In this document: piece by piece, positions 1 to 64,000 of the stretch
Layout of the letters: the number at the start of each line of letters is the position of its first letter
How positions within the stretch are numbered: position 1 is the first letter of the stretch
Source: a virus
DNA length: 64,000 nucleotides
Strand: one strand, 5' to 3'
UHGV virus genome: UHGV-0242533
The notes under the pieces: generated by a model
What the model was told of the DNA's origin: nothing
The model's input: the letters and a program-made list of their open reading frames with translations, nothing else
The model's database searches: none
Made by a program: the position numbers and the translations under genes

Positions 1-1024
1 CCCCAGTACCACCTTTGGTAATAGGTACGATAGATTCAGTGGAAACCAAACCTAAACCGAGGTTAGTACGTGCTGCACTAGGTGTAATTGCTCCAGTTCC
101 TCCCTTAACTAGAGGGACAACATTCTCTACAGACACAGACCCCAGTCCAAGATTAGTTCGAGAGTTTTCAGGCGTTGTAGCTCCAGTACCCCCTTGTGAA
201 ACAGAGAGTGCTGTAGTGAGACCAGAAAGAGATGTAATGTCCGAGTTAGCACCACTCTTAGCTGCTCCTGTAATTTGGCCCACTTCGTAATCACCGGTCT
301 GTGCTACAATATCACCTGTACGATTGTTGAAACTGGATACAGAATTAAAAAATACATCCCCGGTCTGCTCTTCCCCTCCATTGATACTTATAGATCGGAT
401 AGAAGGGACTAAATTAGCAATGTCAGACATAGAAGCTCGGTACAAACCACCATTATCCTTATCCACATAGAAACCATAATCATCAGAAACTGGAACACCA
501 ACTGCCACACTTCCAATATCTGAAATCGTACCATCTGTTCCATCCCGGCCCGGCTGGCCTTCTGGGATACCAAAAGCAAAAACACCAGTAGAATTGTCAT
601 AAGACCCTGTTGCCATACTTCCCGGAGGGAGTAATGTAGTTTGTACTGTCATATTAGAAATTATATCTAACTGAGCAAGTACGTCTTGTGTAGCTTCTTT
701 GGACAGCTCTGTAGCAGCATTGGTGTTGTCAATTGCAGTGTTTGTGGATTGAATTAATCCTAACAGAACTTGTTCCTGTGCTTCAAAGTCTTCTTTAAGC
801 TGTTTAATATCCTCTTCAAGGAGATAACCTTGAGCATATAGACGCTCTACCTCAGCAAGGATATCCTCTACGGAGTTGTATTTAGTTTGGGATAGAAGTG
901 CCCAATACTTAGCGTCAGCTGCGTATTCAGCTGCTTGTTTGTAAGCTCCAATAGAACCTTCTGTTGCACCAAATTGACCTACATTGTTAACATTATTAGG
1001 TGCTTGGTTATTATAAACGATCAT
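1..1024 (-). CDS. Tail fibre-like protein, N-terminal part (start codon at 1022-1024; gene runs off the window start)
   Basis: Minus-strand frame is open from ATG at 1024 to position 1 with an AAGGAG SD upstream. Translation begins MIVYNNQAPNNVNNVGQFGATEGS and contains GQPGRDGTDG and repeated GGTG/NLGLG motifs typical of phage fibre proteins. Confidence 0.7.
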   Translation of the reverse strand, partial: MIVYNNQAPNNVNNVGQFGATEGSIGAYKQAAEYAADAKYWALLSQTKYNSVEDILAEVERLYAQGYLLEEDIKQLKEDFEAQEQVLLGLIQSTNTAIDNTNAATELSKEATQDVLAQLDIISNMTVQTTLLPPGSMATGSYDNSTGVFAFGIPEGQPGRDGTDGTISDIGSVAVGVPVSDDYGFYVDKDNGGLYRASMSDIANLVPSIRSISINGGEEQTGDVFFNSVSSFNNRTGDIVAQTGDYEVGQITGAAKSGANSDITSLSGLTTALSVSQGGTGATTPENSRTNLGLGSVSVENVVPLVKGGTGAITPSAARTNLGLGLVSTESIVPITKGGTG

Positions 1025-1033
1025 ATTATCTCC

Positions 1034-1786
1034 TTATACACGAGAAGTACGAATACCATAAATATCAGGCAAGCTGCTCTGAAGTCTAGTCATATTATTC
1101 GGAATTGCGATAGGTGAACCTGAGTACTCTTGTTTCTTATTCTGCTCTACCATTTCATCAAGGATAGCTTTTCCTAATGCTGACCATTTCTGAACTCCAT
1201 TATCATCTTGAACAAACAAGCAAGCGTGACGCAGAGTAAAATACAGAAGAAGTTCTGGTGCGATAGTAAGGATAGCACTGGTATCTGTATCTTCGTGGAA
1301 TTCCGGTGGGTCTGCATAATAACTAAGAATCACTGAGTTTTCTGCTGGGATCAGAGGGCTTCCATCATCAGGGTAGTGCGGAGTATCTGCTTCGATACTA
1401 GGATAGAAGATAAAACGACTCCCGAAACGAGCAAAGTTAACAGGTTGATTATTCCAGTGAGATGGGTTAATTGTTCCATGCTGCCTACGATAGCTAATCT
1501 CTTCAGGAGATGTTACTTGGAAGATTGTACCATCTTTGGCTCTCATCATCCATTGAGCTTCTAAGTAATCAGGGGGAATATAAGCCACTCCATCTTTGAT
1601 ATCTAAATAGACTTCTTTTTCCAGAGGAGGAATACGTAAGTTACGATAAATTTCTTTCTCTGCAAAGTTAATAAAGTTTGGAATTTGATTAACAAATTCA
1701 TCATCGTCCCTATCTGCCCAGAGGGCCACGGCCTTCTTTAGCCACCCATAGGTATTGATGGGGTATTGAACATCTGGCATTGCCAT
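1034..1786 (-). CDS. Hypothetical virion-associated protein (250 aa)
   Basis: ORF track; lies between capsid module and fibre gene; no recognisable motif. Confidence 0.55.
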   Translation of the reverse strand: MAMPDVQYPINTYGWLKKAVALWADRDDDEFVNQIPNFINFAEKEIYRNLRIPPLEKEVYLDIKDGVAYIPPDYLEAQWMMRAKDGTIFQVTSPEEISYRRQHGTINPSHWNNQPVNFARFGSRFIFYPSIEADTPHYPDDGSPLIPAENSVILSYYADPPEFHEDTDTSAILTIAPELLLYFTLRHACLFVQDDNGVQKWSALGKAILDEMVEQNKKQEYSGSPIAIPNNMTRLQSSLPDIYGIRTSRV

Positions 1787-1819
1787 AGGTTGTCCTCCTT
1801 GTTATATGTAGACAAAGAA

Positions 1820-1828
1820 TATACATTA
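1820..1828 (-). promoter_or_regulatory. TAATGTATA promoter-like element (minus strand), about 35 nt upstream of the 1786 start
   Basis: Exact 9-mer on minus strand; the same 9-mer recurs upstream of other genes (see findings). Confidence 0.4.
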
Positions 1829-1850
1829 CACACTGGCTTGTATAGGTCTT

Positions 1851-1880
1851 AAAACGAAAAAACCCCGCCCGAAGGCAGGG
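1851..1880 (-). terminator. Intrinsic terminator after capsid genes (minus strand)
   Basis: Minus-strand RNA hairpin CCCUGCC-UUC-GGGCGGGG followed by a U-run; pairing is good only on the minus strand (U-G wobble). Confidence 0.6.
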
Positions 1881-1887
1881 TCTAATT

Positions 1888-2430
1888 TTAAGCAGGTGTT
1901 ACACCAGTAAAAGTGCATGTTGCATTGATGGACGGGTCAGCTGTCAAACTAGCTTGAACAGTAACTTCGCCACTTGCAGCAGCATCTAATTTTAACGAAT
2001 TATTAGCGCTTATTGTACCAGCTTCTACGGGAGTTACAACAAGTGTGTAATCATCAGCAACAGAATTGGTTACAGTAAACATGGTGTTGAAGTTAGTGGT
2101 AGTACCACCTACTTTACCTGTAATTGGCCCACGACTCACAATAGTAGGAGCAGGAGCAACAATTTCAGAAATGGTTGCTGTACCAGAAACACCTTCTAAA
2201 GTTGCAGTAATGGATACATCAGTGGATTGAGACGCACTCGGAGCAGTATACAAACCAGACTGAGTGATAGAACCACCTCCTGTCACTGACCAAGTAAAGC
2301 CAGTTGTTTCGGTAGAACCATCACTTTTCTCCGCGCTTGCAGTGAACTGCCGAGTAGCCCCTGTCTCTAGACTTGCTAAAGACGCAGGGCTAACAGTCAC
2401 ACTGTCTACTGTTACGCCGCCACCTTTCCC
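1888..2430 (-). CDS. Capsid C-terminal extension with Ig-like domains, predicted to be expressed by -1 frameshift from the major capsid gene
   Basis: The ORF-track start at 2400 is GTG without SD; the frame stays open upstream into the capsid gene in the -1 frame. Product is Thr/Ser/Gly-rich with beta-sandwich-like repeats. Confidence 0.55.
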   Translation of the reverse strand, partial: GKGGGVTVDSVTVSPASLASLETGATRQFTASAEKSDGSTETTGFTWSVTGGGSITQSGLYTAPSASQSTDVSITATLEGVSGTATISEIVAPAPTIVSRGPITGKVGGTTTNFNTMFTVTNSVADDYTLVVTPVEAGTISANNSLKLDAAASGEVTVQASLTADPSINATCTFTGVTPA

Positions 2431-3470
2431 GCAGCAGTGAACAGAACGCCGGAAGCATACGGGTTGCGGTGACGCAGACCAACTTCCATTTCAATCATCC
2501 ACTTCTCGTAAGAACCGTCTTTAGCCAGTTCAGTACGTTTCGGAGCACGCAGAACCATCTGAGTCCAGTCAGCGCTACGGAAGAAGTAAACTGCATCGGT
2601 AGGCATCCAACGGTTAACGATGATTTTGTAGCTCTGGCCCAGCGGGTCAGTGATGCTGTTAACTTCGTAGATGAACTGCTTGGTGTTCTCAAAGATACGC
2701 TTACGTGAACCCTGAGTATTTTCTTGCAGGCCAGCGAAGATCTTAGCATGAGCCGGGTTAATCATGATGATATCAGCTTCAGAACCAGCGGTATACAGTT
2801 GCAGAGTCATATCAAAGATATCAGCTTCGTCGAAACCAATGTTAGTGGTCGGGTTAGAAGCATTCTGTGCAACTTTAACAGTTACTGCACCAGTATCCGG
2901 GTCAGCAGGACCATTCTTAGTCTTGTCAACAACGCCACCAGCCAGACCACCGTGAGCACACAGGAACTGGAATGCACCAGTCTTACGAGCTGCATGGGTG
3001 TCGTTCAGACCAACAACAGTAGGATCAGTTGCAGAGTTAGTCAGGTACTGGTCAGCCAGAACGTCGGTACGAGCCTGACCGGACAGAAGGATTTTCTCGA
3101 GGTCACGCTTGATCTCTTTACCTTTCTTCTCCAGCTGATACATCAGTTCACGACCACGACCGTAGTTAGCGGTGGTGTTAGCAGTATCAGAAACACGAAC
3201 AACCTTACGCAGAATCTGAGTAACGTTAGATTTGATAACAGTCGGTTTCATTTCGCCGTCTTCAGCACGAGAGCCTTCGACGTGTGCGTTATTAGCGTCA
3301 ACGCTTGCCAATGCATCGGTCTGCCAGCTAAAGATAGTCTGGTTGATAGACTCTTTGCCGGTCATGGATACGAACGGGGTATCCTGAGGGGACAGAACAG
3401 AAATCCAGTTAGCAAAAGAAAGTTTTTTACCATTCTGGTCATACGATACAAATAAAGTTGGATTAGCCAT
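2412..3470 (-). CDS. Major capsid protein (352 aa)
   Basis: Position after scaffold and portal, size, and downstream frameshift extension, as in T7 gene 10A/10B. Confidence 0.75.
   Translation of the reverse strand: MANPTLFVSYDQNGKKLSFANWISVLSPQDTPFVSMTGKESINQTIFSWQTDALASVDANNAHVEGSRAEDGEMKPTVIKSNVTQILRKVVRVSDTANTTANYGRGRELMYQLEKKGKEIKRDLEKILLSGQARTDVLADQYLTNSATDPTVVGLNDTHAARKTGAFQFLCAHGGLAGGVVDKTKNGPADPDTGAVTVKVAQNASNPTTNIGFDEADIFDMTLQLYTAGSEADIIMINPAHAKIFAGLQENTQGSRKRIFENTKQFIYEVNSITDPLGQSYKIIVNRWMPTDAVYFFRSADWTQMVLRAPKRTELAKDGSYEKWMIEMEVGLRHRNPYASGVLFTAAGKVAA
2424..2430 (-). other. Candidate -1 ribosomal frameshift heptamer G GGA AAG
   Basis: Plus-strand ctttccc, i.e. GGGAAAG on the coding strand, 4 codons before the capsid stop codon; canonical X XXY YYZ slippery site. 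Confidence 0.55.
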
Positions 3471-3510
3471 GTTATGTTAGCTCCTATACTATTAATAATT
3501 AATTTGTCGA

Positions 3511-4596
3511 TTAATCTACGAGGAATTTGAATGCGTCTTCGTGACTAACGCGACCCTCTGCGAATGCCTTGGCAACCTTAGCGTTGTCGGGCTTATTGGA
3601 AGTACGAGACTTTGCAGCATCAGACTTCACAACCTTGCGTGGAGCACCGGGACGTTTAATCTTAGCCATCACCTGTTGTTTACCTTTATCAAATTGGTAT
3701 GCTTTATGGAGAGCTAGGAAAATAGACGGACGGTTTTCCTTCAATACTTCTTCTTCAGTAGCACCTAAGTCAATTGCGTATTGCATTAAGTTTTGATATA
3801 AGTTTTCATCCCAATTTGGAATCTCACGTTTCAGAATATTAACACATTCAATGCTCTTGGCTTGGAAAGCTTCCTGCTCTTTAGCTGCTGCTTCCTGCTT
3901 AATACGGATTTGAGCCTGTTCAAGCTGTTGACGGCGAGCTGTGTACTTCTCTAGGAAACGTTTGTTTTCAACATACGCTTGAGGATCTTCTACTGCAAGC
4001 TTGTCCCAATCAAAACCGTTGTAATCTTCAATTACTCGATCTGCTTCTAAAGACGCTAATTCTAATACATCCTTCAAACCTACTACACGTTCCTCAAATG
4101 CTTCCATATGACGCTGAAGAGTTGATTCTCGTTCTGTCATATCAGCACCAGTAAGATAGCCATTAGAAAGTTCTTCAATAGTCATCTCACGTCCATCAGG
4201 AAGGGTGATAACGGTTTCGTAGTCTACATCAAAGACTTCACCTTCACCGTCAGCAGAATCATCTTCATATCCTGCATCGCTTGAGTCTTCCTCATCTGCT
4301 TCAGAGCTTTCGTCTGATTCATCAAATTCTTCCTCATCTTGTTCGACTTCGCCTTCCTCAGTATGATCTTCCCAACCATCTTCATCTTCGAACTTAAGCT
4401 CATTGCTTTCACCGAGAAGGTCGGTATCAAAGTCGAAATCGTCACCGTCTTTTTCCGGGAACTCATCGTCAATGTCCACTTCTGGTTCTTGTTCAGATTC
4501 TAATCGACCGAGTTCTTCTTTGAAAGAACCTTTCAGGTCATCTAGTTGGAGGAAAGATTTAAAATCGTTCGGGTCAATATAATTATCTTGTGGCAT
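3511..4596 (-). CDS. Scaffolding protein (361 aa)
   Basis: Highly acidic central region (D/E runs) with coiled-coil-like C-terminal half; located between portal and capsid genes. Confidence 0.6.
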   Translation of the reverse strand: MPQDNYIDPNDFKSFLQLDDLKGSFKEELGRLESEQEPEVDIDDEFPEKDGDDFDFDTDLLGESNELKFEDEDGWEDHTEEGEVEQDEEEFDESDESSEADEEDSSDAGYEDDSADGEGEVFDVDYETVITLPDGREMTIEELSNGYLTGADMTERESTLQRHMEAFEERVVGLKDVLELASLEADRVIEDYNGFDWDKLAVEDPQAYVENKRFLEKYTARRQQLEQAQIRIKQEAAAKEQEAFQAKSIECVNILKREIPNWDENLYQNLMQYAIDLGATEEEVLKENRPSIFLALHKAYQFDKGKQQVMAKIKRPGAPRKVVKSDAAKSRTSNKPDNAKVAKAFAEGRVSHEDAFKFLVD

Positions 4597-4832
4597 TATG
4601 AAACATCTCCTGCACTATTGATAGCAGCTTTTATGACCTCTTTTAAGCTACCAACCATTTTATACTTTTGATAACAATCTTCGCGTTTCTTATTCTCATG
4701 AGGTTCGGTTTGAACTATCTCGGTCATGAGTCTTTCTTTCAATGCCTCTAATGCTGCGTCAAGACTGCCGTTAAGATTGAGAGCCGCCAAAGCGGCGGCG
4801 TGCTCTTTATTGAATTGTTGTCTAATGTTCAT
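4596..4832 (-). CDS. Hypothetical protein (78 aa)
   Basis: ORF track; start overlaps upstream gene in operon context. Confidence 0.45.
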   Translation of the reverse strand: MNIRQQFNKEHAAALAALNLNGSLDAALEALKERLMTEIVQTEPHENKKREDCYQKYKMVGSLKEVIKAAINSAGDVS

Positions 4833-4841
4833 TCGACGTCC

Positions 4842-7085
4842 TTACTTTTTACTTCCAAGACGTTTGCCTGGAATCCGTGAATCTTTGAGAGAAGCTTGTT
4901 GCTCTTTCTTAGTTACATTAGCCTCTTTCTTTTGGAGTTCCAAAGTTTTATCCTGAACACGAGTTTGCTGAACAATCTTCTCTTGATCTACCTGATGAGA
5001 CATAACCATCTGCAATTCTTTCAGTACAGATTCATACTGACGGACCTGCTGTTGCATAAGAGCTAACTTGTGCTTAGCTTGTTCCAGAGTAGCATTGTTA
5101 TCTTCTTTACGGTTTTCCAGAGTCATTGCATCTGCTGCATTTTCTTGCTTGAACTGCAACTCTTCCTGACGCAGACTTAGTTCATCCGCAGCTTTTTGCT
5201 GTTCAAATGTAGTACGCTCACGTTGGTCGAATGCATCAGCAATCATCTTCTGAGAAGAAGCCTGTACGTTCTCAACCTGTGCTTTAGTCATCTCAAGCTG
5301 GAGGATTTCCATCGGAGAAGGTTCTGGCGGCTGATACTGTTCCAGAGGCAGAAGGTACTTGTGAGTGTCCTTAATACCCATCAACTCAAAGATCTGTGCA
5401 GTCATGTAACGGTCTTGCTCCAAACCAAAGAGAGGTGCTAACTGTGCATCTGCTGCAATAAGCTGTTTCAAGCTAATCAGTTTCTGTGCACGTTCTGCTT
5501 TCTCATTAGGAGAGATAGCTACAACAACTTGAAGATTGTGACGAGCTGGTAATTGTTTCGGATTTACCTGAATCATACCACGAGGGGTCTGTACCTCAAT
5601 AGGAACTTCACCATTCTCTCTGATAAGACTGTAAATACCACGCATCAATTCAACCATACCATTGTGAGCAATGTTACGACAGACCATACGGAGACGGTTC
5701 TGTGCAGCATTCATCATCAAGCCTACGGTTGCATAAGCGTTATCATTCTTAAACACATCAGGGTTGATACCCATGCCAAGTTTAGTTACACCTGTACGTG
5801 TCTCTTTAAGCTCCTCAGACATGCCTAGGAGGCCATCAATACCTTGAGGTAGGTTATGGTATGGGAACAGGTCAATAGCGTCTTGACGTTCCATTTCAAC
5901 CACTCCACCGGGACGGTTATCAAGCAGAGAGCGACGGTCGTATGCACCAACAAGAGCTTTGTATCGACCATAGTTAGCATTGTTGACGTTATCAATATAA
6001 CCACGAACTAACGCGGTACGTAAATCTTGAATATCTTTCGTAATGTCATAGACCGATTGACCATAGAAGGAACCCGGAATCGGATACGGGCAGAAGGTTA
6101 CAAACGGAATGTGAGTTACTTCTTCAGTGTGAAGGATATGCTCACCAGCTTGGATAACCTGATAGAGTTTAGACTCTTTATTCTTATCTAGAACACCAGT
6201 ACGAATGTAGTGCTCATAAACCCAAACCATAGAAGCAATATCTTCGGTATCTGTACCAATATCAGCATCAATATCCTGACGCCAGTCAGTACGAGACCAA
6301 GCAACTGTAGATTGAGTGGTATCCATCGTGTCTGTCCAGTCGTTGAATGCTTCAATCTCATCTTTAGGGAAACCCATAGCAACCAGATCTTCTTTAGAAC
6401 GACGTACACGATGACAAAAATATTGTGCATCTGCAAAAGAGGTAGCATGTTCATCAACAAAGATTTGCTCTGAAGGAACATATTCAACTTTCACACGTTT
6501 AACAGTTTGTTCGTAAGTAACTTTAACATCTACTGTACCGTCTTCATTTTCTTCAGTGAAGATTTCCAGATTCTTAAGTCCACCAGCTTCCAATCCCTGA
6601 ACGTATGCAGCCAATGCTTCCGGTGGTACACCTTCAGCTTCTTCAGTTTGAGTAGAAGTGTGCTCATCCCAATAATATTTGATAAAAGAGTTACGAGTAA
6701 CCAGACACTCTTGTGCAGCAGAAGAGATAATATTGTATCCCGGATTATCACGCAGAAGAATTTGGTTAACTAATTTAGTTGCTACATCAGCAGCATCAGA
6801 ATCCTGTTGGTTGTCAGCTACGAAAGTAACTGCTTCGTCACCAGAACAGAATACGTTAATAATATCTTGCAATGTACCGTTAACAGATTCCCAAACAGTA
6901 CGATCTACCCAACTAGAGCTGCCAGCAGTTACTGGTGCAGGTAAGTTACCATAGAAATATTCCCAAGCTTCACGAGCATAGCCCTTAACAGCTGTGTCTA
7001 CGTAACCTTGAGCGTAATTAAAACGACGTTGAAGGTCAACACGTAACTCGTCCAACACCTCTTCACTATATTTTTGCTTAGCCAT
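4842..7085 (-). CDS. Portal protein (747 aa)
   Basis: Large protein immediately downstream of terminase large subunit and upstream of scaffold and capsid; C-terminal coiled-coil tail. Call is positional. Confidence 0.65.
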   Translation of the reverse strand: MAKQKYSEEVLDELRVDLQRRFNYAQGYVDTAVKGYAREAWEYFYGNLPAPVTAGSSSWVDRTVWESVNGTLQDIINVFCSGDEAVTFVADNQQDSDAADVATKLVNQILLRDNPGYNIISSAAQECLVTRNSFIKYYWDEHTSTQTEEAEGVPPEALAAYVQGLEAGGLKNLEIFTEENEDGTVDVKVTYEQTVKRVKVEYVPSEQIFVDEHATSFADAQYFCHRVRRSKEDLVAMGFPKDEIEAFNDWTDTMDTTQSTVAWSRTDWRQDIDADIGTDTEDIASMVWVYEHYIRTGVLDKNKESKLYQVIQAGEHILHTEEVTHIPFVTFCPYPIPGSFYGQSVYDITKDIQDLRTALVRGYIDNVNNANYGRYKALVGAYDRRSLLDNRPGGVVEMERQDAIDLFPYHNLPQGIDGLLGMSEELKETRTGVTKLGMGINPDVFKNDNAYATVGLMMNAAQNRLRMVCRNIAHNGMVELMRGIYSLIRENGEVPIEVQTPRGMIQVNPKQLPARHNLQVVVAISPNEKAERAQKLISLKQLIAADAQLAPLFGLEQDRYMTAQIFELMGIKDTHKYLLPLEQYQPPEPSPMEILQLEMTKAQVENVQASSQKMIADAFDQRERTTFEQQKAADELSLRQEELQFKQENAADAMTLENRKEDNNATLEQAKHKLALMQQQVRQYESVLKELQMVMSHQVDQEKIVQQTRVQDKTLELQKKEANVTKKEQQASLKDSRIPGKRLGSKK

Positions 7086-7145
7086 CTATTCTCTCCCTCG
7101 GTTGATAGCTTAAATAAAAGAAGGGAGGACAAACCTCCCCTTACT

Positions 7146-8687
7146 TTAGTAACTCTGATTCCATCTGCTTACGTTTGCCTCATACAAAGAAGCACTTCCG
7201 TAGCTAACGTCATGTTTAGAGCGACCACGATGTGTAACAGAGCACGCTGAATAGCGCATTGCGTCCATTAAGTCATCATGTTCTTTAATAATCTTACCAA
7301 CCTTACGGTGATACCTAGCTTTCTCTTCGAATAGCTTAGCGTTAGCGGCTGTGTTAAAGACCTTAAAGCGTCCACTCATCATTCTTTCTCGGATATCTGT
7401 GATTCCCGGTTCTACAAAGAAGTTCTTTTTACCATCCATTCCAATTTTGTTGTAGAAGGTCTCACTCTGTACATTAACTCCTGCATTCTTATAGAATTGA
7501 GCAACAGATGAGCCACTACCTTTCTCAATATTGTCCGCATCGTGCGGCAGGATGACAGGAATCCACTGACCACGACCATTAATAGCTGGAGCATGATACA
7601 CTGGAGTAAAGCCACCTTCTTTATATGAGTCGTAAACATAGATAGTATCCGTGTTTGCATCGTAAGCTGTCCAAACAGCAGCAGTTGGGTGATCAATACC
7701 AATATCAATTGCACAGACACGTTTCCACGTATCAGGAATTTCGAATGGTTCACATTTAATTGTGTCATCCGATACATCATAAATCAAACCACTTCCTAAC
7801 AATGGCATACCTTTTGAACGCATTTCTAATTGCCACGCTGGAATACCTTCAGTCATATCTTTTATATCTTGGTCAGTGATATGTCCACCTAGGTCTGCAT
7901 GAGCATCCCACCAAGAAGCATTCTGGAAATATAGAGAACCTGTGTTCTCATCCCCTTCACCTTTCATAAATTTATCTACCAGTTCAGTTAAACCGTTCTC
8001 TGGTGTAGCCGTAATTGTAACTAGACCTTTAGTTGTGAGTGTACGTGTGACACACTGTGCGAATATAGCCATAGACTCGTATGGATCTTCTTCGTCTAAC
8101 CAAATGTAGTCAACTGTTGCACCCATCAATGTGTGTTCACCCTGTTGGGTTGAACGGAATTCTAATGTACTTAAACCGTCAAACTCTCCTCTTTCATTTT
8201 GATGTTTGATTTGTACGATTTGAAGTTTGTTACCATCTCGTTCTATCGTGTCAATGACGATAGCATCACGAGGAATGACACCTGTCCCTAATAAATTTGT
8301 ATCCTTTCCGATAGGTGTACCAAACAATTCCTTTTGCAATACTTTCCTTGTGGAATCCCCTGTAATACCAACTGCCCATGCTAAGATAGGTCTTTTAAAT
8401 TTATATCCTGTCCACCAAGTTGGGTAGCGACCTGTGACATGACAAGCAAACTCGTATGCCTCGCTATAAGATTTACCAACACGGTTCGCTGCACACAAGA
8501 ATCTAAAGCGATGCTTCAATCCTGCTGCATAAAATTTCTTTTGGAAGTCATACGCCTTGAAAGACAAAATCCTATTATACTTCCTCCATTGGTCACGCTC
8601 TTTCAACATATTCAATAGTGCTTTCTTTTCATCTACACTAAGGTTGTTACCAGTTAGAGCTTCATAAATTTGTTTATCTAATGACAT
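7146..8687 (-). CDS. Terminase large subunit (513 aa)
   Basis: N-terminal P-loop-like segment (AANRVGKS) and C-terminal acidic nuclease-like segment; size and position. Confidence 0.75.
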   Translation of the reverse strand: MSLDKQIYEALTGNNLSVDEKKALLNMLKERDQWRKYNRILSFKAYDFQKKFYAAGLKHRFRFLCAANRVGKSYSEAYEFACHVTGRYPTWWTGYKFKRPILAWAVGITGDSTRKVLQKELFGTPIGKDTNLLGTGVIPRDAIVIDTIERDGNKLQIVQIKHQNERGEFDGLSTLEFRSTQQGEHTLMGATVDYIWLDEEDPYESMAIFAQCVTRTLTTKGLVTITATPENGLTELVDKFMKGEGDENTGSLYFQNASWWDAHADLGGHITDQDIKDMTEGIPAWQLEMRSKGMPLLGSGLIYDVSDDTIKCEPFEIPDTWKRVCAIDIGIDHPTAAVWTAYDANTDTIYVYDSYKEGGFTPVYHAPAINGRGQWIPVILPHDADNIEKGSGSSVAQFYKNAGVNVQSETFYNKIGMDGKKNFFVEPGITDIRERMMSGRFKVFNTAANAKLFEEKARYHRKVGKIIKEHDDLMDAMRYSACSVTHRGRSKHDVSYGSASLYEANVSRWNQSY

Positions 8688-8756
8688 ACTTCCTCCAGTT
8701 TAAAAATAGAAAAGGGAAAGTCCCTTCGTCAAAGAACCTCCCCTTCTTTCCTTTAC

Positions 8757-9230
8757 TTAACTCTCGTCCGCTTCCTCCCCCTTTTCAGCGTCCTCAGAGT
8801 TGTCTTCTTCTGGAGGCATAACGTCAACACCAAGTGCTCCAGTCAAGAAGTCCTTGATTTGTGCATTCAATGATTCTTCGTTGATTACATTCTCTTCCTC
8901 AATCTTAACTTCAACAGAGGCCGCCTTAGGATATACCAGATCTGCAACTTTTGATGCAGCCTTGAATCTAAGATCAGGTGGAATATTAGGATCTTCGTAA
9001 ATTTGAATTAACACTTCATCAGGAGACAAATGACTTGCAGCAACACGGTCCAACATTAATTGTGTCAGTTTACCTCTACTACCTTTGGGTCGTCCGAATT
9101 TATTTCCCTTTTGAAACTTCCCATTGCTTGGGTTCATACCACGGCTTTCAAGTTCTTCCGTTACTCCGGGTAATCTTCCTGTAACCTCAGCTACCTGTGC
9201 AGGCGTGAGTTCTCCGTTTTCTCCAAACAT
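8757..9230 (-). CDS. Putative terminase small subunit (157 aa)
   Basis: Small basic/acidic protein directly upstream of the large terminase gene. Confidence 0.45.
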   Translation of the reverse strand: MFGENGELTPAQVAEVTGRLPGVTEELESRGMNPSNGKFQKGNKFGRPKGSRGKLTQLMLDRVAASHLSPDEVLIQIYEDPNIPPDLRFKAASKVADLVYPKAASVEVKIEEENVINEESLNAQIKDFLTGALGVDVMPPEEDNSEDAEKGEEADES

Positions 9231-9286
9231 TTTATACTCCTTCTACATTATCAACAACACAAAAAGCCTCCCAACGGAGGCAAATA

Positions 9287-9982
9287 TTACTTACAATCAC
9301 CAACGGACAGGTTAAACATCTTACCTAGAGCAATCGTCTCACCTTCCCACGGAAGTTCTGCACCCTTCTCTTCCTCTAAAAGAATAGAGCCGTCGACCAA
9401 AAATTTTTCGTAGTCTCGCAGTGCGTCGTCTACTAACTCACTCTTGTGAATCCACGTAATTGTTTCTGTACCATCCTCTTCGATTCGAACATCACGATGC
9501 CATTCATCTTTGGAGGTAATGTAATCATGGAGCATTTCATATTCAGCTTCTTCAATCATCTCAATCATTGCACGAGCATAGTCAGGGAGGTGATCATGTT
9601 TAGTAGATTCGTATTCAACTACTTCCAGAGTAGAAGGCTTAGCCCGTGCAACTTCTTCAAGTACTTTTGATCGATCTTTGTAGTAGTTCTCATATTTATC
9701 ACCAATAGTACCGACTTGAAGTCCACGGTATTGTTCTACTAAACTCATCATATCTTTCTTCTCCGTAATAGTTGGTTTAAGAATACTTCCACTATATAAA
9801 TCTTGTACAGCCAGTCCTGAAACATTTCCCATAGTTTCTAAATGTTGCAAGCTACAACCAGAACGACACAGCTGTGAATTGTAGTCAACCATGTCCATTG
9901 CTTTGATGTGGAAAGGAGAACCAGAAGGGAAACTACCTCCATAAACACCTTCCATGTTAACTGCGATTATTTTATTATTCAT
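9287..9982 (-). CDS. Hypothetical protein (231 aa)
   Basis: ORF track; operon context. Confidence 0.5.
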   Translation of the reverse strand: MNNKIIAVNMEGVYGGSFPSGSPFHIKAMDMVDYNSQLCRSGCSLQHLETMGNVSGLAVQDLYSGSILKPTITEKKDMMSLVEQYRGLQVGTIGDKYENYYKDRSKVLEEVARAKPSTLEVVEYESTKHDHLPDYARAMIEMIEEAEYEMLHDYITSKDEWHRDVRIEEDGTETITWIHKSELVDDALRDYEKFLVDGSILLEEEKGAELPWEGETIALGKMFNLSVGDCK

Positions 9983-10229
9983 TTGTATCTCCCTTGCTGT
10001 AATCTTTGTATGTTTCTACTTTGTAAGTGCGGAATGCTCTGAAGAAGAGCCAACCTAAGCTACTCACATCAATTGTGATATCGAAATCTGTATCATCATC
10101 TAAATCAACAAGACGACCTAAGCATGTAGCTTCCATCCCTTCTTCAGAGTCACTGTTGACTACGAAAGCGTATGTCTCAGTTCTGAACCGAGGCACCAAC
10201 TCTGATAAAAAGTCTAATACTAAATTCAT
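9975..10229 (-). CDS. Hypothetical protein (84 aa)
   Basis: ORF track; first gene of the minus-strand operon. Confidence 0.4.
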   Translation of the reverse strand: MNLVLDFLSELVPRFRTETYAFVVNSDSEEGMEATCLGRLVDLDDDTDFDITIDVSSLGWLFFRAFRTYKVETYKDYSKGDTNE

Positions 10230-10248
10230 AATTCTTCTCCTCTGAATA

Positions 10249-10392
10249 AAAGTATAAAGGGCACATCATAAGATCAACCCGTAAAGGCCACGTCATACCA
10301 ACAACCCGTGTACGCTGAAGTAAAGGGCATGTCATAAAGGGGACTTCATGTTAAGGCACCCTCACATTAAGGCCATGTCATTAGTCATACTT
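10249..10392. repeat. Array of about six degenerate direct repeats (AAAGGSCAYRTCAT-like)
   Basis: Read directly from the sequence: aaagggcacatcat, aaaggccacgtcat, aaagggcatgtcat, gggacttcatgt, aaggcaccctcacatt, aaggccatgtcat. Confidence 0.5.
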
Positions 10393-10769
10393 GATACACC
10401 TTGCTATAGAGAAGCAGATGAATAAACAGAAGACTATTACTAACCAGAATATCCATTCCATTAAGGTCTGTCCATCCATGTGCTGTGTTTAAGCTTACCA
10501 CATTTACTACATCTCCAAGTGGACTTATAAAGGGTGTGAACTCTTTCATCCCCGTAAGCTTTGTGTATCCGATAGTACTCATGATCACATTTGAATTGCT
10601 TAATGATTAACTTAATTTTCCACATAAATTCTCTTTCAACCTTATATATAAGAGTTTAAAATTCTGATTTGACCGAATGGGGCTAGCCGCTCGCCGCGCG
10701 TTTCCTAAAAAGGGGGAGTCCTCATTTAAAAAAGGGTTATTGGCAATGCCTTTACCTTCCCTTTACATG

Positions 10770-11340
10770 TTCCACCTTTCCCCGTGCCTACTCCCCGTAG
10801 TTATTCCCCCGTGTATCCACACCACATAAATGGTGGGGCATACTTTTATGCCTCTGTATACTACCCAATACATTACCTACCCGTTTATTTAGTTCCCCTT
10901 TAAAGAGTGGATGAGAGGCCAGCACTGTATAAAGGTCTGTATAATGATTAGATTAAGGCACTATGAATAAGCTAATAACACCCCCTAGTTACTACCCCAT
11001 TCCCCCCATAGTTTGATTGTAAATAGTTTCAATAGTTGTTATTATGAGTGCAATATATGATGGGTGCATGGAATGCACAGCTACGAAGTAGCGTTGTATG
11101 TATGTATTAATTAAGTGGAAAGATTGATACTTTCTTTTATGTTCTTTCTTTTTCAGCGTACCTGAGCGTAAGCGAAGGGTGAGTACGTAGTACGAACGGT
11201 CTTTGATGTTTGAGTAGATGATTTTGGTTAAGTGGTATATTACTACCGCACTATCTGGCTATCCTTCCCCGTGGTCTGTTCTGCGGTTGTGTGTTCCCCG
11301 TCCTATATAGATAGTAGAATTAATTCACCCGTGGTCTTGC
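10770..11340. repeat. ORF-poor region with recurring C-rich motif TTCCCCGTG(G)
   Basis: About six copies (tttccccgtgcc, actccccgtag, ttcccccgtg, ccttccccgtggtc, gttccccgtcc, tcacccgtggtc) between the divergent late and early blocks. Confidence 0.4.
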
Positions 11341-11559
11341 TTTCCTTATTAGGTAGTGGTAAATTGAATCTATCGATTGAGTGGTTGGAGTAGTAGAAAT
11401 GATTATCTTAGTAATGTTGGTGCTGGCTGTAGCGTTTCCTTTGCTTGCTCTGATTGTTTGTGAAGTGGTTGAGTTATTCACTGATAAAGGGTTAGAAGTT
11501 GTTGATAAACCAAGCAAATTTGATGGCGTGAAATTTAGTAAAAAAGTTGAAATTAGTTG

Positions 11560-11588
11560 TTGACATGTTAGGTAATAAGAAGTATAGT
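11560..11588 (+). promoter_or_regulatory. Sigma70-like early promoter
   Basis: TTGACA, 17 nt spacer, TATAGT. Confidence 0.5.
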
Positions 11589-11629
11589 TATCTCATTGAA
11601 ACGAAGTATACTAACTAAAGGGGTCAATC

Positions 11630-12106
11630 ATGAATAAGGCAAACTTTGTAATCGGTGCTCTGGTATTAACCTTCGGTAGTATGGCTATCGCTGACAAGAT
11701 TGCTAGCGCTCCAGTTGCTCAAGCTGCTGTAGTTATGACTGATGCTGCTGATACATTCGTTAGCAACGCTCCTAAAGGTTGGATGGTTTGTAAAGGATTG
11801 GATTCAGATAACGTCACTACGTTGATGAAAGTTAAATTATCTAACGTAACCAATCGTGGTATGATTTTGTCTACTCGTACACTTGACAATCAGAACAATG
11901 AGGATATTCTTCTTTCCCGTAAAGACAATGACCCTGAGTTGATTACCTTTGGCGATGTGCAGACTATCAAAGGTTCTAAAGTTGTGACTAATCTTGTAAC
12001 GTATGGTACAATGCAAGAAACCATGTTAGCCACTTCCGTTTATGCTGCTGATAACAGTATTTGGACGTTCCGCTTTCAGATGGGTGATTGTGTTAAAGCA
12101 AAATAG
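11630..12106 (+). CDS. Secreted protein with signal peptide (158 aa)
   Basis: N-terminal MNKANFVIGALVLTFGSMAIA signal-like segment; RBS aaagggg. Confidence 0.55.
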   Translation: MNKANFVIGALVLTFGSMAIADKIASAPVAQAAVVMTDAADTFVSNAPKGWMVCKGLDSDNVTTLMKVKLSNVTNRGMILSTRTLDNQNNEDILLSRKDNDPELITFGDVQTIKGSKVVTNLVTYGTMQETMLATSVYAADNSIWTFRFQMGDCVKAK

Positions 12107-12109
12107 TTG

Positions 12110-12138
12110 TTGACACGGTTATAGATTGGCAGTATTAT
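12110..12138 (+). promoter_or_regulatory. Sigma70-like early promoter
   Basis: TTGACA, 17 nt spacer, TATTAT. Confidence 0.5.
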
Positions 12139-12173
12139 TACTTCATCAAGACAACATTAAAGGAATCAAGACA

Positions 12174-12503
12174 ATGAAAACCCTAATCGCATCTGCTCTT
12201 TTATCTGTAGCTGTTCTTTCAACTGTTGGATGTTCTTCTTCTCCGCGTCCTAACGGTTGGTGTGCTCTGGAAGTTGAAGGCACTTGTGTGATGCGTTGGA
12301 AAGATGGCGTTAAGGTTCCTGCTGGTGAGATTGACATGAAGTACGAAGGTGCTAGCTGTTCTAATGGTGGGTCTGTTGATGAAAAAGCCTATCGTGAGCG
12401 TGATATGAAAACACAAGCCGATTGGAAGAAGTCAGATTTTATCTCCCGAGCAACTCATTGCGGTGGCAATACTTCCGTTAAGGGTAAAGAATGGGACATT
12501 TAA
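12174..12503 (+). CDS. Lipoprotein (start at internal ATG 12174 preferred over ORF-track 12126)
   Basis: MKTLIASALLSVAVLSTVGC lipobox-type signal; RBS aagga; paralog of the 21091 gene. Confidence 0.55.
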   Translation: MKTLIASALLSVAVLSTVGCSSSPRPNGWCALEVEGTCVMRWKDGVKVPAGEIDMKYEGASCSNGGSVDEKAYRERDMKTQADWKKSDFISRATHCGGNTSVKGKEWDI

Positions 12504-12607
12504 AAAGATTAGTTTGCAATACTAGTTCTAACGTACTATCTTTGATTTTCACCGTGATTGCTACTGCAATTGCTTACTATGTTCTTGTTGTTTTGGGAGT
12601 GTGACTT

Positions 12608-12871
12608 ATGACTAAAGAGTACAGCTACACTATTCCCACCCGTAACTATGGCGATATTGACTTTTCTTACACTGACACATCTGACAAGTGTTTAATCTTG
12701 TTCGTTAGTGGTGATAATATTAATGCGGTGGAGTTTCCTGCTGTTGCTCTAATCATGGATGACGTTAAAGCTGGTCATTATCTAGCGCAACGTGGGGTTC
12801 TTCTGTCACTGGAAGAAATTAAATTGCTTAGAGTATCACTCTTTGAAGGTAAAGGCAACGATGAAGAATGA
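12608..12871 (+). CDS. Hypothetical protein (87 aa)
   Basis: ORF track; RBS gggag. Confidence 0.45.
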   Translation: MTKEYSYTIPTRNYGDIDFSYTDTSDKCLILFVSGDNINAVEFPAVALIMDDVKAGHYLAQRGVLLSLEEIKLLRVSLFEGKGNDEE

Positions 12872-13442
12872 TTATTTTTGGCGGTGCTTGTTCATTGCTA
12901 CAGTGGTGCTATTCGTCGCTGATATGCTTTACTCTTACGTTCTTTAAGGCCTGAGTGTGCTGTTTTTGTTTGTGTTTGTCGTGGGCTTCATTTCTTTAAA
13001 TTATTTACTGATTGTTGCCGCTCTGGATATTCTTAATCTCAATACTAAAGGTTGATTGCTATGTGGTTTATTAAATTCTTAGGCTTAATCTTTCTTCTTT
13101 ATTGTGCCGTAGTCATGCCTATGGTCATAATTTATCTGATTCTATAATCCTTCCTGTAAGCCTCCTAGTGAGGCTTTTCTCGTTTCTAAGGTGATTGTAT
13201 GCCTTCCTCCCTTTTAGCTCGTTGTGATGCTTCTGAGAGCGTCAAATAGTGCTTTACAAGCCTGTTTTAGTGTGTTATTCGCGTGCGCGTTCCTTTATAC
13301 CTCCCTTCCCTGAAAAAATAATCGAAATAGGTGTTGCTTTCCTCTATCACTTCCACTATCATCTATTCATCGGTTAAGCAGTACCAAGTAGACAACCTGA
13401 TAAGTCGTACGAAAAACAGGTAATCGATAAGAAATAAAAAGA

Positions 13443-13470
13443 TTGACAAGGTATCCAAACGTAGTAAGAT
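13443..13470 (+). promoter_or_regulatory. Strong sigma70-like promoter P1
   Basis: A-rich UP-like tract, TTGACA, 16 nt spacer, TAAGAT. Confidence 0.6.
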
Positions 13471-13590
13471 GGGTATCAGAAACAAAGCAAGGAAACTTGC
13501 AAATGCTCTTTAAAAACTTATCATCTTGCCCTTTCGCAAAGATTCACGCGAGATAAGGGAAAGGAATTCAAAGAAGATGATAAAAAAGAG

Positions 13591-13618
13591 TTGACAAGGT
13601 AATCCAGTGAGTTATAAT
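13591..13618 (+). promoter_or_regulatory. Strong sigma70-like promoter P2
   Basis: A-rich tract, TTGACA, 16 nt spacer, TATAAT. Confidence 0.65.
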
Positions 13619-13766
13619 GGTTGCCAGTTAGCAGATACACAGCTAACATGTTCTTTAAAAATATGACCTGATTCACTAGCCTAGCCGCTTAGTAATCCTC
13701 AATCAAATATAGCTGATTGATATATCCTCCCAATAAAGGGAACGACGAAAAAGATTAAAAAGATGG

Positions 13767-13795
13767 TTGACAGGCACTGAGAGTTAGGGCATAAT
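13767..13795 (+). promoter_or_regulatory. Strong sigma70-like promoter P3
   Basis: A-rich tract, TTGACA, 17 nt spacer, CATAAT. Confidence 0.6.
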
Positions 13796-14716
13796 GAGCA
13801 CATTAGCTAAGGGAAACATTCCGAAGCGAAGCGAGACAACGGCTAACAGTTGCATAGCGTGAGCAAACACGCTGATAGATTTACCGCTCTTTAACAATAT
13901 AAACGTTCTTCTATATCGGTTGAATATGCTTGATGATAATAACCATCGGAAAGCATACCAGATAAAACGGTGTAAGACTCTCTAGACTATCAGAGGAAAC
14001 AGTCTTGCAATCCCTTACTGGAAACGTCACCACTGATAAATGGATTCACTGAGTGCACGCAAAGACTTAAGCTAATCGCCCACGGTTAAGGGTAGCGGCG
14101 GTCATCGCTAACAAGGCGCTACAGTGAAAGAAGTTAATCAGGGTAGACAAGTCCGACAAATTAACGCCCAATTGAGGGCGGCGGGGAGCGGTTAAAAAGT
14201 GGCAAATTGCTATTTAACAATAAGGTTTAGTGTGAACGTTTACGATGTGAACGGCTTGAGATTCGTCTTACGATGAAAGTACATAGTCGGTTTATGTAGT
14301 AAACTCGCTGAAAGATATCAAACGTCGGAATACTAGACGGTTAATGACTCTTTCGCAATAGTCTCCCGTAGTGGGCGATGGCTAGCGATTGAGAGTTAAT
14401 ACAAAAGGATAGGCGAGAGCGAAAGCAAAGTAGACGATATTGCCGACGGTTACAATAACGTAACTAATTAGAGTCGGACACACTGCCTTATTGTGATGAT
14501 TGATCATCGCTATCAGGTCGGCTTTGTTTATAGCGACTAATTAAAGATACCAGATGAAACATCACGGATAAGGAGGCGGCAAGGTTAACTCCTGATAAGA
14601 CCGCCTCACTTACCTGTAACTGCTCAATAATGAGTGGTTAGAGTTAAGTTAATAGTGACTTAAACAAGCTCATAGAGAGCGGGGCATAGTGCCCTAAACA
14701 TTAAAAGGTAAATATC

Positions 14717-15616
14717 ATGGCTAAGATCTTCACTCTGGTTAACGAATCTGGTTTTAACGCTCTGGCTAACAACATCCGCAGCAACAACGCAGCGATTAAG
14801 CAAGACGTTTCTAACTTCCTGTTAGGGCACTTGCAGCACTTCCGTAGCAACGGTAAAAAGCTGGACGTATTACAAGCGGCGGTTGACTTCCTGTTAACTG
14901 AACGCTTCCGCGATATGGATGTTATTGCTACCGCAATCACTTTCTTAACCCCTATCAAGTTTAACACTGATGCGGCGAATGGTCGTAAAAAGTGGATTAA
15001 TCTGGAAGGCGAAGCGAAAGCGAAAGAAGATGCGAAAGAAGCGCAAATTAAAACCAAAATGGAACAAAACCGTGCCCGCTGGTCAAACGCTTTCGAAAAC
15101 TTCGCGTTAGGTCGTGAAATTGAAGTTGATAACCCTAACTTCTACAAAGGTTGCAATGACAACGTAGCGGCACACCTGCAAATCCCGGCGAAAAACAAGG
15201 AAGACTTTAACCAAGATATTTACGCTTTGGTTGAACGCTTGAATGCAATCCGTATTGAAGCCAAATTACTGGCTGATGAGCGCAACGGCGCAACTAGCGA
15301 TAACACTATCGCCCTGAGTGAAGAAGTTGGGAAGGTTAAAAAGTCCTTTGATTCACTCATCAAGAAAGTCACGGCCTCAACGGTAGCGATCTCGGATGAT
15401 TATCTGATGAACGCATCAAGCAAGGAATTAGAATCACTCGATTCATACGCTGATGAAATGGAAAAGACTGTTGCAGCTATGCAGGAGAAGTTAGAAAGTC
15501 TGCGCGGTCGTATCTCTTCAACGGTTGCTACCCGTACCGAACAAGCGGCGAAAGCAGAAGAGGAAGAAGTATTGCGTAAAGCGGCTGAAATTATGGCGGC
15601 ACGTCAGGCGGCATAA
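14717..15616 (+). CDS. Early protein of unknown function (299 aa)
   Basis: First sizeable gene downstream of three tandem strong promoters and a roughly 0.9 kb leader; followed by a strong terminator. Confidence 0.6.
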   Translation: MAKIFTLVNESGFNALANNIRSNNAAIKQDVSNFLLGHLQHFRSNGKKLDVLQAAVDFLLTERFRDMDVIATAITFLTPIKFNTDAANGRKKWINLEGEAKAKEDAKEAQIKTKMEQNRARWSNAFENFALGREIEVDNPNFYKGCNDNVAAHLQIPAKNKEDFNQDIYALVERLNAIRIEAKLLADERNGATSDNTIALSEEVGKVKKSFDSLIKKVTASTVAISDDYLMNASSKELESLDSYADEMEKTVAAMQEKLESLRGRISSTVATRTEQAAKAEEEEVLRKAAEIMAARQAA

Positions 15617-15638
15617 GTAAGACAATTTGAATAAACAT

Positions 15639-15675
15639 AAGGCGCTATCTTAACGGGTAGCGCCTTTTCTTTTAT
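15639..15675 (+). terminator. Intrinsic terminator
   Basis: Hairpin aaggcgcta...tagcgcctt followed by a T-run. Confidence 0.7.
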
Positions 15676-15718
15676 CAGTGCATTGATTCAGTGCATTAAT
15701 CAAAGAATCTAATCAAAG

Positions 15719-15946
15719 GTGACGATCATGTTAATTACACATACCACGATTTATAGGAATCTTGTCAATGGTCAACATTACCGCCTATCTAAAAAGTATG
15801 GCGTTGAATGTAAATGTGTTATTACCGGTGAATGGTATCCGTCGCCAATGAAGATTGAAACGCTGGAACGTGAAGCGATCAGTTATATTATCACGCAAGA
15901 AACAACGTTAGGCCGTATCTTAAGAAAGCTGGGATTGAGAAAATGA
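15719..15946 (+). CDS. Hypothetical small protein (start GTG 15719 or ATG 15728)
   Basis: ORF track; RBS aaaggtga. Confidence 0.45.
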   Translation: MTIMLITHTTIYRNLVNGQHYRLSKKYGVECKCVITGEWYPSPMKIETLEREAISYIITQETTLGRILRKLGLRK

Positions 15947-16167
15947 TATTCAGTAGTAATTTTGGCAAGTGTCCTATTTGTGAGAAACATCGCAGCACGG
16001 GAAACCATCGCAAATGTAGTAAGATATTACAGCGCCAACGTGATAACAAACATTGGGATACTGTACACACTAACCAGCGTAAAGAAGAAGTTAGGAAAAT
16101 GGCTGTTAAAGCGTCATTTGCTCAATCAACCCGTATTGAACACATTCAAAGGTATCAAGCATCATGA
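15943..16167 (+). CDS. Small basic Cys/His-containing protein (74 aa)
   Basis: ATGA start/stop overlaps at both ends (translational coupling); CPICEKH...H motif. Confidence 0.5.
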   Translation: MIFSSNFGKCPICEKHRSTGNHRKCSKILQRQRDNKHWDTVHTNQRKEEVRKMAVKASFAQSTRIEHIQRYQAS

Positions 16168-16373
16168 TCACTAACATTTCAGAGTTTAAGAAAGCTCCCT
16201 CTCGTCTGTTAGGCCGTCGTGTAGTGTATCTTTATAGCAATAAAGGTAAATGTACAACCGGACGAATTACAACGGTGAGTAGTGCCAATAAGAAACTACT
16301 AAAATTATGTGTAACTATGGATGACGGTACAATCCTTCTACGTAGTTGGAAATCGTTTAGTTTACTTGATTAA
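16164..16373 (+). CDS. Hypothetical small protein (69 aa)
   Basis: ORF track; ATGA overlap with upstream gene. Confidence 0.45.
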   Translation: MITNISEFKKAPSRLLGRRVVYLYSNKGKCTTGRITTVSSANKKLLKLCVTMDDGTILLRSWKSFSLLD

Positions 16374-16442
16374 GTTATTTGTTCAAGCCTATCGCCTTGA
16401 TGGGCTTGCCCGATATAACTTATCACTGAAAGGAATAAGATT

Positions 16443-16886
16443 GTGGCTAAATCTAAAATCAGCATGAAGGGCGGGCGTTGTTTTGCTATCTCTGAACTAG
16501 AGAAAGAGAAACCGAAGGCAACTAATCACGTTAGTAAGCGTAGTTTAAAACGTCGTGCTGCAAAGGCTGAGGCTGAATCCCATGTTCCTTCCAGTGTGGC
16601 AAAGCGTGTAGGCCATCGTGTCCATCGGGCTGATGCGTTGTTGTTGGCTGATCATAAACGTTCTTTGTTAAAGAGCGGGGGAGCTAAAACAGAAGAGGAG
16701 AAGAAGTTAGAAATCTTCTGTAATGGTCGCACCCGTGGTAAACAGAAGTTTAAAGGTAGCACGAAAGACCCGCAGGCTTTCCCTAAGACAAGCCAGTGTG
16801 CACCTGATGTTTTCTACGCAGATAGTAAACACAAGTGGGGCGTTGAAAAATACATTGACCCCATCAAAGAGGCAAGGGTTAAGTAG
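16443..16886 (+). CDS. Highly basic protein (147 aa)
   Basis: Lys/Arg-rich; RBS aaaggaataag before GTG/ATG. Confidence 0.45.
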   Translation: MAKSKISMKGGRCFAISELEKEKPKATNHVSKRSLKRRAAKAEAESHVPSSVAKRVGHRVHRADALLLADHKRSLLKSGGAKTEEEKKLEIFCNGRTRGKQKFKGSTKDPQAFPKTSQCAPDVFYADSKHKWGVEKYIDPIKEARVK

Positions 16887-16900
16887 TAGGAATATAGCCC

Positions 16901-16921
16901 CCTCTTTTAGTACTATGACGC
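16901..16921 (+). promoter_or_regulatory. Conserved motif CCTCTTTTAGTACTATGACGC (copy 1)
   Basis: 17-mer core identical to a second copy at 23736-23756; partial third copy near 13206. Confidence 0.4.
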
Positions 16922-16966
16922 TCTTTCTGTAGCGTCGTGCCCTCTCCCCATTTGAAGCTTCCGCAT

Positions 16967-17020
16967 AGCCGCCTTTGAGCGGCTTTTTGCGTTACCGCCT
17001 CCTTAATTGGAGGCTTTTTT
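16967..17020 (+). terminator. Two tandem intrinsic terminators
   Basis: agccgc-loop-gcggct+TTTTT and gcctcc-loop-ggaggc+TTTTTT. Confidence 0.65.
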
Positions 17021-17046
17021 GTATCTATTATATAGGAAACCATGAA

Positions 17047-17769
17047 ATGAAAGCATTTGCATTGTCAGCTATTCTAGTTTTATCTGCCATTAGTGCCCCA
17101 TCCTTTGCTCATTCTGACAAATGCTCACACTCTAAACAGTGTGAAGTCCAGCAGGGGCCGAAAGGTGATAAAGGAGAACAGGGTATTCAAGGCGAACAAG
17201 GTCCGAAAGGTGACAAGGGTGATCGCGGAGAGCAGGGCTTAAAAGGTGATACTGGATCGGCTGGCATCAATGGTACTAATGGCATTGATGGTAAAGATGG
17301 CATTGATGGTAAAGATGGCGCTCAAGGTGAAAAAGGTGATTCTGGTGCAGATGGTAAGAAAGGCGAAACTGGCCTAACTGGTGCAGCAGGTTTGAATGGC
17401 GTTGACGGATTAAATGGCAAAAATGGTAAAGATGCAGATATGTCTGCCGTTAATGCTAACGCCAAATCTATCAAAGCTCTGGAACAATCCACCAACAAAC
17501 GTTTTGCTTCTTTGCAAAAACAAGTAGACCGTAACCGTGATCATGCCTCTGCTGGTATTTCTGGCGTGGCTGCAATGGCTAACATCCCGCAAGTAAGTCA
17601 AGGATCTGCTTTCTCTGTTGGTGCTGGGGTAGGTGCTTACGATGGTGAATCTGCTCTTGCTATTGGTGTTAGTGCTCGTTTCAATGAAAACGTAGTAACT
17701 AAAGCATCAGTGGCAATGACTTCAGAGAGTGACGCTGTTCTGGGCGCTGGTGTAAGTTACGAGTGGTAA
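17047..17769 (+). CDS. Collagen-like protein with signal peptide and YadA-like C-terminal anchor
   Basis: Start taken at internal ATG with RBS. Signal MKAFALSAILVLSAISAPSFA; long GXX collagen-like repeat run; C-terminus SAGISGVAAMANIPQV...SALAIGVS...VTKASVAMT...GAGVSYEW resembles the trimeric-autotransporter anchor. Confidence 0.6.
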   Translation: MKAFALSAILVLSAISAPSFAHSDKCSHSKQCEVQQGPKGDKGEQGIQGEQGPKGDKGDRGEQGLKGDTGSAGINGTNGIDGKDGIDGKDGAQGEKGDSGADGKKGETGLTGAAGLNGVDGLNGKNGKDADMSAVNANAKSIKALEQSTNKRFASLQKQVDRNRDHASAGISGVAAMANIPQVSQGSAFSVGAGVGAYDGESALAIGVSARFNENVVTKASVAMTSESDAVLGAGVSYEW

Positions 17770-17879
17770 GATAGTGCCTCTCCCGAAAGGGAGGGGTGTT
17801 TCTATAAGCATCTTTTCGAGGGTGTTTATTGAAACAACAAAACAGGAGGTAGCAAGTTCTGATAACAACGGCACAGCTA

Positions 17880-18269
17880 ATGTTGACATTGACTATTTAT
17901 TATGAGGCAGGGAATCAGCCAACCGCATGTAAGGCTTTAGTTGCGGATACCGTGATAAATAGAATGGCCCAACGAAAACTGACCGCTGAACAGGTGATAA
18001 GACAAAAGAACCAGTTTGAGTGGATTCCGGTACTATTAAAACAGGAGAAACCTTATAAACGTTATGTAAAGCTGATTCGTGATAAAAATCCGATGACTAA
18101 GCAAGCCATTGGAGAAAGCGAGCGGCTAGCTAAACGTGCCCTTAAGAAGAATTATGTTCCTCTGTACAGTGGGACTTACTTTCAGAGTAAGAGCGAAGGG
18201 GTGCCAAAATGGTATGCCAATCCTATGTATTGTGGTGATTTAGTGTTCGATAATAGCTCTAGGGAATAA
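17880..18269 (+). CDS. Putative SleB-like cell-wall hydrolase domain protein (129 aa)
   Basis: YYEAG...ALVADTVINR...QFEW resembles the SleB/Hydrolase_2 family; no good SD. Confidence 0.35.
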   Translation: MLTLTIYYEAGNQPTACKALVADTVINRMAQRKLTAEQVIRQKNQFEWIPVLLKQEKPYKRYVKLIRDKNPMTKQAIGESERLAKRALKKNYVPLYSGTYFQSKSEGVPKWYANPMYCGDLVFDNSSRE

Positions 18270-18468
18270 TCACTAGTGCCAGATTTGACAAACTAAATTC
18301 CTTTATAAACCAACCACTTAGTAAATTTATTGAAAAAGATGGTAGTATTCTGGGACTATGGGTAATGCTCTGTATATAGACCTTTGAAAATTTCTTAGAA
18401 AATAAGTTTACTAAATATAACTTACTTAAATAATATTACTTTTAATCTCTGATAAAGGGTAAAATGAT

Positions 18469-18765
18469 ATGACTTTAGAAGTATATAAATTCCTTTTTGT
18501 AAGCTGTTTAACTATCAGCGTTATAGGATTTATTGTTCTCAGAAACAAAGCAGCAAGCTGGGAGAGAATGTATAAATCTCTAGTACGAGTAGATGAGATG
18601 TATAATGAGAAGGTTAAAGCAACTCTTAACGATCTTATCATGCAAGTTGAAGACAGAAACAAGCGTCTTCAGAATCTCAACCATGAAGTATTACGCCTTG
18701 CTCGTGCTAATGAAGACTTGCGAGTGGCTATTGCTAAGCAGCAGGAGGTTAATAGTGAAGCATGA
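18469..18765 (+). CDS. Membrane/coiled-coil small protein (98 aa)
   Basis: N-terminal hydrophobic helix; RBS aaagggt. Confidence 0.5.
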   Translation: MTLEVYKFLFVSCLTISVIGFIVLRNKAASWERMYKSLVRVDEMYNEKVKATLNDLIMQVEDRNKRLQNLNHEVLRLARANEDLRVAIAKQQEVNSEA

Positions 18766-19012
18766 TATCAATACAGCACCTGTGGTTAAGCAGCTTAAAG
18801 ACCTAAGAGTGGGGGATGTTTTTGAAACTGTACCACATAAGAATAAGTTGTATCTTGTAGTAAAACTTGATTCTTCAACTGTTTATCAAGCCCAATGGAA
18901 ACCTGATAAAAAGGTAGTAGTAGATCTTACTTCAGATAAAGTAACAATGTTGGGAAAAGATACTGTTGTTCAGATAGTTGATAATGTTCGTCTTACTAAT
19001 AAGGTGGATTAA
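18755..19012 (+). CDS. Small protein of GDVF-motif family (GTG start with AGGAGG SD)
   Basis: Strong SD gcaggagg 6 nt before GTG; motif LRVGDVFETV...LYLVVKLD. Confidence 0.5.
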   Translation: MKHDINTAPVVKQLKDLRVGDVFETVPHKNKLYLVVKLDSSTVYQAQWKPDKKVVVDLTSDKVTMLGKDTVVQIVDNVRLTNKVD

Positions 19013-19014
19013 CA

Positions 19015-19248
19015 GTGAAAGTCAATATTAAGCATGATCATACAACGATTCGCTTAACTAACATGAAGCCTGGAGTTTTGTTTTCTTTCCGAGGCATTCT
19101 TTATATCAGAACAGATTCCACATCTGACTATCATGTTAAATGTGTTAATGTGGTATCCGGAACACTGACCGGTATCAACCGAGATGAAATCTGCCAAGTA
19201 CGCAGCGATCTCCACATAACTAACATAGAGACTAAAGATGAAGATTGA
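19015..19248 (+). CDS. Small protein, GDVF-family-like (77 aa)
   Basis: ORF track; motif PGVLFSF...YIRTD. Confidence 0.45.
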   Translation: MKVNIKHDHTTIRLTNMKPGVLFSFRGILYIRTDSTSDYHVKCVNVVSGTLTGINRDEICQVRSDLHITNIETKDED

Positions 19249-19489
19249 TCTTGAGTTTAAGAATCCAGAGCTGAAAGTGGGTGATTTGAAACTTGGAGAT
19301 GTATTCCAAGTGAAGGCAACATGTATTGACCATTACATGATTGTCCAGCTATACACACCACATGTGTCAGAGACTGATCTTCGGGAGGGTTGTGTGGTTC
19401 TTAGTTTACGTACTAATCAAGTGATGAAACTAGACTCAAACTTACCTGTTTCGGTTATCCATAATGTAGTAATTACCAATAAAGGTTAA
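19238..19489 (+). CDS. Small protein, GDVF family (83 aa)
   Basis: Motif LKLGDVFQVK. Confidence 0.45.
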   Translation: MKIDLEFKNPELKVGDLKLGDVFQVKATCIDHYMIVQLYTPHVSETDLREGCVVLSLRTNQVMKLDSNLPVSVIHNVVITNKG

Positions 19490-19491
19490 TT

Positions 19492-19812
19492 ATGTCAGTG
19501 TCCACTCGAATAACCTGTAAGCCTAAAGTGAGTATTCGTGCACAGCTTCAAAACTGTACAGGGGTAGTTCACTTGGAGTTTGAACACAGTGGAAGTCGGT
19601 ATAACGAAGGATTCACCGTAACCATCACCTCTGCATGGTTTAATTTGGTTCTCCTTCCTGATGAGGTATGCGCTGCAATTGGTGGTGTTAAGAAGGGTAG
19701 TTTAAACCTTATGTCAACCCCTGTAGGAAATGAATTGCTTTCTCTGGTTCAGAAAGGCGTATATAAAATGAACCTTATGTTAGATGCAATTACTGAAGAG
19801 AGTAAGGAGTGA
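19492..19812 (+). CDS. Hypothetical protein (106 aa)
   Basis: ORF track. Confidence 0.45.
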   Translation: MSVSTRITCKPKVSIRAQLQNCTGVVHLEFEHSGSRYNEGFTVTITSAWFNLVLLPDEVCAAIGGVKKGSLNLMSTPVGNELLSLVQKGVYKMNLMLDAITEESKE

Positions 19813-19816
19813 TTAA

Positions 19817-20035
19817 GTGGAAATTAAAGTAGTTGATTATCCTAAATATGCAAATGCAGAAGACGTTAAAGGTGGTGATGTTTTCTCTTACGATAGACGT
19901 TTCTGGCTGATGTTAGAAGATAAAACTCCTGATGGTTTGTGTAAGGCCGCCGATCTGAACAGTGGTTCTGTTGAAGTCTTTGGTCTATCAACAACTGTTA
20001 TGCCACGTCCTGATCTGTGTTTATCCCAAAAGTAA
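19817..20035 (+). CDS. Small protein, GDVF family (72 aa)
   Basis: Motif VKGGDVFSYDRRFWLMLED. Confidence 0.45.
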   Translation: MEIKVVDYPKYANAEDVKGGDVFSYDRRFWLMLEDKTPDGLCKAADLNSGSVEVFGLSTTVMPRPDLCLSQK

Positions 20036-20042
20036 CACCGAC

Positions 20043-20148
20043 TTATAGCCCTTGTGTTTATCAGAGGGCTATGTGAGGGTGTTCCTCATTAACTTATTAA
20101 TTCAGGCATATGCCACACCGCTAGGGAGAGCTTGCTCGAACATCCGGT
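20043..20148 (+). ncRNA. Conserved structured non-coding element, copy A (hairpin plus GCTAGGGAGAG...CTCGAACATCCG)
   Basis: Hairpin tagccct...agggcta then tgtgag; downstream ccgctagggagagcttgctcgaacatccggtg. A homologous element lies at 24293-24407. Confidence 0.35.
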
Positions 20149-20388
20149 GTTAGACTAAAACCTGTTAATTTTCGAAAGACTTTCTGATATGTAGGGGTAC
20201 GTATCGGTTTGGGATTCAGGAGACTTCCTAGGGGTAGGGAGTCTTCACCAGTTGGAATAAAAGGTAGCTCTAGAACCTGAACTCTTAGGCAGAGAAGGTC
20301 GGCAATGAATAGGCTACCAAGAAATTGGTGGCCTTTGTTGTTTTAATTAAGGGACAGCTCTTACTTAAACTAACAAGAGGAAGCTCAA

Positions 20389-20565
20389 ATGTCTAAGCAA
20401 ACAATCAAGAATACACAAGCTGGTTACTCTTATGTTAACTCTCCTTGCTGTGGTGCTCGTGTTAATCTGGTTAAGGAAGAGGTTCGTATCGTTCAGCGTG
20501 GCGCTACTGTTGTTCGTTCATGCTGTGTCTGTGGTAATGATATTTTTATCAAAGGTAAAGTATGA
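20389..20565 (+). CDS. Small zinc-ribbon protein (58 aa; below ORF-track cutoff)
   Basis: RBS aagagg; translation contains CC...CC...C clusters. Confidence 0.4.
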   Translation: MSKQTIKNTQAGYSYVNSPCCGARVNLVKEEVRIVQRGATVVRSCCVCGNDIFIKGKV

Positions 20566-20813
20566 AAAACTTTCAAGCTGCACCAATAACTAAAGTGATC
20601 GAAGTTGATGGTGTGATGATGACTGTTCCTCTGAACACTCGTTACATCGCAATTGACAAGATGGGTTATGTATGGGCTTGGAAGATTAAGCCTAGCTATA
20701 ACGCATTGTTTGATGAGTTTGTTTGTACTGGTACTTACAGTCCTACATTCTTAGGTTTGTTTGGAGAGTTTGATGGTAAGTATAAAATCATCACACTCCC
20801 TGCTTGTGCTTGA
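20562..20813 (+). CDS. Hypothetical protein (83 aa)
   Basis: ORF track; ATGA overlap with upstream ORF. Confidence 0.45.
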   Translation: MKNFQAAPITKVIEVDGVMMTVPLNTRYIAIDKMGYVWAWKIKPSYNALFDEFVCTGTYSPTFLGLFGEFDGKYKIITLPACA

Positions 20814-20820
20814 GGTTAGC

Positions 20821-20985
20821 ATGTTAAAGTGGTTTAAACGTCTATTCCATCTGCATGATTGGGAGACAATAAAAGAAATTCGTTTACACATATACAATGA
20901 GATCGGTCAAATAGAAGACACAGGTACTCGTTATATACTTCGATGTAAAACATGTGGTCATATCACCAAGAGAGATATGATCTAA
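20821..20985 (+). CDS. Small Cys/His protein (internal ATG of ORF 20761..20985)
   Basis: MLKWFKR...CKTCGH motif. Confidence 0.35.
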   Translation: MLKWFKRLFHLHDWETIKEIRLHIYNEIGQIEDTGTRYILRCKTCGHITKRDMI

Positions 20986-21090
20986 ATAGCTCTGCGCCGT
21001 TAGCTCAATTGTATAGAGCAGTTTCCTTCTAAGAAATTGGTTGGAGGTTAGAATCCTCCACGGTGCGCCAAATTGAATGAGAGGTGTGTT

Positions 21091-21390
21091 ATGTCATGGG
21101 GTGGTGTAATATCCTTAATCTGTATCTTCCTTGTCTGCATAGCCCTTACAGGCTGCGTACATAGCCGTCCTGATGGATGGTGTGCAGTAGCAGTGGAAGG
21201 TGTTTGTGTTTCTCGCTGGCATAAAGGTGAGAAGGTTCCTTCTGGTGAAATAGATATGCGCTGGAATGAAGCAACCTGTTCTAATGCTAACCCCTCTGTC
21301 AACGAAGAGAAATCTACACCGGATAATGTTGTGATTGATACAGCGTTGTGGTGTGGTGGCTCTGTAACAACAACCGGTAAGGAGTGGTGA
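21091..21390 (+). CDS. Lipoprotein, paralog of 12174..12503
   Basis: Signal plus lipobox ...CIALTGC; shared RPxGWCA-EG-CV-RW--G-KVP-GEIDM----A-CSN motif with the 12174 protein. Confidence 0.55.
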   Translation: MSWGGVISLICIFLVCIALTGCVHSRPDGWCAVAVEGVCVSRWHKGEKVPSGEIDMRWNEATCSNANPSVNEEKSTPDNVVIDTALWCGGSVTTTGKEW

Positions 21391-21391
21391 T

Positions 21392-21589
21392 ATGAATTAC
21401 ACATCTACAAAGGTGCTAATTGATTCGATTAATAGCTCCTCAGAAGCTGTACAGGAGCGTTTAATACAAGATGTTAGCAATGACATTAAGTTCTTTGTTA
21501 AGAGCCGACTGTTAGGTTCTAAGGCTTATTACAGAGCTAAAGCAGAGCTTACAAAGAGGGTGTTTCTTTTACATGGTTTGGTATATTAA
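21392..21589 (+). CDS. Hypothetical protein (65 aa)
   Basis: ORF track. Confidence 0.4.
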   Translation: MNYTSTKVLIDSINSSSEAVQERLIQDVSNDIKFFVKSRLLGSKAYYRAKAELTKRVFLLHGLVY

Positions 21590-21598
21590 GGAACTTAT

Positions 21599-21820
21599 AT
21601 GAAACTAGACTCTAAGCAGTCACTTAAAACCGTTGAGCTGTCCACGCTGCCAAACGGAAGTATTTTTGGTCATGATAAACACTTCTGGATTAAAACAGAC
21701 ATCATAGACGATGGATATATCACCTGTGTCAATCTTTGGAACGGCTCAGTGGATGGCTATCGCCCTAGCACAAAGGTGGTACCTCAGCCCGATGCAAAGG
21801 CTATAGGTTTAGTTTACTAA
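21599..21820 (+). CDS. Small protein, GDVF-like family (73 aa)
   Basis: Motif LPNGSIFGHDKHFWIKTD. Confidence 0.45.
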   Translation: MKLDSKQSLKTVELSTLPNGSIFGHDKHFWIKTDIIDDGYITCVNLWNGSVDGYRPSTKVVPQPDAKAIGLVY

Positions 21821-21829
21821 GGAGCCTGT

Positions 21830-22003
21830 ATGAGTTGTTTTGGTGGCGGTGAAATAGACGACGATTATGACATGGAATCTAACGGCACATGTCCTGACTG
21901 TGGGTGCGAAACATTTGATGGAGTGTCAGTATATCCTACCTGTAGTTATTCACCAGTGATCTGTAAAACATGTGGAGATCAACCTTGTGATGAGTCTTGT
22001 TAG
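21830..22003 (+). CDS. Small Cys-rich protein (57 aa; below ORF-track cutoff)
   Basis: RBS aaggag; CPDCGC...C...CKTCGDQPCDESC. Confidence 0.4.
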   Translation: MSCFGGGEIDDDYDMESNGTCPDCGCETFDGVSVYPTCSYSPVICKTCGDQPCDESC

Positions 22004-22232
22004 TGTGTTAATAGCCTATCTGATAGGATCAGTAGTATCAGGTGTTCTGATTAAGATTATAGATGTTAAAGGAAATCAGTGTTTCCGAGGTTGGGATGGT
22101 GAGCCAGACCTTGGAAAGATAGCAGCTATGGTTTTCTTGTGGCCTATTATTGCTGTACTATTTATAGCACTCGTAGCATGGGCTGCTCTTTGGGATTTCA
22201 TCCTTCCTAACAAAAAGTATGAGGACTCATGA
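21972..22232 (+). CDS. Small membrane protein (likely start at internal ATG 21990)
   Basis: Two hydrophobic helices. Confidence 0.45.
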   Translation: MEINLVMSLVSVLIAYLIGSVVSGVLIKIIDVKGNQCFRGWDGEPDLGKIAAMVFLWPIIAVLFIALVAWAALWDFILPNKKYEDS

Positions 22233-22650
22233 CTAAAGAATTTTTAGAGTGGTTTGGTGATACCTTCAAAGAGTATCTATTCTCTCCAGAAGACTTTGAA
22301 GAACTGAAAACCTACACTTGGTTGGCTTGGAGAGATAGCCGACGAGAGATGAATAAGTAATATCGTGAAGGATTCTTACGAGAGTCCTTTGAGATAGGAC
22401 TTCAGATCTCCTATCAAACTAACATTCATGTAACTAGCCCATAAGGGCGTTACCCTTTAATAACCCAGCCCACTAAGGGGGCGGGAGTTTAGTGCTGGAT
22501 TAGCATAACGCTTATTCCTACAAAGGCAACCGATTGTTAGATCTTACATGCAATATTAATTAATAGGATAAGGGAGGATTCGTCCCCTCCCCCTATTTTA
22601 TTGAATCTTTATCTAAGCAAGTCTTATATAAATGTTTAATTGGAGGATGT

Positions 22651-22962
22651 ATGAAAGCACGAAGAACTATATGGACTCCGATGCAGATTGAAAATCTTCG
22701 GAGACTAATCAAAGAGTACTCGGTTCAAGAGGTTGCTCAGATTATGAATGTAACGGAGAATGCAGTTAACACAGCTTGCACTAAATTCGGGATATCAAGA
22801 GCTTCAATCCGAGTTAAATGGTCTGAAGAAGAAGACCAGTTCCTTATCCGTAATGCTGGGTTCATGTCTATTCAGAGAATGGCTGACATGCTCGGTAGAA
22901 GTTATGCTGCTGTACAGAACAGGGCATGTATGCACCTTAATATTAGCCTGAAACTTAAATAG
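22651..22962 (+). CDS. Putative DNA-binding protein with two tandem HTH-like repeats
   Basis: Internal duplication: W-T-P-MQIENL...VQEVAQIM and W-S-EEEDQFL...IQRMADML. Confidence 0.4.
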   Translation: MKARRTIWTPMQIENLRRLIKEYSVQEVAQIMNVTENAVNTACTKFGISRASIRVKWSEEEDQFLIRNAGFMSIQRMADMLGRSYAAVQNRACMHLNISLKLK

Positions 22963-22970
22963 GAATCAAG

Positions 22971-23201
22971 ATGAATTTTGAGCTAGTACCAAAAAGCAAA
23001 ACACCCTCCAAGACTTTTTCTGACTTGGAGAATGGAGATGTTTTTCGTTTTACTGGTGACAATGTGGTCCCTAAATTCTGGATAAAAACAGGGGAACATT
23101 CTGCAATGTGTGTTCGGAACTCTAAAGATATTTTCTTTCCGGTCCCTCTGTCCAATACTGTTGATCTGTTCGAATCTAAACTTATTATTCAGGGTAAATA
23201 G
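22971..23201 (+). CDS. Small protein, GDVF family (76 aa)
   Basis: Motif LENGDVFRF...FWIKTGEH. Confidence 0.45.
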   Translation: MNFELVPKSKTPSKTFSDLENGDVFRFTGDNVVPKFWIKTGEHSAMCVRNSKDIFFPVPLSNTVDLFESKLIIQGK

Positions 23202-23202
23202 T

Positions 23203-23598
23203 ATGAAGATTACTCACAAGAAAGAAGAAGTGACTACGGTTGATCTCAACTCACTTCCCAGCGGAACTGTGTTTAAGTTTCCTGACAATGCAACCCTGTA
23301 TGTCAAAGGGTCTGTGTCTGCAAGCCCAAACGTTACCATCAACTCTGACAGAAGCACCATTAATATTAAAGTTAAGCATAAGAAAGAGAACATCCTCAGG
23401 GTTATGGATTTATTCAGAGCCGACGTCTTTACTTTAAAACAGTGTCCAACTTCCCATACCTACATGCTAACGAACCCGAGCAATGGTCTTAAGCCCGCTG
23501 GGGCGGTTAATCTGGGAACTGGAGAACTTCGGACAATTGCTGGTGATATGGTTGTTGATGAGAAGTTTAGTAAAGTCGAAATGATCTTAACTCCTTAG
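23203..23598 (+). CDS. Protein with N-terminal GDVF-like module (start at internal ATG 23203)
   Basis: Motif LPSGTVFKFPDNATLYVKGS; start 2 nt after upstream stop. Confidence 0.45.
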   Translation: MKITHKKEEVTTVDLNSLPSGTVFKFPDNATLYVKGSVSASPNVTINSDRSTINIKVKHKKENILRVMDLFRADVFTLKQCPTSHTYMLTNPSNGLKPAGAVNLGTGELRTIAGDMVVDEKFSKVEMILTP

Positions 23599-23735
23599 GA
23601 AAACAAATGAGACTTAAAGCATATTCTTATGACGATATGATTAACCAAAAAGGCTTCGGTCAACGACAGCCTGACGGTTCAATTATCTGGTTCGTAAACG
23701 GACAGAAAAAGGTAGCTAAATAAGCCCTCTTCTCT

Positions 23736-23756
23736 CCTCCTTTTAGTACTATGACG
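23736..23756 (+). promoter_or_regulatory. Conserved motif CTCCTTTTAGTACTATGACGC (copy 2)
   Basis: Shares the identical 17-mer with 16901-16921. Confidence 0.4.
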
Positions 23757-23830
23757 CCTCTCTGTGGGCAGCCCAATTTGCGTAGGGAATTCCCTCTACG
23801 CAGCCATGACTTTTTTAAGGAATTTCCCCT

Positions 23831-24064
23831 ATGTCTAAAGTAAGTGCAATTGATGCAATCCGTCAACCGTTCCAGTTCCAATCCAAATCAACCCAAACCT
23901 TCAGCGAACCTAAGCAAATTCGCTTGGGTGGAACAGAGAAAACTGTGTTCGATCTGGCTAAAAACAAGAGCGTTACCGTAGTTGATGGTGGCACTCTGGT
24001 TAACGTTTCTCATCGCATCCGCACTGGCAAAACTTCCAAAGATCGTGCTAAGAAAGGCGAGTAA
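23831..24064 (+). CDS. Hypothetical protein (77 aa)
   Basis: ORF track; downstream of conserved motif. Confidence 0.5.
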   Translation: MSKVSAIDAIRQPFQFQSKSTQTFSEPKQIRLGGTEKTVFDLAKNKSVTVVDGGTLVNVSHRIRTGKTSKDRAKKGE

Positions 24065-24279
24065 TGATAACGCTTGTGTCGATCGTTCACAGAATACACT
24101 ATCGTCTAGACAAAGGTAAAACCTATAAGTGCAAGAGTAAGACAGGCAATAGATGCTCTGTAGAAAACAACTCTGGTCAATGGGTGGATGTACCTTGTTG
24201 TTGGTTCAGGAAAGATTTGACTAACAAAGAAATTGACGAAATCCTTAGTGATGGTTTTGTAAAATCAAGTGATTTTTAG
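24064..24279 (+). CDS. Hypothetical protein (71 aa)
   Basis: ORF track; overlapping start/stop. Confidence 0.45.
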   Translation: MITLVSIVHRIHYRLDKGKTYKCKSKTGNRCSVENNSGQWVDVPCCWFRKDLTNKEIDEILSDGFVKSSDF

Positions 24280-24292
24280 TTGTAGTAACGCC

Positions 24293-24407
24293 TATAGCCT
24301 TCTTCGGAGGGCTATGTGAGTTATTCTGACTCAACTAACCTAATCTTAATATATTTCCCGTATGGGGCCGATGCTAGGGAGAGGAACATTCCTCGAACAT
24401 CCGTCGG
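24293..24407 (+). ncRNA. Conserved structured non-coding element, copy B
   Basis: Hairpin tagccttc-ttcg-gagggcta then tgtgag; downstream gatgctagggagaggaacattcctcgaacatccgtcgg. Confidence 0.35.
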
Positions 24408-24669
24408 ATAGATATTTTAAGAGCAGGTTATCCACAGATATTGGGTAATATCTTTTTGTATTTAAAGCTTGACTCTTTTCGGAGAGTCCTTTTTTAAATT
24501 CAACGAGAGGAAATATGTCTAAATTAGATTTAAAACTGCTAGCAGCAGCGATAGTGATTTGTGCACTAGCACTGGTAACGCAGAGAACATCTGGATTTAT
24601 TCAGTGTTTCTTTTCTGGGCAATCCACTTATCAGTGGGTTATTGACGAGTGTAAACAACAGGAGTAAGT

Positions 24670-25032
24670 ATGAATACACGTCCCATCAAGGGCAACGTTA
24701 ATATTGAAACTCTGAACAAGGTTGCATCAAACCTCGGTGGAATGTCCAACGATGAGCTTGAGCAAGAACTTGCTTGGATTGCAAATGGTATCAAAGTTGC
24801 TAAAGGTAAGATTGCTCGTGAGCAAAGCAACATGAAAGCTCACAAGTATGTCATCCGTCATGCAAACATGTTACCAGAACGGGTTGTACATCTTGCCCGT
24901 AAAAGCTACGCAGATGCAAAGAAAGCTCTGGAAGAAGCTACTTTCCAGAAGCATCAATTTATGAACAACTATCGAAACTTCCGAGATATTCTCTATATCC
25001 GTAAATCGATTGAGTTAATTAAAAACCAATAG
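24670..25032 (+). CDS. Hypothetical protein (120 aa), first gene of enzyme cluster
   Basis: ORF track. Confidence 0.5.
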   Translation: MNTRPIKGNVNIETLNKVASNLGGMSNDELEQELAWIANGIKVAKGKIAREQSNMKAHKYVIRHANMLPERVVHLARKSYADAKKALEEATFQKHQFMNNYRNFRDILYIRKSIELIKNQ

Positions 25033-25043
25033 AGGCTGGTATA

Positions 25044-26240
25044 ATGTTTCCAGTAACATTAGAAGATACTGAAGGTAATGTTTTAACGGTCAACCCTCCT
25101 TGTTATGGGTTCCTTCAACTTCGCAACTATAATGGTGGCGTTGATGAAGACGACGAAGATGATGACTACTTCGACCCTAACATGTATGAGGCAACTCATG
25201 GATGGAATATGCACGTTCGAGTGTGGCATGAAGAAGCTAACGTTCGTAGTGCTGATGGGGAAGAGTTCCTGTTAAGCCGAGAGATGGATATGTGTAAAAT
25301 CAAGCATATCTGGAACTCTGGAACTCATATGAAGATGTTAGGTTTTAGACGTTGGCGTGATGAAAAGCATGTAGCTGAAGCTTTAAGTTGGTGTTCGTAT
25401 GAAGATGAAGACACGCCCCCTAAGAATAACATTGAACGTTGGAACGACAAAAATCCTGAACATCAAACCACACCTCGTGCTGTACTGGAAGCTATGGAAG
25501 CATTTGTGGACAAAGATCGTCCCTCCTGTTTACGCTGGCACGATAAAGGTTTTATGGGGGTAGCAACTGAAAATGTTCCTGCTGATCGTTGTCTATTCTA
25601 TTTGATGTTAGATCGAACCTTCTATTGTGAAGATGAAGAGAGTCAAGTTGAAACCTTCCTCCACAAATGGTTGGTTGAAGGCTGGACAATCCTTCAGGCT
25701 TATGTTTACTCACGAATGGTTAGCACTTACACTAACCTCTTAGGGGAAACGAAAGCAACTCTGGTTGGTAATGATTGGGATGCTTGTATCTTCCCAGCGT
25801 CGCTGTTTACAGTCGGCATGGCTGATAAATACGCTGAAGCATTTCAAGTGCCTTGGCGTCAACAGTCATACAGAGATGGATGCGGTCACTTTCGTGATGA
25901 AGACTTTAAGTGGATTCATTATGAGAACGACGAAACAGCAGAATTGCGAGTTAACAACTCAATGTTCTTGCCAGTGATGCACCCCGATCTAGTAAAAGAT
26001 GGGTCAGAGATACTTAAAGGTGATAATCTTTTGGTTAACTTTACCCGTCGCGTGTCTAAAAATGAGAGAACAGCTAACAGGTTAATCTACGGCATTCGTG
26101 CCGAGGCTAAAGACCTGTTCAACATCTACAACATTGTTCAGCGATTTAGTAGTGGAACTCTGGACCAAAGTTCGGAGTATTCAGTGATTCCGTCCTCTGA
26201 GTGGGATGGTATTATGAGCGGATTATATTTAGGAAAATAA
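25044..26240 (+). CDS. Hypothetical protein (398 aa) in amidoligase cluster
   Basis: ORF track; acidic N-terminal stretch; no recognised motif. Confidence 0.55.
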   Translation: MFPVTLEDTEGNVLTVNPPCYGFLQLRNYNGGVDEDDEDDDYFDPNMYEATHGWNMHVRVWHEEANVRSADGEEFLLSREMDMCKIKHIWNSGTHMKMLGFRRWRDEKHVAEALSWCSYEDEDTPPKNNIERWNDKNPEHQTTPRAVLEAMEAFVDKDRPSCLRWHDKGFMGVATENVPADRCLFYLMLDRTFYCEDEESQVETFLHKWLVEGWTILQAYVYSRMVSTYTNLLGETKATLVGNDWDACIFPASLFTVGMADKYAEAFQVPWRQQSYRDGCGHFRDEDFKWIHYENDETAELRVNNSMFLPVMHPDLVKDGSEILKGDNLLVNFTRRVSKNERTANRLIYGIRAEAKDLFNIYNIVQRFSSGTLDQSSEYSVIPSSEWDGIMSGLYLGK

Positions 26241-26250
26241 AAGGTTAGTT

Positions 26251-27222
26251 ATGTCAATCTCCACAACGATCGTACCTCTTAATCTTCAACAAGATTTAGG
26301 GGAACAGAAGTTCTTAGGTCGTGGGTGCTTCGGTATCCACAACTACATGCAAGGCCAGTGTGTAAATGACATTAATGGTGAAGTTATCACGGAAGAAGGG
26401 CGCTATCGTCGCTTCAACCGCGATATCAACTTGCAACTGGAGATGTTGAATTACTGGACTCACTCTTTTCATGGTCATGTTACATCTGATATTGAAAAGA
26501 ATTTGGTTGAAACAGCAGACATTATGAACTCCATGTCTTGCTATCGTGACGTATTTACGATCACTTCAGCGAATAGTGTTGCTGTCAACCTTCGTGAGCA
26601 TCCAGCAGATCAGATCTTCACAGGACTTATGCTTTTCCGTAGCATTCTGGAAGGGCAGTATCGTGGAATGGATTTCCTATCAGAAGGAATTGAAGACAGG
26701 GAAGAGTGGCTGAAGCGTAAACGCATCGGCATCGCTCTAGTGTTAGCTGGGTTGGGTCGTGACTTCTTCGGTGGATGGTCTCAACGAGGAAGAGCCAATG
26801 GGAGTAGCGAGAGCACCTCTATTGTTATTAACAACAATATGTCAGCAGCAGCATTCCTTCCTTTGGTTGTAGACTCTGATGAATACACGAAGCAAGTATG
26901 GGTTCAAAACCCCTTCGGTGTTGGCGACAACGAGAATGGTTATGTTCGTAACCATAACCAAGATGCCTTACGAAGATTTGCTCGTGCTAAAGATCAAGAC
27001 CCGGACGAGTATGAAACAATGTCAGAGTGGTTAAGACTCTGGTCCAACTGTTATGGTCACAAACGTGAAGCAATAGACGACAAGTTGGGAAACATTACAG
27101 TACAAAACTTTACAGCCCGACTGATTCAAAGAACTGGAGCAGATTCCGGTCTTACTCTTGAAGAAGTTGGTAACACAATCTCATCTCTCTTTTCTGAACT
27201 AGTGGAGTATTACAATGACTAA
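26251..27222 (+). CDS. Hypothetical protein (323 aa) in amidoligase cluster
   Basis: ORF track. Confidence 0.55.
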   Translation: MSISTTIVPLNLQQDLGEQKFLGRGCFGIHNYMQGQCVNDINGEVITEEGRYRRFNRDINLQLEMLNYWTHSFHGHVTSDIEKNLVETADIMNSMSCYRDVFTITSANSVAVNLREHPADQIFTGLMLFRSILEGQYRGMDFLSEGIEDREEWLKRKRIGIALVLAGLGRDFFGGWSQRGRANGSSESTSIVINNNMSAAAFLPLVVDSDEYTKQVWVQNPFGVGDNENGYVRNHNQDALRRFARAKDQDPDEYETMSEWLRLWSNCYGHKREAIDDKLGNITVQNFTARLIQRTGADSGLTLEEVGNTISSLFSELVEYYND

Positions 27223-28021
27223 GCGCAAATTCCTTATCGGCTCTGACCCTGAAATGTTTGTTCGTACTAGCAATGGTATCATCACTTCTGTAGCCGGTTT
27301 ATTAGGCTGCTCTAAGGACGATAAGATCGCTCTGGCTAAGGATGTTCGTCTCCAAGAGGACAACGTACTGGCTGAGTTTGATATTGACCCACAGAGCGGT
27401 TTTGAAGCGTTTAACGATAACATGCAACGTGGTATTGATCTCACCAATAATGTCCTGAACAAACTGGACATGGAAACAGCTCCGGGTGTTAGCTCTCACA
27501 TCTTCACTGAAGAAGAGATGAAGACCTTTAATGAATCAGCGTTCATCTTCGGGTGCACTCCTGATTTCAACGCCTTCACTGGTCAGAAAAACCCATCCCC
27601 GACTTCTCAGAATAAGGGACTTCGTACTGCCGGTGGTCACGTACATCTTGGCGTAGTTGGTGCTTTGGATATCACTCTGCAAACTCAGATGATGCTGGGT
27701 GTGTTGTGTGACTACTTCCTGTCTCTCCCAGCAGTAATTATGGACAAAGATACTCGCCGTAAAGAACTCTACGGTAAAGCATCTGCAATCCGTTATAAAG
27801 ACTATGGTATTGAATACCGTTCTCTGTCTAACTTCTGGATTAGTGATCGTGAAAACCGTAAGTTTGTTTACGATCAGGTTGACAAGGTTGTTCAGCAGTG
27901 TGATATGTCCACCCTGATGGCATTGCACTCTCGCCTTCCGATTGAGAAGCTTCATGAAATCATTAACGGGAACAACGTTAAAGAAGCTGACCAGCAGATC
28001 AAACTCCTTCAGGTAGCATAA
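27215..28021 (+). CDS. Putative carboxylate-amine ligase (GCS2/amidoligase-like), 268 aa
   Basis: N-terminal GSDPEMFV acidic motif and GGHVHLG motif, reminiscent of the glutamine-synthetase-like carboxylate-amine ligase fold; weak. Confidence 0.35.
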   Translation: MTKRKFLIGSDPEMFVRTSNGIITSVAGLLGCSKDDKIALAKDVRLQEDNVLAEFDIDPQSGFEAFNDNMQRGIDLTNNVLNKLDMETAPGVSSHIFTEEEMKTFNESAFIFGCTPDFNAFTGQKNPSPTSQNKGLRTAGGHVHLGVVGALDITLQTQMMLGVLCDYFLSLPAVIMDKDTRRKELYGKASAIRYKDYGIEYRSLSNFWISDRENRKFVYDQVDKVVQQCDMSTLMALHSRLPIEKLHEIINGNNVKEADQQIKLLQVA

Positions 28022-28030
28022 GAGGTTATC

Positions 28031-28648
28031 GTGAGCTTAGTAGCTGATTTTTCTCATTACTATAATGGTACATGGATTGCTAAACGAGCAGGCAATATCA
28101 ACCTTCCGTGTTTTGTGATTGGTGTTGAGCAGAGCGGTAACTTCCGCAGCGATGACTTCTCGCATGAAGCAGAACAGGCTCTGTATTTTGTTGTAGAGCA
28201 GTGGTACAAGAACGAGCATGGGAATCTCCGAAACACTACGATGAATATTCCAGTGTTCGACCCAACCTTGATTCTCGAATCACCTGATGTTGGTTATCTG
28301 TTCCATAACGGTAACACTGTAAGCTGGACTCATATCAATCCTGTTCGTCAGAGAGCGAAGGGTTTGATGGGTAACAAGATTCGAAACGCTCCGGGGATTG
28401 GTCGTTCGATCTCTGGTGAAATGGTTTACAGTCTGTTCAATCCTGAATTTGATGGATTGGTTACTCGTTATATTTACATCAATCCTACAGATGGTAAAGT
28501 GCATTATAAAGGTGCACTGGTAGGTCAGGTAGATCTGGAAGCGCCTCGTGACTCTTACGGTCAACAACCGATGCGACTTCTGGAACATTTTCATCACATC
28601 TCTGAAAACCTTAGCAATTATAATATTACGTTGGTGGATTCGTTATGA
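28031..28648 (+). CDS. Hypothetical protein (205 aa)
   Basis: GTG start with RBS agaggt. Confidence 0.45.
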   Translation: MSLVADFSHYYNGTWIAKRAGNINLPCFVIGVEQSGNFRSDDFSHEAEQALYFVVEQWYKNEHGNLRNTTMNIPVFDPTLILESPDVGYLFHNGNTVSWTHINPVRQRAKGLMGNKIRNAPGIGRSISGEMVYSLFNPEFDGLVTRYIYINPTDGKVHYKGALVGQVDLEAPRDSYGQQPMRLLEHFHHISENLSNYNITLVDSL

Positions 28649-29748
28649 CAACTGTAGCGCAAACTTTTGGATATCGAGAAGGTCGTTTAACTGAGGCGCA
28701 TAGTTCAATTGCACTTCAGTGCGGTGTCGGTATTGAACTTGAACTCGAAGGTTCTGAACATATCGAAGCAGATATGTGGGATTGCACAGAGGATGGTTCC
28801 CTGCGTAACGGTTGTGAAATGGTATGTTCACGACCTTACAACGGACAGGAGTTGTTAGACGCTATCAACAACCTGAGTGAAGCAGTAGCTGAATCGCACG
28901 CCGAGGGGACTTGGCGTTGCTCTACTCACGTTCATATGGATATGAGGGATGCTGATAGTAATATCCTCAAGAAGACCATCCTTGCTTGGACCTTCTATGA
29001 AAAGATGCTGTTCAAGTGTTCAGGCTACCATCGTTACCGTAGCAATTTCTGCCCTGCGTTTGCAGTGGTACAAGCACAGGTAATGAATGCCTCTGACGCA
29101 TTTAACTACGATGGTGAAGAATTCTTCAACCGTCTGGTTCGTTCATGGGATAAATATACATCTCTGAACCTTCTGCCACTTGCCCAATACGGTTCAATTG
29201 AGTTCCGTATCAGTGAGCCTAAGTGGAAACGTGGTCAACTTCTCAATCTGGTTAACCGCTTCTTGATGTTGAAGAAGCTGGCTTTAGATAACGCAGATAT
29301 GAGCAATGATCAGTTTATTGAGCACTTAAATACTGTACGATTTGCCCCAATGCTTCCCTACCTTCCTCTGGATTACAATCTGGATGAATCTGATTTGCAT
29401 TCAGGATATTGTATGGCCCGTGATGTTTTGTATTGCCGTTCTCATGAAGTAGAACAGTCTGGTCGTATTCGTTTACGTAGAACTAACTCCAACGGAGATG
29501 TTCTTGTTGACTTACGTCATATGTCAGACTTCTACGGATTCCTTGGATATGTCCGAGGGAACGCTAACAATTTGTACCAAGAGATTCTGGTTATGCTTCG
29601 TACAGCAGACCTATCTCAAGTAAGACACGCTCCAGAACAGCGTATCCGTGCTATTTTTGACTTACTGCGTGAGTCAGGTCACAGTGATAGCAATATCACA
29701 GGGTACATTCCAGACCATCTGGAAAATCAGTTAGAGCAAGCGCTGTAA
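28645..29748 (+). CDS. Putative amidoligase / carboxylate-amine ligase, 367 aa
   Basis: GIELELEG and STHVHMDM motifs, parallel to the upstream ligase-like protein; weak. Confidence 0.35.
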   Translation: MTTVAQTFGYREGRLTEAHSSIALQCGVGIELELEGSEHIEADMWDCTEDGSLRNGCEMVCSRPYNGQELLDAINNLSEAVAESHAEGTWRCSTHVHMDMRDADSNILKKTILAWTFYEKMLFKCSGYHRYRSNFCPAFAVVQAQVMNASDAFNYDGEEFFNRLVRSWDKYTSLNLLPLAQYGSIEFRISEPKWKRGQLLNLVNRFLMLKKLALDNADMSNDQFIEHLNTVRFAPMLPYLPLDYNLDESDLHSGYCMARDVLYCRSHEVEQSGRIRLRRTNSNGDVLVDLRHMSDFYGFLGYVRGNANNLYQEILVMLRTADLSQVRHAPEQRIRAIFDLLRESGHSDSNITGYIPDHLENQLEQAL

Positions 29749-29827
29749 TCAATGGGTGCCTCTGACAAAGGGGCACAATTTAAAGGTTAATTAGATGAAA
29801 GGGTTTACCCTTCAGGTGGATTAGAAA

Positions 29828-31858
29828 ATTTGTGGCATCGTATTAGCTGGCGGTAATCTGTCAAGCACTGATTTAGACGTATTCAACCAACTCTTTTATG
29901 CTGGAGTATTCCGAGGACAACATTCCTCCGGCATCTTTGGTCAGCGTAAAAGCACTAAGGAAGTCTTCACTTATAAAGAAGCTCTTCCTTCTTTCGCATT
30001 CATCCTACAAGATGAGTACAAGAAGCATACCACTGGTGAAACAGCTTACACTGTAGCACCTTCATGGATTGTTGGTCACAGTCGTCATGCAACGAAAGGT
30101 GCAGTTAACGCCAAGAACGCCCATCCTTTCCAACATGGTAACATCACTCTGGTTCATAATGGAACCTTGATGGACCAAGACCTGTTACCTGACAGTAAAA
30201 ACTTCGAGGTAGACAGTGAGAACATCTGCCACTCTATTAACACTATTGGTGCAGCAGAGACTATTCAAAAGCTGGATGGTGCTTTCACCTTAATCTGGCA
30301 TGATGCTTCTGATAACCGTCTTCATATCATCCGTAACGAAGAGCGTCCATTCCATCTCGCACGTTGTAACAGAGATTGGTTTGGTGCTTCTGAAGAAGAC
30401 ATGTTGATGTGGATTCTGAAGCGTTCTAGATCTCACAAGAACCGTATTGATGAGCATTTTGAATGTAAAGTTGGTACAGAATATATCTTTGATATGTCAA
30501 ACAACAGCATGACTCTGGTTGAAGAGGTCGCCCACGAGCTTCCGGTTTTTACGGTAATCAATCGTTGGGGCAATTACTACTCGAACAACTACAGCCAAAG
30601 CAACTATCAAAGTTCCTCAAAAAGCAATACAAGCAATCCTTACGACACGAAGCCGGGAGTGACAGCGGCAGACGTTCGTCGAAGAAACGCAGTGGTAAGT
30701 CAAAACAAAATCGCAAGCGATCGAAACATTGATATTCGCCGTGATATGACTGTGGAAATCACACCACATGAGTTTGTTCCTTATGCAGCTGCTGGTGCTG
30801 TTCCTTCTCGTGGTAAGATGATCGGTTATATCTACGATGAGAAGTCTCAAGAGTATATCGAAGGTGATGTTCATAATGTAGACATTAAGGCTTATCAGGA
30901 TGCACTGAAAGACCCTAAAATTGTTTACCGTGGAACAGTATCCTGCATCTCCGAAGTTAATGCTATGGTTCGTTTAGTGATCACAGCAGGTCGTTTTGTT
31001 GACCCATCTCTGGAGAAAAAGGAGCCTGAGTCTACTACTGCTGACTTTGATGATGATATCCCTTTTGACATGAATGATAGTTTCGTCAACAAGAATGGCG
31101 TTACTATCACTCGTAAATTCTGGGAAGCACACTCTCATGGTGACTGTGGTGGTTGTGACAAACACATTGATTGGAAGGACGCACCTAAAGCAGTCTTCGC
31201 ATATCAGTGCTACTGGCATCCTGAATGTCTGGAAGGTTTGACTAAACCTAAAGAGGAAGAAGAGGAGGAAACTCCTATTGGTGTTTGTGAAATCTGCGGT
31301 GAAGTTAAAACAGAGAATGAGTTCGATGATGAACTTAGTCGTCTTCGTGGTGAAGATATCTGTAAAGTCTGCGCTGTAGAAGTAAAGAAGAAAGTATCTA
31401 ATGCTACGATCAAAGATGGTTATGTATGGATTAAAGCAACAGATACAACAAACGCCCGTCGTCCTGAATTTGCTTTACGTGTAACTGAAGATATGATTGG
31501 TCGTATGACTGTATTACCTTCCTCAGCGAAACAGACAGGCATCACTCTGGAGGATGTTGTTGATGCTTATGTTGAGAAACGTAGCAACAGTATTTTTGCA
31601 ATCTCAACTAAGCCAAAAAAGGAGGAACCTGCTGAGAAAGCAGGTGTGTTTCCTGAATCACGAACAGCTCTCCGAAAAACTGTTGTCAGCTTCGACGGAA
31701 ACCGAAGCACTGACTTCACCAAAGCCATGTGGTCAACCCTCGGATACTGCTCAGAGTGTTTTAAGCAGATTCCGTGGCGCGATGCTGAAAGTTGTACGCT
31801 TGGTTCTATGAATCAAGTTTATTGTAATTCTCCTAAATGTTCATTGAATAGAGGTTAA
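29828..31858 (+). CDS. Class-II (Ntn) glutamine amidotransferase domain fused to C-terminal multi-zinc-ribbon domain; probable AUU start
   Basis: Translation from 29828: (I/M)CGIVLAGG...FRGQHSSGIFG...VGHSRHATKGAVNAKNAHPF...ITLVHNGTL, matching PurF/GlmS-type motifs. An in-frame TAG at 29822 leaves ATT as the only start that exposes the Cys; SD AGGTGGA is 7 nt upstream. C-terminal half has several CxxC pairs. Confidence 0.7.
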   Translation: MCGIVLAGGNLSSTDLDVFNQLFYAGVFRGQHSSGIFGQRKSTKEVFTYKEALPSFAFILQDEYKKHTTGETAYTVAPSWIVGHSRHATKGAVNAKNAHPFQHGNITLVHNGTLMDQDLLPDSKNFEVDSENICHSINTIGAAETIQKLDGAFTLIWHDASDNRLHIIRNEERPFHLARCNRDWFGASEEDMLMWILKRSRSHKNRIDEHFECKVGTEYIFDMSNNSMTLVEEVAHELPVFTVINRWGNYYSNNYSQSNYQSSSKSNTSNPYDTKPGVTAADVRRRNAVVSQNKIASDRNIDIRRDMTVEITPHEFVPYAAAGAVPSRGKMIGYIYDEKSQEYIEGDVHNVDIKAYQDALKDPKIVYRGTVSCISEVNAMVRLVITAGRFVDPSLEKKEPESTTADFDDDIPFDMNDSFVNKNGVTITRKFWEAHSHGDCGGCDKHIDWKDAPKAVFAYQCYWHPECLEGLTKPKEEEEEETPIGVCEICGEVKTENEFDDELSRLRGEDICKVCAVEVKKKVSNATIKDGYVWIKATDTTNARRPEFALRVTEDMIGRMTVLPSSAKQTGITLEDVVDAYVEKRSNSIFAISTKPKKEEPAEKAGVFPESRTALRKTVVSFDGNRSTDFTKAMWSTLGYCSECFKQIPWRDAESCTLGSMNQVYCNSPKCSLNRG

Positions 31859-31860
31859 GT

Positions 31861-32094
31861 ATGGAAATTCGTAAGATGATGCTGGATAATGTTGTAACTA
31901 CTCGACGTATCCCGATGACGAGCACAGGATGTGACAACCTTCGTGCAATCCAGAAGTGGATGCAAGCTGGTATTGGTCAAGTACTTGAAACACAGGTTGA
32001 GGTTCCTTTCCCAACGGTGATCAACAACGTGCTTGCTGATTATGTAAAAATCAAAGGCATTAAGGTAGAACCTCATGTCAAATCTGGTTCCTAA
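31861..32094 (+). CDS. Hypothetical protein (77 aa)
   Basis: ORF track. Confidence 0.45.
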   Translation: MEIRKMMLDNVVTTRRIPMTSTGCDNLRAIQKWMQAGIGQVLETQVEVPFPTVINNVLADYVKIKGIKVEPHVKSGS

Positions 32095-32299
32095 GAAACC
32101 AAAGATCACTCTCCTACAGTATTACATGGGAGTTCATATCGAATTAGTAACGGAGCAGCGAAAGCTGTATCCGTTCGCTTTCGGTCTGATTGATGCACCA
32201 TCCGATGAAGTAGAGAACGATGCGTTCAACGACTACTTCGAAATTGAAGCTCAGATTCAAAAAACTCGTAACGAAATTCTTAAACTTAAAGGTATCTAA
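32075..32299 (+). CDS. Hypothetical protein (74 aa)
   Basis: ORF track. Confidence 0.4.
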   Translation: MSNLVPKKPKITLLQYYMGVHIELVTEQRKLYPFAFGLIDAPSDEVENDAFNDYFEIEAQIQKTRNEILKLKGI

Positions 32300-32301
32300 C
32301 A

Positions 32302-33495
32302 ATGACTACTCGTATCCGTGTTCTTCCTTATGGTCCTTCTGATTCAGTTCGTGAACTTACTTCTGCAATTAACACTAAGATTCAGGAACTTCGCTTAAAC
32401 GCTAACGTAATGTCTCTGGTATCAGAAGGCTCTCGTTATCGTTCTCGAGTTGGTGATATTGTTGTCAACTATGGAAACCGTCGATACAATGATTCTTTCT
32501 TTGGTGGGGCAACTGTATTGAACTCTGTGGTTGCCTTGAACCGAGCAGCTAATAAGATTGCAGCATTTAACGCATTGCGTTTAGCTGAAGTTAAAACTGT
32601 TGAATACACCACTGATCGTGAATTAGCTCTGAACTGGAACCAGAACGAAATTGTTTACGAACGTGCAACATTAACTGGTCACTCTGGTGAAGGTATCACT
32701 GTTCGTCTTCCGACAGAAGGTGTTGCAGATGCCCCTCTATACACCAAAGGTATTCAAGGCCCACGTCGTGAATGGCGTGTTCATGTATTTGAAGGTGTTA
32801 TCACTTACGTTCAGAAGAAGATTCGTCGTAATGGATACCGTGATCTGTCAACCTATCGTGAAGACATTCGCAATCACCATACTGGTTGGGTTTATTCCTC
32901 AAACTTCCAAGATGCACCACCTCCTCAAGTATTGATTCAAGCTCACAAAGCTGTAGAAGCTCTTGGATTGAACTTTGGTGCTGTTGATCTAATAAGCAAA
33001 GTTTCTAACGCTTGGGTTCTGGAAGTAAATACTGCTCCTGGGCTGACTGGTACAACTCTGGAAACTTACACTCATAATATTGTTGAGTTTGTTAAGAGCT
33101 TCTCTGGAGTTGATCCTGATTATCGTGTTGCTTACGAACTGCCTGTTGAAGAAGTGGAAGAGTTTGCTGAATCAGCAGATGACGAGAACTTTGCATTGAC
33201 AGCTGAACCAGTTGTTGAAGAGTCTTCGGAGCCTGTTCCTGAAACAATGCAAGTGGAAGAACAAGGGTTAGAGATCAACCCTGTCACCCGTCGTACTTTA
33301 CGTCGTGGTTATTACATCGCTAATATCAAGCACCCTGAGAATGGTTCAACTGTAGCAAGTAATGTGATCTTGTTCTTCTGTGGTCGTAACTTCTACCGCT
33401 CTGGGTGGAACGCACCGATTAGTGATCGCCAGCTTGGTCGTGTGTTGCAGATTAACAGTCTTACTCTGAATGATGGCACTGTTGTAAACTACTAA
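32302..33495 (+). CDS. ATP-grasp family ligase (397 aa)
   Basis: C-terminal motif AWVLEVNTAPGLTG (ATP-grasp E-x-N signature) plus RimK-like core. Confidence 0.6.
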   Translation: MTTRIRVLPYGPSDSVRELTSAINTKIQELRLNANVMSLVSEGSRYRSRVGDIVVNYGNRRYNDSFFGGATVLNSVVALNRAANKIAAFNALRLAEVKTVEYTTDRELALNWNQNEIVYERATLTGHSGEGITVRLPTEGVADAPLYTKGIQGPRREWRVHVFEGVITYVQKKIRRNGYRDLSTYREDIRNHHTGWVYSSNFQDAPPPQVLIQAHKAVEALGLNFGAVDLISKVSNAWVLEVNTAPGLTGTTLETYTHNIVEFVKSFSGVDPDYRVAYELPVEEVEEFAESADDENFALTAEPVVEESSEPVPETMQVEEQGLEINPVTRRTLRRGYYIANIKHPENGSTVASNVILFFCGRNFYRSGWNAPISDRQLGRVLQINSLTLNDGTVVNY

Positions 33496-33501
33496 GGATA
33501 T

Positions 33502-33750
33502 ATGGATATGTTTTCATTGGAAGATCTAGTACAAAATGGAATGATGGAACAAAAAGAGCCTCTTATTGTAGGCTCTCGTAAAGAGTTGCGTAAATTGTGC
33601 GAGGAGTGGGGTATTACTAATCAGCGAATGGTTGGTAATCAATTCTCTGCAATTGTAACTTTCCTAAAACGTGGTGATAAATACTCTATGGAATGTGTAG
33701 AACGTATCATCACTGAAGCACAACAAGACAAAGGAGTAACATATCTATGA
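33502..33750 (+). CDS. Hypothetical protein (82 aa)
   Basis: ORF track. Confidence 0.45.
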   Translation: MDMFSLEDLVQNGMMEQKEPLIVGSRKELRKLCEEWGITNQRMVGNQFSAIVTFLKRGDKYSMECVERIITEAQQDKGVTYL

Positions 33751-33932
33751 ATAAGTATAAAGTTCTGTTTAAAGATACCAATGCCGCTGGTGAAATGCGA
33801 GCTATGGACCTAGATGCTGACATGTTTAACTTCTCTGATGGCAAAGTGGCCTTCTTTCAAGGAAGTGAAGCCGTTGCAGTGTTTGAGAGTGCAGCAATCT
33901 GTGGTGTAATCAAAATCTTTATTACAGAGTAA
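33747..33932 (+). CDS. Hypothetical protein (61 aa)
   Basis: ORF track; overlapping start/stop. Confidence 0.4.
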   Translation: MNKYKVLFKDTNAAGEMRAMDLDADMFNFSDGKVAFFQGSEAVAVFESAAICGVIKIFITE

Positions 33933-33986
33933 TCTGCTTTAGCCTCTTCGAAAGAGGGGGCTAGTTTGGATAAACTGGAGAATATA

Positions 33987-34166
33987 TGAAACTTTTTGAT
34001 GAAAAACACAAAAAGCAAATGGAAGACAACTCTAAGAAGTTGGAATCCAATCTTCGTAAACGTGTAGCCCAAGGCTCGGATGGTTCTCTGTTCGGAAATA
34101 TCGGATACTCTTTTGCCAAGAATCTTTTACATAGTATGGAAACCAGAAAAGTGATAAAGAAATAAA
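33987..34166 (+). CDS. Small hypothetical protein (59 aa; below cutoff)
   Basis: ATG with upstream purine-rich region; own translation. Confidence 0.3.
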
Positions 34167-34224
34167 ACAGTTTTCTTTATCTACAACTCATGAACAAATT
34201 ATTTAACATAGAAAGGTATTTAAA

Positions 34225-34644
34225 ATGTCAGAAGTAATTTACGTAGCAACTTATGGTTCTCTTCGTCGTGGTCAAGCTAACTATTTAGTTAATGATCGAG
34301 CTGGTGCTAAGTCTATTGGCGAGGGTTGGACTGAAGATAACTTCGATCTGTTCCGTTACGGTGGTTCCTACTTCCCGAGCATCTCTCTCGCACACAGCAA
34401 TAGCAATAAGCCTGTTCGTGTAGAAGTGTTTGCTACTGACAAAGCAGGTCTGGAAGGTCCATATGACCGACTGGAAGGTTACAACAAACGTAGCCCTGAA
34501 GACAGCTTCTATCAGCGTACTCAGATTGCTGTTAAGATGGACTCAGGTGAAACTGTTATCGCTTGGATTTATCACATTGACGAAGAACAAGATGTTCTGG
34601 TCGAATCTGGCGACTGGTCAGAGTATCTGAAAAGTGAATCTTGA
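34225..34644 (+). CDS. Gamma-glutamyl cyclotransferase-like (AIG2/GGCT fold) protein
   Basis: N-terminal YVATYGSLRRG motif and size of about 140 aa. Confidence 0.55.
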   Translation: MSEVIYVATYGSLRRGQANYLVNDRAGAKSIGEGWTEDNFDLFRYGGSYFPSISLAHSNSNKPVRVEVFATDKAGLEGPYDRLEGYNKRSPEDSFYQRTQIAVKMDSGETVIAWIYHIDEEQDVLVESGDWSEYLKSES

Positions 34645-34837
34645 GAAAAGACAGGCTCTTCGGAGACTTGAAGCCAAGTATTTAATGCTACGGTGCAAAA
34701 TCAACCGACATGAACGTTTCGTTGAAGCTGCACAATCTAAAAACTTTGAATCATCAGTGGAGATGTTCAAGACCCAACTTTCTTTTTATAGGAAAGAACA
34801 GGAACAAGTGTGGGATGAAATTCGTTCGTTCTACTAA
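34634..34837 (+). CDS. Hypothetical protein (67 aa)
   Basis: ORF track. Confidence 0.4.
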   Translation: MNLEKRQALRRLEAKYLMLRCKINRHERFVEAAQSKNFESSVEMFKTQLSFYRKEQEQVWDEIRSFY

Positions 34838-34863
34838 GCTCAAGGATTCCAAGGAGGAAGAGC

Positions 34864-36354
34864 ATGTCAAAGATCATTTTGGGAGACACAGGTTGTAAGG
34901 AATGTATCTCTCATGGTCGTGATAAAACCCACAACCACATGATTCTCTTCCGTAACGAAGAGACAGGTGAGGAGTGGGGGAGTTGTAACCGTTGTGGGAA
35001 TTACGAAGTGTTCGAAAAGGGCACTACACCTACTCCAAACGAGAAGAAAGAGCTATCCCCTGAAGAGTTAAGAGAAGTCTTAGACGATTGCTTAGAGCTT
35101 CCTCAGGGTGAACTTACTCGACGTTTAATCCCTAAAGCCGTATCAGAGCGTTTTGAGTGTCGAATTGGTCTAAGTCAGACTGATGGTCAGACTCCAGACA
35201 GCTACTTCTTTCCTCGTGAACGTGATGGAAACATTGTCGGTTATGAGGTTAAGCTGCTTGACAGTAAGAAGTTCTATTACGTTGGCAGTGTGAAAGAAGC
35301 AGATTTATTTGGTATGGCACAGGCTCAGCGTGGAGATGTGTACAACAAGAAGCTGTTCATTTTTGAAGACCCGCTATCCTGTATGTCAGGTTTCCATGTC
35401 CTTACAGCTTTTACAAATGCAACAAACATTAAACCAGCATGTGTTTCTTTACCGTTCGGTGCAGGTTCAATCTCTTCTGTGTTGTCTCGTAATCGAGACT
35501 TCGTAAATGGTTTTGAGGAGGTTGTGCTCTGCATGGACAATGACGATGCAGGTGAGATAGCTTTAACAAAAGGTCGTTCTTTATTCCCTCATGTCAAGTT
35601 TGCTCGTATTCCTAAAGGAACCTTCCCATACAACGGTGTGGAGAAAGAGATTAAGGATGCGAATGACATGCTTCTGTCTGGTCGTGGTCAGGAGTTATTC
35701 AACATTCTCAAGTATTCAGCAAAGCGAGAATCTCCTGCTGGCGCTGTAACAATCTTTGATTGCCTTGATGATGCTCTGAAGAAAGCGGAGTGGGGTATTC
35801 CATATCCGTGGAAGACTCTGAATGAGATGACCTTTGGTATTCGATGGGGAGAGGTGGTAGCAATCGGTGGTGGTGTAGGTAGTGGTAAGACACTAATTGC
35901 TCACGAGCTGGTTGCTCATCTGTGCTTAGAGCATGGTTTTAATGGGGGTGGCTTCTTCTTGGAAGAGAAGGTAGGCATGTCTGTTAAGAACATCGCTGGT
36001 AAGTCAGCATCAATTCCTTTCCACCGACCTGATGTTGAATATGATGAGGAGGATTTGCGTAATGAAGCACTTCGTTATGCAGACAAATTCTTCTTGTATG
36101 ACAACTTCGGACAGAATGAATGGGAAGACATTAAACAGTGTATCCGTTTCTGGGTAGTTGAAAACCAGTGTAAGTTCATCATCCTTGATAACATTACCGC
36201 TCTGGTATCTCATTTAACACCTTCAGAGATTAACACTGAAATCAGTAAGATTGCTTCAGAGCTTGCTGGTATGTGTAAAGAGTTAGACTTTACCGCTTTC
36301 GTTCTATCTCACCTTAATGCTCCGGCAGGTGGTGCTCCTCATGAAGAGGGTAAG
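34864..36354 (+). CDS. T7 gp4-like primase-helicase, exon 1
   Basis: Zn-ribbon CKEC...CNRC, Toprim-like VVLCMDNDDAGE, Walker A GGGVGSGKT; ends at SHLNAPAGGAPHEEGK then stop, matching the T7 gp4 H3 region. Confidence 0.75.
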
Positions 36355-37147
36355 TAACAAGCCCTCTATAAATTCTGTGAACTCAGGGGAACTCTAGAAC
36401 AGACAATCCTGAGCTAAGCCTAGTAATAACCCTCCTATAAGGAGGTAATATGAAACAGTATCTTGGAAAATATACGGTTCATAAAGATGGACGAATAATC
36501 AGTCACTATAACGGGAAGCCTTTAACCATCTCTCTTTACAAACCAAATAAACAGGGTAAGAAGATTGTTTATCCTAGAGTTAGGCTCTGTATTGACGGGA
36601 AAGGTAAATGGTTTGCACTACACAGGATTATAGCTGAATGCTATATCCCAAATCCAGAAAATCTTCCACATATAAACCATAAAGATGGAAACAGATTGAA
36701 TAACTCTGTTGAAAATCTTGAATGGTGCAGTCATCTACAGAATATACGGCATGCCCAAGAACACAACCTCAACCCTAAAGGAGAGAGGCAAGGTATTGCA
36801 GTTGCAACTGAAGAGATTGTAAGGAGAATTAGAAGTTTAAGAAGGGGTGGTATGTCTTATAAAGATATCGCTGAGCTTGTTAAACTTAAGAGAAGAACAG
36901 TCGAAGCTATTGGTTCTTATCAAAACTGGAAACACATAGAGTGAGTGGTTATTACTAGGAAAGTGCAACGACTAGGGTGGGCGTAAGCCCGAAGTACAGC
37001 CAAGCGGTGTCATTAACATTGACTTAAATGGAAGCGCAGAACCTTCAAATTGAAGTGAAGATATAGTCTGGTCTACATGGGGACATGTAGCAGTTCAGAG
37101 ATAGAACCTGAACGGGGTGTGATTAGCGATCACATCTGAACACAACG
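36352..37147 (+). mobile_element. Putative group I intron carrying an HNH endonuclease ORF (boundaries approximate, +/- 3 nt)
   Basis: Helicase frame interrupted by a stop; the downstream in-frame segment continues the gp4 homology; U at the 5' junction and G at the 3' end fit group I splice-site rules. Confidence 0.55.
36450..36944 (+). CDS. HNH homing endonuclease (164 aa), intron-encoded
   Basis: HINHKDGNRLNNSVENLEWCSHLQN motif; strong SD taaggaggt. Confidence 0.75.
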   Translation: MKQYLGKYTVHKDGRIISHYNGKPLTISLYKPNKQGKKIVYPRVRLCIDGKGKWFALHRIIAECYIPNPENLPHINHKDGNRLNNSVENLEWCSHLQNIRHAQEHNLNPKGERQGIAVATEEIVRRIRSLRRGGMSYKDIAELVKLKRRTVEAIGSYQNWKHIE

Positions 37148-37450
37148 GGACAGGTACGTGAAGTACAGTTCACTGGCTCTCGTTCTCTTATGCGTTGGTG
37201 TCAGTGTATCATTGGCTTTGAGCGTGACAAGCAAGCTGACGGCTTAGCTAAGAACCTCTCAGTCATTCGATTACTGAAAGAACGTAACTACGGTCAGACA
37301 GGTGTTTGTTATACTAAGTATATCAGTGAAACCGGTAGACTTGTAGAAAGGGAAGACTTTGAAGTTGATGAAGATAATCCATTCGTTTTAACTAACGGAG
37401 AGGATGCAGCTTCTCTCGTCAACCAAGCAGATGGAGCTTCACCGTGGTAA
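37148..37450 (+). CDS. Primase-helicase exon 2 (C-terminal helicase segment and acidic tail)
   Basis: In-frame translation from about 37148: [29 protein letters not shown]...[15 protein letters not shown]...YISETGRL..., colinear with the T7 gp4 C-terminus. Confidence 0.6.
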
Positions 37451-38001
37451 AGAAAAAGAAGAAAGTGTTTGCATTCGATATCGAGAGTAATGCACTGTAC
37501 GATGACATAACTAAAGTATGGTGTATTTATATCTTTGATGTTGAAACTGGTGAAAGGTGGGGCTATCGGCCTCACCAAATTGAAGATGGGATTCATAAAC
37601 TTACAGAAGCAGATGTGCTCGTGGGTCACAATATTATTGACTTCGACCTTTGTGCTCTGAAGAAAATGTATCCCAATCTAATTGAATATCGTTTTAACGT
37701 CTTTGACACTTTATGTCTTAGTCGATATCTTAAACCTGACCGTATTGGTGACAGTCCTGAGTATCCGAAAGGCGACCCTAGACATGGCCCAAGAGGTCAT
37801 GGCTTGAAGCAATGGGGTGAGTTCTTAGGGGAACTTAAAGGTGATTACGGTGAGCAAGAGGAAGCATGGGATGCTTTCACTGAAGATATGTTTACTTATT
37901 GTGAACAGGACGTTAACTTAACTGTTAAGGTTTATCTTTTCTTGTGTGAACTCACGGGATTTGACCCTTACGACCCACCTTCATTATATTGGAAAATGTA
38001 A
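37444..38001 (+). CDS. DnaQ-like 3'-5' exonuclease domain protein, separate from the polymerase gene
   Basis: Exo motifs FAFDIES, HNIIDFD, YCEQDV. Confidence 0.6.
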
Positions 38002-38002
38002 A

Positions 38003-39373
38003 ATGATTGTTATCCCGATTAACCGAATTGAAGATAAGGTTGCTCAACAACCTGATATTGCTGTTGGTCGTCACTTCATTGAACAGTTGATTAACAACAA
38101 CTTGGTTCCAGACGGTATCTGTCCCATCATTACTGGTGGGGCTGTTCGAGATGCTGTGCTTAATAACACAGCTCCACATGACATTGATATCTTTATTGTC
38201 AGAGGACAAACACCAAGAACTCAAAACACATTCATCCCAACTGATCGTTGGCAAGCTCTTGGAAGAGAGATTGAAAGTAATGTGAAGGAATGGCTAGAGT
38301 CACAAGATATCGAATATGCATCCCTTCTTGCTGAAGCTACAAACGAATCCTATGCTGGGGGTTCTCAATTAACATTCACTGATATTATTGAGTTTCAGTG
38401 GAATGGAACCCGCATTCAATTCATGTTTAATTATCCTACTTCTATTGAAGAGGTATTGGATAATTTTCCTATGATGTGCCGTGGTGCGATAACTCTTGAC
38501 AGCTTATTCATGACCCCTCATGGATATTTAGCTATGACCGCTCCTTGCCCTGTGGTTGTTTCTAGTCGTGAAATCAGATACGTTCACAAGAAGTGGCCTA
38601 ATTCACAGGTATTAAGATTCTCCGCTCCATCTGTTGCATATCAATATATGGCACAAACTCGATACCTTCCTACACCTCAACCAGTTAGTCATCTGGTCAA
38701 CGAACGAGGTCAGGTTGCTCCTGTTGAGGATACAACAAGTGCTCAATATTGTGTTAACCGAGACATGAGTCGATTCTTTGGAATCCCTTACGAAGAAATT
38801 CAGTTAATGTCAAGTGTTCATGGCTCTGGTCAGATTCGTGCGTATTGGTCTGAAGGGTTGACGAATTTAACAACTAATACAGGAGGGGATCTCCTTGGTC
38901 GAGAAGAGGAACCTAACCGACACAATGCAATTGAAGGGGTGTTTGTAGCCCCTGCAATGCGTCGAGCACAAGAGTCACGAAGAGTAAGCCCTACTCGTAG
39001 AACATCTTTTGAAGAGGCTCTTGGTGTTACTAGCGATTCATTTGAGCAGTGGTTGTCTAGACGTTCTAATGGTCTGTCAAATGGTTTGACTGCTAGCCGT
39101 CACCAGTTCTCTGGTCAGGGTTTTGCTGTTGGTGATATTGACCAAGCTGCTCGTGTTATATGGACTGATGAAGCATCTGCTCAAGATGTGGTTAATAATC
39201 TCGCCGATCTTGATATTCCTTCTCATGGCGAGCTAGCTGAGACTGTCAGTCGTAGTCTCGCTGATCGCTTTGTTGCTGATAACCCTGAAGTATTAGAGCC
39301 TCAAACCAATACAATTAGTGTTGCTGACGTAGTTGGTGATGGATTCTCTTTTTACGCACGAACAAATAACTAA
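38003..39373 (+). CDS. Nucleotidyltransferase of the CCA-adding / poly(A) polymerase family (456 aa); internal ATG chosen
   Basis: N-terminal GGAVRDAVL...HDIDIFIV matches the GGxVRD...DxD head-domain signature. Confidence 0.5.
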   Translation: MIVIPINRIEDKVAQQPDIAVGRHFIEQLINNNLVPDGICPIITGGAVRDAVLNNTAPHDIDIFIVRGQTPRTQNTFIPTDRWQALGREIESNVKEWLESQDIEYASLLAEATNESYAGGSQLTFTDIIEFQWNGTRIQFMFNYPTSIEEVLDNFPMMCRGAITLDSLFMTPHGYLAMTAPCPVVVSSREIRYVHKKWPNSQVLRFSAPSVAYQYMAQTRYLPTPQPVSHLVNERGQVAPVEDTTSAQYCVNRDMSRFFGIPYEEIQLMSSVHGSGQIRAYWSEGLTNLTTNTGGDLLGREEEPNRHNAIEGVFVAPAMRRAQESRRVSPTRRTSFEEALGVTSDSFEQWLSRRSNGLSNGLTASRHQFSGQGFAVGDIDQAARVIWTDEASAQDVVNNLADLDIPSHGELAETVSRSLADRFVADNPEVLEPQTNTISVADVVGDGFSFYARTNN

Positions 39374-39382
39374 GGAATAAGA

Positions 39383-39916
39383 ATGAGTTTACTAGGAAGT
39401 GTTGAACTGCATGATGTAATTGACAATGGCTATCTGGATGCGGAGCATAAGTATGTTAACGCTGCTAGTGTGGATATCCGTATTGGTGATACTATCCTTG
39501 TTGAAGAACAGGCTGATGGCATCGTTGATATTGATGCGAAAGAGAATCTTCAGTGGAAGGAAGTAAAGATTCCTGAAGAGGGTTTGGTTATCACTCCGGG
39601 TCAGTTCTTCTTGGCTCACTCTATGGAAGAGTTTAATCTTCCAGATAACATCTCAAGTCTGTTTGTCCTGCGTTCGTCTATGGCTCGTTGTGGTTTGAAC
39701 CACCTTCACGCCGGTTGGGCAGATGCAGGATTTAATAGCAGTAAGCTGACATTTGAATTCCATAACGTAACCAAGCACCACAGTTTACGAGTTCGTGCTG
39801 GTATGCGTGTAGGTCAGATGGTAATGTTTGAGCACTCTCATGCAGGGGAACACTCCTATGCAGTGAAGGGTCGTTATAATAACTCTGAAGGTGTAGTTGC
39901 ATCTAAAGGTGTGTAA
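39383..39916 (+). CDS. dCTP deaminase / dUTPase superfamily protein
   Basis: ASVDIRIG and GWADAGFN motifs; 177 aa. Confidence 0.65.
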   Translation: MSLLGSVELHDVIDNGYLDAEHKYVNAASVDIRIGDTILVEEQADGIVDIDAKENLQWKEVKIPEEGLVITPGQFFLAHSMEEFNLPDNISSLFVLRSSMARCGLNHLHAGWADAGFNSSKLTFEFHNVTKHHSLRVRAGMRVGQMVMFEHSHAGEHSYAVKGRYNNSEGVVASKGV

Positions 39917-40114
39917 ATGAAAAAATGGATTGTTCGTGTACATGATAACACGACTGGAGAGTTAGTAGCTGTAGATTTTGTTAAGACTCGAGAGCACGCA
40001 CGTAGAGTCAAAAATCAATACAAGTCTACTTTTAGACTTAACAAGGTTACATTAGGAAGGGCTATTGTGAATAGCGAAGGTGCTTTTATTGCCAACAGTA
40101 AGGTTTATTATTAA
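39917..40114 (+). CDS. Small basic protein, paralog 1 of 3
   Basis: 65 aa; shares TREHAR/TRQQAR/TRKEAR and C-terminal KV-YY with the next two ORFs. Confidence 0.5.
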   Translation: MKKWIVRVHDNTTGELVAVDFVKTREHARRVKNQYKSTFRLNKVTLGRAIVNSEGAFIANSKVYY

Positions 40115-40323
40115 TGAGACCGATCACTATGAGACAATTTTGGTTAGCAAAGATCAAGTGGGCATCAGGTGGCATGACTATGACTGCACTACCCACTCGC
40201 CAACAAGCTCGAGATTTTAAAAAGACTATGCTTACTGGTGACGTGGTCAATAGTATCAGTATCCATAAGGCCAAGGAGTATTCTTCTGGTCGTATTTATA
40301 TCAGCGGAAAGGTGCATTACTAA
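40114..40323 (+). CDS. Small basic protein, paralog 2 of 3
   Basis: 69 aa; tandem paralog. Confidence 0.5.
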   Translation: MRPITMRQFWLAKIKWASGGMTMTALPTRQQARDFKKTMLTGDVVNSISIHKAKEYSSGRIYISGKVHY

Positions 40324-40532
40324 TGAAAAAGATGTGGGCTATTCGTGTTGTCTGGGAACAGAAACAACACTTAGGTAAAGATAATATCAAACTGTTTAAC
40401 ACTCGCAAAGAGGCTCGTGTCGCTAAAAAGAATATGAAAGCTCTAATAGGAACTGTTAAAAGTGCTGACATTCATCGCTGGTATGAAGACCCTAGCTCGG
40501 GTTCTTTTATGTCTAAAGTAATTTATTACTGA
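40323..40532 (+). CDS. Small basic protein, paralog 3 of 3
   Basis: 69 aa; tandem paralog. Confidence 0.5.
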   Translation: MKKMWAIRVVWEQKQHLGKDNIKLFNTRKEARVAKKNMKALIGTVKSADIHRWYEDPSSGSFMSKVIYY

Positions 40533-40558
40533 TTGGTAGTAGATATGGTAACTCTCAA

Positions 40559-40567
40559 ATGTATATA
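40559..40567 (+). promoter_or_regulatory. Near-match to TAATGTATA element (AAATGTATA)
   Basis: About 40 nt upstream of the 40605 start. Confidence 0.3.
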
Positions 40568-40604
40568 GAGTACAATAAGAATTTGTATTTTACAGGAGAG
40601 AGTT

Positions 40605-40934
40605 ATGTTAGATTTGAGTAAAGTGGCCCCGCCCACTGAAGAGATTACAAAATCCAAGGTGATGCAACAGTTTTATCATCGTGATATGCTTGGTCGCTTT
40701 ATCAAGAATCGTGATGTTGTTGCTTGGTCTATTGGTAATCAGGGATATCTGTTGAAGGTTCTTCAGGTTACAGGTTCAACTGCTAAGCGAGTTAAGGTGT
40801 ATGACCCTGAAATGGGGCGTTCTAAGTCAGTAGACCCACAGAACTGCATCGTAATTACCCAGCAGGTAATGGATAATATTGCACGTAACGTTGCTAACTC
40901 AGTTGAACTTGATGGAGAAAACCCAAATGCATAA
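40605..40934 (+). CDS. Hypothetical protein (109 aa)
   Basis: ORF track; RBS ggagagag. Confidence 0.5.
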   Translation: MLDLSKVAPPTEEITKSKVMQQFYHRDMLGRFIKNRDVVAWSIGNQGYLLKVLQVTGSTAKRVKVYDPEMGRSKSVDPQNCIVITQQVMDNIARNVANSVELDGENPNA

Positions 40935-41490
40935 GAATGTTTTTGATTTACCTGATATTGGTCGTTCAGAATATAACATGTTAGACCGGTCTGAGCTTTC
41001 AATCTCTCGCCTTGAAACAATGCAGGGTATGATTAGTGGAAACAGCCTAGAACACATCCTGAGCTGCTTGCAAGCTAACATGGAACTCTTGCATATCAAA
41101 GCTAAAAACTACCACTGGAACGTCTCTGGTGCAGGATTTCAGGGTGTTCATGGTATGTTTGACGAGCTGGAAGATTACGCACGACAGGTAGGAGATCGTA
41201 TTGCTGAACGTATGCGTTACCACTGTGTTAAAGTGGACGCTACAGCAGCTAACTACCTCTCTCATGCTTGGTTCTCAGAGGGTAACGCTGATCTAGACAT
41301 GGACGGTATGCTCTCTGATATGTGCATGACCTTGATGTGTATTATTGAGAAGATGGATGAGTTTGATGGCGATTTAGCCACTTACCCTGTCGATCAGAGT
41401 ATGCTTCAAGAAATTAATGAAGGTCTTGGCAAGTATTGCTACTTCGTCAAGAGCAACATGTCCCATTCAAGTGGTGACGTGTCTTACTAA
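40927..41490 (+). CDS. Dps / ferritin-like protein (187 aa; internal ATG chosen)
   Basis: LQANMELLHIKAKNYHWNVSGAGFQGVHGMFDELEDYARQVGDRIAERM parallels the Dps helix A/B signature (YHWNV.G..F..LH..F.E.Y...D.IAER). Confidence 0.55.
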   Translation: MHKNVFDLPDIGRSEYNMLDRSELSISRLETMQGMISGNSLEHILSCLQANMELLHIKAKNYHWNVSGAGFQGVHGMFDELEDYARQVGDRIAERMRYHCVKVDATAANYLSHAWFSEGNADLDMDGMLSDMCMTLMCIIEKMDEFDGDLATYPVDQSMLQEINEGLGKYCYFVKSNMSHSSGDVSY

Positions 41491-41550
41491 AACCTCCGCC
41501 CTGTCTCCTAACCCGAGGTGGGGCGAACTTATTTATAAGGATATAGATAT

Positions 41551-41730
41551 ATGTTATCAGCAATCGTATGGGGTATTTGGGCTATCTTTATCGGTGGTGG
41601 TATTTATTGGGCTTCTGGTAAGCTTATTGAAGAAACTCCTGATAAGAAAGGTGAGATTCAAACAGCATCAACCATCATGGTTATCGTAGCTGTTGTTATC
41701 CCGTTCCTGCTTCACCTCCTGACTGCATAA
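41551..41730 (+). CDS. Small membrane protein (59 aa; below cutoff)
   Basis: Two hydrophobic helices; ATG with RBS region. Confidence 0.35.
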   Translation: MLSAIVWGIWAIFIGGGIYWASGKLIEETPDKKGEIQTASTIMVIVAVVIPFLLHLLTA

Positions 41731-41738
41731 GGATTTAC

Positions 41739-42014
41739 ATGTCTAAAGTAATTAAGTTTTATAGTGATCAGTGTGCTCCATGTAAAGCAATGGCTCCTAC
41801 CTTTGAGAAGGTTGTTAAGGAGTTTGATGTAGAAGTGGAAGAGATTAACATCCTTGAAGGTGATGGTCGTGAACAAGCTGTTAAGTATGGTGTACGAAGC
41901 ATCCCTGCTTTCGTTGTGCCTGACCGTAACAGTGGTGCACACTACAGCCTCTCTGGTATGCAGACTGAAGCAAACCTGAAAGCATTTTTGGACACAGCCC
42001 TGAGCAATAAGTAA
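41739..42014 (+). CDS. Thioredoxin/glutaredoxin-fold protein (CxxC)
   Basis: CAPC active-site-like motif near N-terminus, SIPAFV cis-Pro-loop-like motif; 91 aa. Confidence 0.55.
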   Translation: MSKVIKFYSDQCAPCKAMAPTFEKVVKEFDVEVEEINILEGDGREQAVKYGVRSIPAFVVPDRNSGAHYSLSGMQTEANLKAFLDTALSNK

Positions 42015-42029
42015 TAAGGATATTCACGG

Positions 42030-42686
42030 ATGAATGAACAACTACAAGCAACATTAATCGAAGCTATGGGAAGCGATCGTAGCGTAGTAAACGCAGCTCG
42101 AGTTTCCTTTGGCGTAACCCGTGAAGGTGATTTAAATGAACGTGATGAACGTCTCATCAACTTCCTCGCAAGAGAGAAGCATGTTACCCCATTCCGACAT
42201 CCGCAAGTCAGTTTCCGATGCAAAGCACCTATCGCAATTGCGAGACAGTTGGGCAAGCATCAGGTTGGATTCTCGTGGAACGAAATGTCCCGGCGGTATA
42301 AAGATGGAGAAGTTGAAGTCTTCATCCCTAAAGAGATTTTTGCGAGACCTTCGGACCTCCATGCAGGTTCAGGGACACAGCTCATCGACGGAGAACGAGC
42401 TGAAGCATTAATGTTGATTAACGATGCATATGAAGCTTCTCTAGCAGCATATGACAAGTTGATTGAGTTTATTGCACCAGAGCAAGCTCGATTTGTTCTT
42501 CCTCAGGGAATGATTACTGAGTGGGTGTGGACTGGTTCTTTGTATGGATGGTTTGAGTTGTGCCGTCAACGACTCTCCTCTCATGCTCAGTATGAAGTTC
42601 GAGTGTTTGCTAAATCCTTAGATGAAGAAATGGCTAAACTCTACCCAATCTCATGGGCAGCTCTGAAGAAAACCTTGGAGAATTAA
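42030..42686 (+). CDS. thyX: ThyX-family flavin-dependent thymidylate synthase-like protein with variant motif
   Basis: F-RHPQVSF...KHQVGFSWNEMSRRY aligns with the ThyX RHR...S.SQ.S.RY region; the canonical RHR is KHQ here. Confidence 0.6.
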   Translation: MNEQLQATLIEAMGSDRSVVNAARVSFGVTREGDLNERDERLINFLAREKHVTPFRHPQVSFRCKAPIAIARQLGKHQVGFSWNEMSRRYKDGEVEVFIPKEIFARPSDLHAGSGTQLIDGERAEALMLINDAYEASLAAYDKLIEFIAPEQARFVLPQGMITEWVWTGSLYGWFELCRQRLSSHAQYEVRVFAKSLDEEMAKLYPISWAALKKTLEN

Positions 42687-42831
42687 TATTGGAAGAAGAT
42701 GATGATGTGTTCTGCACTAAATGTGGGATGACAGTTGAGGATGCATATGACCCAAGTGTAGAAATTTGTCCATGTTGCGGAGTATGTGAATATTGCTGTT
42801 CCAACAACTCAGAGGATTAGCAGGAGAAAGA

Positions 42832-43017
42832 ATGGATAAGAAAGTGTGCAGCTTCTGTAAGAAAGAGAAGCCTATCGCCAACTTTAAGTTTAATCCTGTA
42901 ACCGGTTTGACTCATGTCATGTGTCACTCTTGCAGGATATACCTTGAAACAAAGCACACCATTAACAGGTTGCACTATTATCACCCAACAACATTCAAAT
43001 TTAAGGTTGTGAAATGA
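42832..43017 (+). CDS. Small zinc-ribbon protein (internal ATG with AGGAG SD)
   Basis: CSFC...CHSC. Confidence 0.4.
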   Translation: MDKKVCSFCKKEKPIANFKFNPVTGLTHVMCHSCRIYLETKHTINRLHYYHPTTFKFKVVK

Positions 43018-43343
43018 TTGACAGTAATACATTTAGGACTTCAAATGGAAGTGAGATAAGTCCCGCTGAAGTAATTAATCGGCACAGAAGGCAATTGATC
43101 ATCCATTCCTATTTGTATTACTGGTTGGATGACCCTATCTGGTCTGACGATAAATGGCAACAAGTTGCTAATGACCTAGTGGAGCTGCAAGCCCTGTATC
43201 CAGAGCCTACTGGAGTCTTTGACAATGAATTCAAAGATTGGGATGGTTCTACAGGGATGCACTTCCCACACAATGAGGCTGTTGCTTGTATGGCGACAGC
43301 TGTTTACAGGATTCATAAAGATATGAACCATGAAGTGCTCTAG
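43014..43343 (+). CDS. Hypothetical protein (109 aa)
   Basis: ORF track. Confidence 0.45.
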   Translation: MIDSNTFRTSNGSEISPAEVINRHRRQLIIHSYLYYWLDDPIWSDDKWQQVANDLVELQALYPEPTGVFDNEFKDWDGSTGMHFPHNEAVACMATAVYRIHKDMNHEVL

Positions 43344-43515
43344 ATGTGAAGGAACAAACCTTCATTTAAGTAACAAGGTTATCAGAGAGCTTGCCAAAGG
43401 CTCTCCAACCAAAGGGAAGAACAAACGATTTACTAACGTCAGGGTTTATACAGCAATCTGTAAAGACTGCTTAACCACTGAGTGTCATTACGAAGAAATT
43501 GGAGAGCGTAAATGA
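43330..43515 (+). CDS. Small zinc-ribbon protein (61 aa)
   Basis: CSRC...CKDC. Confidence 0.4.
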   Translation: MKCSRCEGTNLHLSNKVIRELAKGSPTKGKNKRFTNVRVYTAICKDCLTTECHYEEIGERK

Positions 43516-44249
43516 GTCGTCGTCAATCACGGAAAGAATCACGGAAAGACCTTCGTCGGGAAGCACTTGTTACTCGTAAGGGTAAGCGAGAGTATGAAGA
43601 GGTGGTTTTAGCAAAGCCTGTAGTCCCTCAGAACCAGTTTCAGTCTGAGCTACTCAATGCTATTAAGACTAAACAAGTTGTGTTCACAGACGCTCCTGCG
43701 GGCTGTGGTAAGACCTTTGTAATCACTTCCACGGTTATCGATGCACTGAAGAGTGGTAAGATTCAGAAGATCATCCTGAGTCGACCTTCAGTTGGCATGG
43801 GTAACTCTCTTGGGTTACTTCCGGGAGGAATGCGTGAGAAGTTTGAACCATACCTGATGCCTATCATTGATGTTATTACTCAGCGATACGGTAAGGGATT
43901 CTATGAATGCCAAATCGGAAATGGTAACATTGAATTTGTACCTCTGGAATATCTCCGTGGTCGCTCTTTCAATGATGCCATTGTTATCGTAGATGAGTTC
44001 CAGAACACAACTAAGGATGAAGCCTTCTCCATCATGACTCGATTGGGAGAAACCTCTCAATTGTTCTGTATGGGTGATACAAACCAGCATGATATGCGTG
44101 GTCGCGAGAGTGGTCTAACTTGGGCTACTAACTTTATTGATGAACACGATCTGTATGAGTTTGCTGAGATTGTAGATGGTGAATCAGATGATATTGTTCG
44201 TTCTGGTTTCTGTAAGGCGATTGTTAAAGCAATGGAAAAGAAAGCTTAA
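43512..44249 (+). CDS. phoH: PhoH-like ATPase
   Basis: Walker A APAGCGKT, then ILSRP..., Walker B IVIVDEFQN. Confidence 0.75.
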   Translation: MSRRQSRKESRKDLRREALVTRKGKREYEEVVLAKPVVPQNQFQSELLNAIKTKQVVFTDAPAGCGKTFVITSTVIDALKSGKIQKIILSRPSVGMGNSLGLLPGGMREKFEPYLMPIIDVITQRYGKGFYECQIGNGNIEFVPLEYLRGRSFNDAIVIVDEFQNTTKDEAFSIMTRLGETSQLFCMGDTNQHDMRGRESGLTWATNFIDEHDLYEFAEIVDGESDDIVRSGFCKAIVKAMEKKA

Positions 44250-44260
44250 ACAGTAACTTA

Positions 44261-44269
44261 TAATGTATA
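44261..44269 (+). promoter_or_regulatory. TAATGTATA promoter-like element
   Basis: Exact 9-mer about 37 nt upstream of the 44306 start. Confidence 0.4.
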
Positions 44270-44305
44270 CTCCTTAGTGTACACTGATATATTAAGGAGT
44301 TCTAA

Positions 44306-44623
44306 ATGGCAGACCATGTAGGAAAGAGAGATTATGCACAAGAAAGACGTACCGCAATTGCCCGTGGTGAAACAGGCGTTGGGAGCAAGAGCGGAGATGC
44401 TCAGCGCCACCGTGCACGTCGCATCGTTGAAAAGCGCGATGGAAAAGCTGCTGTCAGAGGTAAAGACGTTGGACACAAACGAGCTGTCAAGTCTGGAGGC
44501 TCTAATGCGTCAAGCAACTTACGTGTTGAATCAGTCAGCTCAAACCGTTCAAACGGCGGCAAAAGTGGTGATCGAGCTGGAAAAGCAGCTGGAGCACGCA
44601 AAGGGGCTTTAAGCTCATCGTAA
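44306..44623 (+). CDS. Basic Arg/Gly/Lys-rich protein (105 aa)
   Basis: Strong SD aaggag 7 nt upstream; chosen over the overlapping ORF 44334..44612. Confidence 0.45.
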   Translation: MADHVGKRDYAQERRTAIARGETGVGSKSGDAQRHRARRIVEKRDGKAAVRGKDVGHKRAVKSGGSNASSNLRVESVSSNRSNGGKSGDRAGKAAGARKGALSSS

Positions 44624-44627
44624 TATG

Positions 44628-44660
44628 AGGCTACCCAAATGGGTGGCCTTTTCTTTTATA
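44628..44660 (+). terminator. Intrinsic terminator
   Basis: aggctaccc-aaat-gggtggcct followed by TTTTCTTTT. Confidence 0.65.
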
Positions 44661-44691
44661 TAAACCAAAATAAACTTCTTAGGTAATAAAT

Positions 44692-44946
44692 ATGTCTATT
44701 GTAAAAATCGTAAATATTTTTGATGTAACCAGAGATGGCAAGATTGTTAAGTGGACTTTCACTAACCACCACAACAAATCAAACAAGATCATCGAACGGA
44801 TGATTGAGATTAACCCAAAAACAGCTCGCACTAACGTACTCCTTCGCGGAGCTGATGGAAAATTTATCTCTTATAAGAATAAGAACGTAGAAAAATCTTT
44901 CCGTGTTGCAGTAGAAAATCTCATCCCATTCCCTAAAGGAGTTTAA
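44692..44946 (+). CDS. Small protein, tandem paralog A (84 aa)
   Basis: Shares KTARTNV(L/M)LR...GKFISY...PFP(K/R)G with the next ORF. Confidence 0.5.
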   Translation: MSIVKIVNIFDVTRDGKIVKWTFTNHHNKSNKIIERMIEINPKTARTNVLLRGADGKFISYKNKNVEKSFRVAVENLIPFPKGV

Positions 44947-44947
44947 T

Positions 44948-45232
44948 ATGAATAAGTTAGCTATGGTTCAAATTCGGGACACATACACTAACCGCCCGGA
45001 GCAGAAACCGCGTACTTGGTCTTATCTGTTGGCTGAAAGTAAGACTATTGACAAATACGCTGTAGGGATTGATACTATTCCAACTAGTGTCACATTACTC
45101 CCTCACAAAACAGCCAGAACTAATGTGATGTTACGTGATAGCAAAGGTAAGTTTATCTCTTATCGTGATTCAAGAATCAATAATGAAATTAAATCTGCTG
45201 TGGAATTTTTGATGCCATTCCCAAGAGGTTGA
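44948..45232 (+). CDS. Small protein, tandem paralog B (94 aa)
   Basis: As above. Confidence 0.5.
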   Translation: MNKLAMVQIRDTYTNRPEQKPRTWSYLLAESKTIDKYAVGIDTIPTSVTLLPHKTARTNVMLRDSKGKFISYRDSRINNEIKSAVEFLMPFPRG

Positions 45233-45235
45233 GTT

Positions 45236-45649
45236 ATGCCATTACCAGCTAGACACCAAAACCGTTTCCTAGTTCTAAAGTGGGATGATATTGAAATGAA
45301 TCTCACTGAGCACGAACTAGATTTGTTCCATGAATTATTATCAGAGATTCGCTCTGGTATTCCTGAACGTCAGTATGTTGTTATCAGTGATAAACACCCT
45401 CAAGAGTTTGAAGAAGCTTGGGGCATGAAGCTGGCCTACATTCAGAGAGCTATTAGAGAAAGAGAAGAAGTTGCTAATCAGAGGGTTGTGGCCCATCTGG
45501 TACGAGAGCAGCCTCGTGGGGTTAGGTCTTCTTATTCTCCATCTACTTGGGCACAAACAAATGCAGCAATGAGATCATATGCTGTTGATTCCACATCATT
45601 GGATGTAGTAGAAGATAACCAAGCATTTACAGATTTACTTTACCAATAA
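45236..45649 (+). CDS. Hypothetical protein (137 aa)
   Basis: ORF track. Confidence 0.5.
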   Translation: MPLPARHQNRFLVLKWDDIEMNLTEHELDLFHELLSEIRSGIPERQYVVISDKHPQEFEEAWGMKLAYIQRAIREREEVANQRVVAHLVREQPRGVRSSYSPSTWAQTNAAMRSYAVDSTSLDVVEDNQAFTDLLYQ

Positions 45650-45665
45650 TTTAAAGGAGTATAAA

Positions 45666-47510
45666 GTGAGCAACCCGGACGCTCTTCCATTTTTGACAGA
45701 GATGACTGTCGCTGATATAATCTCTAAGCAAGCAAAGCACGGAGTGAGTTTCAACCGAAGAAATGCTCGGTGGTATGTTCACCTCCTTAAAGAGATTATT
45801 GTTAATATTGACAGAGAGTTGATTCCTCTCTTACCTAAGATGAGATTAGATGGCTCTACTTACATGAAGCCGTTTAAGAAGTCTGGAGCTTTACAGAAGT
45901 GGCCTCAAGCCTATTGTGATAGGGTTGGGCTGAAGAGAGAAGATATTGGTGGAGCTTTCACCTGTGTCGAATACGTAGACTTTGACCCATCGAAAGATGC
46001 ACGAGTTAAAGAAGCTCTTATGGATGAGGGCTTTCTTCCTCCAGAGTTTAACGTATCTAAGAAGCCTTGGAATACTTTCGAAATTAAGAAAGATATGAGA
46101 AAGTATGGAACATACCAAGCATGGTATACTGCTTGGATGCGAGGTAATGCTAAGCAAAAACAGACAGCCGAGATGGTTGACGCTGATATTAAGAAGTTCT
46201 TAGAAAAGCATTTCAGGTTTAAGACTAAGAATTACATGAAGGCTTACGTATTTGGTTTGGGGTTGAACCCTAATCGCCGTAATCCTGTAACGTTTGATGA
46301 GATTAAGAAAGCACTAGCCACATCAAACAAGTGGCCTACAGCTCCTACAAACCTCGAGGAGACTCTTGAAGAAGGGTTAGGGGGTGAGCTAGGGAGTGTC
46401 GGAAGTTTGCTTAAGAAACGCGTTGTAGCGGCTCACAGGCTAGGTCTTATCAGTGGACTCATAGCAAAGGAGCGCGAAGATGGTAAACTTTCGGCAGAAG
46501 CTAACAGCTGCGCTACGCCGACTTTTCGATTCAAACATCGTATCGTGGTTAATATTCCCTCCCGTGGTCTGTTTGGTCACGAGTGTCGCAGTTTGTTTGA
46601 GTCTGACTATAACTCAGACAGTGATCACTCTCGTCCTTTCGTTATTACTAACGTTGTTCCTGATGGTTGTTATATACGAAAGGGTACTAACGTAATTTAC
46701 GAGAAAGGTAAGCCGGGGAAGAAAGACAAACCTGTAGGTGCTTACAAATATTACATACCCGCTGGTAAAGAAGTATTCTTAGGGTATGATGGTTCTGGAC
46801 TTGAACTTCGTATGCTCGCTCACTACCTCATCAAAGAGTGTAGAGATATGCTTGCTGAAGCAATCGAAGAGAACAATCCAGCTAAGAAAGCTCTGGCAGA
46901 ACGCGGTCTAGCTTCTGCTATTATGTATCGTGATATTCTCCTTGAAGGTGATATCCACTCCCACAACCAGAAACTTGCTGGTCTTCCTACTCGTGACAAT
47001 GCTAAGACATTTATCTATGCATTCAACTACGGTGCTGGTGATGCTAAGCTTGGTTCAATTGTAGGTGGTGGGGCTGACGAAGGTTCAGTGATGCGAGCAC
47101 GTTTCTTAGCAGAGAACCCATGTATTGCAATCCTCATTGATCGCATGACAGAGAAAGCTGCTCAAGGATACTTGATTGGTGTTGATGGTCGTAAGATTAC
47201 AATGAGACGAGATGCCACTGGTAAAGTTATGGTTCATAAAGCCCTTAATACACTCCTGCAATGTGCTGGTGCTGTTGTTATGAAATATGCTATGATGTTC
47301 CTTAACAAGTGGATTGAGAAGGATGGGGTTCGTTGTGCTAAGGTAATTGATATGCACGATGAAGGCCAGTTCTCAGTGAATCGTAATGATGTACAGAAAC
47401 TCAAAGAGCACACTGAGCTTTGTGTTAAGAAGGCTGGTGAGTACTTGAACATGGAATGTCCTCTGGCTTCTGATTGTCAGATTGGATTAAATTGGATGCA
47501 TACGCACTAA
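45666..47510 (+). CDS. Family A (T7-like) DNA polymerase, polymerase domain only (614 aa)
   Basis: Motif A GYDGSGLELRMLAHY, motif B-like RDNAKTFIYAFNYGAG, motif C VIDMHDEGQF; no exonuclease motifs in this ORF. Confidence 0.8.
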   Translation: MSNPDALPFLTEMTVADIISKQAKHGVSFNRRNARWYVHLLKEIIVNIDRELIPLLPKMRLDGSTYMKPFKKSGALQKWPQAYCDRVGLKREDIGGAFTCVEYVDFDPSKDARVKEALMDEGFLPPEFNVSKKPWNTFEIKKDMRKYGTYQAWYTAWMRGNAKQKQTAEMVDADIKKFLEKHFRFKTKNYMKAYVFGLGLNPNRRNPVTFDEIKKALATSNKWPTAPTNLEETLEEGLGGELGSVGSLLKKRVVAAHRLGLISGLIAKEREDGKLSAEANSCATPTFRFKHRIVVNIPSRGLFGHECRSLFESDYNSDSDHSRPFVITNVVPDGCYIRKGTNVIYEKGKPGKKDKPVGAYKYYIPAGKEVFLGYDGSGLELRMLAHYLIKECRDMLAEAIEENNPAKKALAERGLASAIMYRDILLEGDIHSHNQKLAGLPTRDNAKTFIYAFNYGAGDAKLGSIVGGGADEGSVMRARFLAENPCIAILIDRMTEKAAQGYLIGVDGRKITMRRDATGKVMVHKALNTLLQCAGAVVMKYAMMFLNKWIEKDGVRCAKVIDMHDEGQFSVNRNDVQKLKEHTELCVKKAGEYLNMECPLASDCQIGLNWMHTH

Positions 47511-47887
47511 ATTCAGAACTGAAAGACCGGAACACAAATGAACTAGTCTTATTGAGTAGTTCATCATAAGGAGATTGAAGTGGAAGAGATGCCATCGGAT
47601 TGGTGTTATCGTCAAAGCGCCATCTGTAGTGAACAAGGACGTGCTGATGAAGCACAATACTATTTAGAATTAGCTGAATTATGGAAAGAGAGAGAGGAAA
47701 AGAATGACTGCAACTGAACTAAAAGAAACCCTATCAACTGAAGAAGGTAAAGCTTTCTTCTTATCTCAAGTACACTCTATGGGTAAAGATGCCCTTCGCC
47801 AAGCAGTCGTTGAGTTAACTGGTGTAGTGATTGATTTGAGTATTGAAAATGAGACACTTGAAGCTAAAGTGAATAATTAAATAAGAA

Positions 47888-47912
47888 GCTGCCTTAGGGC
47901 GGCTTTTCTTGT
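47888..47912 (+). terminator. Intrinsic terminator (moderate)
   Basis: gctgcc-ttag-ggcggc followed by TTTTCTT. Confidence 0.45.
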
Positions 47913-47926
47913 CTAAAGGATTTGAC

Positions 47927-48319
47927 ATGAATATTGGTTTAGATTATGATGACACTTACACAGCAGATAGACGTCTGTGGAGAGATGTGATAGGCTTGAT
48001 GAAAGAGTACGGACATGATGTAAGATTCGTGACTTTCCGTTTCTCAGAGCCTAATGGTTATGATAATGTAGATATCCTCTACGATGCAGAAACCCTGCAA
48101 ATTCCTGTCATCTTTTGTAATGGTGTGCAGAAGGATGAGGTATGTCGACAGTTAGGTTTCTTTGTAGATATCTGGATTGACGACTTCCCTGTTGGAATCC
48201 CCAAAAAGGACCACCTAGATGGGATGCTGAAGGGAGTAAGACTTAACGACCTTAGGGCAGCACCTCCTGTAGAAATACCCGCCCCTGTGTACTCTGAAGA
48301 GCCGTTGGTGATACGTTAA
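47927..48319 (+). CDS. HAD-superfamily phosphatase-like protein (candidate nucleotidase)
   Basis: N-terminal IGLDYDDT (DxDxT motif I) and DIWIDD; RBS aaagga 6 nt before ATG. Confidence 0.45.
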   Translation: MNIGLDYDDTYTADRRLWRDVIGLMKEYGHDVRFVTFRFSEPNGYDNVDILYDAETLQIPVIFCNGVQKDEVCRQLGFFVDIWIDDFPVGIPKKDHLDGMLKGVRLNDLRAAPPVEIPAPVYSEEPLVIR

Positions 48320-48468
48320 TAAGGAAGAAGAATGATTTGGGTTCACACATATAAGATTGGAAAGAAAGAGATGACCGTTGTACATCACTCCGAAGAAAGC
48401 GCTAATGCTTCCAAGGTAATCCTTAAGGGAGAAGTTAAAGTATACGCTGAAGTAAAAGGAACAGAAAA

Positions 48469-48657
48469 ATGATCAATAAAATTAAAGATAATGAATACAT
48501 ACTTAATTCTTCTATTTTAGATAATGGAAATATTATTGATTTCATTACTCTTTCAGAGCTAAAAGAGTTAGTAGATTCTTTATACTCAGAGGAACAAAAT
48601 CGCTTGTTACAAGAGTCTCTCAGTGGGGACTATGTTTGTGATGGTTGTTTAATTTAA
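48469..48657 (+). CDS. Hypothetical protein (62 aa)
   Basis: ORF track. Confidence 0.4.
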   Translation: MINKIKDNEYILNSSILDNGNIIDFITLSELKELVDSLYSEEQNRLLQESLSGDYVCDGCLI

Positions 48658-48945
48658 CTTTCTTTATATTAGGTAATAAGTAATGAGTATTTATAAGAAG
48701 TTTCTTATCTTTGTTTCAGTCTGTTTAGTGTTAGATATAATAATTATTTATTCTTTTAAATAGAGAATCAAAGTCCCTAGGAGTCCCTACAACCTAAATC
48801 AAGGATTCCTTAATTCTCTATTTTTATCTCGCAGGTGGCTCCTGCCCTTCCGGTAGTCTCTCAATTTCTTACAAACTTATGAGAGGTTGTCGTCTGCGCC
48901 TTATCGTCGTCAGTCCCGTGCAATAACTTTATCAGCTATACAATA

Positions 48946-48954
48946 TATACATTA
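48946..48954 (-). promoter_or_regulatory. TAATGTATA element on minus strand within AT-rich intergenic region
   Basis: Plus strand reads tatacatta. Confidence 0.3.
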
Positions 48955-49017
48955 CTAGTGTGTTATATCTACTACCAAAGATACTTATATTATATAGTAC
49001 TCTTATCGGTATAAGCA

Positions 49018-49026
49018 TAATGTATA
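49018..49026 (+). promoter_or_regulatory. TAATGTATA promoter-like element
   Basis: Exact 9-mer about 60 nt upstream of the 49085 start, in an AT-rich region with inverted repeat at about 48760-48830. Confidence 0.4.
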
Positions 49027-49084
49027 CTATACATAACCGCTCAAAGAGAGCAACAATCTTTCAAATTAAATAAGGAAATTAGTA

Positions 49085-49831
49085 ATGAGCATGATTCCAA
49101 CTATCGCAACTTCTTCCCGTAAGTCCAACTACGATGTAATCCCTGATGGTGAGTACGAAGCACGTATTGTTCGTGTAGTAGGTTTGGGTGTTCACAATCG
49201 TGACCCTTGGATTGACCCGAAGACCAAAGCAGTAACTCCTAAGAATCCAGCTTTCCGTATGGATTTAGCTTTCGAGCTGATTGGTGTTGATGCTACTGGT
49301 AAAGATTCCGATGGTAAGGCATTAGAACCACGTCCGGCTTGCCAGTTCAAGAGCTATGATGTAAACCCACGAGCTAAGAACTCTGGTATTCTTGATCTTT
49401 GCAAGATGATTGACCCAAGTATTCAAGCACTGAAAGGTGATCTGTCTTGGTTCAAGGATGTTCTGTTAGGACAGCCTGTTAACATTCTGGTTAACTCTTA
49501 CACTAACAAAGCTGGTGAAGTTAAAAACTCCATCAAAACCATTTCTCCAATCCCAACCAAATATCGTGCAGCAGTTGGTGAAGCTCGTAGTCCTCTGGTA
49601 TTCTTCGAACCGTATGCTGAAACCGATGAGAACGTAGCATCCTATCAACTGATGTTCCCGTTCCAGCGCAACCTGCTTACCCAAGCTAATGACGCTAAGA
49701 ACATGCCTCTGGCTGGTCGTGAAATTACTCGTGCTTCTGAGACAGAACAGAAAGAAGCTACTCCTTCAATCCCTACGATTGATAAAGAGCCTGCTTCTAC
49801 TTATGAAGACGACAACGATTCGCCTTTTTGA
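49085..49831 (+). CDS. Putative single-stranded DNA-binding protein (acidic C-terminal tail)
   Basis: C-terminus ...STYEDDNDSPF resembles the SSB acidic tail (DDDIPF type); call rests on the tail motif only. Confidence 0.4.
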   Translation: MSMIPTIATSSRKSNYDVIPDGEYEARIVRVVGLGVHNRDPWIDPKTKAVTPKNPAFRMDLAFELIGVDATGKDSDGKALEPRPACQFKSYDVNPRAKNSGILDLCKMIDPSIQALKGDLSWFKDVLLGQPVNILVNSYTNKAGEVKNSIKTISPIPTKYRAAVGEARSPLVFFEPYAETDENVASYQLMFPFQRNLLTQANDAKNMPLAGREITRASETEQKEATPSIPTIDKEPASTYEDDNDSPF

Positions 49832-49840
49832 GGATAAATA

Positions 49841-50254
49841 ATGGAAGAAATCTGGAAAGATCACCCCCATCACGATTTCCTTTCCGTATCATCTTTTGGT
49901 AGAGTTAAGATTAAGCCTTTCACAGCCATAACAAATAATGGTGGAGTCAGGCTTTTCGTAGGAAAACCATACAGCGGATACAGAGAGAAAGATGGAAGGA
50001 TGGTATTTATAAACAGGAAAAGGAAGTTTAGGAAAAGGGTTCATATCTTAGTGTGTGAAACTTTTCATGGTGAGAAACCTTTCCCTAGAGCTGTTGTGAT
50101 GCATCTGGATGATAATCCGAGCAACAATAGAGCAGATAATCTTCAGTGGGGTTCCCAAAAAGATAACCTCAATACTGAATCTTTTATCGCCTACTGCAAA
50201 TCGAGAGTTGGTGATGATAACCCTCGTATCAAAGGTATGCAGAAATTCATATAA
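49841..50254 (+). CDS. HNH endonuclease (137 aa)
   Basis: HLDDNPSNNRADNLQW motif. Confidence 0.7.
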   Translation: MEEIWKDHPHHDFLSVSSFGRVKIKPFTAITNNGGVRLFVGKPYSGYREKDGRMVFINRKRKFRKRVHILVCETFHGEKPFPRAVVMHLDDNPSNNRADNLQWGSQKDNLNTESFIAYCKSRVGDDNPRIKGMQKFI

Positions 50255-50276
50255 ATAACTCTCCTTGTTATAACTT

Positions 50277-50299
50277 AGCCACCTCCGGGTGGCTTTTTT
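50277..50299 (+). terminator. Intrinsic terminator
   Basis: agccacc-tccg-ggtggct followed by TTTTTT. Confidence 0.7.
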
Positions 50300-50547
50300 C
50301 GTTGGAGACAACATGCAAAACACATTAAGTGATAACTTAGGGTTTATCATTTTCTCAGCTCTTGTATTCTTTGGTGGTATGAAGTTTAACGAATATCAAA
50401 CAGACAGCAGTAATCTGGACAAAGAGAAGCACCAGCAAGAGTTAGAGATTGAAAGAAATAGAGCAGCTGATGAAGTTGCTCAGAGGGTTCTTACTGGTTT
50501 ATCTAACTGGAAGAAGAACACGGAAACTGTTTATAAAGAGATGCACT

Positions 50548-51452
<905 letters not shown>

Positions 51453-51522
51453 GAAGTCAGAATAAACCAGCAATACTCCTTACTAAGAAAGTAGATAAAG
51501 CAGATATGGAAATCACTGGAGA

Positions 51523-52137
51523 GTGAAAATGATTAGTGAGTCTAAACCTTTAGTAGTAATTCTCAATGGACCTCCGGGTTGTGGTAAAGATACGATAGCC
51601 GAAGAATGGTTACTAAAATCCCACATTGCATCTTATTCTCGTTATGTTAAATCCTTTAAAGAACCTATGTACAAAGTAGCCTCCGCAGCATTAGGTTTGC
51701 AGTTGGAGGATTTTCTGGAATTATATAAAGACCGAGACTGGAAAGAAAAGGCTAGACCTGAATGGGGAGGTAGATCTGTTAGGGATTTAATGATTTCCAC
51801 AAGTGAGGATTACTTAAAACCTATGTTTGGTGAGAACTACATGGGAACCCAAGCAGTAAATAGTATCAAGTCAGAAGGAAGGAATCACAATGATGTTATC
51901 CTGTTTACAGATGGTGGGTTTGAAGCAGAGATAAGAGAATTAGAGAAGTCTTTCAATGTAGTAGTAGTTCAAGTCAGTAGAGATGGATGTGATTTTTCTG
52001 GAGATTCTAGGAATTATATAGAAGGAAATCAGTTAGAAACTTGCAGATTGTCAAATAACCGGACTATTTCGGAAGCTCGATATTACTTGGATTGGATTAT
52101 TGCTCAAGTTAGGGATGATATTTATGGAAGAAGTTAA
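51523..52137 (+). CDS. P-loop kinase (dNMP-kinase-like)
   Basis: Walker A GPPGCGKDT at N-terminus; 204 aa. Confidence 0.5.
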   Translation: MKMISESKPLVVILNGPPGCGKDTIAEEWLLKSHIASYSRYVKSFKEPMYKVASAALGLQLEDFLELYKDRDWKEKARPEWGGRSVRDLMISTSEDYLKPMFGENYMGTQAVNSIKSEGRNHNDVILFTDGGFEAEIRELEKSFNVVVVQVSRDGCDFSGDSRNYIEGNQLETCRLSNNRTISEARYYLDWIIAQVRDDIYGRS

Positions 52138-52942
52138 GCTCCCTGAAGTTGCTCTAGTGGATGCTGACGTTCTTCGATACGAGGTAGGTGCTCTTACTCA
52201 GGAGCATCCCTTCCTTGACACAGGACGTGTTCCAGTTGATTATAATTTCATGATTGAACGACTTCAGTATAAGATTGATACAATCATAGCTCGCTCAGGT
52301 TGTAGTAATGTTGTGTTCTACTTCAGCGAAGGTGGTAACTTCCGTTTCGATATTGCTAAGCAACAAGATTATAAAGGTAATCGGGCGATATATGAGAAAC
52401 CCTTCCACTGGAAAGCGGTCGGAGATTACATCAAAGAGCACTATGAGTATGTTGACGTCTTTGGTAGAGAAGCGGATGACGCTCTAGCTGAGAGGCAGCG
52501 TAGAGACAAGAACACTATCATTTGTACTAGAGACAAAGATTTATTAATAACCCCCGGATGGCACTATCGCTGGGCTTGTGGAGAAAGGCAGAAAGAGGTT
52601 CCCCCTCACTATGTATCTGATTTAGTCTCATGGCAAAACTTCTTCTATCAAATGTTGATTGGAGATGGTACGGATAATATCCCCGGATGTGGGGAACGTA
52701 AAGAAGTTATGTGGGGCGGTAAGCTTCAGCTTCGACGTCAAGGCATAGGGAAGAAGGCAGCAGCTAAGTTACTGGCTGATGTTACAGATAAGTGGACCAT
52801 GTATCATATAGTACGAATGGAATATTATAAGAAGTTCGATACTGAAGATGAAGAGAAAATGCTTGAGAATGCTCGGCTGCTCTTTGTTGGTCAGACTCCT
52901 GAAGACCTGTTCGACTGGACATGGTTAGATAAATCTTGGTAA
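52124..52942 (+). CDS. 5'-3' exonuclease / flap endonuclease
   Basis: YKGNR and GDGTDNIPG motifs typical of T5 D15 / T7 gp6-type FEN. Confidence 0.75.
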   Translation: MEEVKLPEVALVDADVLRYEVGALTQEHPFLDTGRVPVDYNFMIERLQYKIDTIIARSGCSNVVFYFSEGGNFRFDIAKQQDYKGNRAIYEKPFHWKAVGDYIKEHYEYVDVFGREADDALAERQRRDKNTIICTRDKDLLITPGWHYRWACGERQKEVPPHYVSDLVSWQNFFYQMLIGDGTDNIPGCGERKEVMWGGKLQLRRQGIGKKAAAKLLADVTDKWTMYHIVRMEYYKKFDTEDEEKMLENARLLFVGQTPEDLFDWTWLDKSW

Positions 52943-53121
52943 TAAGGATATTATAATGGGTAAATTTGATTATCGTTCATATGATGAAAACTCCTCCAAT
53001 CGTGAATCTCGTAAAGACCAAAAGATCAAACATCAACTGTTTGATCAGCGGACTGGTCGTATTCCTCGTGAGGGAAAAGTGAGCCATCGTGTAAACAAAC
53101 GAGTTTGGGAAGAAGCTGATT

Positions 53122-53523
53122 ATGGCGAAGTCTGAGAAGACACGCTGTAGTGGAACGTGGACTGAAGCTCGTTATAACTCTTTCATCAAGTCAGGGATTC
53201 GTTCTCTGACTAGAAAGTGGAAGCCCATGTTCGATGCACTAGCAGACGCCAAGACAGAGCAGAAGATTAATCCAAAGACAGGTAGACTGGCAATGCACTT
53301 TAAGTGTGCCATGTGTGGTTCTGACCACCCTGTAAAGGACATGGCTATCGACCATATAAATCCTATCGTACCTCTTGACCATGAAGCAACTTGGGATGAA
53401 ATAATCTCTCGTGCTCTGTGTGAGAAAGAGGGTTTTCAGGTTCTGTGTAAAGACCCTTGTCATAAACTAAAAACTAAGACGGAAAATGATGCAAGAAAAC
53501 AATTCAAAAAAGGAAAAGAGTGA
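53122..53523 (+). CDS. HNH-motif nuclease (133 aa)
   Basis: CAMCGSDHPVKDMAIDHINPI ... CHKLKT (C-x2-C ... H ... C-H). Confidence 0.5.
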   Translation: MAKSEKTRCSGTWTEARYNSFIKSGIRSLTRKWKPMFDALADAKTEQKINPKTGRLAMHFKCAMCGSDHPVKDMAIDHINPIVPLDHEATWDEIISRALCEKEGFQVLCKDPCHKLKTKTENDARKQFKKGKE

Positions 53524-53743
53524 TGATCAAAAATATACGCAACAAGTGCTTCGCTTTCGCTATCGTAATTGGAGAGGCGAGGTTGCTGACCGGTCCGTTA
53601 TTCCACTCCGAACCTCCGTTGCTAGCTCCCGTTTTCATAACGGTGGCAAACCTTGTTGGATTATGACAGCGATTGATGTAGATAAAGATGAGATTCGAGA
53701 GTTCAAGCTCTCAGATATTATTCAATACTACGATTTGATTTAG
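53486..53743 (+). CDS. Hypothetical protein (85 aa); start uncertain
   Basis: ORF track. Confidence 0.35.
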   Translation: MMQENNSKKEKSDDQKYTQQVLRFRYRNWRGEVADRSVIPLRTSVASSRFHNGGKPCWIMTAIDVDKDEIREFKLSDIIQYYDLI

Positions 53744-54005
53744 GAGGAAATATGATCTATAATCAAGATATTCTAGACGAATTGCTTAAAATGGCAAATC
53801 GCCTTACAGCTATTATTGAAGAAATAAAAGCCAGAGAAGAGTCTTACTTGGCAGCCGAGGAAAATTGGGATGTATGAGGATGAATTTGATGGATTTTGAA
53901 AAGATAAAACAGAGCAAAATTGATATGATGAAAAAGTTCAAAGCGGCTTATGATAAAGCTGTTAAAGAAGGAACTATCACTTACAAGAAAATCTAGAAAT
54001 AAATA

Positions 54006-54040
54006 AAGCCCTCTTGGATTGCTCCTTGAGGGCTTTTTCT
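54006..54040. terminator. Bidirectional intrinsic terminator between convergent blocks
   Basis: aagccctc-loop-gagggctt flanked by T-runs on both strands. Confidence 0.65.
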
Positions 54041-54044
54041 TTTA

Positions 54045-57000
54045 TCACTCCTTAGGTCGAACTCTTACACGGAGTCTTGATTGACGCTTACTGCGTTCAA
54101 GCTTCTCTGACAATGAGCCACGTTTAATCTTCGGCTTCCCTTCGTCATTAAACTTCTCCAAGAACTGCAAGTACTCAGTACGATTCGTTGTCTTGTAAGA
54201 AGGAATCTTAATATCAGGGTTCTCTTCAATCACACGTCTCATCTTCGCTACATCATCCCTACCAAGCAACTTACTCTTAGCCTGTTCAGCTGTAGAACCA
54301 AAGATCTTCTCCAGTGCTCTGGATTTGTTACCACCTGCGGAAGAAGCACCAAGTTTAGCAATGGCAGAATAATCATCAGCACTAAACCAAGCTACTGGAT
54401 TATCACCATACTTCTTCTTGTTTTCAGCAGCAGTCTGCAATGCACGTACAAAGCGACGGTTGTTACCAGCCTTATCTGCACCATGAACTCTGTCTAAAAC
54501 TTCAGCCACACTGACTAACTCATCCAAGCTTTTCCCACTCAAGAAAGCTTTCTCTACTTTATCAGCAAAGACCTCTTCCTGTTGTTTAATGCTTTCCAAG
54601 ATATCAGAACTTGCTTGAGATCTTTCATCATCAGGCAGAGCAGAACGAATCTTCTCCATCTCCAATTCTTCCTCTTGCAGTTTCTTAATATCAGAGTCAA
54701 CCTTCTGAGCTTCCTCAATAGCCTTCCTAGTATCCGCATCCAAGTTATCAAGCCTGCCTTCAGTATCTCCAGTAACTTTAACAATCTCTTTCTCGATAGG
54801 AGTCATTGATTCATACTTCTTAGCGAATTTCTCAACATCAGCTTCGATACGAGAGCGAGCATTCTGATGTTCAGTCGGAGTCATAGGCTTCTCAAGAAGT
54901 GCATAACGGTTATCCATATAGGAACCAGCAAATGCTTCAGCATCCTCTCTAGATATGCCCTTATCTTCCATAGTACGCATCAGGCGGCGATGAATGTCAT
55001 CACGTTGACGTTGTACTGCCATAAGGTCATTCTCACGCTCTTGGGCTGCTTTAAGCTCTTCACTGCGCTTAACTCTCTTGTCCACATCAAACTTACGATT
55101 CATCTCTTCCGCTTGCTCATACATCTTGTTCCACTTAGCCTGACGAGCATCTTCCTCTGCATCAGTTAAACGACGCTGACGATCAAGGTAATCTGACTCG
55201 GCGTTATGGATACGTTCAATGTAACTACGGAACTTCTCTGGAGGAACTGGAGAGTTCTTATCATGGTGAGCAGCCAACTGTTTCAATGTACGAGATTCCT
55301 GAGCCTCACGAACAGGTTTAGGTAAACCTTCCATCATCTTCTCAATCTCACTCTTCTGAGCTGCAATAGCCTCGAGAGTTTTACGTTCATTCTCAACAGC
55401 AGCCTTAGCATCTGAACGAGCCTGAGCTTTATTTTTCAGAGTAGCAAGACGTTCTTCACGAGCCTGTATGTGTTTAGCAAAAGCTTCGTACTGAGAATTC
55501 TTGTTAGCTCTGTTGAAGGCATTCACTTCTCTGTTATAGGTATTAATAAACCCATCCCAAATATCCTTCATCTGACCAACTTCCAAAGCCTCTTCCCTAC
55601 CAGCCTTCTCTGAAGATTTAAACTTCCCATCTACAAAGTCATTCATCAGCTTACGCATAGCATCTTTCTGAGCAGGACGTAAAGGTTCTGAATCAATCAA
55701 AGCATCAATCTCAGACTGAAGTTCTTTCTTCTGGTCAACCAGTTTAGGAGCATCTTTCTTATCAAAAGCTTTGTTCTCTTCTAGAGCTTGTTGATACAGC
55801 CTATCAAACTCATCCTCACGCTGCTTCTGATACAACCTTTCTGCACGACGTTTCAGACTATCCAAGTTAGTTACGTTCCCACCTAAACCTTTCTCTTCAG
55901 CACGTAATGCCTTAGTAGCAATGTCTTCTGGTAGGCCACGTGCCTTAACCCATTCAGCAAAATTAGTTCGTACAGTATTATTCTTAGCAGTAGCAATGCC
56001 TTGCTGAGAAGCTAGCTGATTACGAGCCATTTCTTCATGACGTTCAGTGTTGATAGCATTGTCTTCCTGACGAATACGACGCATCAATTCCTTAGGGTCA
56101 CCTTTATAAGCCAAGAAGTTTTCAGCAGTAGCTTTAGCCTTAGCAGCCTTAGAGTACAGAGAACGAGCAAAGCGTTCTGCACGATCTTTAGTAGCCTGAC
56201 GAGCAGCACTAGACATAGCAGCTAAACGTTCTACACCACTTGCCGGTTTAACGTCCTGTACAGCTTCCTTAGGAGCTTTAGGAGCACGGGCAGGTAATGG
56301 CTCAGCTTTGATTGTTGGTTCCTCTACGGTCGATTCTGGAGCTTGTGCGGCCTCTTCTTGAGCACGACGCTGTTCCACCTGTTTAACTGCACGTCTTTGA
56401 GCAACTAAATCACGAGCCGTAAGAGGGGCTTCTTGAGGAGCAGAAGAAGGAAGATTTTCTTCCGTCACAGTACTAGAAGAAGGCTCCCGAACCGGTTCGG
56501 TTTCTACGTCATTTTGCGTCTTAAATTTAATGTCATCAACAACTGGTTCTTCTTCCATCTTAGCACGAGCTTCATCAGCAGCAGATTTAGCACGAGCAAC
56601 TTCCAAATCACCACGAGCAAGAGAGCGGATAGCTTCACTGTTAGATTCTTGTTGCTTAACACGTTGGGAACGAGCACGCTGGGAAGAGAAGCGATTCAGA
56701 GCATATTTAGCAGCACCCAGTGTGTTCATGACCAGACTAGGTGAAGAAGCCTCACGGAAGCCATCATCAGTCAGGGAAGTCCAGCCACGATCTTGGTTGC
56801 TCATGAACTTAGCTGTATTGTTCAGAGTGTAAGCATCTTGGATAGGATTAAAACCTTCAGGCATACCTTTCAGTTTCTTCAACCCACCGATAGCTTTCTT
56901 CATCTCTGGAGAAACATTATCAGCCATCTTCTGTAGTTCAGCAGCTTTCTCTACAAAGTTATTAAAGTCTTCACCATCACGAGCTTTGAATCGATTTGCT

Positions 57001-58352
57001 TCATTGTAGAAAGTCTTGTAGGCATCAATGAAGTCACGGTCAGCTTGTGTACGATTCTTAATATCGATCGGACTACCAGTAAAATCACCAGAAGCTCGGA
57101 GAGAAGTTAATTCACGATCTAGGTTATCCAGAACATCTGTAAGAGCTTTCGTGTTGTCTTTGGTGTAGTCAGCCATTGCATCCTTCATAGCAACAGCCTG
57201 CTTCTGGTTGTGCTCATTATCAGCGAAGGCTTTACCACGAGTCTTAGCCGGAGAAGCTAAAGGGTTAAGGCCCGGAATGTTGGAATGTTCTTTCTGAACA
57301 GAAGCAGCTTTCTCAGCACGAGCTTGGTCAGTATTAAGAATACGCTGAGCAGCAGGAGAATCTACAGCAACAGCATCTGTGATACGGAATCCGTTCTCGT
57401 CGAGAAGGTTCAGAGCAGAAGCAGCATTAGCAGTTTCAGCTTTAGAGTAAGCCTCTTTCAATTCATCAATATTTTTAGCACTACGAATCAGTTCGTCATC
57501 AGCAGCAATATCAGTCTTCGCATACTCTGGAGTGTTCTTGAAGACAGCAGAATTCGGACGGCTAATCAAACCATGAACACCACCAACTGCACCACCAAAT
57601 GCAGCACCCATAGCCCCTTCTTCGATAACACCTTCCAATGTCTTAGCTAGATCATTGTCATCACCATACTTGTTCTGAACTTCAGCAGCACCAACAAGAG
57701 CACCGCCTTTAGCACCAGCAACTGCGTTACTAGCAACGTTCTGACCAATACGACCAAGAGCTGATTCAGCTGTCCCAACAGCACCCGGAAGGATTCTTTG
57801 AGCTGCATAGTTAGCACCACCAACTAAGGCTGCATCTAGAACAGACTTACCTTCTCCCTCTTCAGGGGTTTGGTCTGCATACGCACGACCGGTCTCACGA
57901 CCTGCGATGATAGCAGCGGCAGCTAATGGGTTAGCAACTGTCAGACCAATGTCGGCAACCACCCCAGCATACTGACCAGCAGATTTACCAATCCCATCCT
58001 CAATCTTATCCATACGTTCTTTCAAGAGATTTTGAGCGTTCTCTTGCATACGCTTCCCGTAACCGGTTTGTGCTCCAGTTAGATCTTCACCAATCTCAAC
58101 TAAGCCTCCAATACCCCTAGCAAGATTAGCAGAGATGTTAGCACTGCCGGACTGAAGAGCATTTGACACACCTTGAGCAAACTCACCTATAGCACCACGT
58201 TCTTCTTGTTGTGGTTGTGCTACTGGCTGTTCCTCAGGAATAGAGCCACCTGCTGCCTTATATTGTTCTCTCATTCGAGCTTGTTGCTCCGGAGAGGCAT
58301 TCAGATACGCAGGAGCTTTGGAAGCTTCTTCCCACGGTTTAATGTTAGCCAT
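54045..58352 (-). CDS. Very large virion internal / tape-measure-like protein (about 1435 aa; start at internal ATG with AAGGAG SD)
   Basis: Gly/Ala-rich N-terminal region then about 1000 aa of charged coiled-coil-like sequence; minus-strand TAATGTATA element at 58391-58399. Confidence 0.6.
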   Translation of the reverse strand: MANIKPWEEASKAPAYLNASPEQQARMREQYKAAGGSIPEEQPVAQPQQEERGAIGEFAQGVSNALQSGSANISANLARGIGGLVEIGEDLTGAQTGYGKRMQENAQNLLKERMDKIEDGIGKSAGQYAGVVADIGLTVANPLAAAAIIAGRETGRAYADQTPEEGEGKSVLDAALVGGANYAAQRILPGAVGTAESALGRIGQNVASNAVAGAKGGALVGAAEVQNKYGDDNDLAKTLEGVIEEGAMGAAFGGAVGGVHGLISRPNSAVFKNTPEYAKTDIAADDELIRSAKNIDELKEAYSKAETANAASALNLLDENGFRITDAVAVDSPAAQRILNTDQARAEKAASVQKEHSNIPGLNPLASPAKTRGKAFADNEHNQKQAVAMKDAMADYTKDNTKALTDVLDNLDRELTSLRASGDFTGSPIDIKNRTQADRDFIDAYKTFYNEANRFKARDGEDFNNFVEKAAELQKMADNVSPEMKKAIGGLKKLKGMPEGFNPIQDAYTLNNTAKFMSNQDRGWTSLTDDGFREASSPSLVMNTLGAAKYALNRFSSQRARSQRVKQQESNSEAIRSLARGDLEVARAKSAADEARAKMEEEPVVDDIKFKTQNDVETEPVREPSSSTVTEENLPSSAPQEAPLTARDLVAQRRAVKQVEQRRAQEEAAQAPESTVEEPTIKAEPLPARAPKAPKEAVQDVKPASGVERLAAMSSAARQATKDRAERFARSLYSKAAKAKATAENFLAYKGDPKELMRRIRQEDNAINTERHEEMARNQLASQQGIATAKNNTVRTNFAEWVKARGLPEDIATKALRAEEKGLGGNVTNLDSLKRRAERLYQKQREDEFDRLYQQALEENKAFDKKDAPKLVDQKKELQSEIDALIDSEPLRPAQKDAMRKLMNDFVDGKFKSSEKAGREEALEVGQMKDIWDGFINTYNREVNAFNRANKNSQYEAFAKHIQAREERLATLKNKAQARSDAKAAVENERKTLEAIAAQKSEIEKMMEGLPKPVREAQESRTLKQLAAHHDKNSPVPPEKFRSYIERIHNAESDYLDRQRRLTDAEEDARQAKWNKMYEQAEEMNRKFDVDKRVKRSEELKAAQERENDLMAVQRQRDDIHRRLMRTMEDKGISREDAEAFAGSYMDNRYALLEKPMTPTEHQNARSRIEADVEKFAKKYESMTPIEKEIVKVTGDTEGRLDNLDADTRKAIEEAQKVDSDIKKLQEEELEMEKIRSALPDDERSQASSDILESIKQQEEVFADKVEKAFLSGKSLDELVSVAEVLDRVHGADKAGNNRRFVRALQTAAENKKKYGDNPVAWFSADDYSAIAKLGASSAGGNKSRALEKIFGSTAEQAKSKLLGRDDVAKMRRVIEENPDIKIPSYKTTNRTEYLQFLEKFNDEGKPKIKRGSLSEKLERSKRQSRLRVRVRPKE

Positions 58353-58390
58353 AACGTCTCCTTTTATAAATAAAAATGTCCTACCCCCTA

Positions 58391-58399
58391 TATACATTA
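58391..58399 (-). promoter_or_regulatory. TAATGTATA promoter-like element (minus strand)
   Basis: Plus strand tatacatta, about 40 nt upstream of the 58352 start. Confidence 0.4.
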
Positions 58400-58419
58400 T
58401 AGAAGGCAGGACTTAGGTC

Positions 58420-60075
58420 TTATTGAGTGAACCAGCTAGTGTCTTCGACAGCCGATAAAGCACCATTAAGCTTAGGATTGGTTGCTGCACCACCAACAGA
58501 TTCTTCTGCTTGTTCAGAGAAAACACCGAGTGGGTCATAGAAACCGCCAGAAGGGATTGCACGGTTGACCAATGCAGTAGCCCTCTTCTTATCCATACCA
58601 GAACCGATGTACGCTTCGATAGTAGCTTTCTTAGCATCAGCAACACCTTTCATTGCAGAGGTGTGACCAACGTTAGCCTGCTTACGAGCATAAGAAAGAG
58701 CAGCATCAGTAGGACGCCATCCTGACTTCAGCGCAAACTTGTTACCAACACGAACAAAGATTGATGGGTCTTCTGCAAAATGTCCCAAGTCTTCTTCAGT
58801 AAGAGAACGAGTAGCACCGATTTCAGCCCTTGCGGAGTTCATGATAGCCTGCATGTAAGCAGAGCGAGCTGTCTGATAGTCTTTCTCTTTAACTGCTTTG
58901 TCAGCCAAATCCAAGTCTTTGTTGGACTGGTTAAACAGACCACCTTTCTCTGCCCACTGCTTAGCAACTGTGCCTTCAGCTGTGTTCTGAGCAAGACGAA
59001 CTTCTTTCGGGTTAAAGTTAAAACTCTGAGCAGCTTGTTCAGCACGTTCAGCCTTAACCTTATCACGATAACTAATCAACTCTTTCTGACGTTCAAAGTT
59101 CATGTCAGCCCTCTTTTCAGCGGCACGACGAGTTTCATCAGCACGCTCACGCATAGTTTGCTCTTGAATCTGTTGACGTCTATCCCATTCAGCATTTTGT
59201 CGTTCTTCACGAGCAGCATACAGCGCTTCTTTCTGAGCAGGGTCTACAGCTCTCATCTTCAGTAGAGATGGGTCTCCGTTAGCAATAGCAGCTGCAATTG
59301 AGTCTTGAGAGAAGCCTTGTTCAATCAAAGCATCACGGTTAGCTTCCAGTTGCTTCTTAGTCTCATCTTGATTAGCCATTCCCTGACCGATCTGGAAAGC
59401 TTCGATAGGAGACTTACCTGACATGATTGAAAGACCTACACCCATCAAACCTGTATAGAAGCTAGAGTTCTGATAGAAAGGCTCTTTCTGTAGTTTATTC
59501 CAAGCTTCTGAAGGGTCTTTAGCTTTCGCAACTTGCAAGATATCGTTGTTAACACGTTCCTGATCTTTAGCACGAGTAGCAGCAGCCATCCCATCACCAG
59601 TGTCTTGTCCTTGAGCAAGAGTGTTAATCACACCCTGTGCCTGTTCCACCTGAGAAGGAGTAAACTCCATAGGACCAGCTTCTAACGGTTTAGTAGGAGG
59701 TGTTACCGGAAGAGGGTCACTAGGCATAAGCCCAGCATCCTGTAAACCTTGATCAGTGGATAGGTTAGGGTTAGACGCTACAGGGGCCGGTGCTCCAATA
59801 TCAATACCCTGAAGACTGGTAGAAGTTCCTTGATTCTGCTGTTCCATAAGACGTTGCTGAAATCCCGGATTAACCATAGCATTCTGATCTTCTTCTGCCT
59901 GAGAGACAAGACCCGCAAGAGATGAAGGTACAGCAGGACGTTGATACATAGAAATATCTGCTGTCTGAGTTGGTCTAGCCATATAAGGAGAGGCCGAAGC
60001 CGCTCCCGGATTAACACCATAGAAAGTATTTCTCGGGTCACGACTTCTGACCTGAGCGTAAGTTGTCTGTTGCAT
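58420..60075 (-). CDS. Virion protein (551 aa), probable internal/ejection protein
   Basis: ORF track; operon position. Confidence 0.5.
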   Translation of the reverse strand: MQQTTYAQVRSRDPRNTFYGVNPGAASASPYMARPTQTADISMYQRPAVPSSLAGLVSQAEEDQNAMVNPGFQQRLMEQQNQGTSTSLQGIDIGAPAPVASNPNLSTDQGLQDAGLMPSDPLPVTPPTKPLEAGPMEFTPSQVEQAQGVINTLAQGQDTGDGMAAATRAKDQERVNNDILQVAKAKDPSEAWNKLQKEPFYQNSSFYTGLMGVGLSIMSGKSPIEAFQIGQGMANQDETKKQLEANRDALIEQGFSQDSIAAAIANGDPSLLKMRAVDPAQKEALYAAREERQNAEWDRRQQIQEQTMRERADETRRAAEKRADMNFERQKELISYRDKVKAERAEQAAQSFNFNPKEVRLAQNTAEGTVAKQWAEKGGLFNQSNKDLDLADKAVKEKDYQTARSAYMQAIMNSARAEIGATRSLTEEDLGHFAEDPSIFVRVGNKFALKSGWRPTDAALSYARKQANVGHTSAMKGVADAKKATIEAYIGSGMDKKRATALVNRAIPSGGFYDPLGVFSEQAEESVGGAATNPKLNGALSAVEDTSWFTQ

Positions 60076-60088
60076 ATTTATCTCCTAA

Positions 60089-61057
60089 TTAAGTACTAGC
60101 CAACCCACCGATTACACCCCCAGCTAATGCACCCCAAGGCCCAAAGGAAGAGCCAGCTGCTGCACCACTCATAGCTCCACCAAGGAAACCACCTTTGCCA
60201 CCAGATGTTTTAGTAGTTGTAGTTTGTCCGAGAGCACCATTAAGTACACCTGCTGCACCGAGTTGGTTATTGATATCTTGCCATCCCCAGTTAGCTGCGT
60301 TCTGAGCATTCTGGTAGGCATTATCATATTCATTCTGTTGTTGCTGTTGTTGCTGCAACCCTGCATTCCATTGATTCATCATTTGTTGTTGAGACAAATT
60401 AGCACCCTGCTGACCTAGGTTAGAAAGGTTAGAACCAATATTGGAAAGACCAGAGAGAGCAGCTGCCTGATTCTGTCTATTACCAGAGAGAATGCTTTCA
60501 GCTTGGCTGATAGCCGAGTTGTAGGCACTGTTGGTAATGTCTGTTGCTTGACCTTGCATCTGATTCAGAGCATCACCTTGGGCAAAAGACTTAGCCATAC
60601 GAGCACCTGAGCCTTGTTGACCAGCAAACTGTTGAGCTAATTGAGGAAGAGCATTACGTGCCAAGTTCTGTTGAACCTGCTCGTTATTAGCTGTAATAGC
60701 TGCTTGCACAGCGTCATCATCATACAGCTGACCAGCGAGAGCACCAATTTGTTCTCCAGTAATCCCACCTTGTCCAGAGAGGCTCTGATAGCCTTTATAG
60801 GCATTATCTAGATAACCCAAGCCTTGACCTGCTGCATCCATATATTGCTGTGAGAGAGTACCTAGGGCGCCAGATTGTGCTAAGTTGCTAAGTGCCTCTG
60901 TCTGGTTGTTATTAAACCCTACATTATCTCGATAAACATAATCCCCTGAACTGGTATTACCAATCTGCTTATTGAGTTGGTCAATATACTGTTGAATGTA
61001 TTCAGGGCGAATCATTTGGGAAGTAGTTTTACTTCCGCCTCCACCAAAAAGTGACAT
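60089..61057 (-). CDS. Gln/Asn/Gly-rich low-complexity virion protein (322 aa), paralog of next gene
   Basis: N-terminus MSLFGGGGSKTT...; poly-Q tracts. Confidence 0.5.
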   Translation of the reverse strand: MSLFGGGGSKTTSQMIRPEYIQQYIDQLNKQIGNTSSGDYVYRDNVGFNNNQTEALSNLAQSGALGTLSQQYMDAAGQGLGYLDNAYKGYQSLSGQGGITGEQIGALAGQLYDDDAVQAAITANNEQVQQNLARNALPQLAQQFAGQQGSGARMAKSFAQGDALNQMQGQATDITNSAYNSAISQAESILSGNRQNQAAALSGLSNIGSNLSNLGQQGANLSQQQMMNQWNAGLQQQQQQQNEYDNAYQNAQNAANWGWQDINNQLGAAGVLNGALGQTTTTKTSGGKGGFLGGAMSGAAAGSSFGPWGALAGGVIGGLAST

Positions 61058-61069
61058 AGATATTCTCCT

Positions 61070-62122
61070 TTAGTTTGCTCCAAATGCCCCTAAGACACCA
61101 CCTAAGATATTACTACCTGCTGTGGATAACCAGTTAGACTGACCTCTCTGTTGAGAAAGATTAGAACCTCCAATCATAGGACCAGCCATGCCAGATTGCC
61201 CACCTGAGTTGTTATAGGAACTCCAAGCATTCTGAGTCTGTTGGTTAGGAGAGAAAGCGCCCATACGACCTGCAATACCTAAACCAGTGATACCAGCACC
61301 TAGGAGCTGTTGTCCTACGTTAACGCCCGGAGCGGCATTCTTAATTGTATATCCAGCCATTGGACTTACACTATTTAATACATTAAGTTGGTTGTTAAGC
61401 TGATTCCATCCATACTGCTGAGAGCCAATAGCGTTCTGCCAATTGATATCAGCTTGTGCTTGAGCCTGTTGCTGTTGTAGATTGCCAGCCATAAGTTGAT
61501 TCTGAATAGCTTGTTGAGTTGCCTGAACACCTTGAGCACCAAGATTGAGATTCTGTCCAGCTAGACCAGACTGAGCACCAAGCAAACCTCTCTGGAAGTT
61601 CTGGTCTTGTTGCAGGGCACTGATTCCCATATTCTTGCCACTGATAGTACGAGCTAAGTTTGTATTAGCACCGTTCAGAGCAGCACCTTGAGCAGCAGCC
61701 CTACGGAGAGAACCTGAGTCAGAACCATTTCCGAGAGATACATTAGAAGCTGCTTTACTAGTTGCTTGAGCAAGAGCAGAATTATTTAACCCTTTACTGA
61801 AGTTATTAACACCCTCGGCTGTCACTCCACCACCATTGACAATATTCTGATACTGCTGGGCAAGGGAATTCAGTTGGTCCAAACCTTGCTGCGTGCGAGG
61901 TGTGTACATGTCAGCCAATTGCTTTTGAGTTGTAGAAGAAGCTAGGTTATTCAGAGCACCCTGTTGGTTACTGTTAAACCCAGCCAGTTGTTGGGAAATA
62001 AATCCCTGATCATTGTTCTGCATCTTCTGAGCATTAGCAACAATCTGCTTCAGCAATGCATCAACCTGAGAGGAAGGAGCCACTGTGGTTTTGCTAGAAG
62101 CTGATTTTCCAAATAAAGACAT
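61070..62122 (-). CDS. Gln/Asn/Gly-rich low-complexity virion protein (350 aa)
   Basis: N-terminus MSLFGKSASSKTT...; same composition. Confidence 0.5.
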   Translation of the reverse strand: MSLFGKSASSKTTVAPSSQVDALLKQIVANAQKMQNNDQGFISQQLAGFNSNQQGALNNLASSTTQKQLADMYTPRTQQGLDQLNSLAQQYQNIVNGGGVTAEGVNNFSKGLNNSALAQATSKAASNVSLGNGSDSGSLRRAAAQGAALNGANTNLARTISGKNMGISALQQDQNFQRGLLGAQSGLAGQNLNLGAQGVQATQQAIQNQLMAGNLQQQQAQAQADINWQNAIGSQQYGWNQLNNQLNVLNSVSPMAGYTIKNAAPGVNVGQQLLGAGITGLGIAGRMGAFSPNQQTQNAWSSYNNSGGQSGMAGPMIGGSNLSQQRGQSNWLSTAGSNILGGVLGAFGAN

Positions 62123-62141
62123 AAGTCCTCCTTAAAGATTA

Positions 62142-62924
62142 TTACTTTACACCAATGCTAGCCAAACGTCTGAGCACTGCTTGTGTTTGTGGACTGTACT
62201 GAGAACCTGCTGCATGTGGTGCACTTGCCCTCTGAACTGTTTGAGAAGTAGGGGGCTTACCAGCAAGCATAGCAGCTACTCCTAATACTGCATTACCAAA
62301 GTTCTGTTGAGGCTTCTGGTCTTCTCCTTCCTGCACTTCATCAGAGTAGAACTCTACCGGATTACCTCCTAAAGCTCCCGTCTTAGAAGCAGTAATCTCC
62401 GCCTGAGTTGAAGCTTGTGCAGCTTTCTCTCTGTCTAGTAAGTCAGGACTAAACTGATTGACTGGTTGGACAGCTTGTAAAGCTCCAATAGGGTTAGCAA
62501 TCTGAGAAGCTGCATCACCATAGAAAGGAAGGAAGTGTTTGTTGTTCATAGAGTCAAGGGCCTGAGGAGTAAACCCCCTTTTACCAGCGAACATCTGCTT
62601 AGCTCCACCAATACCTTCTGAATAACCAACCATTGCTTTCTTAACATCACCATTAAAAGCTTTAAGGTTGTCTCTGATATAGCGAGCACCCATGTCGATA
62701 TTCTTGGCTGGGTCAAGCCTGTCTTCTAGTTTATAACCATAATCTTTAGCTAACCCTTTACTGATCTGCATCAAACCAACAGGACCAGTTCCGGAAGCCA
62801 CCTTAGGACGACCACTAGACTCTCTTTGAATTACAGCATGAATCAAAGCAGCTGGGATTCCATACTTCTTTGAAGCCTGTTGAACCATCGGGTCTAGTTC
62901 TTCTATACCCATTCTAATTGTCAT
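62142..62924 (-). CDS. Lytic transglycosylase (SLT domain) virion protein
   Basis: Motifs AVIQRESSGRP and GLMQI near the N-terminus. Confidence 0.75.
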   Translation of the reverse strand: MTIRMGIEELDPMVQQASKKYGIPAALIHAVIQRESSGRPKVASGTGPVGLMQISKGLAKDYGYKLEDRLDPAKNIDMGARYIRDNLKAFNGDVKKAMVGYSEGIGGAKQMFAGKRGFTPQALDSMNNKHFLPFYGDAASQIANPIGALQAVQPVNQFSPDLLDREKAAQASTQAEITASKTGALGGNPVEFYSDEVQEGEDQKPQQNFGNAVLGVAAMLAGKPPTSQTVQRASAPHAAGSQYSPQTQAVLRRLASIGVK

Positions 62925-62933
62925 AAGTTCTCC

Positions 62934-63968
62934 TTATTGTATGCTTCTAAAAATCTTCCTAGCATCTAGGACTGGAATTTGAAGGGAGATAGCCCCACCA
63001 CCACCCATATCGTAGTTCCTATCCCACTGGAACATATATCGACCATACCCTGTACTAAAAGAAGACCCATTCATTATATGAGACCTTGCGTGTTGGAAAT
63101 ACCAACTACCAGCTTGACCTCTAATTGAACCAGCCCCACTAGTCAGAGGAATCATGGGGTACGTAAGCGTGGTGTTTCCACCGCTCATAGGCATAAATCG
63201 GTCAACCATAAAAGGTGTTCTGTAAGTAGAGAATACACACTGAGACCCGTTAGGTGAGTAAATATTCAATCCACCATTGTGAGTAGGAACTCCAGCTCCA
63301 TTACAAAACACGGCAATCCTTACGTTATTGATTGTTCCTGTCTGGTTATTGTTTCCGTTATCATATGTTCTATTTTGGTAAACACTAATAGTACGACTTC
63401 CTGAGTCATATAGAAGTCCCTGACCTCCAGACCAGTTAGCAAACACAGAAGCTCTTGACATATCAAAACCACTGATTGCTGGAATTTGCATAGAACCATT
63501 AATGTTTCCTTCCCAAGCCCAAATACATTGACCAACAACTCCAGCATCTGATATAGAGAAGTAATCAGCTGTGTTTGAAAAGGTTATCCCGTAGTTCCTA
63601 TTAGCTCTAGGCCATATTTGATATACGTTGAAAGCTACATCAAACAGTGGATTACTTCCGGGATCCATGTTTATACTAACCCTGAAAGTGGTATTGTTCA
63701 CAACACTGATGTTACTTACAACATACACATCAGGGACAAGGTTAGGAGGGACTTCCCATTGCCAACACAAAGACCCGGTTGGGACTATAATGATTTGGCC
63801 TGAGCCATCCCATCCAGAAATAGGGAAATCTCTACTACCTCCATTAAAGTTATAATTGCCACTAACCCTGTTTTTAAATTGAGGGAAAGTAGAATCACTG
63901 TCAATAAAAAGCTCAGCCGGAGAAGCTGGTCCCGGTCCGACTGGCGTTGTCCATATTCCATATGCCAT
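62934..63968 (-). CDS. Hypothetical structural protein (344 aa)
   Basis: ORF track; Gly/Asn/Ser-rich, beta-rich composition. Confidence 0.5.
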   Translation of the reverse strand: MAYGIWTTPVGPGPASPAELFIDSDSTFPQFKNRVSGNYNFNGGSRDFPISGWDGSGQIIIVPTGSLCWQWEVPPNLVPDVYVVSNISVVNNTTFRVSINMDPGSNPLFDVAFNVYQIWPRANRNYGITFSNTADYFSISDAGVVGQCIWAWEGNINGSMQIPAISGFDMSRASVFANWSGGQGLLYDSGSRTISVYQNRTYDNGNNNQTGTINNVRIAVFCNGAGVPTHNGGLNIYSPNGSQCVFSTYRTPFMVDRFMPMSGGNTTLTYPMIPLTSGAGSIRGQAGSWYFQHARSHIMNGSSFSTGYGRYMFQWDRNYDMGGGGAISLQIPVLDARKIFRSIQ

Positions 63969-64000
63969 ATTACCAACTCCCTATTCTAATACGGAGTGTA

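What the first reader, a model, noticed from the sequence alone, without database searches (positions are those of the whole stretch)
18755..23598. Expanded family of small early proteins sharing a G-D-V-F motif
At least seven ORFs (18755, 19015, 19238, 19817, 21599, 22971, 23203) of roughly 70-130 aa share L-x-x-G-(D/S/T)-(V/I)-F followed about 15 residues later by a hydrophobic-x-K-(T/L)-(D/G) pattern. Tandem expansion of a small domain in an early region is typical of host-takeover or anti-defence genes under diversifying selection.
Basis: seen in the sequence. Interest (0 to 1): 0.45.

Follow-up and report, generated by a model that had tools for sequence, protein, structure and literature searches.

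The report
Small beta-barrel early-protein family, phiEco32-like phage
Seven neighbouring early genes of a phiEco32-like E. coli phage are anciently diverged copies of one small, predicted SH3-like beta-barrel protein, which is widespread in phages, has no known function and most likely binds host proteins.

Summary
The window is a phiEco32-like Kuravirus, and the seven ORFs are real, tightly packed early-region genes. They form one superfamily of eight domains, because ORF 23203 carries two. Pairwise searches link only A-C, B-E and D-E. Profile-profile comparison, iterated HMM searches and PHROG cross-hits connect all eight domains, each above a null built from unrelated neighbouring genes. 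AlphaFold2 models of two members (pLDDT 85 and 80) give a five-stranded SH3/Tudor/KOW-like barrel, and the G-x-x-F motif forms its first hairpin. No member matches Pfam, NCBIfam or a solved structure by sequence. PHROGs splits them into six families of unknown function. A family profile finds 1,433 clusters among 1.84 billion proteins, including phage N4 gp21, and none is characterised. The copies are old. Orthologue dN/dS is 0.10-0.24, so diversifying selection is not shown; variation comes from gene gain, loss and allele replacement. ORF 23203 is an in-frame deletion fusion of two paralogues, seen only in this genome. Function is inferred only: non-enzymatic binders of host or defence proteins is most likely. 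This is a sound but ordinary finding of moderate-to-low interest.

The parts
18755..19012 (+). Member A (85 aa, GTG start, overlaps the upstream gene's stop by 11 nt). Subfamily phrog_9955. phiEco32 has no orthologue; phages Paul and myPSH1131 have one at 82-87% identity.
19015..19248 (+). Member B (77 aa, GTG start). Subfamily phrog_16423. Orthologue of phi32_115 at 65% identity. Some GenBank records mislabel its orthologues 'endolysin'.
19238..19489 (+). Member C (83 aa). Subfamily phrog_9955, paralogue of A. Orthologue of phi32_114 at 73% identity.
19817..20035 (+). Member D (72 aa, GTG start). Subfamily phrog_6570. Orthologue of phi32_113 at 96% identity.
21599..21820 (+). Member E (73 aa). 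Subfamily phrog_6570, paralogue of D. Orthologue of phi32_104 at 93% identity. Modelled as a five-stranded small beta-barrel (pLDDT 84.7).
22971..23201 (+). Member F (76 aa). Subfamily phrog_10911. Orthologue of phi32_98 at 97% identity, also present in N4-like Gamaleyavirus phages. It is the most divergent member: only its N-terminal half matches the family profile. The model (pLDDT 80.2) has the same structural neighbours as E.
23203..23355 (+). Member G, first part: residues 1-51 of a phi32_97-type domain (phrog_7832), truncated after about three of its five strands.
23356..23598 (+). Member G, second part: a phi32_95-type domain (phrog_12612), complete from its residue 3 and fused in frame to the first part. 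The phi32_96-type gene that lies between the two in all listed relatives is deleted.

Best explanation
The seven ORFs are anciently diverged paralogues of one stand-alone domain of about 65 residues, predicted to fold as a five-stranded SH3/Tudor/KOW-like beta-barrel. They sit in the early, host-RNA-polymerase-transcribed gene block of a phiEco32-like Kuravirus. The conserved L-x-x-G-x-(V/I)-F motif forms the turn and first strand. (Y/W)-I-K-T-D is strand 2 and V-x-L-x-x-G is strand 3 plus its turn. These positions are therefore the structural core, and the rest of the surface differs between paralogues. The proteins carry no catalytic signature and are too small to be enzymes. The most likely mechanism, which is inferred and not shown, is that each paralogue is a non-enzymatic binding module. 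Early in infection each would dock onto a different host or host-defence protein and block or redirect it. The repertoire is reshuffled between phages by gene gain, loss, allele replacement and inter-paralogue deletion. Shown: homology, predicted fold, gene-order context, purifying selection, copy-number variation and the fusion. Inferred: early expression in this particular genome (by homology with phiEco32 and SU10), protein binding, and the identity of any targets.
Confidence: 0.5

Rival explanations
1. The domain binds nucleic acid, either RNA or single- or double-stranded DNA. The paralogues would then act on phage or host transcripts or DNA, for example as translation or RNA-stability modulators or as accessory DNA-binding factors, rather than on proteins.
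For: The top structural neighbours include the uL2 C-terminal domain, EF-P/eIF5A domain I, KOW and PWWP domains, which contact RNA or DNA. A Tenacibaculum protein couples five related repeats to a SprT-like metalloprotease domain, and a Crocinitomicaceae SprT-like protein has one weak copy (E 0.008). From general knowledge, SprT/Spartan-type proteases act on DNA-protein crosslinks.
Against: The phage members are mostly acidic to neutral (median pI 5.7; D has pI 4.7) with no conserved basic patch, whereas the SprT-linked repeats are strongly basic (KGEKRRTRY). The conserved positions are hydrophobic core or glycine turns. The link to the SprT repeats is modest (domain E 1e-6 to 1e-8) and may reflect shared fold features.
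Confidence: 0.2
2. The domains are Tudor-like modules that bind host RNA polymerase, in the manner of the CarD and Mfd RNAP-interacting domains or the UvrD C-terminal domain, and so tune host transcription during takeover.
Against: These matches score no better than dozens of unrelated SH3-like barrels. No sequence signature is shared. Eight diverged paralogues are hard to reconcile with one conserved target. The known phiEco32 RNAP regulators are different proteins.
Confidence: 0.1
3. The shared motif is a chance or compositional resemblance among unrelated short ORFs, some of which may not be genes.
For: Several pairs show no significant pairwise similarity: F against all others has E of at least 0.4, and G1-G2 has hhalign probability 0.3%. 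The relaxed motif is common by chance.
Against: All links exceed the null from unrelated early genes. The iterated search stays clean. Independent PHROG models cross-hit. Two independently modelled members share the same structural neighbours. Orthologues are conserved under purifying selection.
Confidence: 0.02

Closest known systems
PHROG families 9955, 16423, 6570, 10911, 7832 and 12612 (all 'unknown function')
   Same: Each window member matches one of these end to end (E 1e-28 to 1e-41) and cross-hits others at 1e-4 to 1e-7. The proteins themselves are already in databases as hypothetical proteins of Kuravirus phages.
   Different: PHROGs treats them as separate families. Here they are shown to be one superfamily with one predicted fold.
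Phage N4 gp21 and similar proteins of about 75 aa from PaP3 (ORF.65), N4-like Pseudomonas phage ZC08, and Klebsiella, Proteus, Vibrio, Erwinia and Yersinia phages
   Same: N4 gp21 matches the broad family profile at E 3e-15. All of them match the model of E in BFVD with TM-score 0.66-0.84 over their full length. All are stand-alone, single-domain and uncharacterised.
   Different: The N4 stretch searched (bases 1-30,000 of 70,153) has one copy, and each Gamaleyavirus locus of about 10 kb has one. The phiEco32-like genomes carry 5-9 copies. Sequence identity is 15-28%.
SH3-like small beta-barrel domains: Tudor, KOW, uL2 C-terminal domain, EF-P/eIF5A domain I, CarD and UvrD C-terminal domain, FeoA, VapX, HspQ
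   Different: There is no detectable sequence relationship: nothing reaches significance in Pfam or by PDB sequence search (best PDB E 0.25). No aromatic cage, KOW motif or other family signature was seen. This is a fold-level resemblance only.
Bacteroidota SprT-like proteins with C-terminal repeats (Tenacibaculum MAG protein P0106)
   Same: Five tandem repeats each match the family profile (domain E 3e-6 to 3e-8) and share the L-P-x-G-S-x-F-E-Y and Y-x-C-x-K-L pattern.
   Different: These are cellular, strongly basic and fused to a metalloprotease domain. The phage proteins are free-standing and mostly acidic to neutral.
Blocks of small early 'host-takeover' genes in other virulent phages, such as the T4 early small ORFs and the SPO1 host-takeover module (from general knowledge, not tested here)
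   Same: Many short, tightly packed, early-transcribed genes of unknown function, variable between relatives.
   Different: Here a large share of the block is one paralogous domain. No member was found in T4 bases 1-50,000.

Membership tests
phiEco32-like early small-protein superfamily (PHROGs 9955/16423/6570/10911/7832/12612) | Significant, near full-length match to the family profile | tested here: met
   best-hit E 2e-28 to 8e-41 for all seven members. G matches phrog_7832 over residues 1-51 only and phrog_12612 over residues 51-131.
phiEco32-like early small-protein superfamily (PHROGs 9955/16423/6570/10911/7832/12612) | All subfamilies are mutually homologous, so they form one superfamily | tested here: met
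   hhalign links score 23-215 against a null maximum of 18.25. Iterated HMM searches converge on all members without spurious hits. G1 and G2 are the weakest, with best probabilities of 55% and 33%.
SH3-like small beta-barrel fold (Tudor/KOW/uL2-C/EF-P domain I class) | Five-stranded, strongly bent antiparallel barrel of about 60 residues | tested here: met
Tudor / KOW / SH3 sequence families (Pfam) | Match to the family HMM above the gathering threshold | tested here: not met
   No such Pfam hit for any of 113 members at E up to 1.
Pfam DUF5475 | Score at or above the gathering threshold (25 bits) | tested here: not met
   Only member C matched, at 14.4 bits and E 0.049. That is 1 of 113 members.
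Phage host-takeover / anti-defence proteins (a functional class) | Expressed early from host-RNAP promoters | not testable with these tools
   Inferred from homology. The block is in the early class in phiEco32 (macroarray data cited in PMC8948821), and SU10 CDS 69-125 are assigned to it by homology (PMC4281155). The promoter scan in the window was uninformative.
Phage host-takeover / anti-defence proteins (a functional class) | Binds or inhibits a host or defence protein; toxicity on expression or a defence-specific plating defect on deletion | not testable with these tools
   No experimental data were found for any homologue.
Phage host-takeover / anti-defence proteins (a functional class) | Signature of diversifying (positive) selection | tested here: not met
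   Gene-wide pairwise dN/dS is 0.10-0.24. Site-specific tests were not run.
RNAP-interacting Tudor-like domains (CarD/Mfd RID, UvrD CTD) | Specific structural or sequence similarity beyond the generic barrel | tested here: inconclusive
SprT-associated C-terminal repeat domain (Bacteroidota) | Profile match of the repeats to the phage family | tested here: inconclusive
   The five P0106 repeats have domain E 3e-6 to 3e-8. The single copy in Crocinitomicaceae has only E 0.008. The reverse search was not done.

The most novel reading that the evidence does not exclude
The multi-copy beta-barrel family is a modular toolkit of inhibitors. Different paralogues would each neutralise a different bacterial immune system or host factor. 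This would explain why Gordonclarkvirinae resist almost every tested defence and restriction system although they have no known inhibitor (PMC11990801). It would also define a new anti-defence fold family with over a thousand members across phages, including N4 gp21.
Probability: 0.15. Interest if true: 0.7.

Novelty: new member of a known kind. Interest (0 to 1): 0.3.

Why it matters
The result merges six separate 'unknown function' phage protein families into one superfamily. That superfamily has a confident predicted fold, is absent from Pfam, and is large: 1,433 clusters at 50% identity, reaching model phage N4. It gives a defined and experimentally tractable set of candidates in a phage group that is common in nature, used in therapy studies, notably resistant to bacterial defence systems and poorly studied. 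As things stand it is a family assignment without a function. Multi-copy small early genes are a familiar feature of virulent phages, so a specialist would not be surprised.

Tried and rejected
- **Pfam, NCBIfam and PDB sequence searches:** none gave a significant hit for the seven proteins or for all 113 aligned members. The DUF5475, RibLong, ExbD and DUF427 hits are sub-threshold noise.
- **The search for homologous proteins with F alone:** this returned only 5 close orthologues and added little.
- **Foldseek against afdb50:** not available.
- **Promoter and terminator scan of 15.5-26.5 kb:** fewer promoter-like sites than in shuffles, so uninformative for transcription units. An alignment of four intergenic spacers showed no shared element.
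- **Long multi-stretch hits P0136 (934 aa) and P0200 (2,708 aa) in the representative search:** judged repeat-driven false positives on inspection.
- **Gamaleyavirus gene downstream of the F-like gene:** tested as a G1 relative and not similar.
- **T4 bases 1-50,000:** no member found. The rest of T4 was not scanned.
- **Literature searches:** no functional data on phiEco32-like early proteins, N4 gp21 or SH3-like anti-defence proteins. The DruSM1 knockout screen concerns an unrelated siphovirus.
- **Database product names:** the 'DNA helicase' and 'endolysin' labels on orthologues were rejected as misannotations, since no domain supports them.
Full report
**Identity of the window.** The region 18.4-24.4 kb matches 144 deposited phages. 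The closest are Escherichia phages FS2B and MN03 (93-94% identity), and phiEco32 matches at 90.6%. All belong to Kuravirus in the Gordonclarkvirinae. In phiEco32 the equivalent stretch is genes phi32_116 to phi32_91. Apart from the tRNA-Arg gene, nearly all of these are annotated as hypothetical. GC skew and ORF orientation show a long + strand block from about 10 to 54 kb, holding the early and middle genes. It is flanked by minus-strand late genes. The exact proteins of the window occur on a 71,730-bp assembled contig in the public collection.

**The observation.** The seven ORFs are present at the stated coordinates. They are tightly packed, with overlapping or abutting stop and start codons. 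Most are preceded by good Shine-Dalgarno sequences, which supports the GTG starts at 18755, 19015 and 19817. The strict first motif occurs five times in the six-frame translation of all 64 kb. All five lie in the claimed ORFs, against 0.73 expected. The other three domains fit only a relaxed version that is not specific by itself. The second motif fits strictly in three domains.

**Is it a family?** Pairwise phmmer against all 392 window ORFs gives three clear links and one borderline link: A-C 3e-6, B-E 2e-6, D-E 2e-8 and E-G 0.014. F is unlinked at this level.

- I built narrow orthologue-group profiles from 11 related phage loci plus 105 database homologues and compared them with hhalign. 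Probabilities were A-C 96%, B-E 97%, D-E 100%, A-B 79%, C-F 84%, E-F 83%, B-D 76%, E-G1 55% and E-G2 33%.
- As a null I compared the same eight profiles with profiles of 13 unrelated genes from the same early block. The 104 scores have mean 9.8, sd 2.3 and maximum 18.25. Every family domain has at least one link above that maximum (G1 25.6, G2 23.2).
- Iterated hmmsearch with inclusion at 1e-5, started from B, C or E, converges on one set. That set holds all seven window ORFs and only + strand early-region ORFs of the relatives. The best non-member scores E of about 0.3.
- Independent PHROG models place the members in six families: 9955 (A, C), 16423 (B), 6570 (D, E), 10911 (F), 7832 (first part of G) and 12612 (second part of G). 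All six are of unknown function. Cross-hits between them run at 1e-4 to 1e-7.

**Fold.** An AlphaFold2 model of E, built on a 113-sequence family alignment, has mean pLDDT 84.7 and pTM 0.70. It has five strands (22-25, 28-37, 40-45, 51-54, 59-62) and flexible termini.

- The L-x-x-G-x-I-F motif is the turn plus strand 1. W-I-K-T-D is strand 2, and V-N-L-x-x-G is strand 3 with its turn. G20 and F23 are the only nearly invariant positions apart from the initiator methionine, so the conserved signature is the structural core.
- F is the most divergent member, and only its N-terminal half matches the profile. Its model has pLDDT 80.2 and shares many BFVD neighbours with E.

**Distribution.**

- BFVD neighbours of E at TM-score 0.66-0.84 are full-length, uncharacterised proteins of 70-80 aa. 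They come from phiEco32-like phages, N4 (gp21), PaP3 (ORF.65), and Klebsiella, Proteus, Pseudomonas, Vibrio, Erwinia and Yersinia phages.
- A profile search of 1.84 billion cluster representatives finds 1,433 proteins at E of 1e-3 or better. Nearly all of the 150 best, which are the ones listed, are 65-90 aa and match end to end; a few are tandem two-domain proteins.
- N4 gp21 matches a broad family HMM at 3e-15. T4 bases 1-50,000 contain no member.
- No member matches Pfam, NCBIfam or any PDB sequence significantly.
- One bacterial protein, from a Tenacibaculum MAG, joins a SprT-like protease domain to five basic repeats that resemble the domain.

**Evolution.**

- Within Gordonclarkvirinae the copy number in the equivalent region is 9 in phiEco32 and SU10, 8 in Paul, 7 in this window (8 domains), O18-011 and myPSH1131, 6 in ECBP2 and TH34, and 5 in Bas88. 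A Salmonella Grimontviridae phage has 6, and N4-like Gamaleyavirus phages have 1.
- Clustering at 40% identity gives at least 18 subgroups. They are arranged in two hot spots, one after the phi32_116-like membrane protein and one after the phi32_99-like HTH regulator, plus singletons. Different genomes carry different combinations.
- Paralogues within the window share about 20-30% identity, whereas D, E and F are 92-97% identical to their orthologues. The duplications therefore long predate these genomes.
- Pairwise dN/dS of orthologues is 0.10-0.24, which is purifying. Most neighbouring genes give 0.0-0.16, and two (o21073 and o22229) give 0.27-0.36.
- B, C and G2 are only 65-71% identical to their nearest orthologues, with dS of 0.9-1.5, while flanking genes are 95-100% identical. 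This pattern indicates replacement by divergent alleles rather than rapid adaptive change.

**The two-domain ORF.** G (23203-23598) consists of residues 1-51 of a phi32_97-type protein joined in frame to a phi32_95-type protein from its residue 3. The C-terminal 31 residues of the first and the whole phi32_96-type gene are missing. All 30 listed deposited phages with a full match keep three separate genes spanning about 735-747 bp. In the 90% cluster of the fused protein, the other 12 members are 82-86 aa, and the fusion is seen on only 2 contigs. It is a lineage-specific deletion between paralogues, and the truncated first domain probably cannot fold on its own.

**Function.** Nothing is known experimentally for any homologue.

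- The homologous block belongs to the early class in phiEco32. It is described there as the most diverse part of the genome and as likely host-takeover genes (PMC8948821). SU10 CDS 69-125 are likewise assigned to the early class, by homology to phiEco32 (PMC4281155).
- Gordonclarkvirinae are reported to be highly resistant to tested defence systems and to restriction. They have no known inhibitor, and their molecular biology is poorly studied (PMC11990801).
- My best reading rests on five observations: the small size, the lack of a catalytic signature, the SH3-like fold, the variable charge (pI 4.7-9.3) and the variable repertoire. From these I infer non-enzymatic binding modules aimed at host or defence proteins. 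I put this at about 0.5.
- Nucleic-acid binding is about 0.2 and a specific RNAP-binding role about 0.1.
- By contrast, my confidence that this is a real SH3-like paralogous family is about 0.9.

**Verdict.** The genes are already in databases as hypothetical proteins, and multi-copy small early genes are common in virulent phages. The finding is therefore sound but of moderate-to-low interest unless a function is found.

Noticed in passing
window 17047-17769 (+): A phage-encoded protein with a signal peptide, collagen G-X-Y repeats (Pfam Collagen, 2.5e-17) and a YadA-like outer-membrane anchor (1.7e-19). This is the architecture of a trimeric autotransporter adhesin. It lies on the + strand with the early genes and is annotated 'tail protein' (phi32_119) in phiEco32.
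   Followed up: partly
window 23203-23598 (+): An in-frame deletion fuses the first 51 residues of a phi32_97-type gene to a phi32_95-type gene and removes the phi32_96-type gene. It is seen only in this genome (2 contigs). All 30 listed deposited relatives keep three genes.
   Followed up: yes
window 19492-19812 (+): An unrelated 106-aa DUF7247 gene (E 7.6e-13) sits between family members C and D. In phiEco32 and SU10 the C-type and D-type genes are directly adjacent.
   Followed up: partly
window 18469-18765 (+), 18755-19012 (+) and 19015-19248 (+), with their orthologues in GenBank: Database product names look wrong. The 98-aa N-terminally hydrophobic protein (phi32_116) and an A orthologue are called 'DNA helicase', and B orthologues are called 'endolysin' (IMEP8, EcoN5). 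No domain search supports either name.
   Followed up: partly
L013 9155-9379 (phage N4 gp21): N4 gp21, an uncharacterised gene of model phage N4 lying downstream of the RNAP genes gp15/16, is a sequence-level member of the family (E 3e-15) and a structural match.
   Followed up: partly
L015 4001-5437 (Tenacibaculum MAG) and L016 3962-4579 (Crocinitomicaceae MAG): Bacterial SprT-like metalloprotease proteins carry C-terminal basic repeats that resemble the phage domain. There are five copies in Tenacibaculum (domain E 3e-6 to 3e-8) and one weak copy in Crocinitomicaceae (E 0.008). This is a possible cellular relative of the domain.
   Followed up: partly
window 20994-21070 (+): A tRNA-Arg (anticodon TCT) lies within the early block, as in phiEco32 and its relatives.
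   Followed up: no
L005 4965-5225 and L011 4748-5008 (Gamaleyavirus, N4-like): The F-type member (phrog_10911) is shared at about 35-45% identity between Kuravirus and unrelated N4-like coliphages. This suggests horizontal exchange of single family genes between phage families that infect the same host.
   Followed up: partly

Follow-up and report, generated by a model that had tools for sequence, protein, structure and literature searches.

Two homologous structured RNA elements embedded in the early operon of a phiEco32-like coliphage

Why would a phage carry two related RNA structures deep inside its early operon? The window analysed here, a whole stretch of 64,000 nucleotides, belongs to a phiEco32-like coliphage (Kuravirus), and the initial annotation had recognized in it two homologous structured non-coding elements placed just after the end of an ORF block. 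Both elements, called A and B here, were found at 20043-20148 and 24293-24407, and they begin 7-14 nt past a stop codon. They share the motifs GGGCTATGTGAG, GCTAGGGAGAG and CTCGAACATCCG, each of which occurs exactly twice in the 64 kb and in collinear order (starts at 20066, 20120 and 20135 in A, and at 24309, 24373 and 24392 in B). Their homology was confirmed by a covariance model trained on seven B-type copies alone, without any A sequence: in a search of the window with filters off, this model detected A at 55 bits (E 1.5e-10), and the runner-up match reached 13.6 bits (E 0.33). The third hairpin that had been considered a relative does not belong to the family, since it scored 9.4 bits (E 2.9) with the same B-only model. 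The features of the fold are the following:

20034-20150, + strand: core of element A (match of the covariance model without A, covariation)
20034-20039, + strand: 5' strand of helix P1a of A, pairing with 20078-83
20045-20072, + strand: hairpin H1 of A
20074-20088, + strand: hairpin H2 of A
20089-20104, + strand: spacer of A, CAUUAACUUAUUAAUUCA
20105-20114, + strand: hairpin H3 of A
20115-20150, + strand: helix H4 of A, with outer stem ACACCG/CGGUGU, internal loop CUAGGGA/GAACAUC and inner stem GAG(C)/(G)CUC
24284-24407, + strand: core of element B (covariance model, covariation, RNAalifold)
24284-24289, + strand: 5' strand of helix P1a of B, pairing with 24320-25
24294-24315, + strand: hairpin H1 of B, with a UUCG loop
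24317-24333, + strand: hairpin H2 of B
24334-24356, + strand: spacer of B
24357-24366, + strand: hairpin H3 of B
24368-24407, + strand: helix H4 of B, with outer stem CCGAUG/CGUCGG, internal loop CUAGGGA/GAACAUC and inner stem GAGGA/UCCUC
24337-24430, + strand: predicted long-range helix P5 of B, pairing UAACCU (24337-42) with AGGUUA (24425-30) and UCUUAA (24344-49) with UUAAGA (24417-22)
33937-33963, + strand: ordinary intercistronic hairpin, with only the TAGCC...GGCTA stem in common with A and B

The elements are larger than first drawn, and conservation extends 5' into AGUAAC/AACACC and about 100 nt further 3' in each copy. What had been taken for an AT-rich spacer contains two more small hairpins, H2 (GUGAGg..cCUCA / GUGAGu..aCUCA) and H3 (GGC-AUAU-GCC / CCC-GUAU-GGG). 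The segment GCTAGGGAGAG...CTCGAACATCCG belongs to a two-part helix, of which it forms the inner stem and the internal loop; the outer stem is CACCG/CGGUG in A and CCGAUG/CGUCGG in B. The 5' domain thus comprises H1 plus either H2 or P1a, two mutually exclusive helices with one compensatory event in support of each, and the 3' domain comprises H3 and the two-part H4 with its invariant 7x7 internal loop (CUAGGGa/gAACAUC). In B, P5 is predicted to close a three-way junction around H3 and H4; RNAalifold predicts it, three pairs of its inner part have changed on both sides, and MFE folding of five orthologs, each as a single sequence, gives it independently as well.

Every helix has been kept paired by selection while its sequence changed. 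In an analysis covering Kuravirus, the Salmonella 7-11-like phages and a third divergent lineage, 97.9-98.3% of the pair cells are paired, against 34-50% when the partners are slid, and double-sided changes were found in 11 pairs, and in 16 of 28 after adding the third lineage. The non-canonical pair adjoining the inner stem also covaries (A:G 18, C:A 9, A:A 2, C:G 0), and this isosteric-looking switch between A:G and C:A has been made separately in Kuravirus A, in Kuravirus B and in the 7-11 group. The fold holds only on the transcribed + strand, its G-U pairs being A-C on the opposite strand, and both the folding energy and the model matches are strand-specific. With no plausible ORF in A or B and strong covariation in three lineages, the structured non-coding reading stands, and the compensatory changes in homologs, whose absence had been proposed as evidence against it, are there.

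The B region shows at least 99% identity in 21 records and 95-99% in 46 of 104, whereas the surrounding 5.5 kb reaches at least 99% in none and lies mostly at 90-95%; therefore, the B region is better conserved than its coding flanks. B is also found in the Salmonella phages 7-11, pSal-SNUABM-01 and SE131 (blastn 69-74%), where the match is limited to the intergenic part, compared with only 49% protein identity for the COOH.NH2 ligase gene located about 3 kb downstream. The element is among the most conserved sequences common to these phage groups. In bacterial genomes, no copy was found besides those on two MAG contigs. The first has a score like that of a Kuravirus B copy (147.9 bits), and on the second, L111, the early region is phage-like. 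The 5' half on its own (hairpin, hairpin, CAACUAA) gives weak matches (E 0.05-0.3) at other gene boundaries, i.e., 22364-22468 of the window, 20333-20407 of ECO319P1 (L064) and 20358-20435 of BUCT695 (L063).

The Rfam search that had been proposed was negative. With Rfam 15, the whole window at the gathering threshold yielded a tRNA-Arg alone, and both regions at E<=10 gave chance-level matches of 9-18 bits versus thresholds of 45-219, so the element is not a described family. A tRNA, tmRNA or tRNA-like identity was rejected, since ARAGORN and Rfam give only this tRNA-Arg (20994-21070), which lies near A and is likewise embedded in the early operon.

Both elements lie deep in the sigma70 early operon, whose promoters are found only at its start: consensus sigma70 promoters are confined to 11.5-13.8 kb in a promoter scan of the window, and no match of at least 10/12 was found in 17.5-26 kb. 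The published SU10 promoter table is consistent with promoters only at the start of the early operon. Three hairpin + boxA modules, one of them with a perfect boxA (GCTCTTTAACAA), lie downstream of the early promoters, and such modules are also present in L111, which has an A-type copy. The A and B copies are separated from the early promoters by 6-10 kb (19 kb in 7-11), and strong terminators at 15639, 16967 and 16997 lie upstream of them. Downstream of A there are unrelated small genes and the tRNA, with gene insertions directly after A in relatives; downstream of B there is a gene module encoding a COOH.NH2 ligase, an amidoligase and a glutamine amidotransferase. T4-type PeSL cassettes consist of an early promoter and a stem-loop between ORFs, and the repeated intergenic stem-loop, the AT-rich promoter-like stretch and the insertions at the boundary recall them. 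However, the promoter-like match (CTGACT-18-TATATT) occurs only inside Kuravirus B and is not conserved in A or 7-11, and PeSLs are not known to have multi-helix folds that covary.

The initial annotation had dismissed classical intrinsic terminators for lack of U-runs. This holds for H1, which is followed by GUGAG without a U-run and was not picked up in the terminator scan, and H1 was rejected as a terminator; yet separate terminators follow each copy, beyond a conserved 3' arm:

20151-20250, + strand: conserved 3' arm of A, a linker followed by hairpins H5 (20184-20207) and H6 (20219-20246)
20311-20344, + strand: intrinsic terminator after A, AGGCTACCAAgaaaTTGGTGGCCT + TTGTTGTTTT (terminator scan)
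24408-24443, + strand: B-specific 3' arm, AGGTTATCCACAG, invariant in every B copy
24471-24497, + strand: strong intrinsic terminator after B, GACUCU-UUUCG-GAGAGUC + C U6

The B terminator is conserved behind every B copy, those of the Salmonella phages included, always 60-75 nt past the element, and it is annotated as a terminator in 7-11. Over the roughly 20 kb that separate this terminator from the first middle promoter downstream, the predictions give no sigma70-like promoter, and thus the terminator must be read through. The order gene(s)-element-terminator-next genes recalls cro-nutR-tR1. These observations bring in a reading that we consider doubtful, in which the element controls in cis whether terminators are read through, in the manner of HK022 put or lambda/rrn nut: the nascent element would fold and bind the elongating RNAP directly, via Nus factors or via a phage protein, so that RNAP passes the next and later terminators and the early operon is split into immediate and delayed blocks. 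That the element is conserved in more than one phage family agrees with a conserved target in the host, such as RNA polymerase, and the authors of the 7-11 study considered an antitermination strategy, still to be defined, highly likely. As with putL/putR, each genome has two similar copies, placed in early operons that the host RNAP transcribes, forming a multi-stem RNA with conserved bulges and internal loops upstream of terminators, with no obvious need for a dedicated protein. Put RNA suppresses termination by factor-independent binding to the zinc-binding domain of RNAP beta'. Nevertheless, put sites are by description about 70 nt long, with two stems, and near promoters, whereas the element has about 115 nt, four helices and an arm of 100 nt, at a distance of 6-10 kb from the promoters (19 kb in 7-11); a put site by form was therefore rejected.

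The likeness to lambda nut and rrn boxB-boxA lies in a short single-stranded motif after a hairpin, since H2 is followed by CUCAUUAAC / CUCACUAAC, loosely like the leader hairpin + GCUCUUUAAC modules, and in the two copies per operon of a phage whose early leader contains genuine hairpin + boxA modules. Compared with the boxA consensus GCUCUUUA(ACAA), the sequence is CCUCAUUAAC (8/10) in A and ACUCACUAAC in 7-11, with one base more in B. The boxA match is 7-8/9 with an insertion in B, and the most conserved part of the element, the H4 loop, has no nut counterpart. Local alignment to the E. coli rrn leader and spacer stayed within the shuffle range, and the covariance model of the element scored below 8 bits on them. 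The distance from the early promoters, beyond three strong terminators, and the promoter-proximal canonical boxA modules that already exist also speak against read-through control, as do relatives with similarly long early operons but without the element. In addition, A has no terminator behind it in most relatives, in which at least one small gene lies between A and the 20311-20344 segment. An antiterminator pairing was also rejected, since the best upstream partner of the 5' half of the terminator is inconsistent over five orthologs (z about -1 to -2.4 against shuffles).

The same lack of pairing bears on a riboswitch-like attenuator, in which the H3/H4 junction would sense a metabolite or protein, set the downstream terminator and regulate the amidoligase/glutamine amidotransferase module after B. 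An invariant loop within variable helices is an aptamer-like pattern, the 5' domain has alternative pairings, and B, its terminator and that gene module follow one another; however, A stands ahead of unrelated genes, only the two MAG copies were found in bacterial genomes and no Rfam riboswitch matched, which makes this reading very unlikely.

The position right past stop codons and the lack of a U-run after H1 would also fit a punctuation for RNA processing or stability, which seems rather unlikely. Here, H1 (with P1a or H2) would cap the 3' end of the upstream mRNA and H3/H4 would guard the downstream 5' end, after an RNase E cut in the AU-rich spacer or an RNase III cut in the P1a-H1 duplex. 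The spacer is single-stranded between two structured domains, 5'-half copies occur at other gene boundaries, albeit as weak matches, and the alternative P1a/H2 pairing is as expected of a regulated cleavage site. The early RNase III signals of T7, reportedly described by Dunn and Studier as hairpins that leave a protective 3' hairpin, are likewise homologous internal-loop hairpins between early genes without U-runs. Nevertheless, P1a (6 bp), an internal loop and H1 (9 bp) make about 15 bp, which is short for RNase III, whose signals are expected to have about 20 bp or more of near-continuous duplex; H4 has 6+5 bp, and in the element it is the large symmetric loop that is conserved rather than the stems. 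End protection also leaves unexplained the invariant 14-nt internal loop, the isosteric covarying pair and the nucleotide-level conservation between phage families.

The 3' arms differ between the copies. In A, H5 and H6 show compensatory changes and each displays the loop UAGGGGUA, which puts two copies of the motif within 37 nt; in L111 the corresponding position reads UAGGUGUA, and the arm is 96-97% conserved even in phages matching only query 1-218/237/279. No complementarity of A to the host was detectable. Read as RNA, the B arm (24408-24443) is the complement of positions -45 to -9 in the 5'UTR of E. coli nrdD, the anaerobic ribonucleotide reductase (RNR) gene, and the computed duplex of 33 bp has -48.3 kcal/mol (shuffles, -16.2 +/- 3.2), i.e., an extended complementarity near the ribosome-binding site of the target. 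It has a single match per genome, antisense to nrdD, in 5423 of 5426 E. coli genomes, and two mismatches between the arm and nrdD DNA are G-U compatible in the antisense sense. No RNR gene was found in the checked parts of the two element-bearing phage groups, and three relatives without the element encode nrdD or nrdAB, an anti-correlation of five genomes in all.

The complementarity coincides with the DnaA-box 11-mer GTTATCCACAG, the strongest one, which is also the sequence of oriC R1 and R4, and thus the B arm may be a DNA-level site. A perfect DnaA box (consensus TTATCCACA) at 24428-24436 adjoins AT-rich DNA and is present in all 18 distinct B sequences, and on the host side the nrdD leaders of four enterobacteria keep the motif as a pair of DnaA boxes. 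The window has a mild excess of DnaA-box-like sites (28 versus 18.3 expected; 1/100 shuffles), and conserved intergenic DNA followed by insertions, as after A, may mark a module boundary. However, the box is absent from A and L111, GC skew shows only a shallow dip at 22-25 kb, and the two-sided changes and the strand specificity of the fold count against a DNA-level function. A replication origin, DnaA site or recombination boundary is the least probable of the explanations, and a DNA-level reading is disfavoured for the shared core.

Our tentative preference, held at less than even confidence, is that A and B are paralogous genes for stable structured non-coding RNAs in the early operon, with a shared scaffold and variable 3' arms. 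The invariant H4 loop and H3 would form a docking surface for a partner conserved in enterobacteria or for a conserved phage protein, which would give a stable RNA body. Release from the polycistronic transcript would occur by cleavage in the AU-rich spacer and/or by ending at the downstream terminator, and the variable arm would be the effector: in B, a 36-nt stretch would pair with the host nrdD leader right up to the Shine-Dalgarno, being partly masked by P5 in the precursor, and in A, two hairpins would present UAGGGGUA loops. The hairpin-boxA modules behind the early promoters may keep Rho off these long untranslated stretches, as is the case in rRNA operons. The start right past the stop codon, the end of B at a Rho-independent terminator with a U-tail and its single-stranded stretch complementary to an mRNA leader beside the Shine-Dalgarno resemble processed or 3'UTR-derived Hfq-type sRNAs and phage antisense riboregulators, whereas the 33-bp complementarity far exceeds the usual seeds, the structured body is large and conserved, and the terminator is mid-operon. 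This strong terminator, with 20 kb downstream needing expression, fits a cis role at least equally. A literature search on Kuravirus transcriptomics gave nothing relevant.

With less assurance, the shared H3/H4 three-way-junction core could be an undescribed scaffold on which phiEco32-like and 7-11-like phages build early, operon-embedded riboregulators whose 3' arms can be exchanged. The B arm would then act as an antisense regulator of the host nrdDG leader, in phages without their own RNR. Or else the core could be a third RNA class that reprograms elongating host RNAP at intrinsic terminators. The covariation is of the quality of a curated RNA family, yet without an Rfam entry, and the element is ready for RNA-family databases and phage annotation. 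phiEco32 and 7-11 are models of the redirection of host transcription by phages, and for their long sigma70 early operons, which hold strong internal terminators, the element is a concrete RNA candidate. If it is a riboregulator scaffold, the nrdD complementarity would mean that a virulent phage hits the nucleotide supply of its host by RNA, and if its target is the polymerase, it would add to the very few antiterminator RNAs known.

The 19500-25000 segment of the window matched 109 phage records at 91-96% identity by megablast, nearly all of them Escherichia phages of the phiEco32 group, here Kuravirus, Gordonclarkvirinae. The + strand is the coding strand from ~11.5 kb to ~54 kb, as indicated by ORFs and GC skew. 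Element A (core 20034-20150, + strand) lies between genes 113 and 112 in phiEco32 coordinates, and element B (core 24284-24407, + strand) between genes 91 and 90. Sequence inspection confirmed the positions that the initial annotation had assigned to both sequences as well as the motifs it described as shared: GGGCTATGTGAG, GCTAGGGAGAG and CTCGAACATCCG each occur exactly twice in the 64 kb, in conserved order. Neither region contains a credible ORF, in agreement with the proposed non-coding nature.

We built a covariance model (R1) from seven B-type copies only (the window, phiEco32, NJ01, KBNP1711, ECBP2, Salmonella phage 7-11 and pSal-SNUABM-01), using a hand-written structure of 28 pairs. 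This model, blind to A sequences, still finds A at 55 bits (filters off) with an E-value of 1.5e-10, rough like the other E-values of the models built here, and thus A and B are homologous, as had been claimed, and represent two copies in the window. R1 found nothing above 13.6 bits in the rest of the window. The hairpin at 33937-33963, which had been put forward as a third relative, scored 9.4 bits (E 2.9) and is not a member of the family. A and B belong to no known family, since Rfam returned nothing for them at the gathering threshold or at E<=10, and ARAGORN detected only a tRNA-Arg in the window.

Each element has a 5' domain with helices H1 and H2 and a 3' domain with H3 and a two-part H4 carrying an internal loop. 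The stretch described as an AT-rich spacer holds two further small hairpins, and the GCTAGGGAGAG...CTCGAACATCCG block, although shared as proposed, corresponds to the internal loop and inner stem of a helix whose outer stem sequence differs between A and B. On the + strand, both elements fold better than shuffles (z about -1.9 to -2.0); on the - strand B does not (z 0.07), and A does, but less than on the + strand. Over 29 distinct sequences, 98.3% of cells hold standard pairs, versus 34-50% after a shift of the 3' partners by 1-3 columns. Double-sided changes affect 11 pairs in this set and 16 of the 28 when L111, a divergent contig with an A-type copy, is added, with all five measures above every shuffle, counts that derive from model-fitted alignments of related sequences in which many differences are inherited A-versus-B differences. 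Independent compensatory events are visible in Kuravirus A, Kuravirus B, the 7-11 group and L111, so the expectation of compensatory changes in homologs was borne out. The G-U pairs are frequent and would read A-C on the opposite strand; therefore, the folded strand is the transcribed strand. For the shared core, a riboswitch and an element acting at the DNA level are both unlikely.

The invariant parts are the internal loop CUAGGG / AACAUC, the H3 loop RUAU and portions of the spacer. The bases just 5' and just 3' of the inner stem covary (A:G 18, C:A 9, A:A 2, C:G 0), with switches in each lineage, suggesting a non-Watson-Crick pair. In B, a long-range helix (P5), pairing UAACCU with AGGUUA and UCUUAA with UUAAGA, was predicted by RNAalifold on the whole region and by single-sequence folds of five orthologs; it would make H3 and H4 the arms of a three-way junction, and its inner part has three pairs with double-sided changes. 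In both elements the 5' flank AACACC / AGUAAC can pair with the H2 5' strand and loop to give an alternative helix, P1a, that is mutually exclusive with H2. One compensatory event is found for P1a (ACACC/GGUGU to ACAUC/GAUGU, ECBP2-type A) and one for H2 (GAGU/ACUC to GAGC/GCUC, ECBP2-type B), the latter breaking P1a. By eye, K-turn, loop E/sarcin-ricin, 11-nt tetraloop receptor (CCUAAU...UAUGG) and T-loop motifs, CsrA GGA sites and self-cleaving ribozyme cores either did not fit the conserved nucleotides or were missing from A.

By blastn, 99 phage records contain the A region and 104 the B region. B also occurs, at 69-74% identity, in the Salmonella phages 7-11, SE131 and pSal-SNUABM-01 of a separate family, Grimontviridae. 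Their B copy is syntenic, with a phi32_92 homolog before it and an annotated terminator and an amidoligase module after it. The match is limited to intergenic DNA, and the COOH.NH2 ligase gene ~3 kb downstream shares only 49% protein identity. Within 40000-89916 of 7-11, the 50 kb that contain its leftward early/non-structural gene cluster, there is a single copy. An initial loose DNA pattern gave mostly chance matches, and a search for relatives with the 398-aa neighbour protein was swamped by an acidic low-complexity pattern. R1-filtered pattern scans of viral, metagenome and genome collections recovered more Kuravirus and 7-11-like contigs plus one divergent copy, that of L111 (54.9 bits), on a 48.7-kb contig binned as a Flavobacterium MAG. 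Its H1, H2 and outer H4 sequences are entirely different, and its loop is identical; the single detectable shared gene of this contig matches a Srd-like gene of 7-11 and ECO319P1. The 30-kb stretches of Proteus P59, Aeromonas BUCT695 and Escherichia ECO319P1 lack a full copy (broadened model R2, filters off).

Consensus sigma70 promoters on the + strand are clustered at 11560-13795, and none reaching 10/12 was found at 17.5-26 kb. According to the SU10 paper, early promoters occur only at the start of the early cluster, the first middle promoter precedes CDS68, and the early genes are CDS69-125. From these promoter positions and the SU10 list, A and B lie inside a sigma70 operon that spans about 27 kb. 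A sigma70-like site occurs only in Kuravirus B, and the gp36 promoter consensus TAATGTATA was rejected for A and B, with no match at <=1 mismatch. A small hairpin and a boxA-like motif come after each of the three consensus sigma70 early promoters (13443, 13591, 13767), and strong terminators lie further inside the operon.

Features of the early operon (window coordinates)
13505-13515, + strand: boxA-like GCTCTTTAAAA, after early promoter and hairpin
13650-13660, + strand: boxA-like GTTCTTTAAAA, after early promoter and hairpin
13886-13897, + strand: perfect rrn-type boxA GCTCTTTAACAA, third module
15639, 16967, 16997, 20311 and 24471, + strand: strong operon-internal terminators from the terminator scan

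L111 carries equivalent hairpin and boxA modules upstream of its own copy (positions 351 and 580). Judging from their sequence, these modules look like a Nus-factor antitermination leader of the rrn/lambda type, of which we found no mention in the literature covered on these phages. The authors of the 7-11 study considered an undefined antitermination strategy highly likely. Between the last early promoter and the first large early gene (14717), ~920 nt (13796-14716) have no + strand ORF of >=35 aa and no Rfam match at the gathering threshold; this very long untranslated leader may hold further RNA elements.

The terminator that invariably follows B (24471-24497), and that must be read through, would be accounted for if the elements themselves controlled read-through like put or nut sites. 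We consider this doubtful, since they are far from the promoters, canonical boxA modules are already there, most relatives have no terminator after A, and the tests for similarity to the rrn leader/spacer and for antiterminator pairing failed. Specifically, the rrn-leader likeness of CUCGAACAUCCGG and CUCAUUAAC was dropped as evidence, with R1 scoring the real E. coli leader and 16S-23S spacer at <8 bits and local alignments within shuffle range (p 0.05-0.8), and antiterminator pairing with the B terminator was inconsistent and weak.

The gene directly after A in the window (20389-20565) is not the same as phiEco32 gene 112 and encodes a 58-aa, zinc-ribbon-like protein with two Cys pairs; in most relatives, at least one additional small gene is inserted between A and the 20311 terminator segment. 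The 7-11 protein gp136, which carries the annotation 'Q-like antiterminator', has a CxxCxGxG zinc finger and is unrelated to the genes beside A. The 9-nt periodic repeats at 17150-17434 (GGT/GGC every third codon), within a 264-aa ORF (16975-17769) of the + strand early gene cluster, suggest a collagen-like Gly-X-Y stretch.

A role as punctuation for RNA processing or stability agrees with the location of the elements directly after stop codons and with weak 5'-half-only copies at other gene boundaries, but it leaves the invariant loop unexplained, and we regard it as only slightly less probable than read-through control. The 5'-half-only matches (E 0.05-0.3; ECO319P1 20333-20407, BUCT695 20358-20435 and 3888-3959) comprise the hairpin, GUGA... 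and CAACUAA / AACCUA. In each of these two phages one of them lies just upstream of a ~1.2-kb gene at an equivalent position, annotated in BUCT695 as an ATP-grasp enzyme. The 5' half is possibly an intercistronic module in its own right, with a wider distribution. The window itself has a further 290-nt intergenic region in the early operon (22361-22650), with two hairpins and then CAAACUAAC, a weak match to the 5' half (13.6 bits, E 0.33), followed by more hairpins and a terminator-like site at 22572-22591.

The reading that we rank first, although tentatively, takes A and B to be genes, embedded in the operon, whose products are stable non-coding RNAs. These RNAs would have a common scaffold, the H3/H4 junction, and differ in their 3' effector arms; cleavage in the AU-rich spacer would set them free and/or they would end at the terminator, and the boxA modules would shield the long untranslated stretches from Rho. 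Beyond the A core, 100 nt are kept, with two covarying hairpins both displaying UAGGGGUA, and beyond the B core comes the invariant AGGTTATCCACAG and then the terminator.

When B was compared by blastn with 5,426 complete E. coli genomes, 5,423 gave a single match each, located 14-55 nt upstream of the nrdD start codon and antisense to nrdD; E. coli genomes gave no match for the A region. The B arm (24408-24443) is almost identical to the E. coli nrdD leader (1201-1242 of the nrdD upstream region L118), with 29/31 positions shared in the core; the phage has TTTTAAGAGCAGGTTATCCACAGATATTGGG and E. coli TTTTAAGAACAGGTTATCCACAGAAATTGGG. For RNA from 24408-24443, pairing with positions -45 to -9 of the nrdD leader is predicted to comprise 33 bp, with an energy of -48.3 kcal/mol versus -16.2 +/- 3.2 for shuffles (best -26.6). 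The B arm is simultaneously a perfect DnaA box and a potential nrdD antisense partner.

All four enterobacterial nrdD leaders compared contain an invariant CUGUGGAUAACCUGUUYU abutting the Shine-Dalgarno sequence on its upstream side, and another DnaA box further upstream, also in the transcribed leader. The two boxes suggest control of the anaerobic RNR by DnaA or at the RNA level. Because the host motif is conserved and is itself a DnaA box, the similarity of the B arm could reflect a shared DNA-level DnaA site. However, antisense selection seems to fit better, since the similarity reaches far past the 9-bp box in both directions and has been retained in diverged phages. Phage-borne nrdD genes lack the host leader motif. 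Among five genomes, no RNR gene is present in the window or in the stretch of 7-11, and the element-less relatives encode nrdAB (P59) or nrdD (BUCT695 and ECO319P1). DnaA-box-like sites (TTATCCACA, <=1 mismatch) number 28 in the window versus 18.3 expected, a count reached by 1 of 100 shuffles; perfect boxes are three, at 459 (+), 24428 (+) and 61121-61129 (-), versus ~0.5 that we estimate to be expected for a 9-mer over the two strands of 64 kb. GC skew at B shows no origin-like feature.

By analogy, the element would work most like put sites, nut sites or processed sRNAs, whose defining tests either failed or call for experiments. Given this and the absence of an Rfam match, we treat it as a new family among the known kinds of phage early-operon RNA elements: a new and strongly constrained RNA fold with two paralogous copies, both inside the early operon and specific to the transcribed strand. 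Across phage families infecting E. coli and Salmonella, its nucleotide conservation outlasts that of the neighbouring proteins, which makes it probable that its partner is a conserved component of the host or else a phage protein of very high conservation.

Follow-up and report, generated by a model that had tools for sequence, protein, structure and literature searches.

The amidoligase cassette of phiEco32-type phages: a conserved five-gene core that may assemble a small amide-linked molecule

What might a phage make with three ligases, an amidotransferase and a gamma-glutamyl cyclotransferase encoded side by side? The question is raised by positions 24,670 to 34,644 of the viral genome UHGV-0242533, analysed here as a window of 64,000 nucleotides. 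An initial annotation, made from the letters alone, had described this cluster as a toolkit for building or trimming amide and gamma-glutamyl bonds, and had considered an amino-acid-type modification of a DNA base or virion protein plausible. The reading frames that it named are real and all lie on the + strand at the coordinates listed below, and profile-HMM searches support every enzyme family that it called.

The window is a phiEco32-like Kuravirus with ~96% identity to KM01, SU10 and phiEco32. The cluster itself matches phiEco32-like phages at ~96% identity across 98% of its length, is at least 80% covered by 66 records, and has a collinear counterpart in phiEco32 gp77-gp89; its arrangement is therefore not due to chance. 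Judged by sequence, it is the phiEco32-type phage amidoligase cassette, and the window represents the type example of this cassette, which was described computationally in 2009 and has been known from that time. Routine annotation labels it a "peptidoglycan modification cassette", and our literature search found no experimental work on it, in agreement with the earlier statement that such neighbourhoods are predicted computationally and have no experimentally defined product. What is new here is the universal core, the alternation of two gamma-glutamyl-removing enzymes, the viral distribution of the signature ligase, an accessory protein modelled with no known fold, and an ATT start codon. The features are as follows.

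24471..24488, + strand: terminator-like hairpin with a T-run, directly upstream of the cluster
24670..25032, + strand: 120-aa protein, gp89 equivalent, lineage-specific (phrog_11370, 1e-75)
25044..26240, + strand: X1, 398 aa, gp88 equivalent, lineage-specific accessory
26251..27222, + strand: X2, 323 aa, gp87 equivalent
27215..28021, + strand: Lig2, COOH-NH2 ligase type 2, glutamine-synthetase/GCS fold (PF14395, phrog_3815)
28031..28648, + strand: X3, 205 aa, gp85 equivalent, universal core protein
28645..29748, + strand: Lig1, Amidoligase_2, glutamine-synthetase fold (PF12224, phrog_7469)
29828..31858, + strand: class-II (Ntn, Cys1) glutamine amidotransferase with C-terminal domain and zinc ribbons (GATase_6)
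31861..32094, + strand: 77-aa small protein, directly after the amidotransferase (phmmer)
32075..32299, + strand: 74-aa small ORF, Kuravirus-specific (9 loci)
32302..33495, + strand: ATP-grasp ligase (RimK/MptN/Ddl-like) with acidic linker and 82-aa C-terminal domain
33502..33932, + strand: two small ORFs, 82 and 61 aa, Kuravirus-specific
34225..34644, + strand: gamma-glutamyl cyclotransferase (GGCT), GGACT/AIG2 fold (PF06094, E 4.3e-17)

Lig2, the signature gene of the cassette, matches PF14395, 'Phage phiEco32-like COOH.NH2 ligase-type 2' (E 2.3e-8), and phrog_3815 (3e-118); the Pfam family takes its name from phiEco32. Lig1 matches Amidoligase_2 (PF12224, E 4.5e-8) and phrog_7469 (8e-159). 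The ATP-grasp ligase is recovered by phrog_2599 (1e-184) and by the NCBIfam models MptN (3e-8) and RimK family (1e-6), with Pfam matches below cut-off to Dala_Dala_lig_C (3e-3) and RimK (0.013), and its residues 316-397 match phrog_20552. In PDB sequence searches, Lig1 and Lig2 had no match at E<=1, and the amidotransferase and ATP-grasp ligase had only weak partial ones. Conservation of catalytic-type residues is at least 85% over 20-60 non-redundant homologues per enzyme: E13, E54, R137, H142, H144, E200 and R202 in Lig2 (40 homologues); E31, E33, E35, R54, E58, R91, H95, H97, E186 and R188 in Lig1; K85, R121, E157, K173, D229, E241 and N243 in the ATP-grasp ligase; and the YGSL motif with catalytic-type E84 in GGCT.

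The amidotransferase (GATase_6, 1.1e-14; GATase_7, 3.6e-6) carries the glutamine-site motifs R, HNG and DSE, and none of the known types of synthase domain was detected in it. Its start codon is ATT at 29828, the gene being readable no other way, which is why the reading-frame listing made in this analysis shows only a TTG start, at 30167. Of 91 homologues, 90 have a cysteine immediately after the start codon, which is ATG in 77, ATT in 8, ATC in 1, GTG in 2 and another in 2. Family members share one architecture—the amidotransferase domain, a middle domain of ~100 aa and a first zinc ribbon—and two further ribbons are Kuravirus-specific; the four CxxC motifs and one CxxxxC motif of the window protein can be read as three zinc-ribbon-like motifs.

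No match to X1, X2 or X3 was found in Pfam, NCBIfam, PADLOC or PDB sequences. The conserved protein X1 yields a confident structure model whose fold matches none known. The motif PAD[RQ]xxxxxLMxxR is common to X1, X2 and a 306-aa family of other lineages, and X2 is possibly a distant paralogue of X1, to which HHalign lends weak support. X3 is recognised by RxPxRQW[KR][KR]G (NPVRQRAKGL in the window), and an HHalign comparison of its Kuravirus and general types gives 99.9%; its AF2 model is poor (pLDDT 57.6), leaving the most conserved segment unmodelled.

Start and stop codons overlap or are closely spaced across X2, Lig2, X3 and Lig1, with the X2 stop overlapping the Lig2 start and the X3 stop overlapping the Lig1 start. 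The upstream hairpin likely marks a transcription-unit boundary, and no comparably placed + strand terminator-like site was found between core genes; the cassette reads as a single transcription unit, joined without a break to the replication genes. A primase/helicase adjoins it in most annotated lineages examined, and its carriers, which are lytic phages, spend ~13-18% of their genomes on it inside the replication module. No recognisable export-related domain was found in the cassette enzymes, which are presumably cytoplasmic.

Across 42 fully flanked loci, a universal core of Lig2-X3-Lig1-GATase-ATP-grasp is present in 39-42: Lig1 and the amidotransferase occur in 42/42, the ATP-grasp ligase in 41/42, and X3, always between Lig2 and Lig1, in 39/42. 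Gene order is fixed, with the genes at about 0, +0.8, +1.4, +2.5 and +3.6 kb, and many lineages carry the five-gene core alone. Lig2 matched 307 phage records, 566 IMG/VR stretches and 4376 representatives of 50% clusters, almost confined to viral or phage-sized contigs; ~100,000 species genomes yielded 14 loci, nearly all on short MAG contigs.

Outside the core, GGCT is present in 21/42 full loci and Peptidase_C26 (Pfam, 9.5e-17), a third type of gamma-glutamyl-cleaving enzyme that stands in for it in other lineages, in 14/42. The pattern is nearly exclusive—19 loci have GGCT only, 12 have C26 only and 2 have both—which suggests that removal of a gamma-glutamyl group is a required step that either enzyme can perform, and strengthens the toolkit description given at the outset. 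We tentatively favour, at somewhat below even probability, a short ATP-driven, non-ribosomal assembly of a small amide-linked molecule, either a gamma-glutamyl-type peptide or an amine conjugate. Lig1, Lig2 and the RimK-like ATP-grasp ligase would each turn a carboxylate into an acyl phosphate and couple this with an amine, one or more of the three joins being a gamma-glutamyl amide; the Cys1 amidotransferase would then pass glutamine ammonia to an activated carboxylate, or hydrolyse a gamma-glutamyl amide; and GGCT or the C26 hydrolase would finally take off the gamma-glutamyl group, as 5-oxoproline or glutamate, so that glutamate would have been a temporary handle or protecting group. By analogy, characterised relatives favour a small product: those of GGCT (BtrG) and C26 (PuuD, gamma-glutamyl hydrolase), stand-alone class-II amidotransferases (EgtC, Dug3) and most glutamine-synthetase-fold ligases (GS, GshA, PuuA) have small-molecule substrates in which the alpha-amino group and alpha-carboxylate of glutamate are free. 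Several observations nevertheless count against it. No cassette enzyme has a structurally solved close relative; bacteria should also carry a pathway for a generic metabolite, whereas Lig2 is all but restricted to viral or phage-sized contigs, a distribution that fits just as well with an infection-specific target such as a macromolecule of host or phage; the universal X3, along with X1 and X2, has no role in the scheme; the C-terminal domain and zinc ribbon of the amidotransferase could bind a macromolecule; the cassette lies beside a primase/helicase; and Kuraviruses resist restriction-modification systems.

If the target were a macromolecule, a protein or peptide is one unlikely candidate, the ligases making a glutamyl or peptidyl modification with X3 as carrier or substrate, or with a host protein as target. 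Precedents exist in RimK acting on S6, PafA/Dop with Pup, and LysX on the carrier LysW. The nearest relatives of the ATP-grasp enzyme are RimK/MptN-type glutamate ligases, PafA and Dop themselves belong to the glutamine-synthetase-fold ligases, X3 is universal and sits between Lig2 and Lig1 with overlapping stop and start codons, and the mostly viral distribution fits host takeover. The most conserved, Lys/Arg-rich segment of X3 also lacks a confident model, although low confidence may merely reflect a shallow alignment. However, no conserved C-terminal Glu/Gln or Pup/LysW-like tail was found in the small ORFs or X3 homologues, and GGCT, C26 and stand-alone class-II amidotransferases have free, not protein-bound, gamma-glutamyl compounds as substrates.

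Peptidoglycan precursors, the target named in the literature, seem about as improbable: the ligases and amidotransferase would create or amidate atypical linkages in the stem peptides, and an altered wall would block superinfection or control lysis. Stem peptides do include gamma-glutamyl and amidated linkages, meso-diaminopimelate is amidated by the class-II amidotransferase LtsA/AsnB1, and the ATP-grasp ligase is weakly D-Ala-D-Ala-ligase-like (Pfam 3e-3; NCBIfam 4.7e-5). The published proposal (Iyer et al. 2009; Hardies et al. 2013) is nevertheless a prediction only. Pfam and NCBIfam find no Mur-ligase, MurT/GatD or AsnB-synthase domain in the cassette and no match pointing to membrane or export functions, cellular Lig2 loci lack a cell-wall-gene context, gamma-glutamate removal has no obvious part in stem-peptide synthesis, and the large genome share within a replication module of lytic phages also argues against this role.

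The replication-module setting bears instead on DNA, where the cassette would put an amino-acid or peptide-like group on a phage base, with X1/X2 or X3 providing a novel type of base-activating step; this would explain the resistance of Gordonclarkvirinae to restriction-modification systems. The window has as many sites as expected for EcoRI (11), EcoRV (30), EcoKI (10) and EcoP1I (109), and resistance to these four is therefore not accounted for by site avoidance. Amidoligase and amidotransferase genes also lie beside thymidine-hypermodification genes on metagenomic contigs (Lee et al. 2021, PMC8989533), and the zinc ribbons and the basic RQW[KR][KR]G motif of X3 point the same way. The case is weak even so, and we regard base modification as doubtful. 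Among 74 non-overlapping + strand ORFs of at least 60 aa from 10-54 kb of the window, Pfam gave no match to HMUDK, ADDT/aGPT-Pplase (the 5-hmdU kinase and aGPT-Pplase families being ones that the initial annotation had flagged for searching), Nmad, dUMP hydroxymethylase, TET/JBP, glycosyltransferase or methyltransferase, whereas the same Pfam copy readily found ADDT (1.4e-46), HMUDK (7.7e-18) and HMUDK_hel (8e-56) in phage M6. Of the supporting genes first proposed, the dCTP-deaminase-like protein holds (DCD, 3.5e-34), and the P-loop kinase is dNMP-kinase-like (phrog_139, 1e-40) with no HMUDK match; ThyX matches Thy1 strongly over its full length (1.3e-43) and shows no mark of a variant, and no HAD phosphatase was found in the scanned ORFs. 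An acyl-phosphate ligase, moreover, finds no carboxylate or alkyl amine on canonical bases, and many lineages manage with the five-gene core alone. DNA of LUZ24-like phages with the same cassette is cut by most restriction enzymes (11/16 for the carrier U17), and that of phage Delta by BamHI. The window also strongly avoids CCWGG (6 observed vs ~72 expected), CTGCAG (0 vs 18), GAGCTC (0 vs 12.6), CCATGG (0 vs 8) and GATC, which implies that type II enzymes do act on this DNA as a threat it encounters unprotected.

Least probable is auxiliary nitrogen metabolism, in which host glutamine/glutamate turnover is boosted for nucleotide synthesis with no dedicated product. Such a role is proposed, in the parts of that literature we consulted, for phages of marine and deep-sea hosts with these genes, including in an OM43 phage paper. 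Bulk nitrogen flux, however, needs neither a fixed five-gene order, nor three different ligases, nor two to three cassette-specific proteins whose fold is unrecognised, and none of the cassette enzymes closely duplicates a host housekeeping gene, their scores falling far below the GlmS, PurF, AsnB and RimK family cut-offs.

The small proteins vary in reach. The 120-aa gp89 equivalent, which has no Pfam family, occurs in only 9/101 loci. The 77-aa protein is kept in both position and sequence, with phmmer matches in phages 7-11 and Vp_R1 and an alignment to tf_23, and its motif L[DE]N..xTR[KR]xP[MF]T looks ribbon-helix-helix-like.

A nucleotide search of the cluster (24670-34644, + strand) returned 99 phage records matching the 10-kb region, and 66 of these span 80% or more. 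KM01, FS2B, SU10, and phiEco32 match best, with ~96% identity across 98% of the region, and this identifies the window as a phiEco32-like podophage (Kuravirus, Gordonclarkvirinae). Gene order is collinear with phiEco32 from gp89 to gp77 (95.6-97.5% identity across 98% of the cluster), and the cluster lies directly upstream of primase/helicase, exonuclease, nucleotidyltransferase, dCTP deaminase, and ThyX genes. The enzymes that mark a phiEco32-type amidoligase cassette are all present: PF14395, PF12224, a class-II amidotransferase (GATase) with N-terminal Cys, an ATP-grasp enzyme, and a protein of AIG2/GGCT (gamma-glutamyl cyclotransferase) fold. The cluster is the already known phiEco32 cassette, of which the window holds the type example: gene content and order agree with gp77-gp89, nucleotide identity is ~96%, and the differences are small—a 235-bp segment, and a putative group I intron, bearing an HNH gene, in the downstream primase/helicase. 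The segment (33977-34211), between small ORFs and the GGCT gene, appears as a gap in the blastn alignment to phiEco32, where it is absent, and contains a 59-aa ORF at 33986-34165.

Every ORF listed in the initial annotation is present in the window, and profile searches against Pfam, PHROGs, and NCBIfam bore out the enzyme families assigned there; the cluster had been correctly described.

Genes of the cluster and their profile matches.
25044-26240, + strand: X1, a 398-aa protein
26251-27222, + strand: X2, a 323-aa protein
27215-28021, + strand: ligase-2, PF14395 'Phage phiEco32-like COOH.NH2 ligase-type 2' (E 2.3e-8, 34 bits against a cut-off of 25; phrog_3815, 3e-118)
28031-28648, + strand: X3, a 205-aa protein
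28645-29748, + strand: ligase-1, PF12224 Amidoligase_2 (E 4.5e-8, 33.7 bits against a cut-off of 22)
29828-31858, + strand: class-II amidotransferase (GATase_6, 1e-14, 55 bits against 27)
32302-33495, + strand: ATP-grasp enzyme of RimK/MptN/Ddl types (Pfam below cut-off; phrog_2599, 1e-184; NCBIfam RimK/MptN matches; ATP/Mg residues conserved)
34225-34644, + strand: GGACT/AIG2 gamma-glutamyl cyclotransferase (PF06094, 63 bits against 22.8)

For the ATP-grasp enzyme, Dala_Dala_lig_C reaches 17.4 bits against a cut-off of 24, and RimK/MptN models score equally well or better. Residues of catalytic type are at least 85% conserved in both ligases (glutamine-synthetase fold, GS-fold), in the ATP-grasp enzyme, and in GGCT, across 20-60 non-redundant members. 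Searches of PDB sequences gave no match to either ligase at E ≤ 1 and weak, partial matches to the amidotransferase and ATP-grasp enzyme. A Rosetta-stone search revealed no fusion among cassette proteins, the long versions bearing unique extensions, and a PADLOC search of the cassette proteins found no relatives in known defence systems.

The amidotransferase gene is readable only from an ATT (29828), the codon immediately before that of the catalytic Cys; a Shine-Dalgarno sequence, AGGTGG, precedes it by 8 nt, the whole start region being 29814-29833. Cys directly follows the start codon in 90 of 91 homologues; the pair is ATG-Cys in 77 of the 91 and ATT-Cys in eight loci, mostly of the Kuravirus clade, and so weak a start codon may keep expression of the enzyme low. 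Glutamine-site motifs are present, and the C-terminal Cys motifs of the window protein can be read as three units resembling zinc ribbons. Across the family, a C-terminal domain of ~200 aa is conserved and includes a single zinc ribbon, the two further ribbons being Kuravirus-specific. Immediately after this gene lies a 77-aa protein (31861-32094) conserved in 7-11, Vp_R1, and tf, with the motifs L[DE]N..xTR[KR]xP[MF]T and IP[FYA]P.VI. Judged from its sequence, it resembles a ribbon-helix-helix protein and could regulate the cassette; we had considered it as a small carrier or tag protein and set that aside for this resemblance.

Published accounts have placed the cassette in cell-wall biology. 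According to papers that cite them, Iyer et al. (2009) proposed that the phiEco32 enzymes modify the cell wall and thereby prevent superinfection, and in the summary given by Duhaime et al. (2017), Hardies et al. (2013) described a 'seven-gene peptidoglycan modification cassette' common to RIO-1, phiEco32, 7-11, PA11, tf, MR299-2, LUZ24, PaP3, and CW02. The UFV-P2 paper tabulates the same gene order, which has also been remarked for a LUZ24-like therapeutic candidate, and PF14395 takes its Pfam name from the phiEco32 protein. Literature searches to mid-2026, seventeen years after the prediction, found no experiment on the cassette, and we traced the original hypothesis through the citing papers. 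Pfam and NCBIfam searches gave no Mur-ligase, MurT/GatD, or AsnB-type synthase domain; the amidotransferase has no recognisable synthase domain, an asn_synth match (1.4e-4) spanning its amidotransferase domain only. Remodelling of peptidoglycan precursors by these enzymes is, in our judgement, improbable.

The cassette is widespread among phages. A tblastn search with ligase-2 retrieved 307 phage records from many genera, a pattern scan of IMG/VR found 566 relatives, and a HMMER search of 1.84 billion cluster representatives gave 4376 matches (E ≤ 1e-3), almost every one a single-domain protein 250-280 aa long; this signature ligase is thus represented by more than 4000 50%-identity clusters in public sequence data. 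Among ~100,000 species genomes scanned, just 14 loci were recovered, nearly all on short MAG contigs, so that ligase-2 appears to be largely restricted to viruses. Carriers include several hundred sequenced phages of Escherichia, Pseudomonas, Vibrio, Aeromonas, Salmonella, Sinorhizobium, and Cellulophaga, therapeutic candidates among them, and a crAss-like Cellulophaga phage has a compact five-gene version. The cassette takes up ~13% of the present genome and up to ~18% of LUZ24-like genomes.

ORF clustering took in 101 loci, and counts of core genes use the 42 that are fully flanked. All 42 have ligase-1 and the amidotransferase, 41 have the ATP-grasp enzyme, and 39 have X3, in the fixed order ligase-2, X3, ligase-1, amidotransferase, ATP-grasp (at ~0, +0.8, +1.4, +2.5, and +3.6 kb from ligase-2); given this frequency and fixed place, X3 is a core component. 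GGCT (21/42) and a Peptidase_C26 gamma-glutamyl hydrolase (14/42; Pfam 9.5e-17) rarely occur together—19 loci carry just GGCT, 12 just C26, two both, and nine neither—and look like functional alternatives. The C26 gene, which is class-I GATase-like, lies upstream of ligase-2 in about one-third of cassette phages (loci L003, L004, L008, and 32 others), mostly where GGCT is missing. In LUZ24, PaP3, tf, and UFV-P2 (Bruynoghevirus, Krylovvirus) and in Zobellviridae, proteins 29-42% identical to those of the window keep the same core order upstream of primase/helicase and have no recognisable X1 or X2 homologues; Zobellviridae versions differ in placing the amidotransferase upstream of ligase-2 and in having Peptidase_C26 instead of GGCT.

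X1, X2, and X3 had no match in Pfam, NCBIfam, PADLOC, or PDB sequences. X1 and X2 are lineage-specific (9-11 of the 42 loci), other lineages bearing different upstream accessory proteins. The 20 homologues of X1 share many invariant polar residues, including Cys20, His95, Asp181, Arg182, Cys248, His282, Arg284, and Asp285, and its AlphaFold model is confident (pLDDT 88.6, pTM 0.89). Sequence paralogy of X1 and X2 was not established (BLASTP E 0.48; HHalign P 0.18), their kinship being backed only by a short shared motif and modest structural matches in BFVD. The motif, PAD[RQ]xxxxxLMxxR, occurs at comparable positions in X1, X2, and a 306-aa family of other lineages (e.g., 9047-9964 of locus L064), and BFVD also holds X1-like folds that occur in pairs in phages GAP52 and Aeromonas LAh_8; X1, X2, and the 306-aa family may together form a single divergent family whose members come in pairs. 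The Kuravirus X3 family is homologous to the general X3 family (HHalign 99.9%), both having the motif RxPxRQW[KR][KR]G and a C-terminal YKGxxVG, and profile searches of PDB and Pfam with a 25-lineage alignment were empty. The AF2 model of X3 is poor (pLDDT 57.6), with lowest confidence at the most conserved segment; the alignment may be too shallow, or this stretch may need a partner in order to fold. Were X3 itself a carrier or substrate, the cassette would tag proteins or peptides, a reading to which we give little credence: X3 C-termini are not conserved, and no small ORF with a conserved C-terminal Gln/Glu, as in a Pup-like tag, recurs across lineages.

The observations cover the enzyme families and their conserved residues, the make-up of the core, and the distribution; from these we infer, tentatively and as the reading we favour, a small, non-ribosomal, amide-linked product for which glutamate is a transient handle. 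The two GS-fold ligases and the ATP-grasp enzyme would perform up to three ATP-dependent ligations, the Cys1 amidotransferase would add an amidation or hydrolysis step, and GGCT or the unrelated C26 would remove the gamma-glutamyl group. The near-exclusive pattern of GGCT and C26 suggests that the pathway cannot do without removal of the gamma-glutamyl group, and the enzyme set mirrors pathways that add and then strip gamma-glutamyl groups on small molecules, namely GshA/GshB/GGCT, EgtA/EgtC, PuuA/PuuD, and BtrJ/BtrG. The gamma-glutamyl cycle and the glutathione, ergothioneine, and polyamine pathways combine the same superfamilies (GS/GCS-fold ligase, ATP-grasp, class-II GATase as hydrolase, C26, and GGCT); however, the likeness is at superfamily level, cassette proteins scoring far below family cut-offs, X1/X2 and X3 have no counterpart there, and ligase-2 is found almost only on viral contigs. 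For the butirosin side chain, the ATP-grasp enzyme BtrJ adds a protecting gamma-glutamyl group that GGCT-fold BtrG removes, so that, as in the cassette, one cluster combines an ATP-grasp with a GGCT-fold enzyme, suggesting the same add-then-remove logic; the tf homologue is annotated 'BtrG-like'. Unlike the butirosin pathway, the window has no acyl carrier protein, PLP decarboxylase, or acyltransferase, and neither a PP-binding nor a PLP-enzyme match was found in the cluster or the window ORFs scanned. Generic nitrogen metabolism we regard as highly improbable.

The initial annotation had also connected the cluster to DNA modification. The cassette would then be the missing covalent DNA-modification pathway of Gordonclarkvirinae, a hypermodification route unrelated to the 5-hmdU kinase/transferase pathway: X1/X2 or X3 would create or recognise a base handle, on which the three ligases, together with the amidotransferase and GGCT, would assemble and trim an adduct derived from an amino acid, and this adduct would protect EcoRI, EcoRV, EcoKI, and EcoP1 sites. 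We consider this unlikely, and the tests run did not support the connection. Replication-module location in most annotated lineages examined is in its favour, and so is the report by Lee et al. 2021 (PMC8989533) of amidoligase and amidotransferase genes adjoining thymidine-hypermodification genes in metagenomes. The thymidine-hypermodification clusters of M6, ViI, SP10, and PhiW-14 are likewise phage clusters in the replication region. However, the enzymes that define those clusters were not detected in the window: among 74 non-overlapping + strand ORFs of at least 60 aa between 10 and 54 kb, Pfam gave no match to 5-hmdU DNA kinase (PF18748/PF18723), amino acid:DNA transferase/aGPT-Pplase (PF18724), Nmad5, glycosyltransferase, or methyltransferase, whereas the same Pfam copy recovered ADDT (1.4e-46), HMUDK (7.7e-18), HMUDK_hel (8e-56), and Nmad5 (2e-33) from phage M6. 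A ThyA-type dUMP hydroxymethylase (Thymidylat_synt) and TET_JBP likewise drew no match, ThyX being the sole thymidylate-synthase-type gene found. That ThyX, described earlier as a variant, is a strong, full-length Thy1 match (1.3e-43); the predicted P-loop kinase (51523-52137) is dNMP-kinase-like, matched only by models of that type and by none for HMUDK; and the HAD phosphatase was found neither by Pfam nor by a DxDxT motif scan. Acyl-phosphate ligases, moreover, need a carboxylate and an amine, neither of which canonical bases offer, and many lineages carry only the five-gene core.

Restriction data bear on DNA modification from both sides. Gordonclarkvirinae were found in the BASEL 2025 study to be remarkably resistant to restriction-modification (RM) without any known modification pathway, and EcoRI, EcoRV, EcoKI, and EcoP1I sites occur in the window at expected frequency; avoidance of these four sites is therefore rejected as the cause of the resistance. 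Against modification, DNA of LUZ24-like cassette carriers is cut by most restriction enzymes tested, and other sites are strongly avoided in the window—CCWGG (6 observed against ~72 expected), CTGCAG (0 against 18), GAGCTC (0 against 12.6), CCATGG (0 against 8), and GATC (137 against 291)—a signature of DNA exposed to type II enzymes. This selective avoidance stands beside the published RM resistance of these phages. Other genes may be responsible for Kuravirus resistance, for example the conserved nucleotidyltransferase beside the dCTP deaminase, a pair that the BASEL 2025 authors suggest as a possible source of DNA modification. The nucleotidyltransferase (457-475 aa; 37946-39373), directly upstream of the dCTP-deaminase-like gene (39383-39916), has a weak PolyA_pol head-domain match (6.8e-4) and a full-length match to phrog_12715; in other lineages this gene lies outside the cassette.

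Any of the candidate answers (new metabolite, protein modification, change to the cell wall, or new DNA modification) would show what PF14395 and PF12224 do, along with two or three orphan protein families. The BASEL collection now includes Kuraviruses that plate on E. coli K-12 (Bas86-93) and resist RM systems, which makes the question directly testable. The wide distribution of the cassette, these K-12-infecting phages, and two or three families without known fold or function together make it a worthwhile experimental target.

Two observations concern genes outside the cluster. The primase/helicase gene is split: 34864-36318 encodes residues 1-485, and 37130-37447, in a different reading frame, encodes residues 482-596. 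Between them, an insert of ~810 bp (36319-37129) bears an HNH endonuclease ORF at 36450-36944 (HNH_3, 1.3e-8) and matches the Rfam group I intron model at 36808-37090, though under the gathering score (34.6 bits, E 7e-7). Relative to phiEco32, the upstream exon is 100% identical and the downstream exon 88.7%. Farther along, a 248-aa protein (49085-49831) with no Pfam family ends in an acidic tail, DDNDSPF, that resembles the tail at the C-terminus of single-stranded-DNA-binding proteins.
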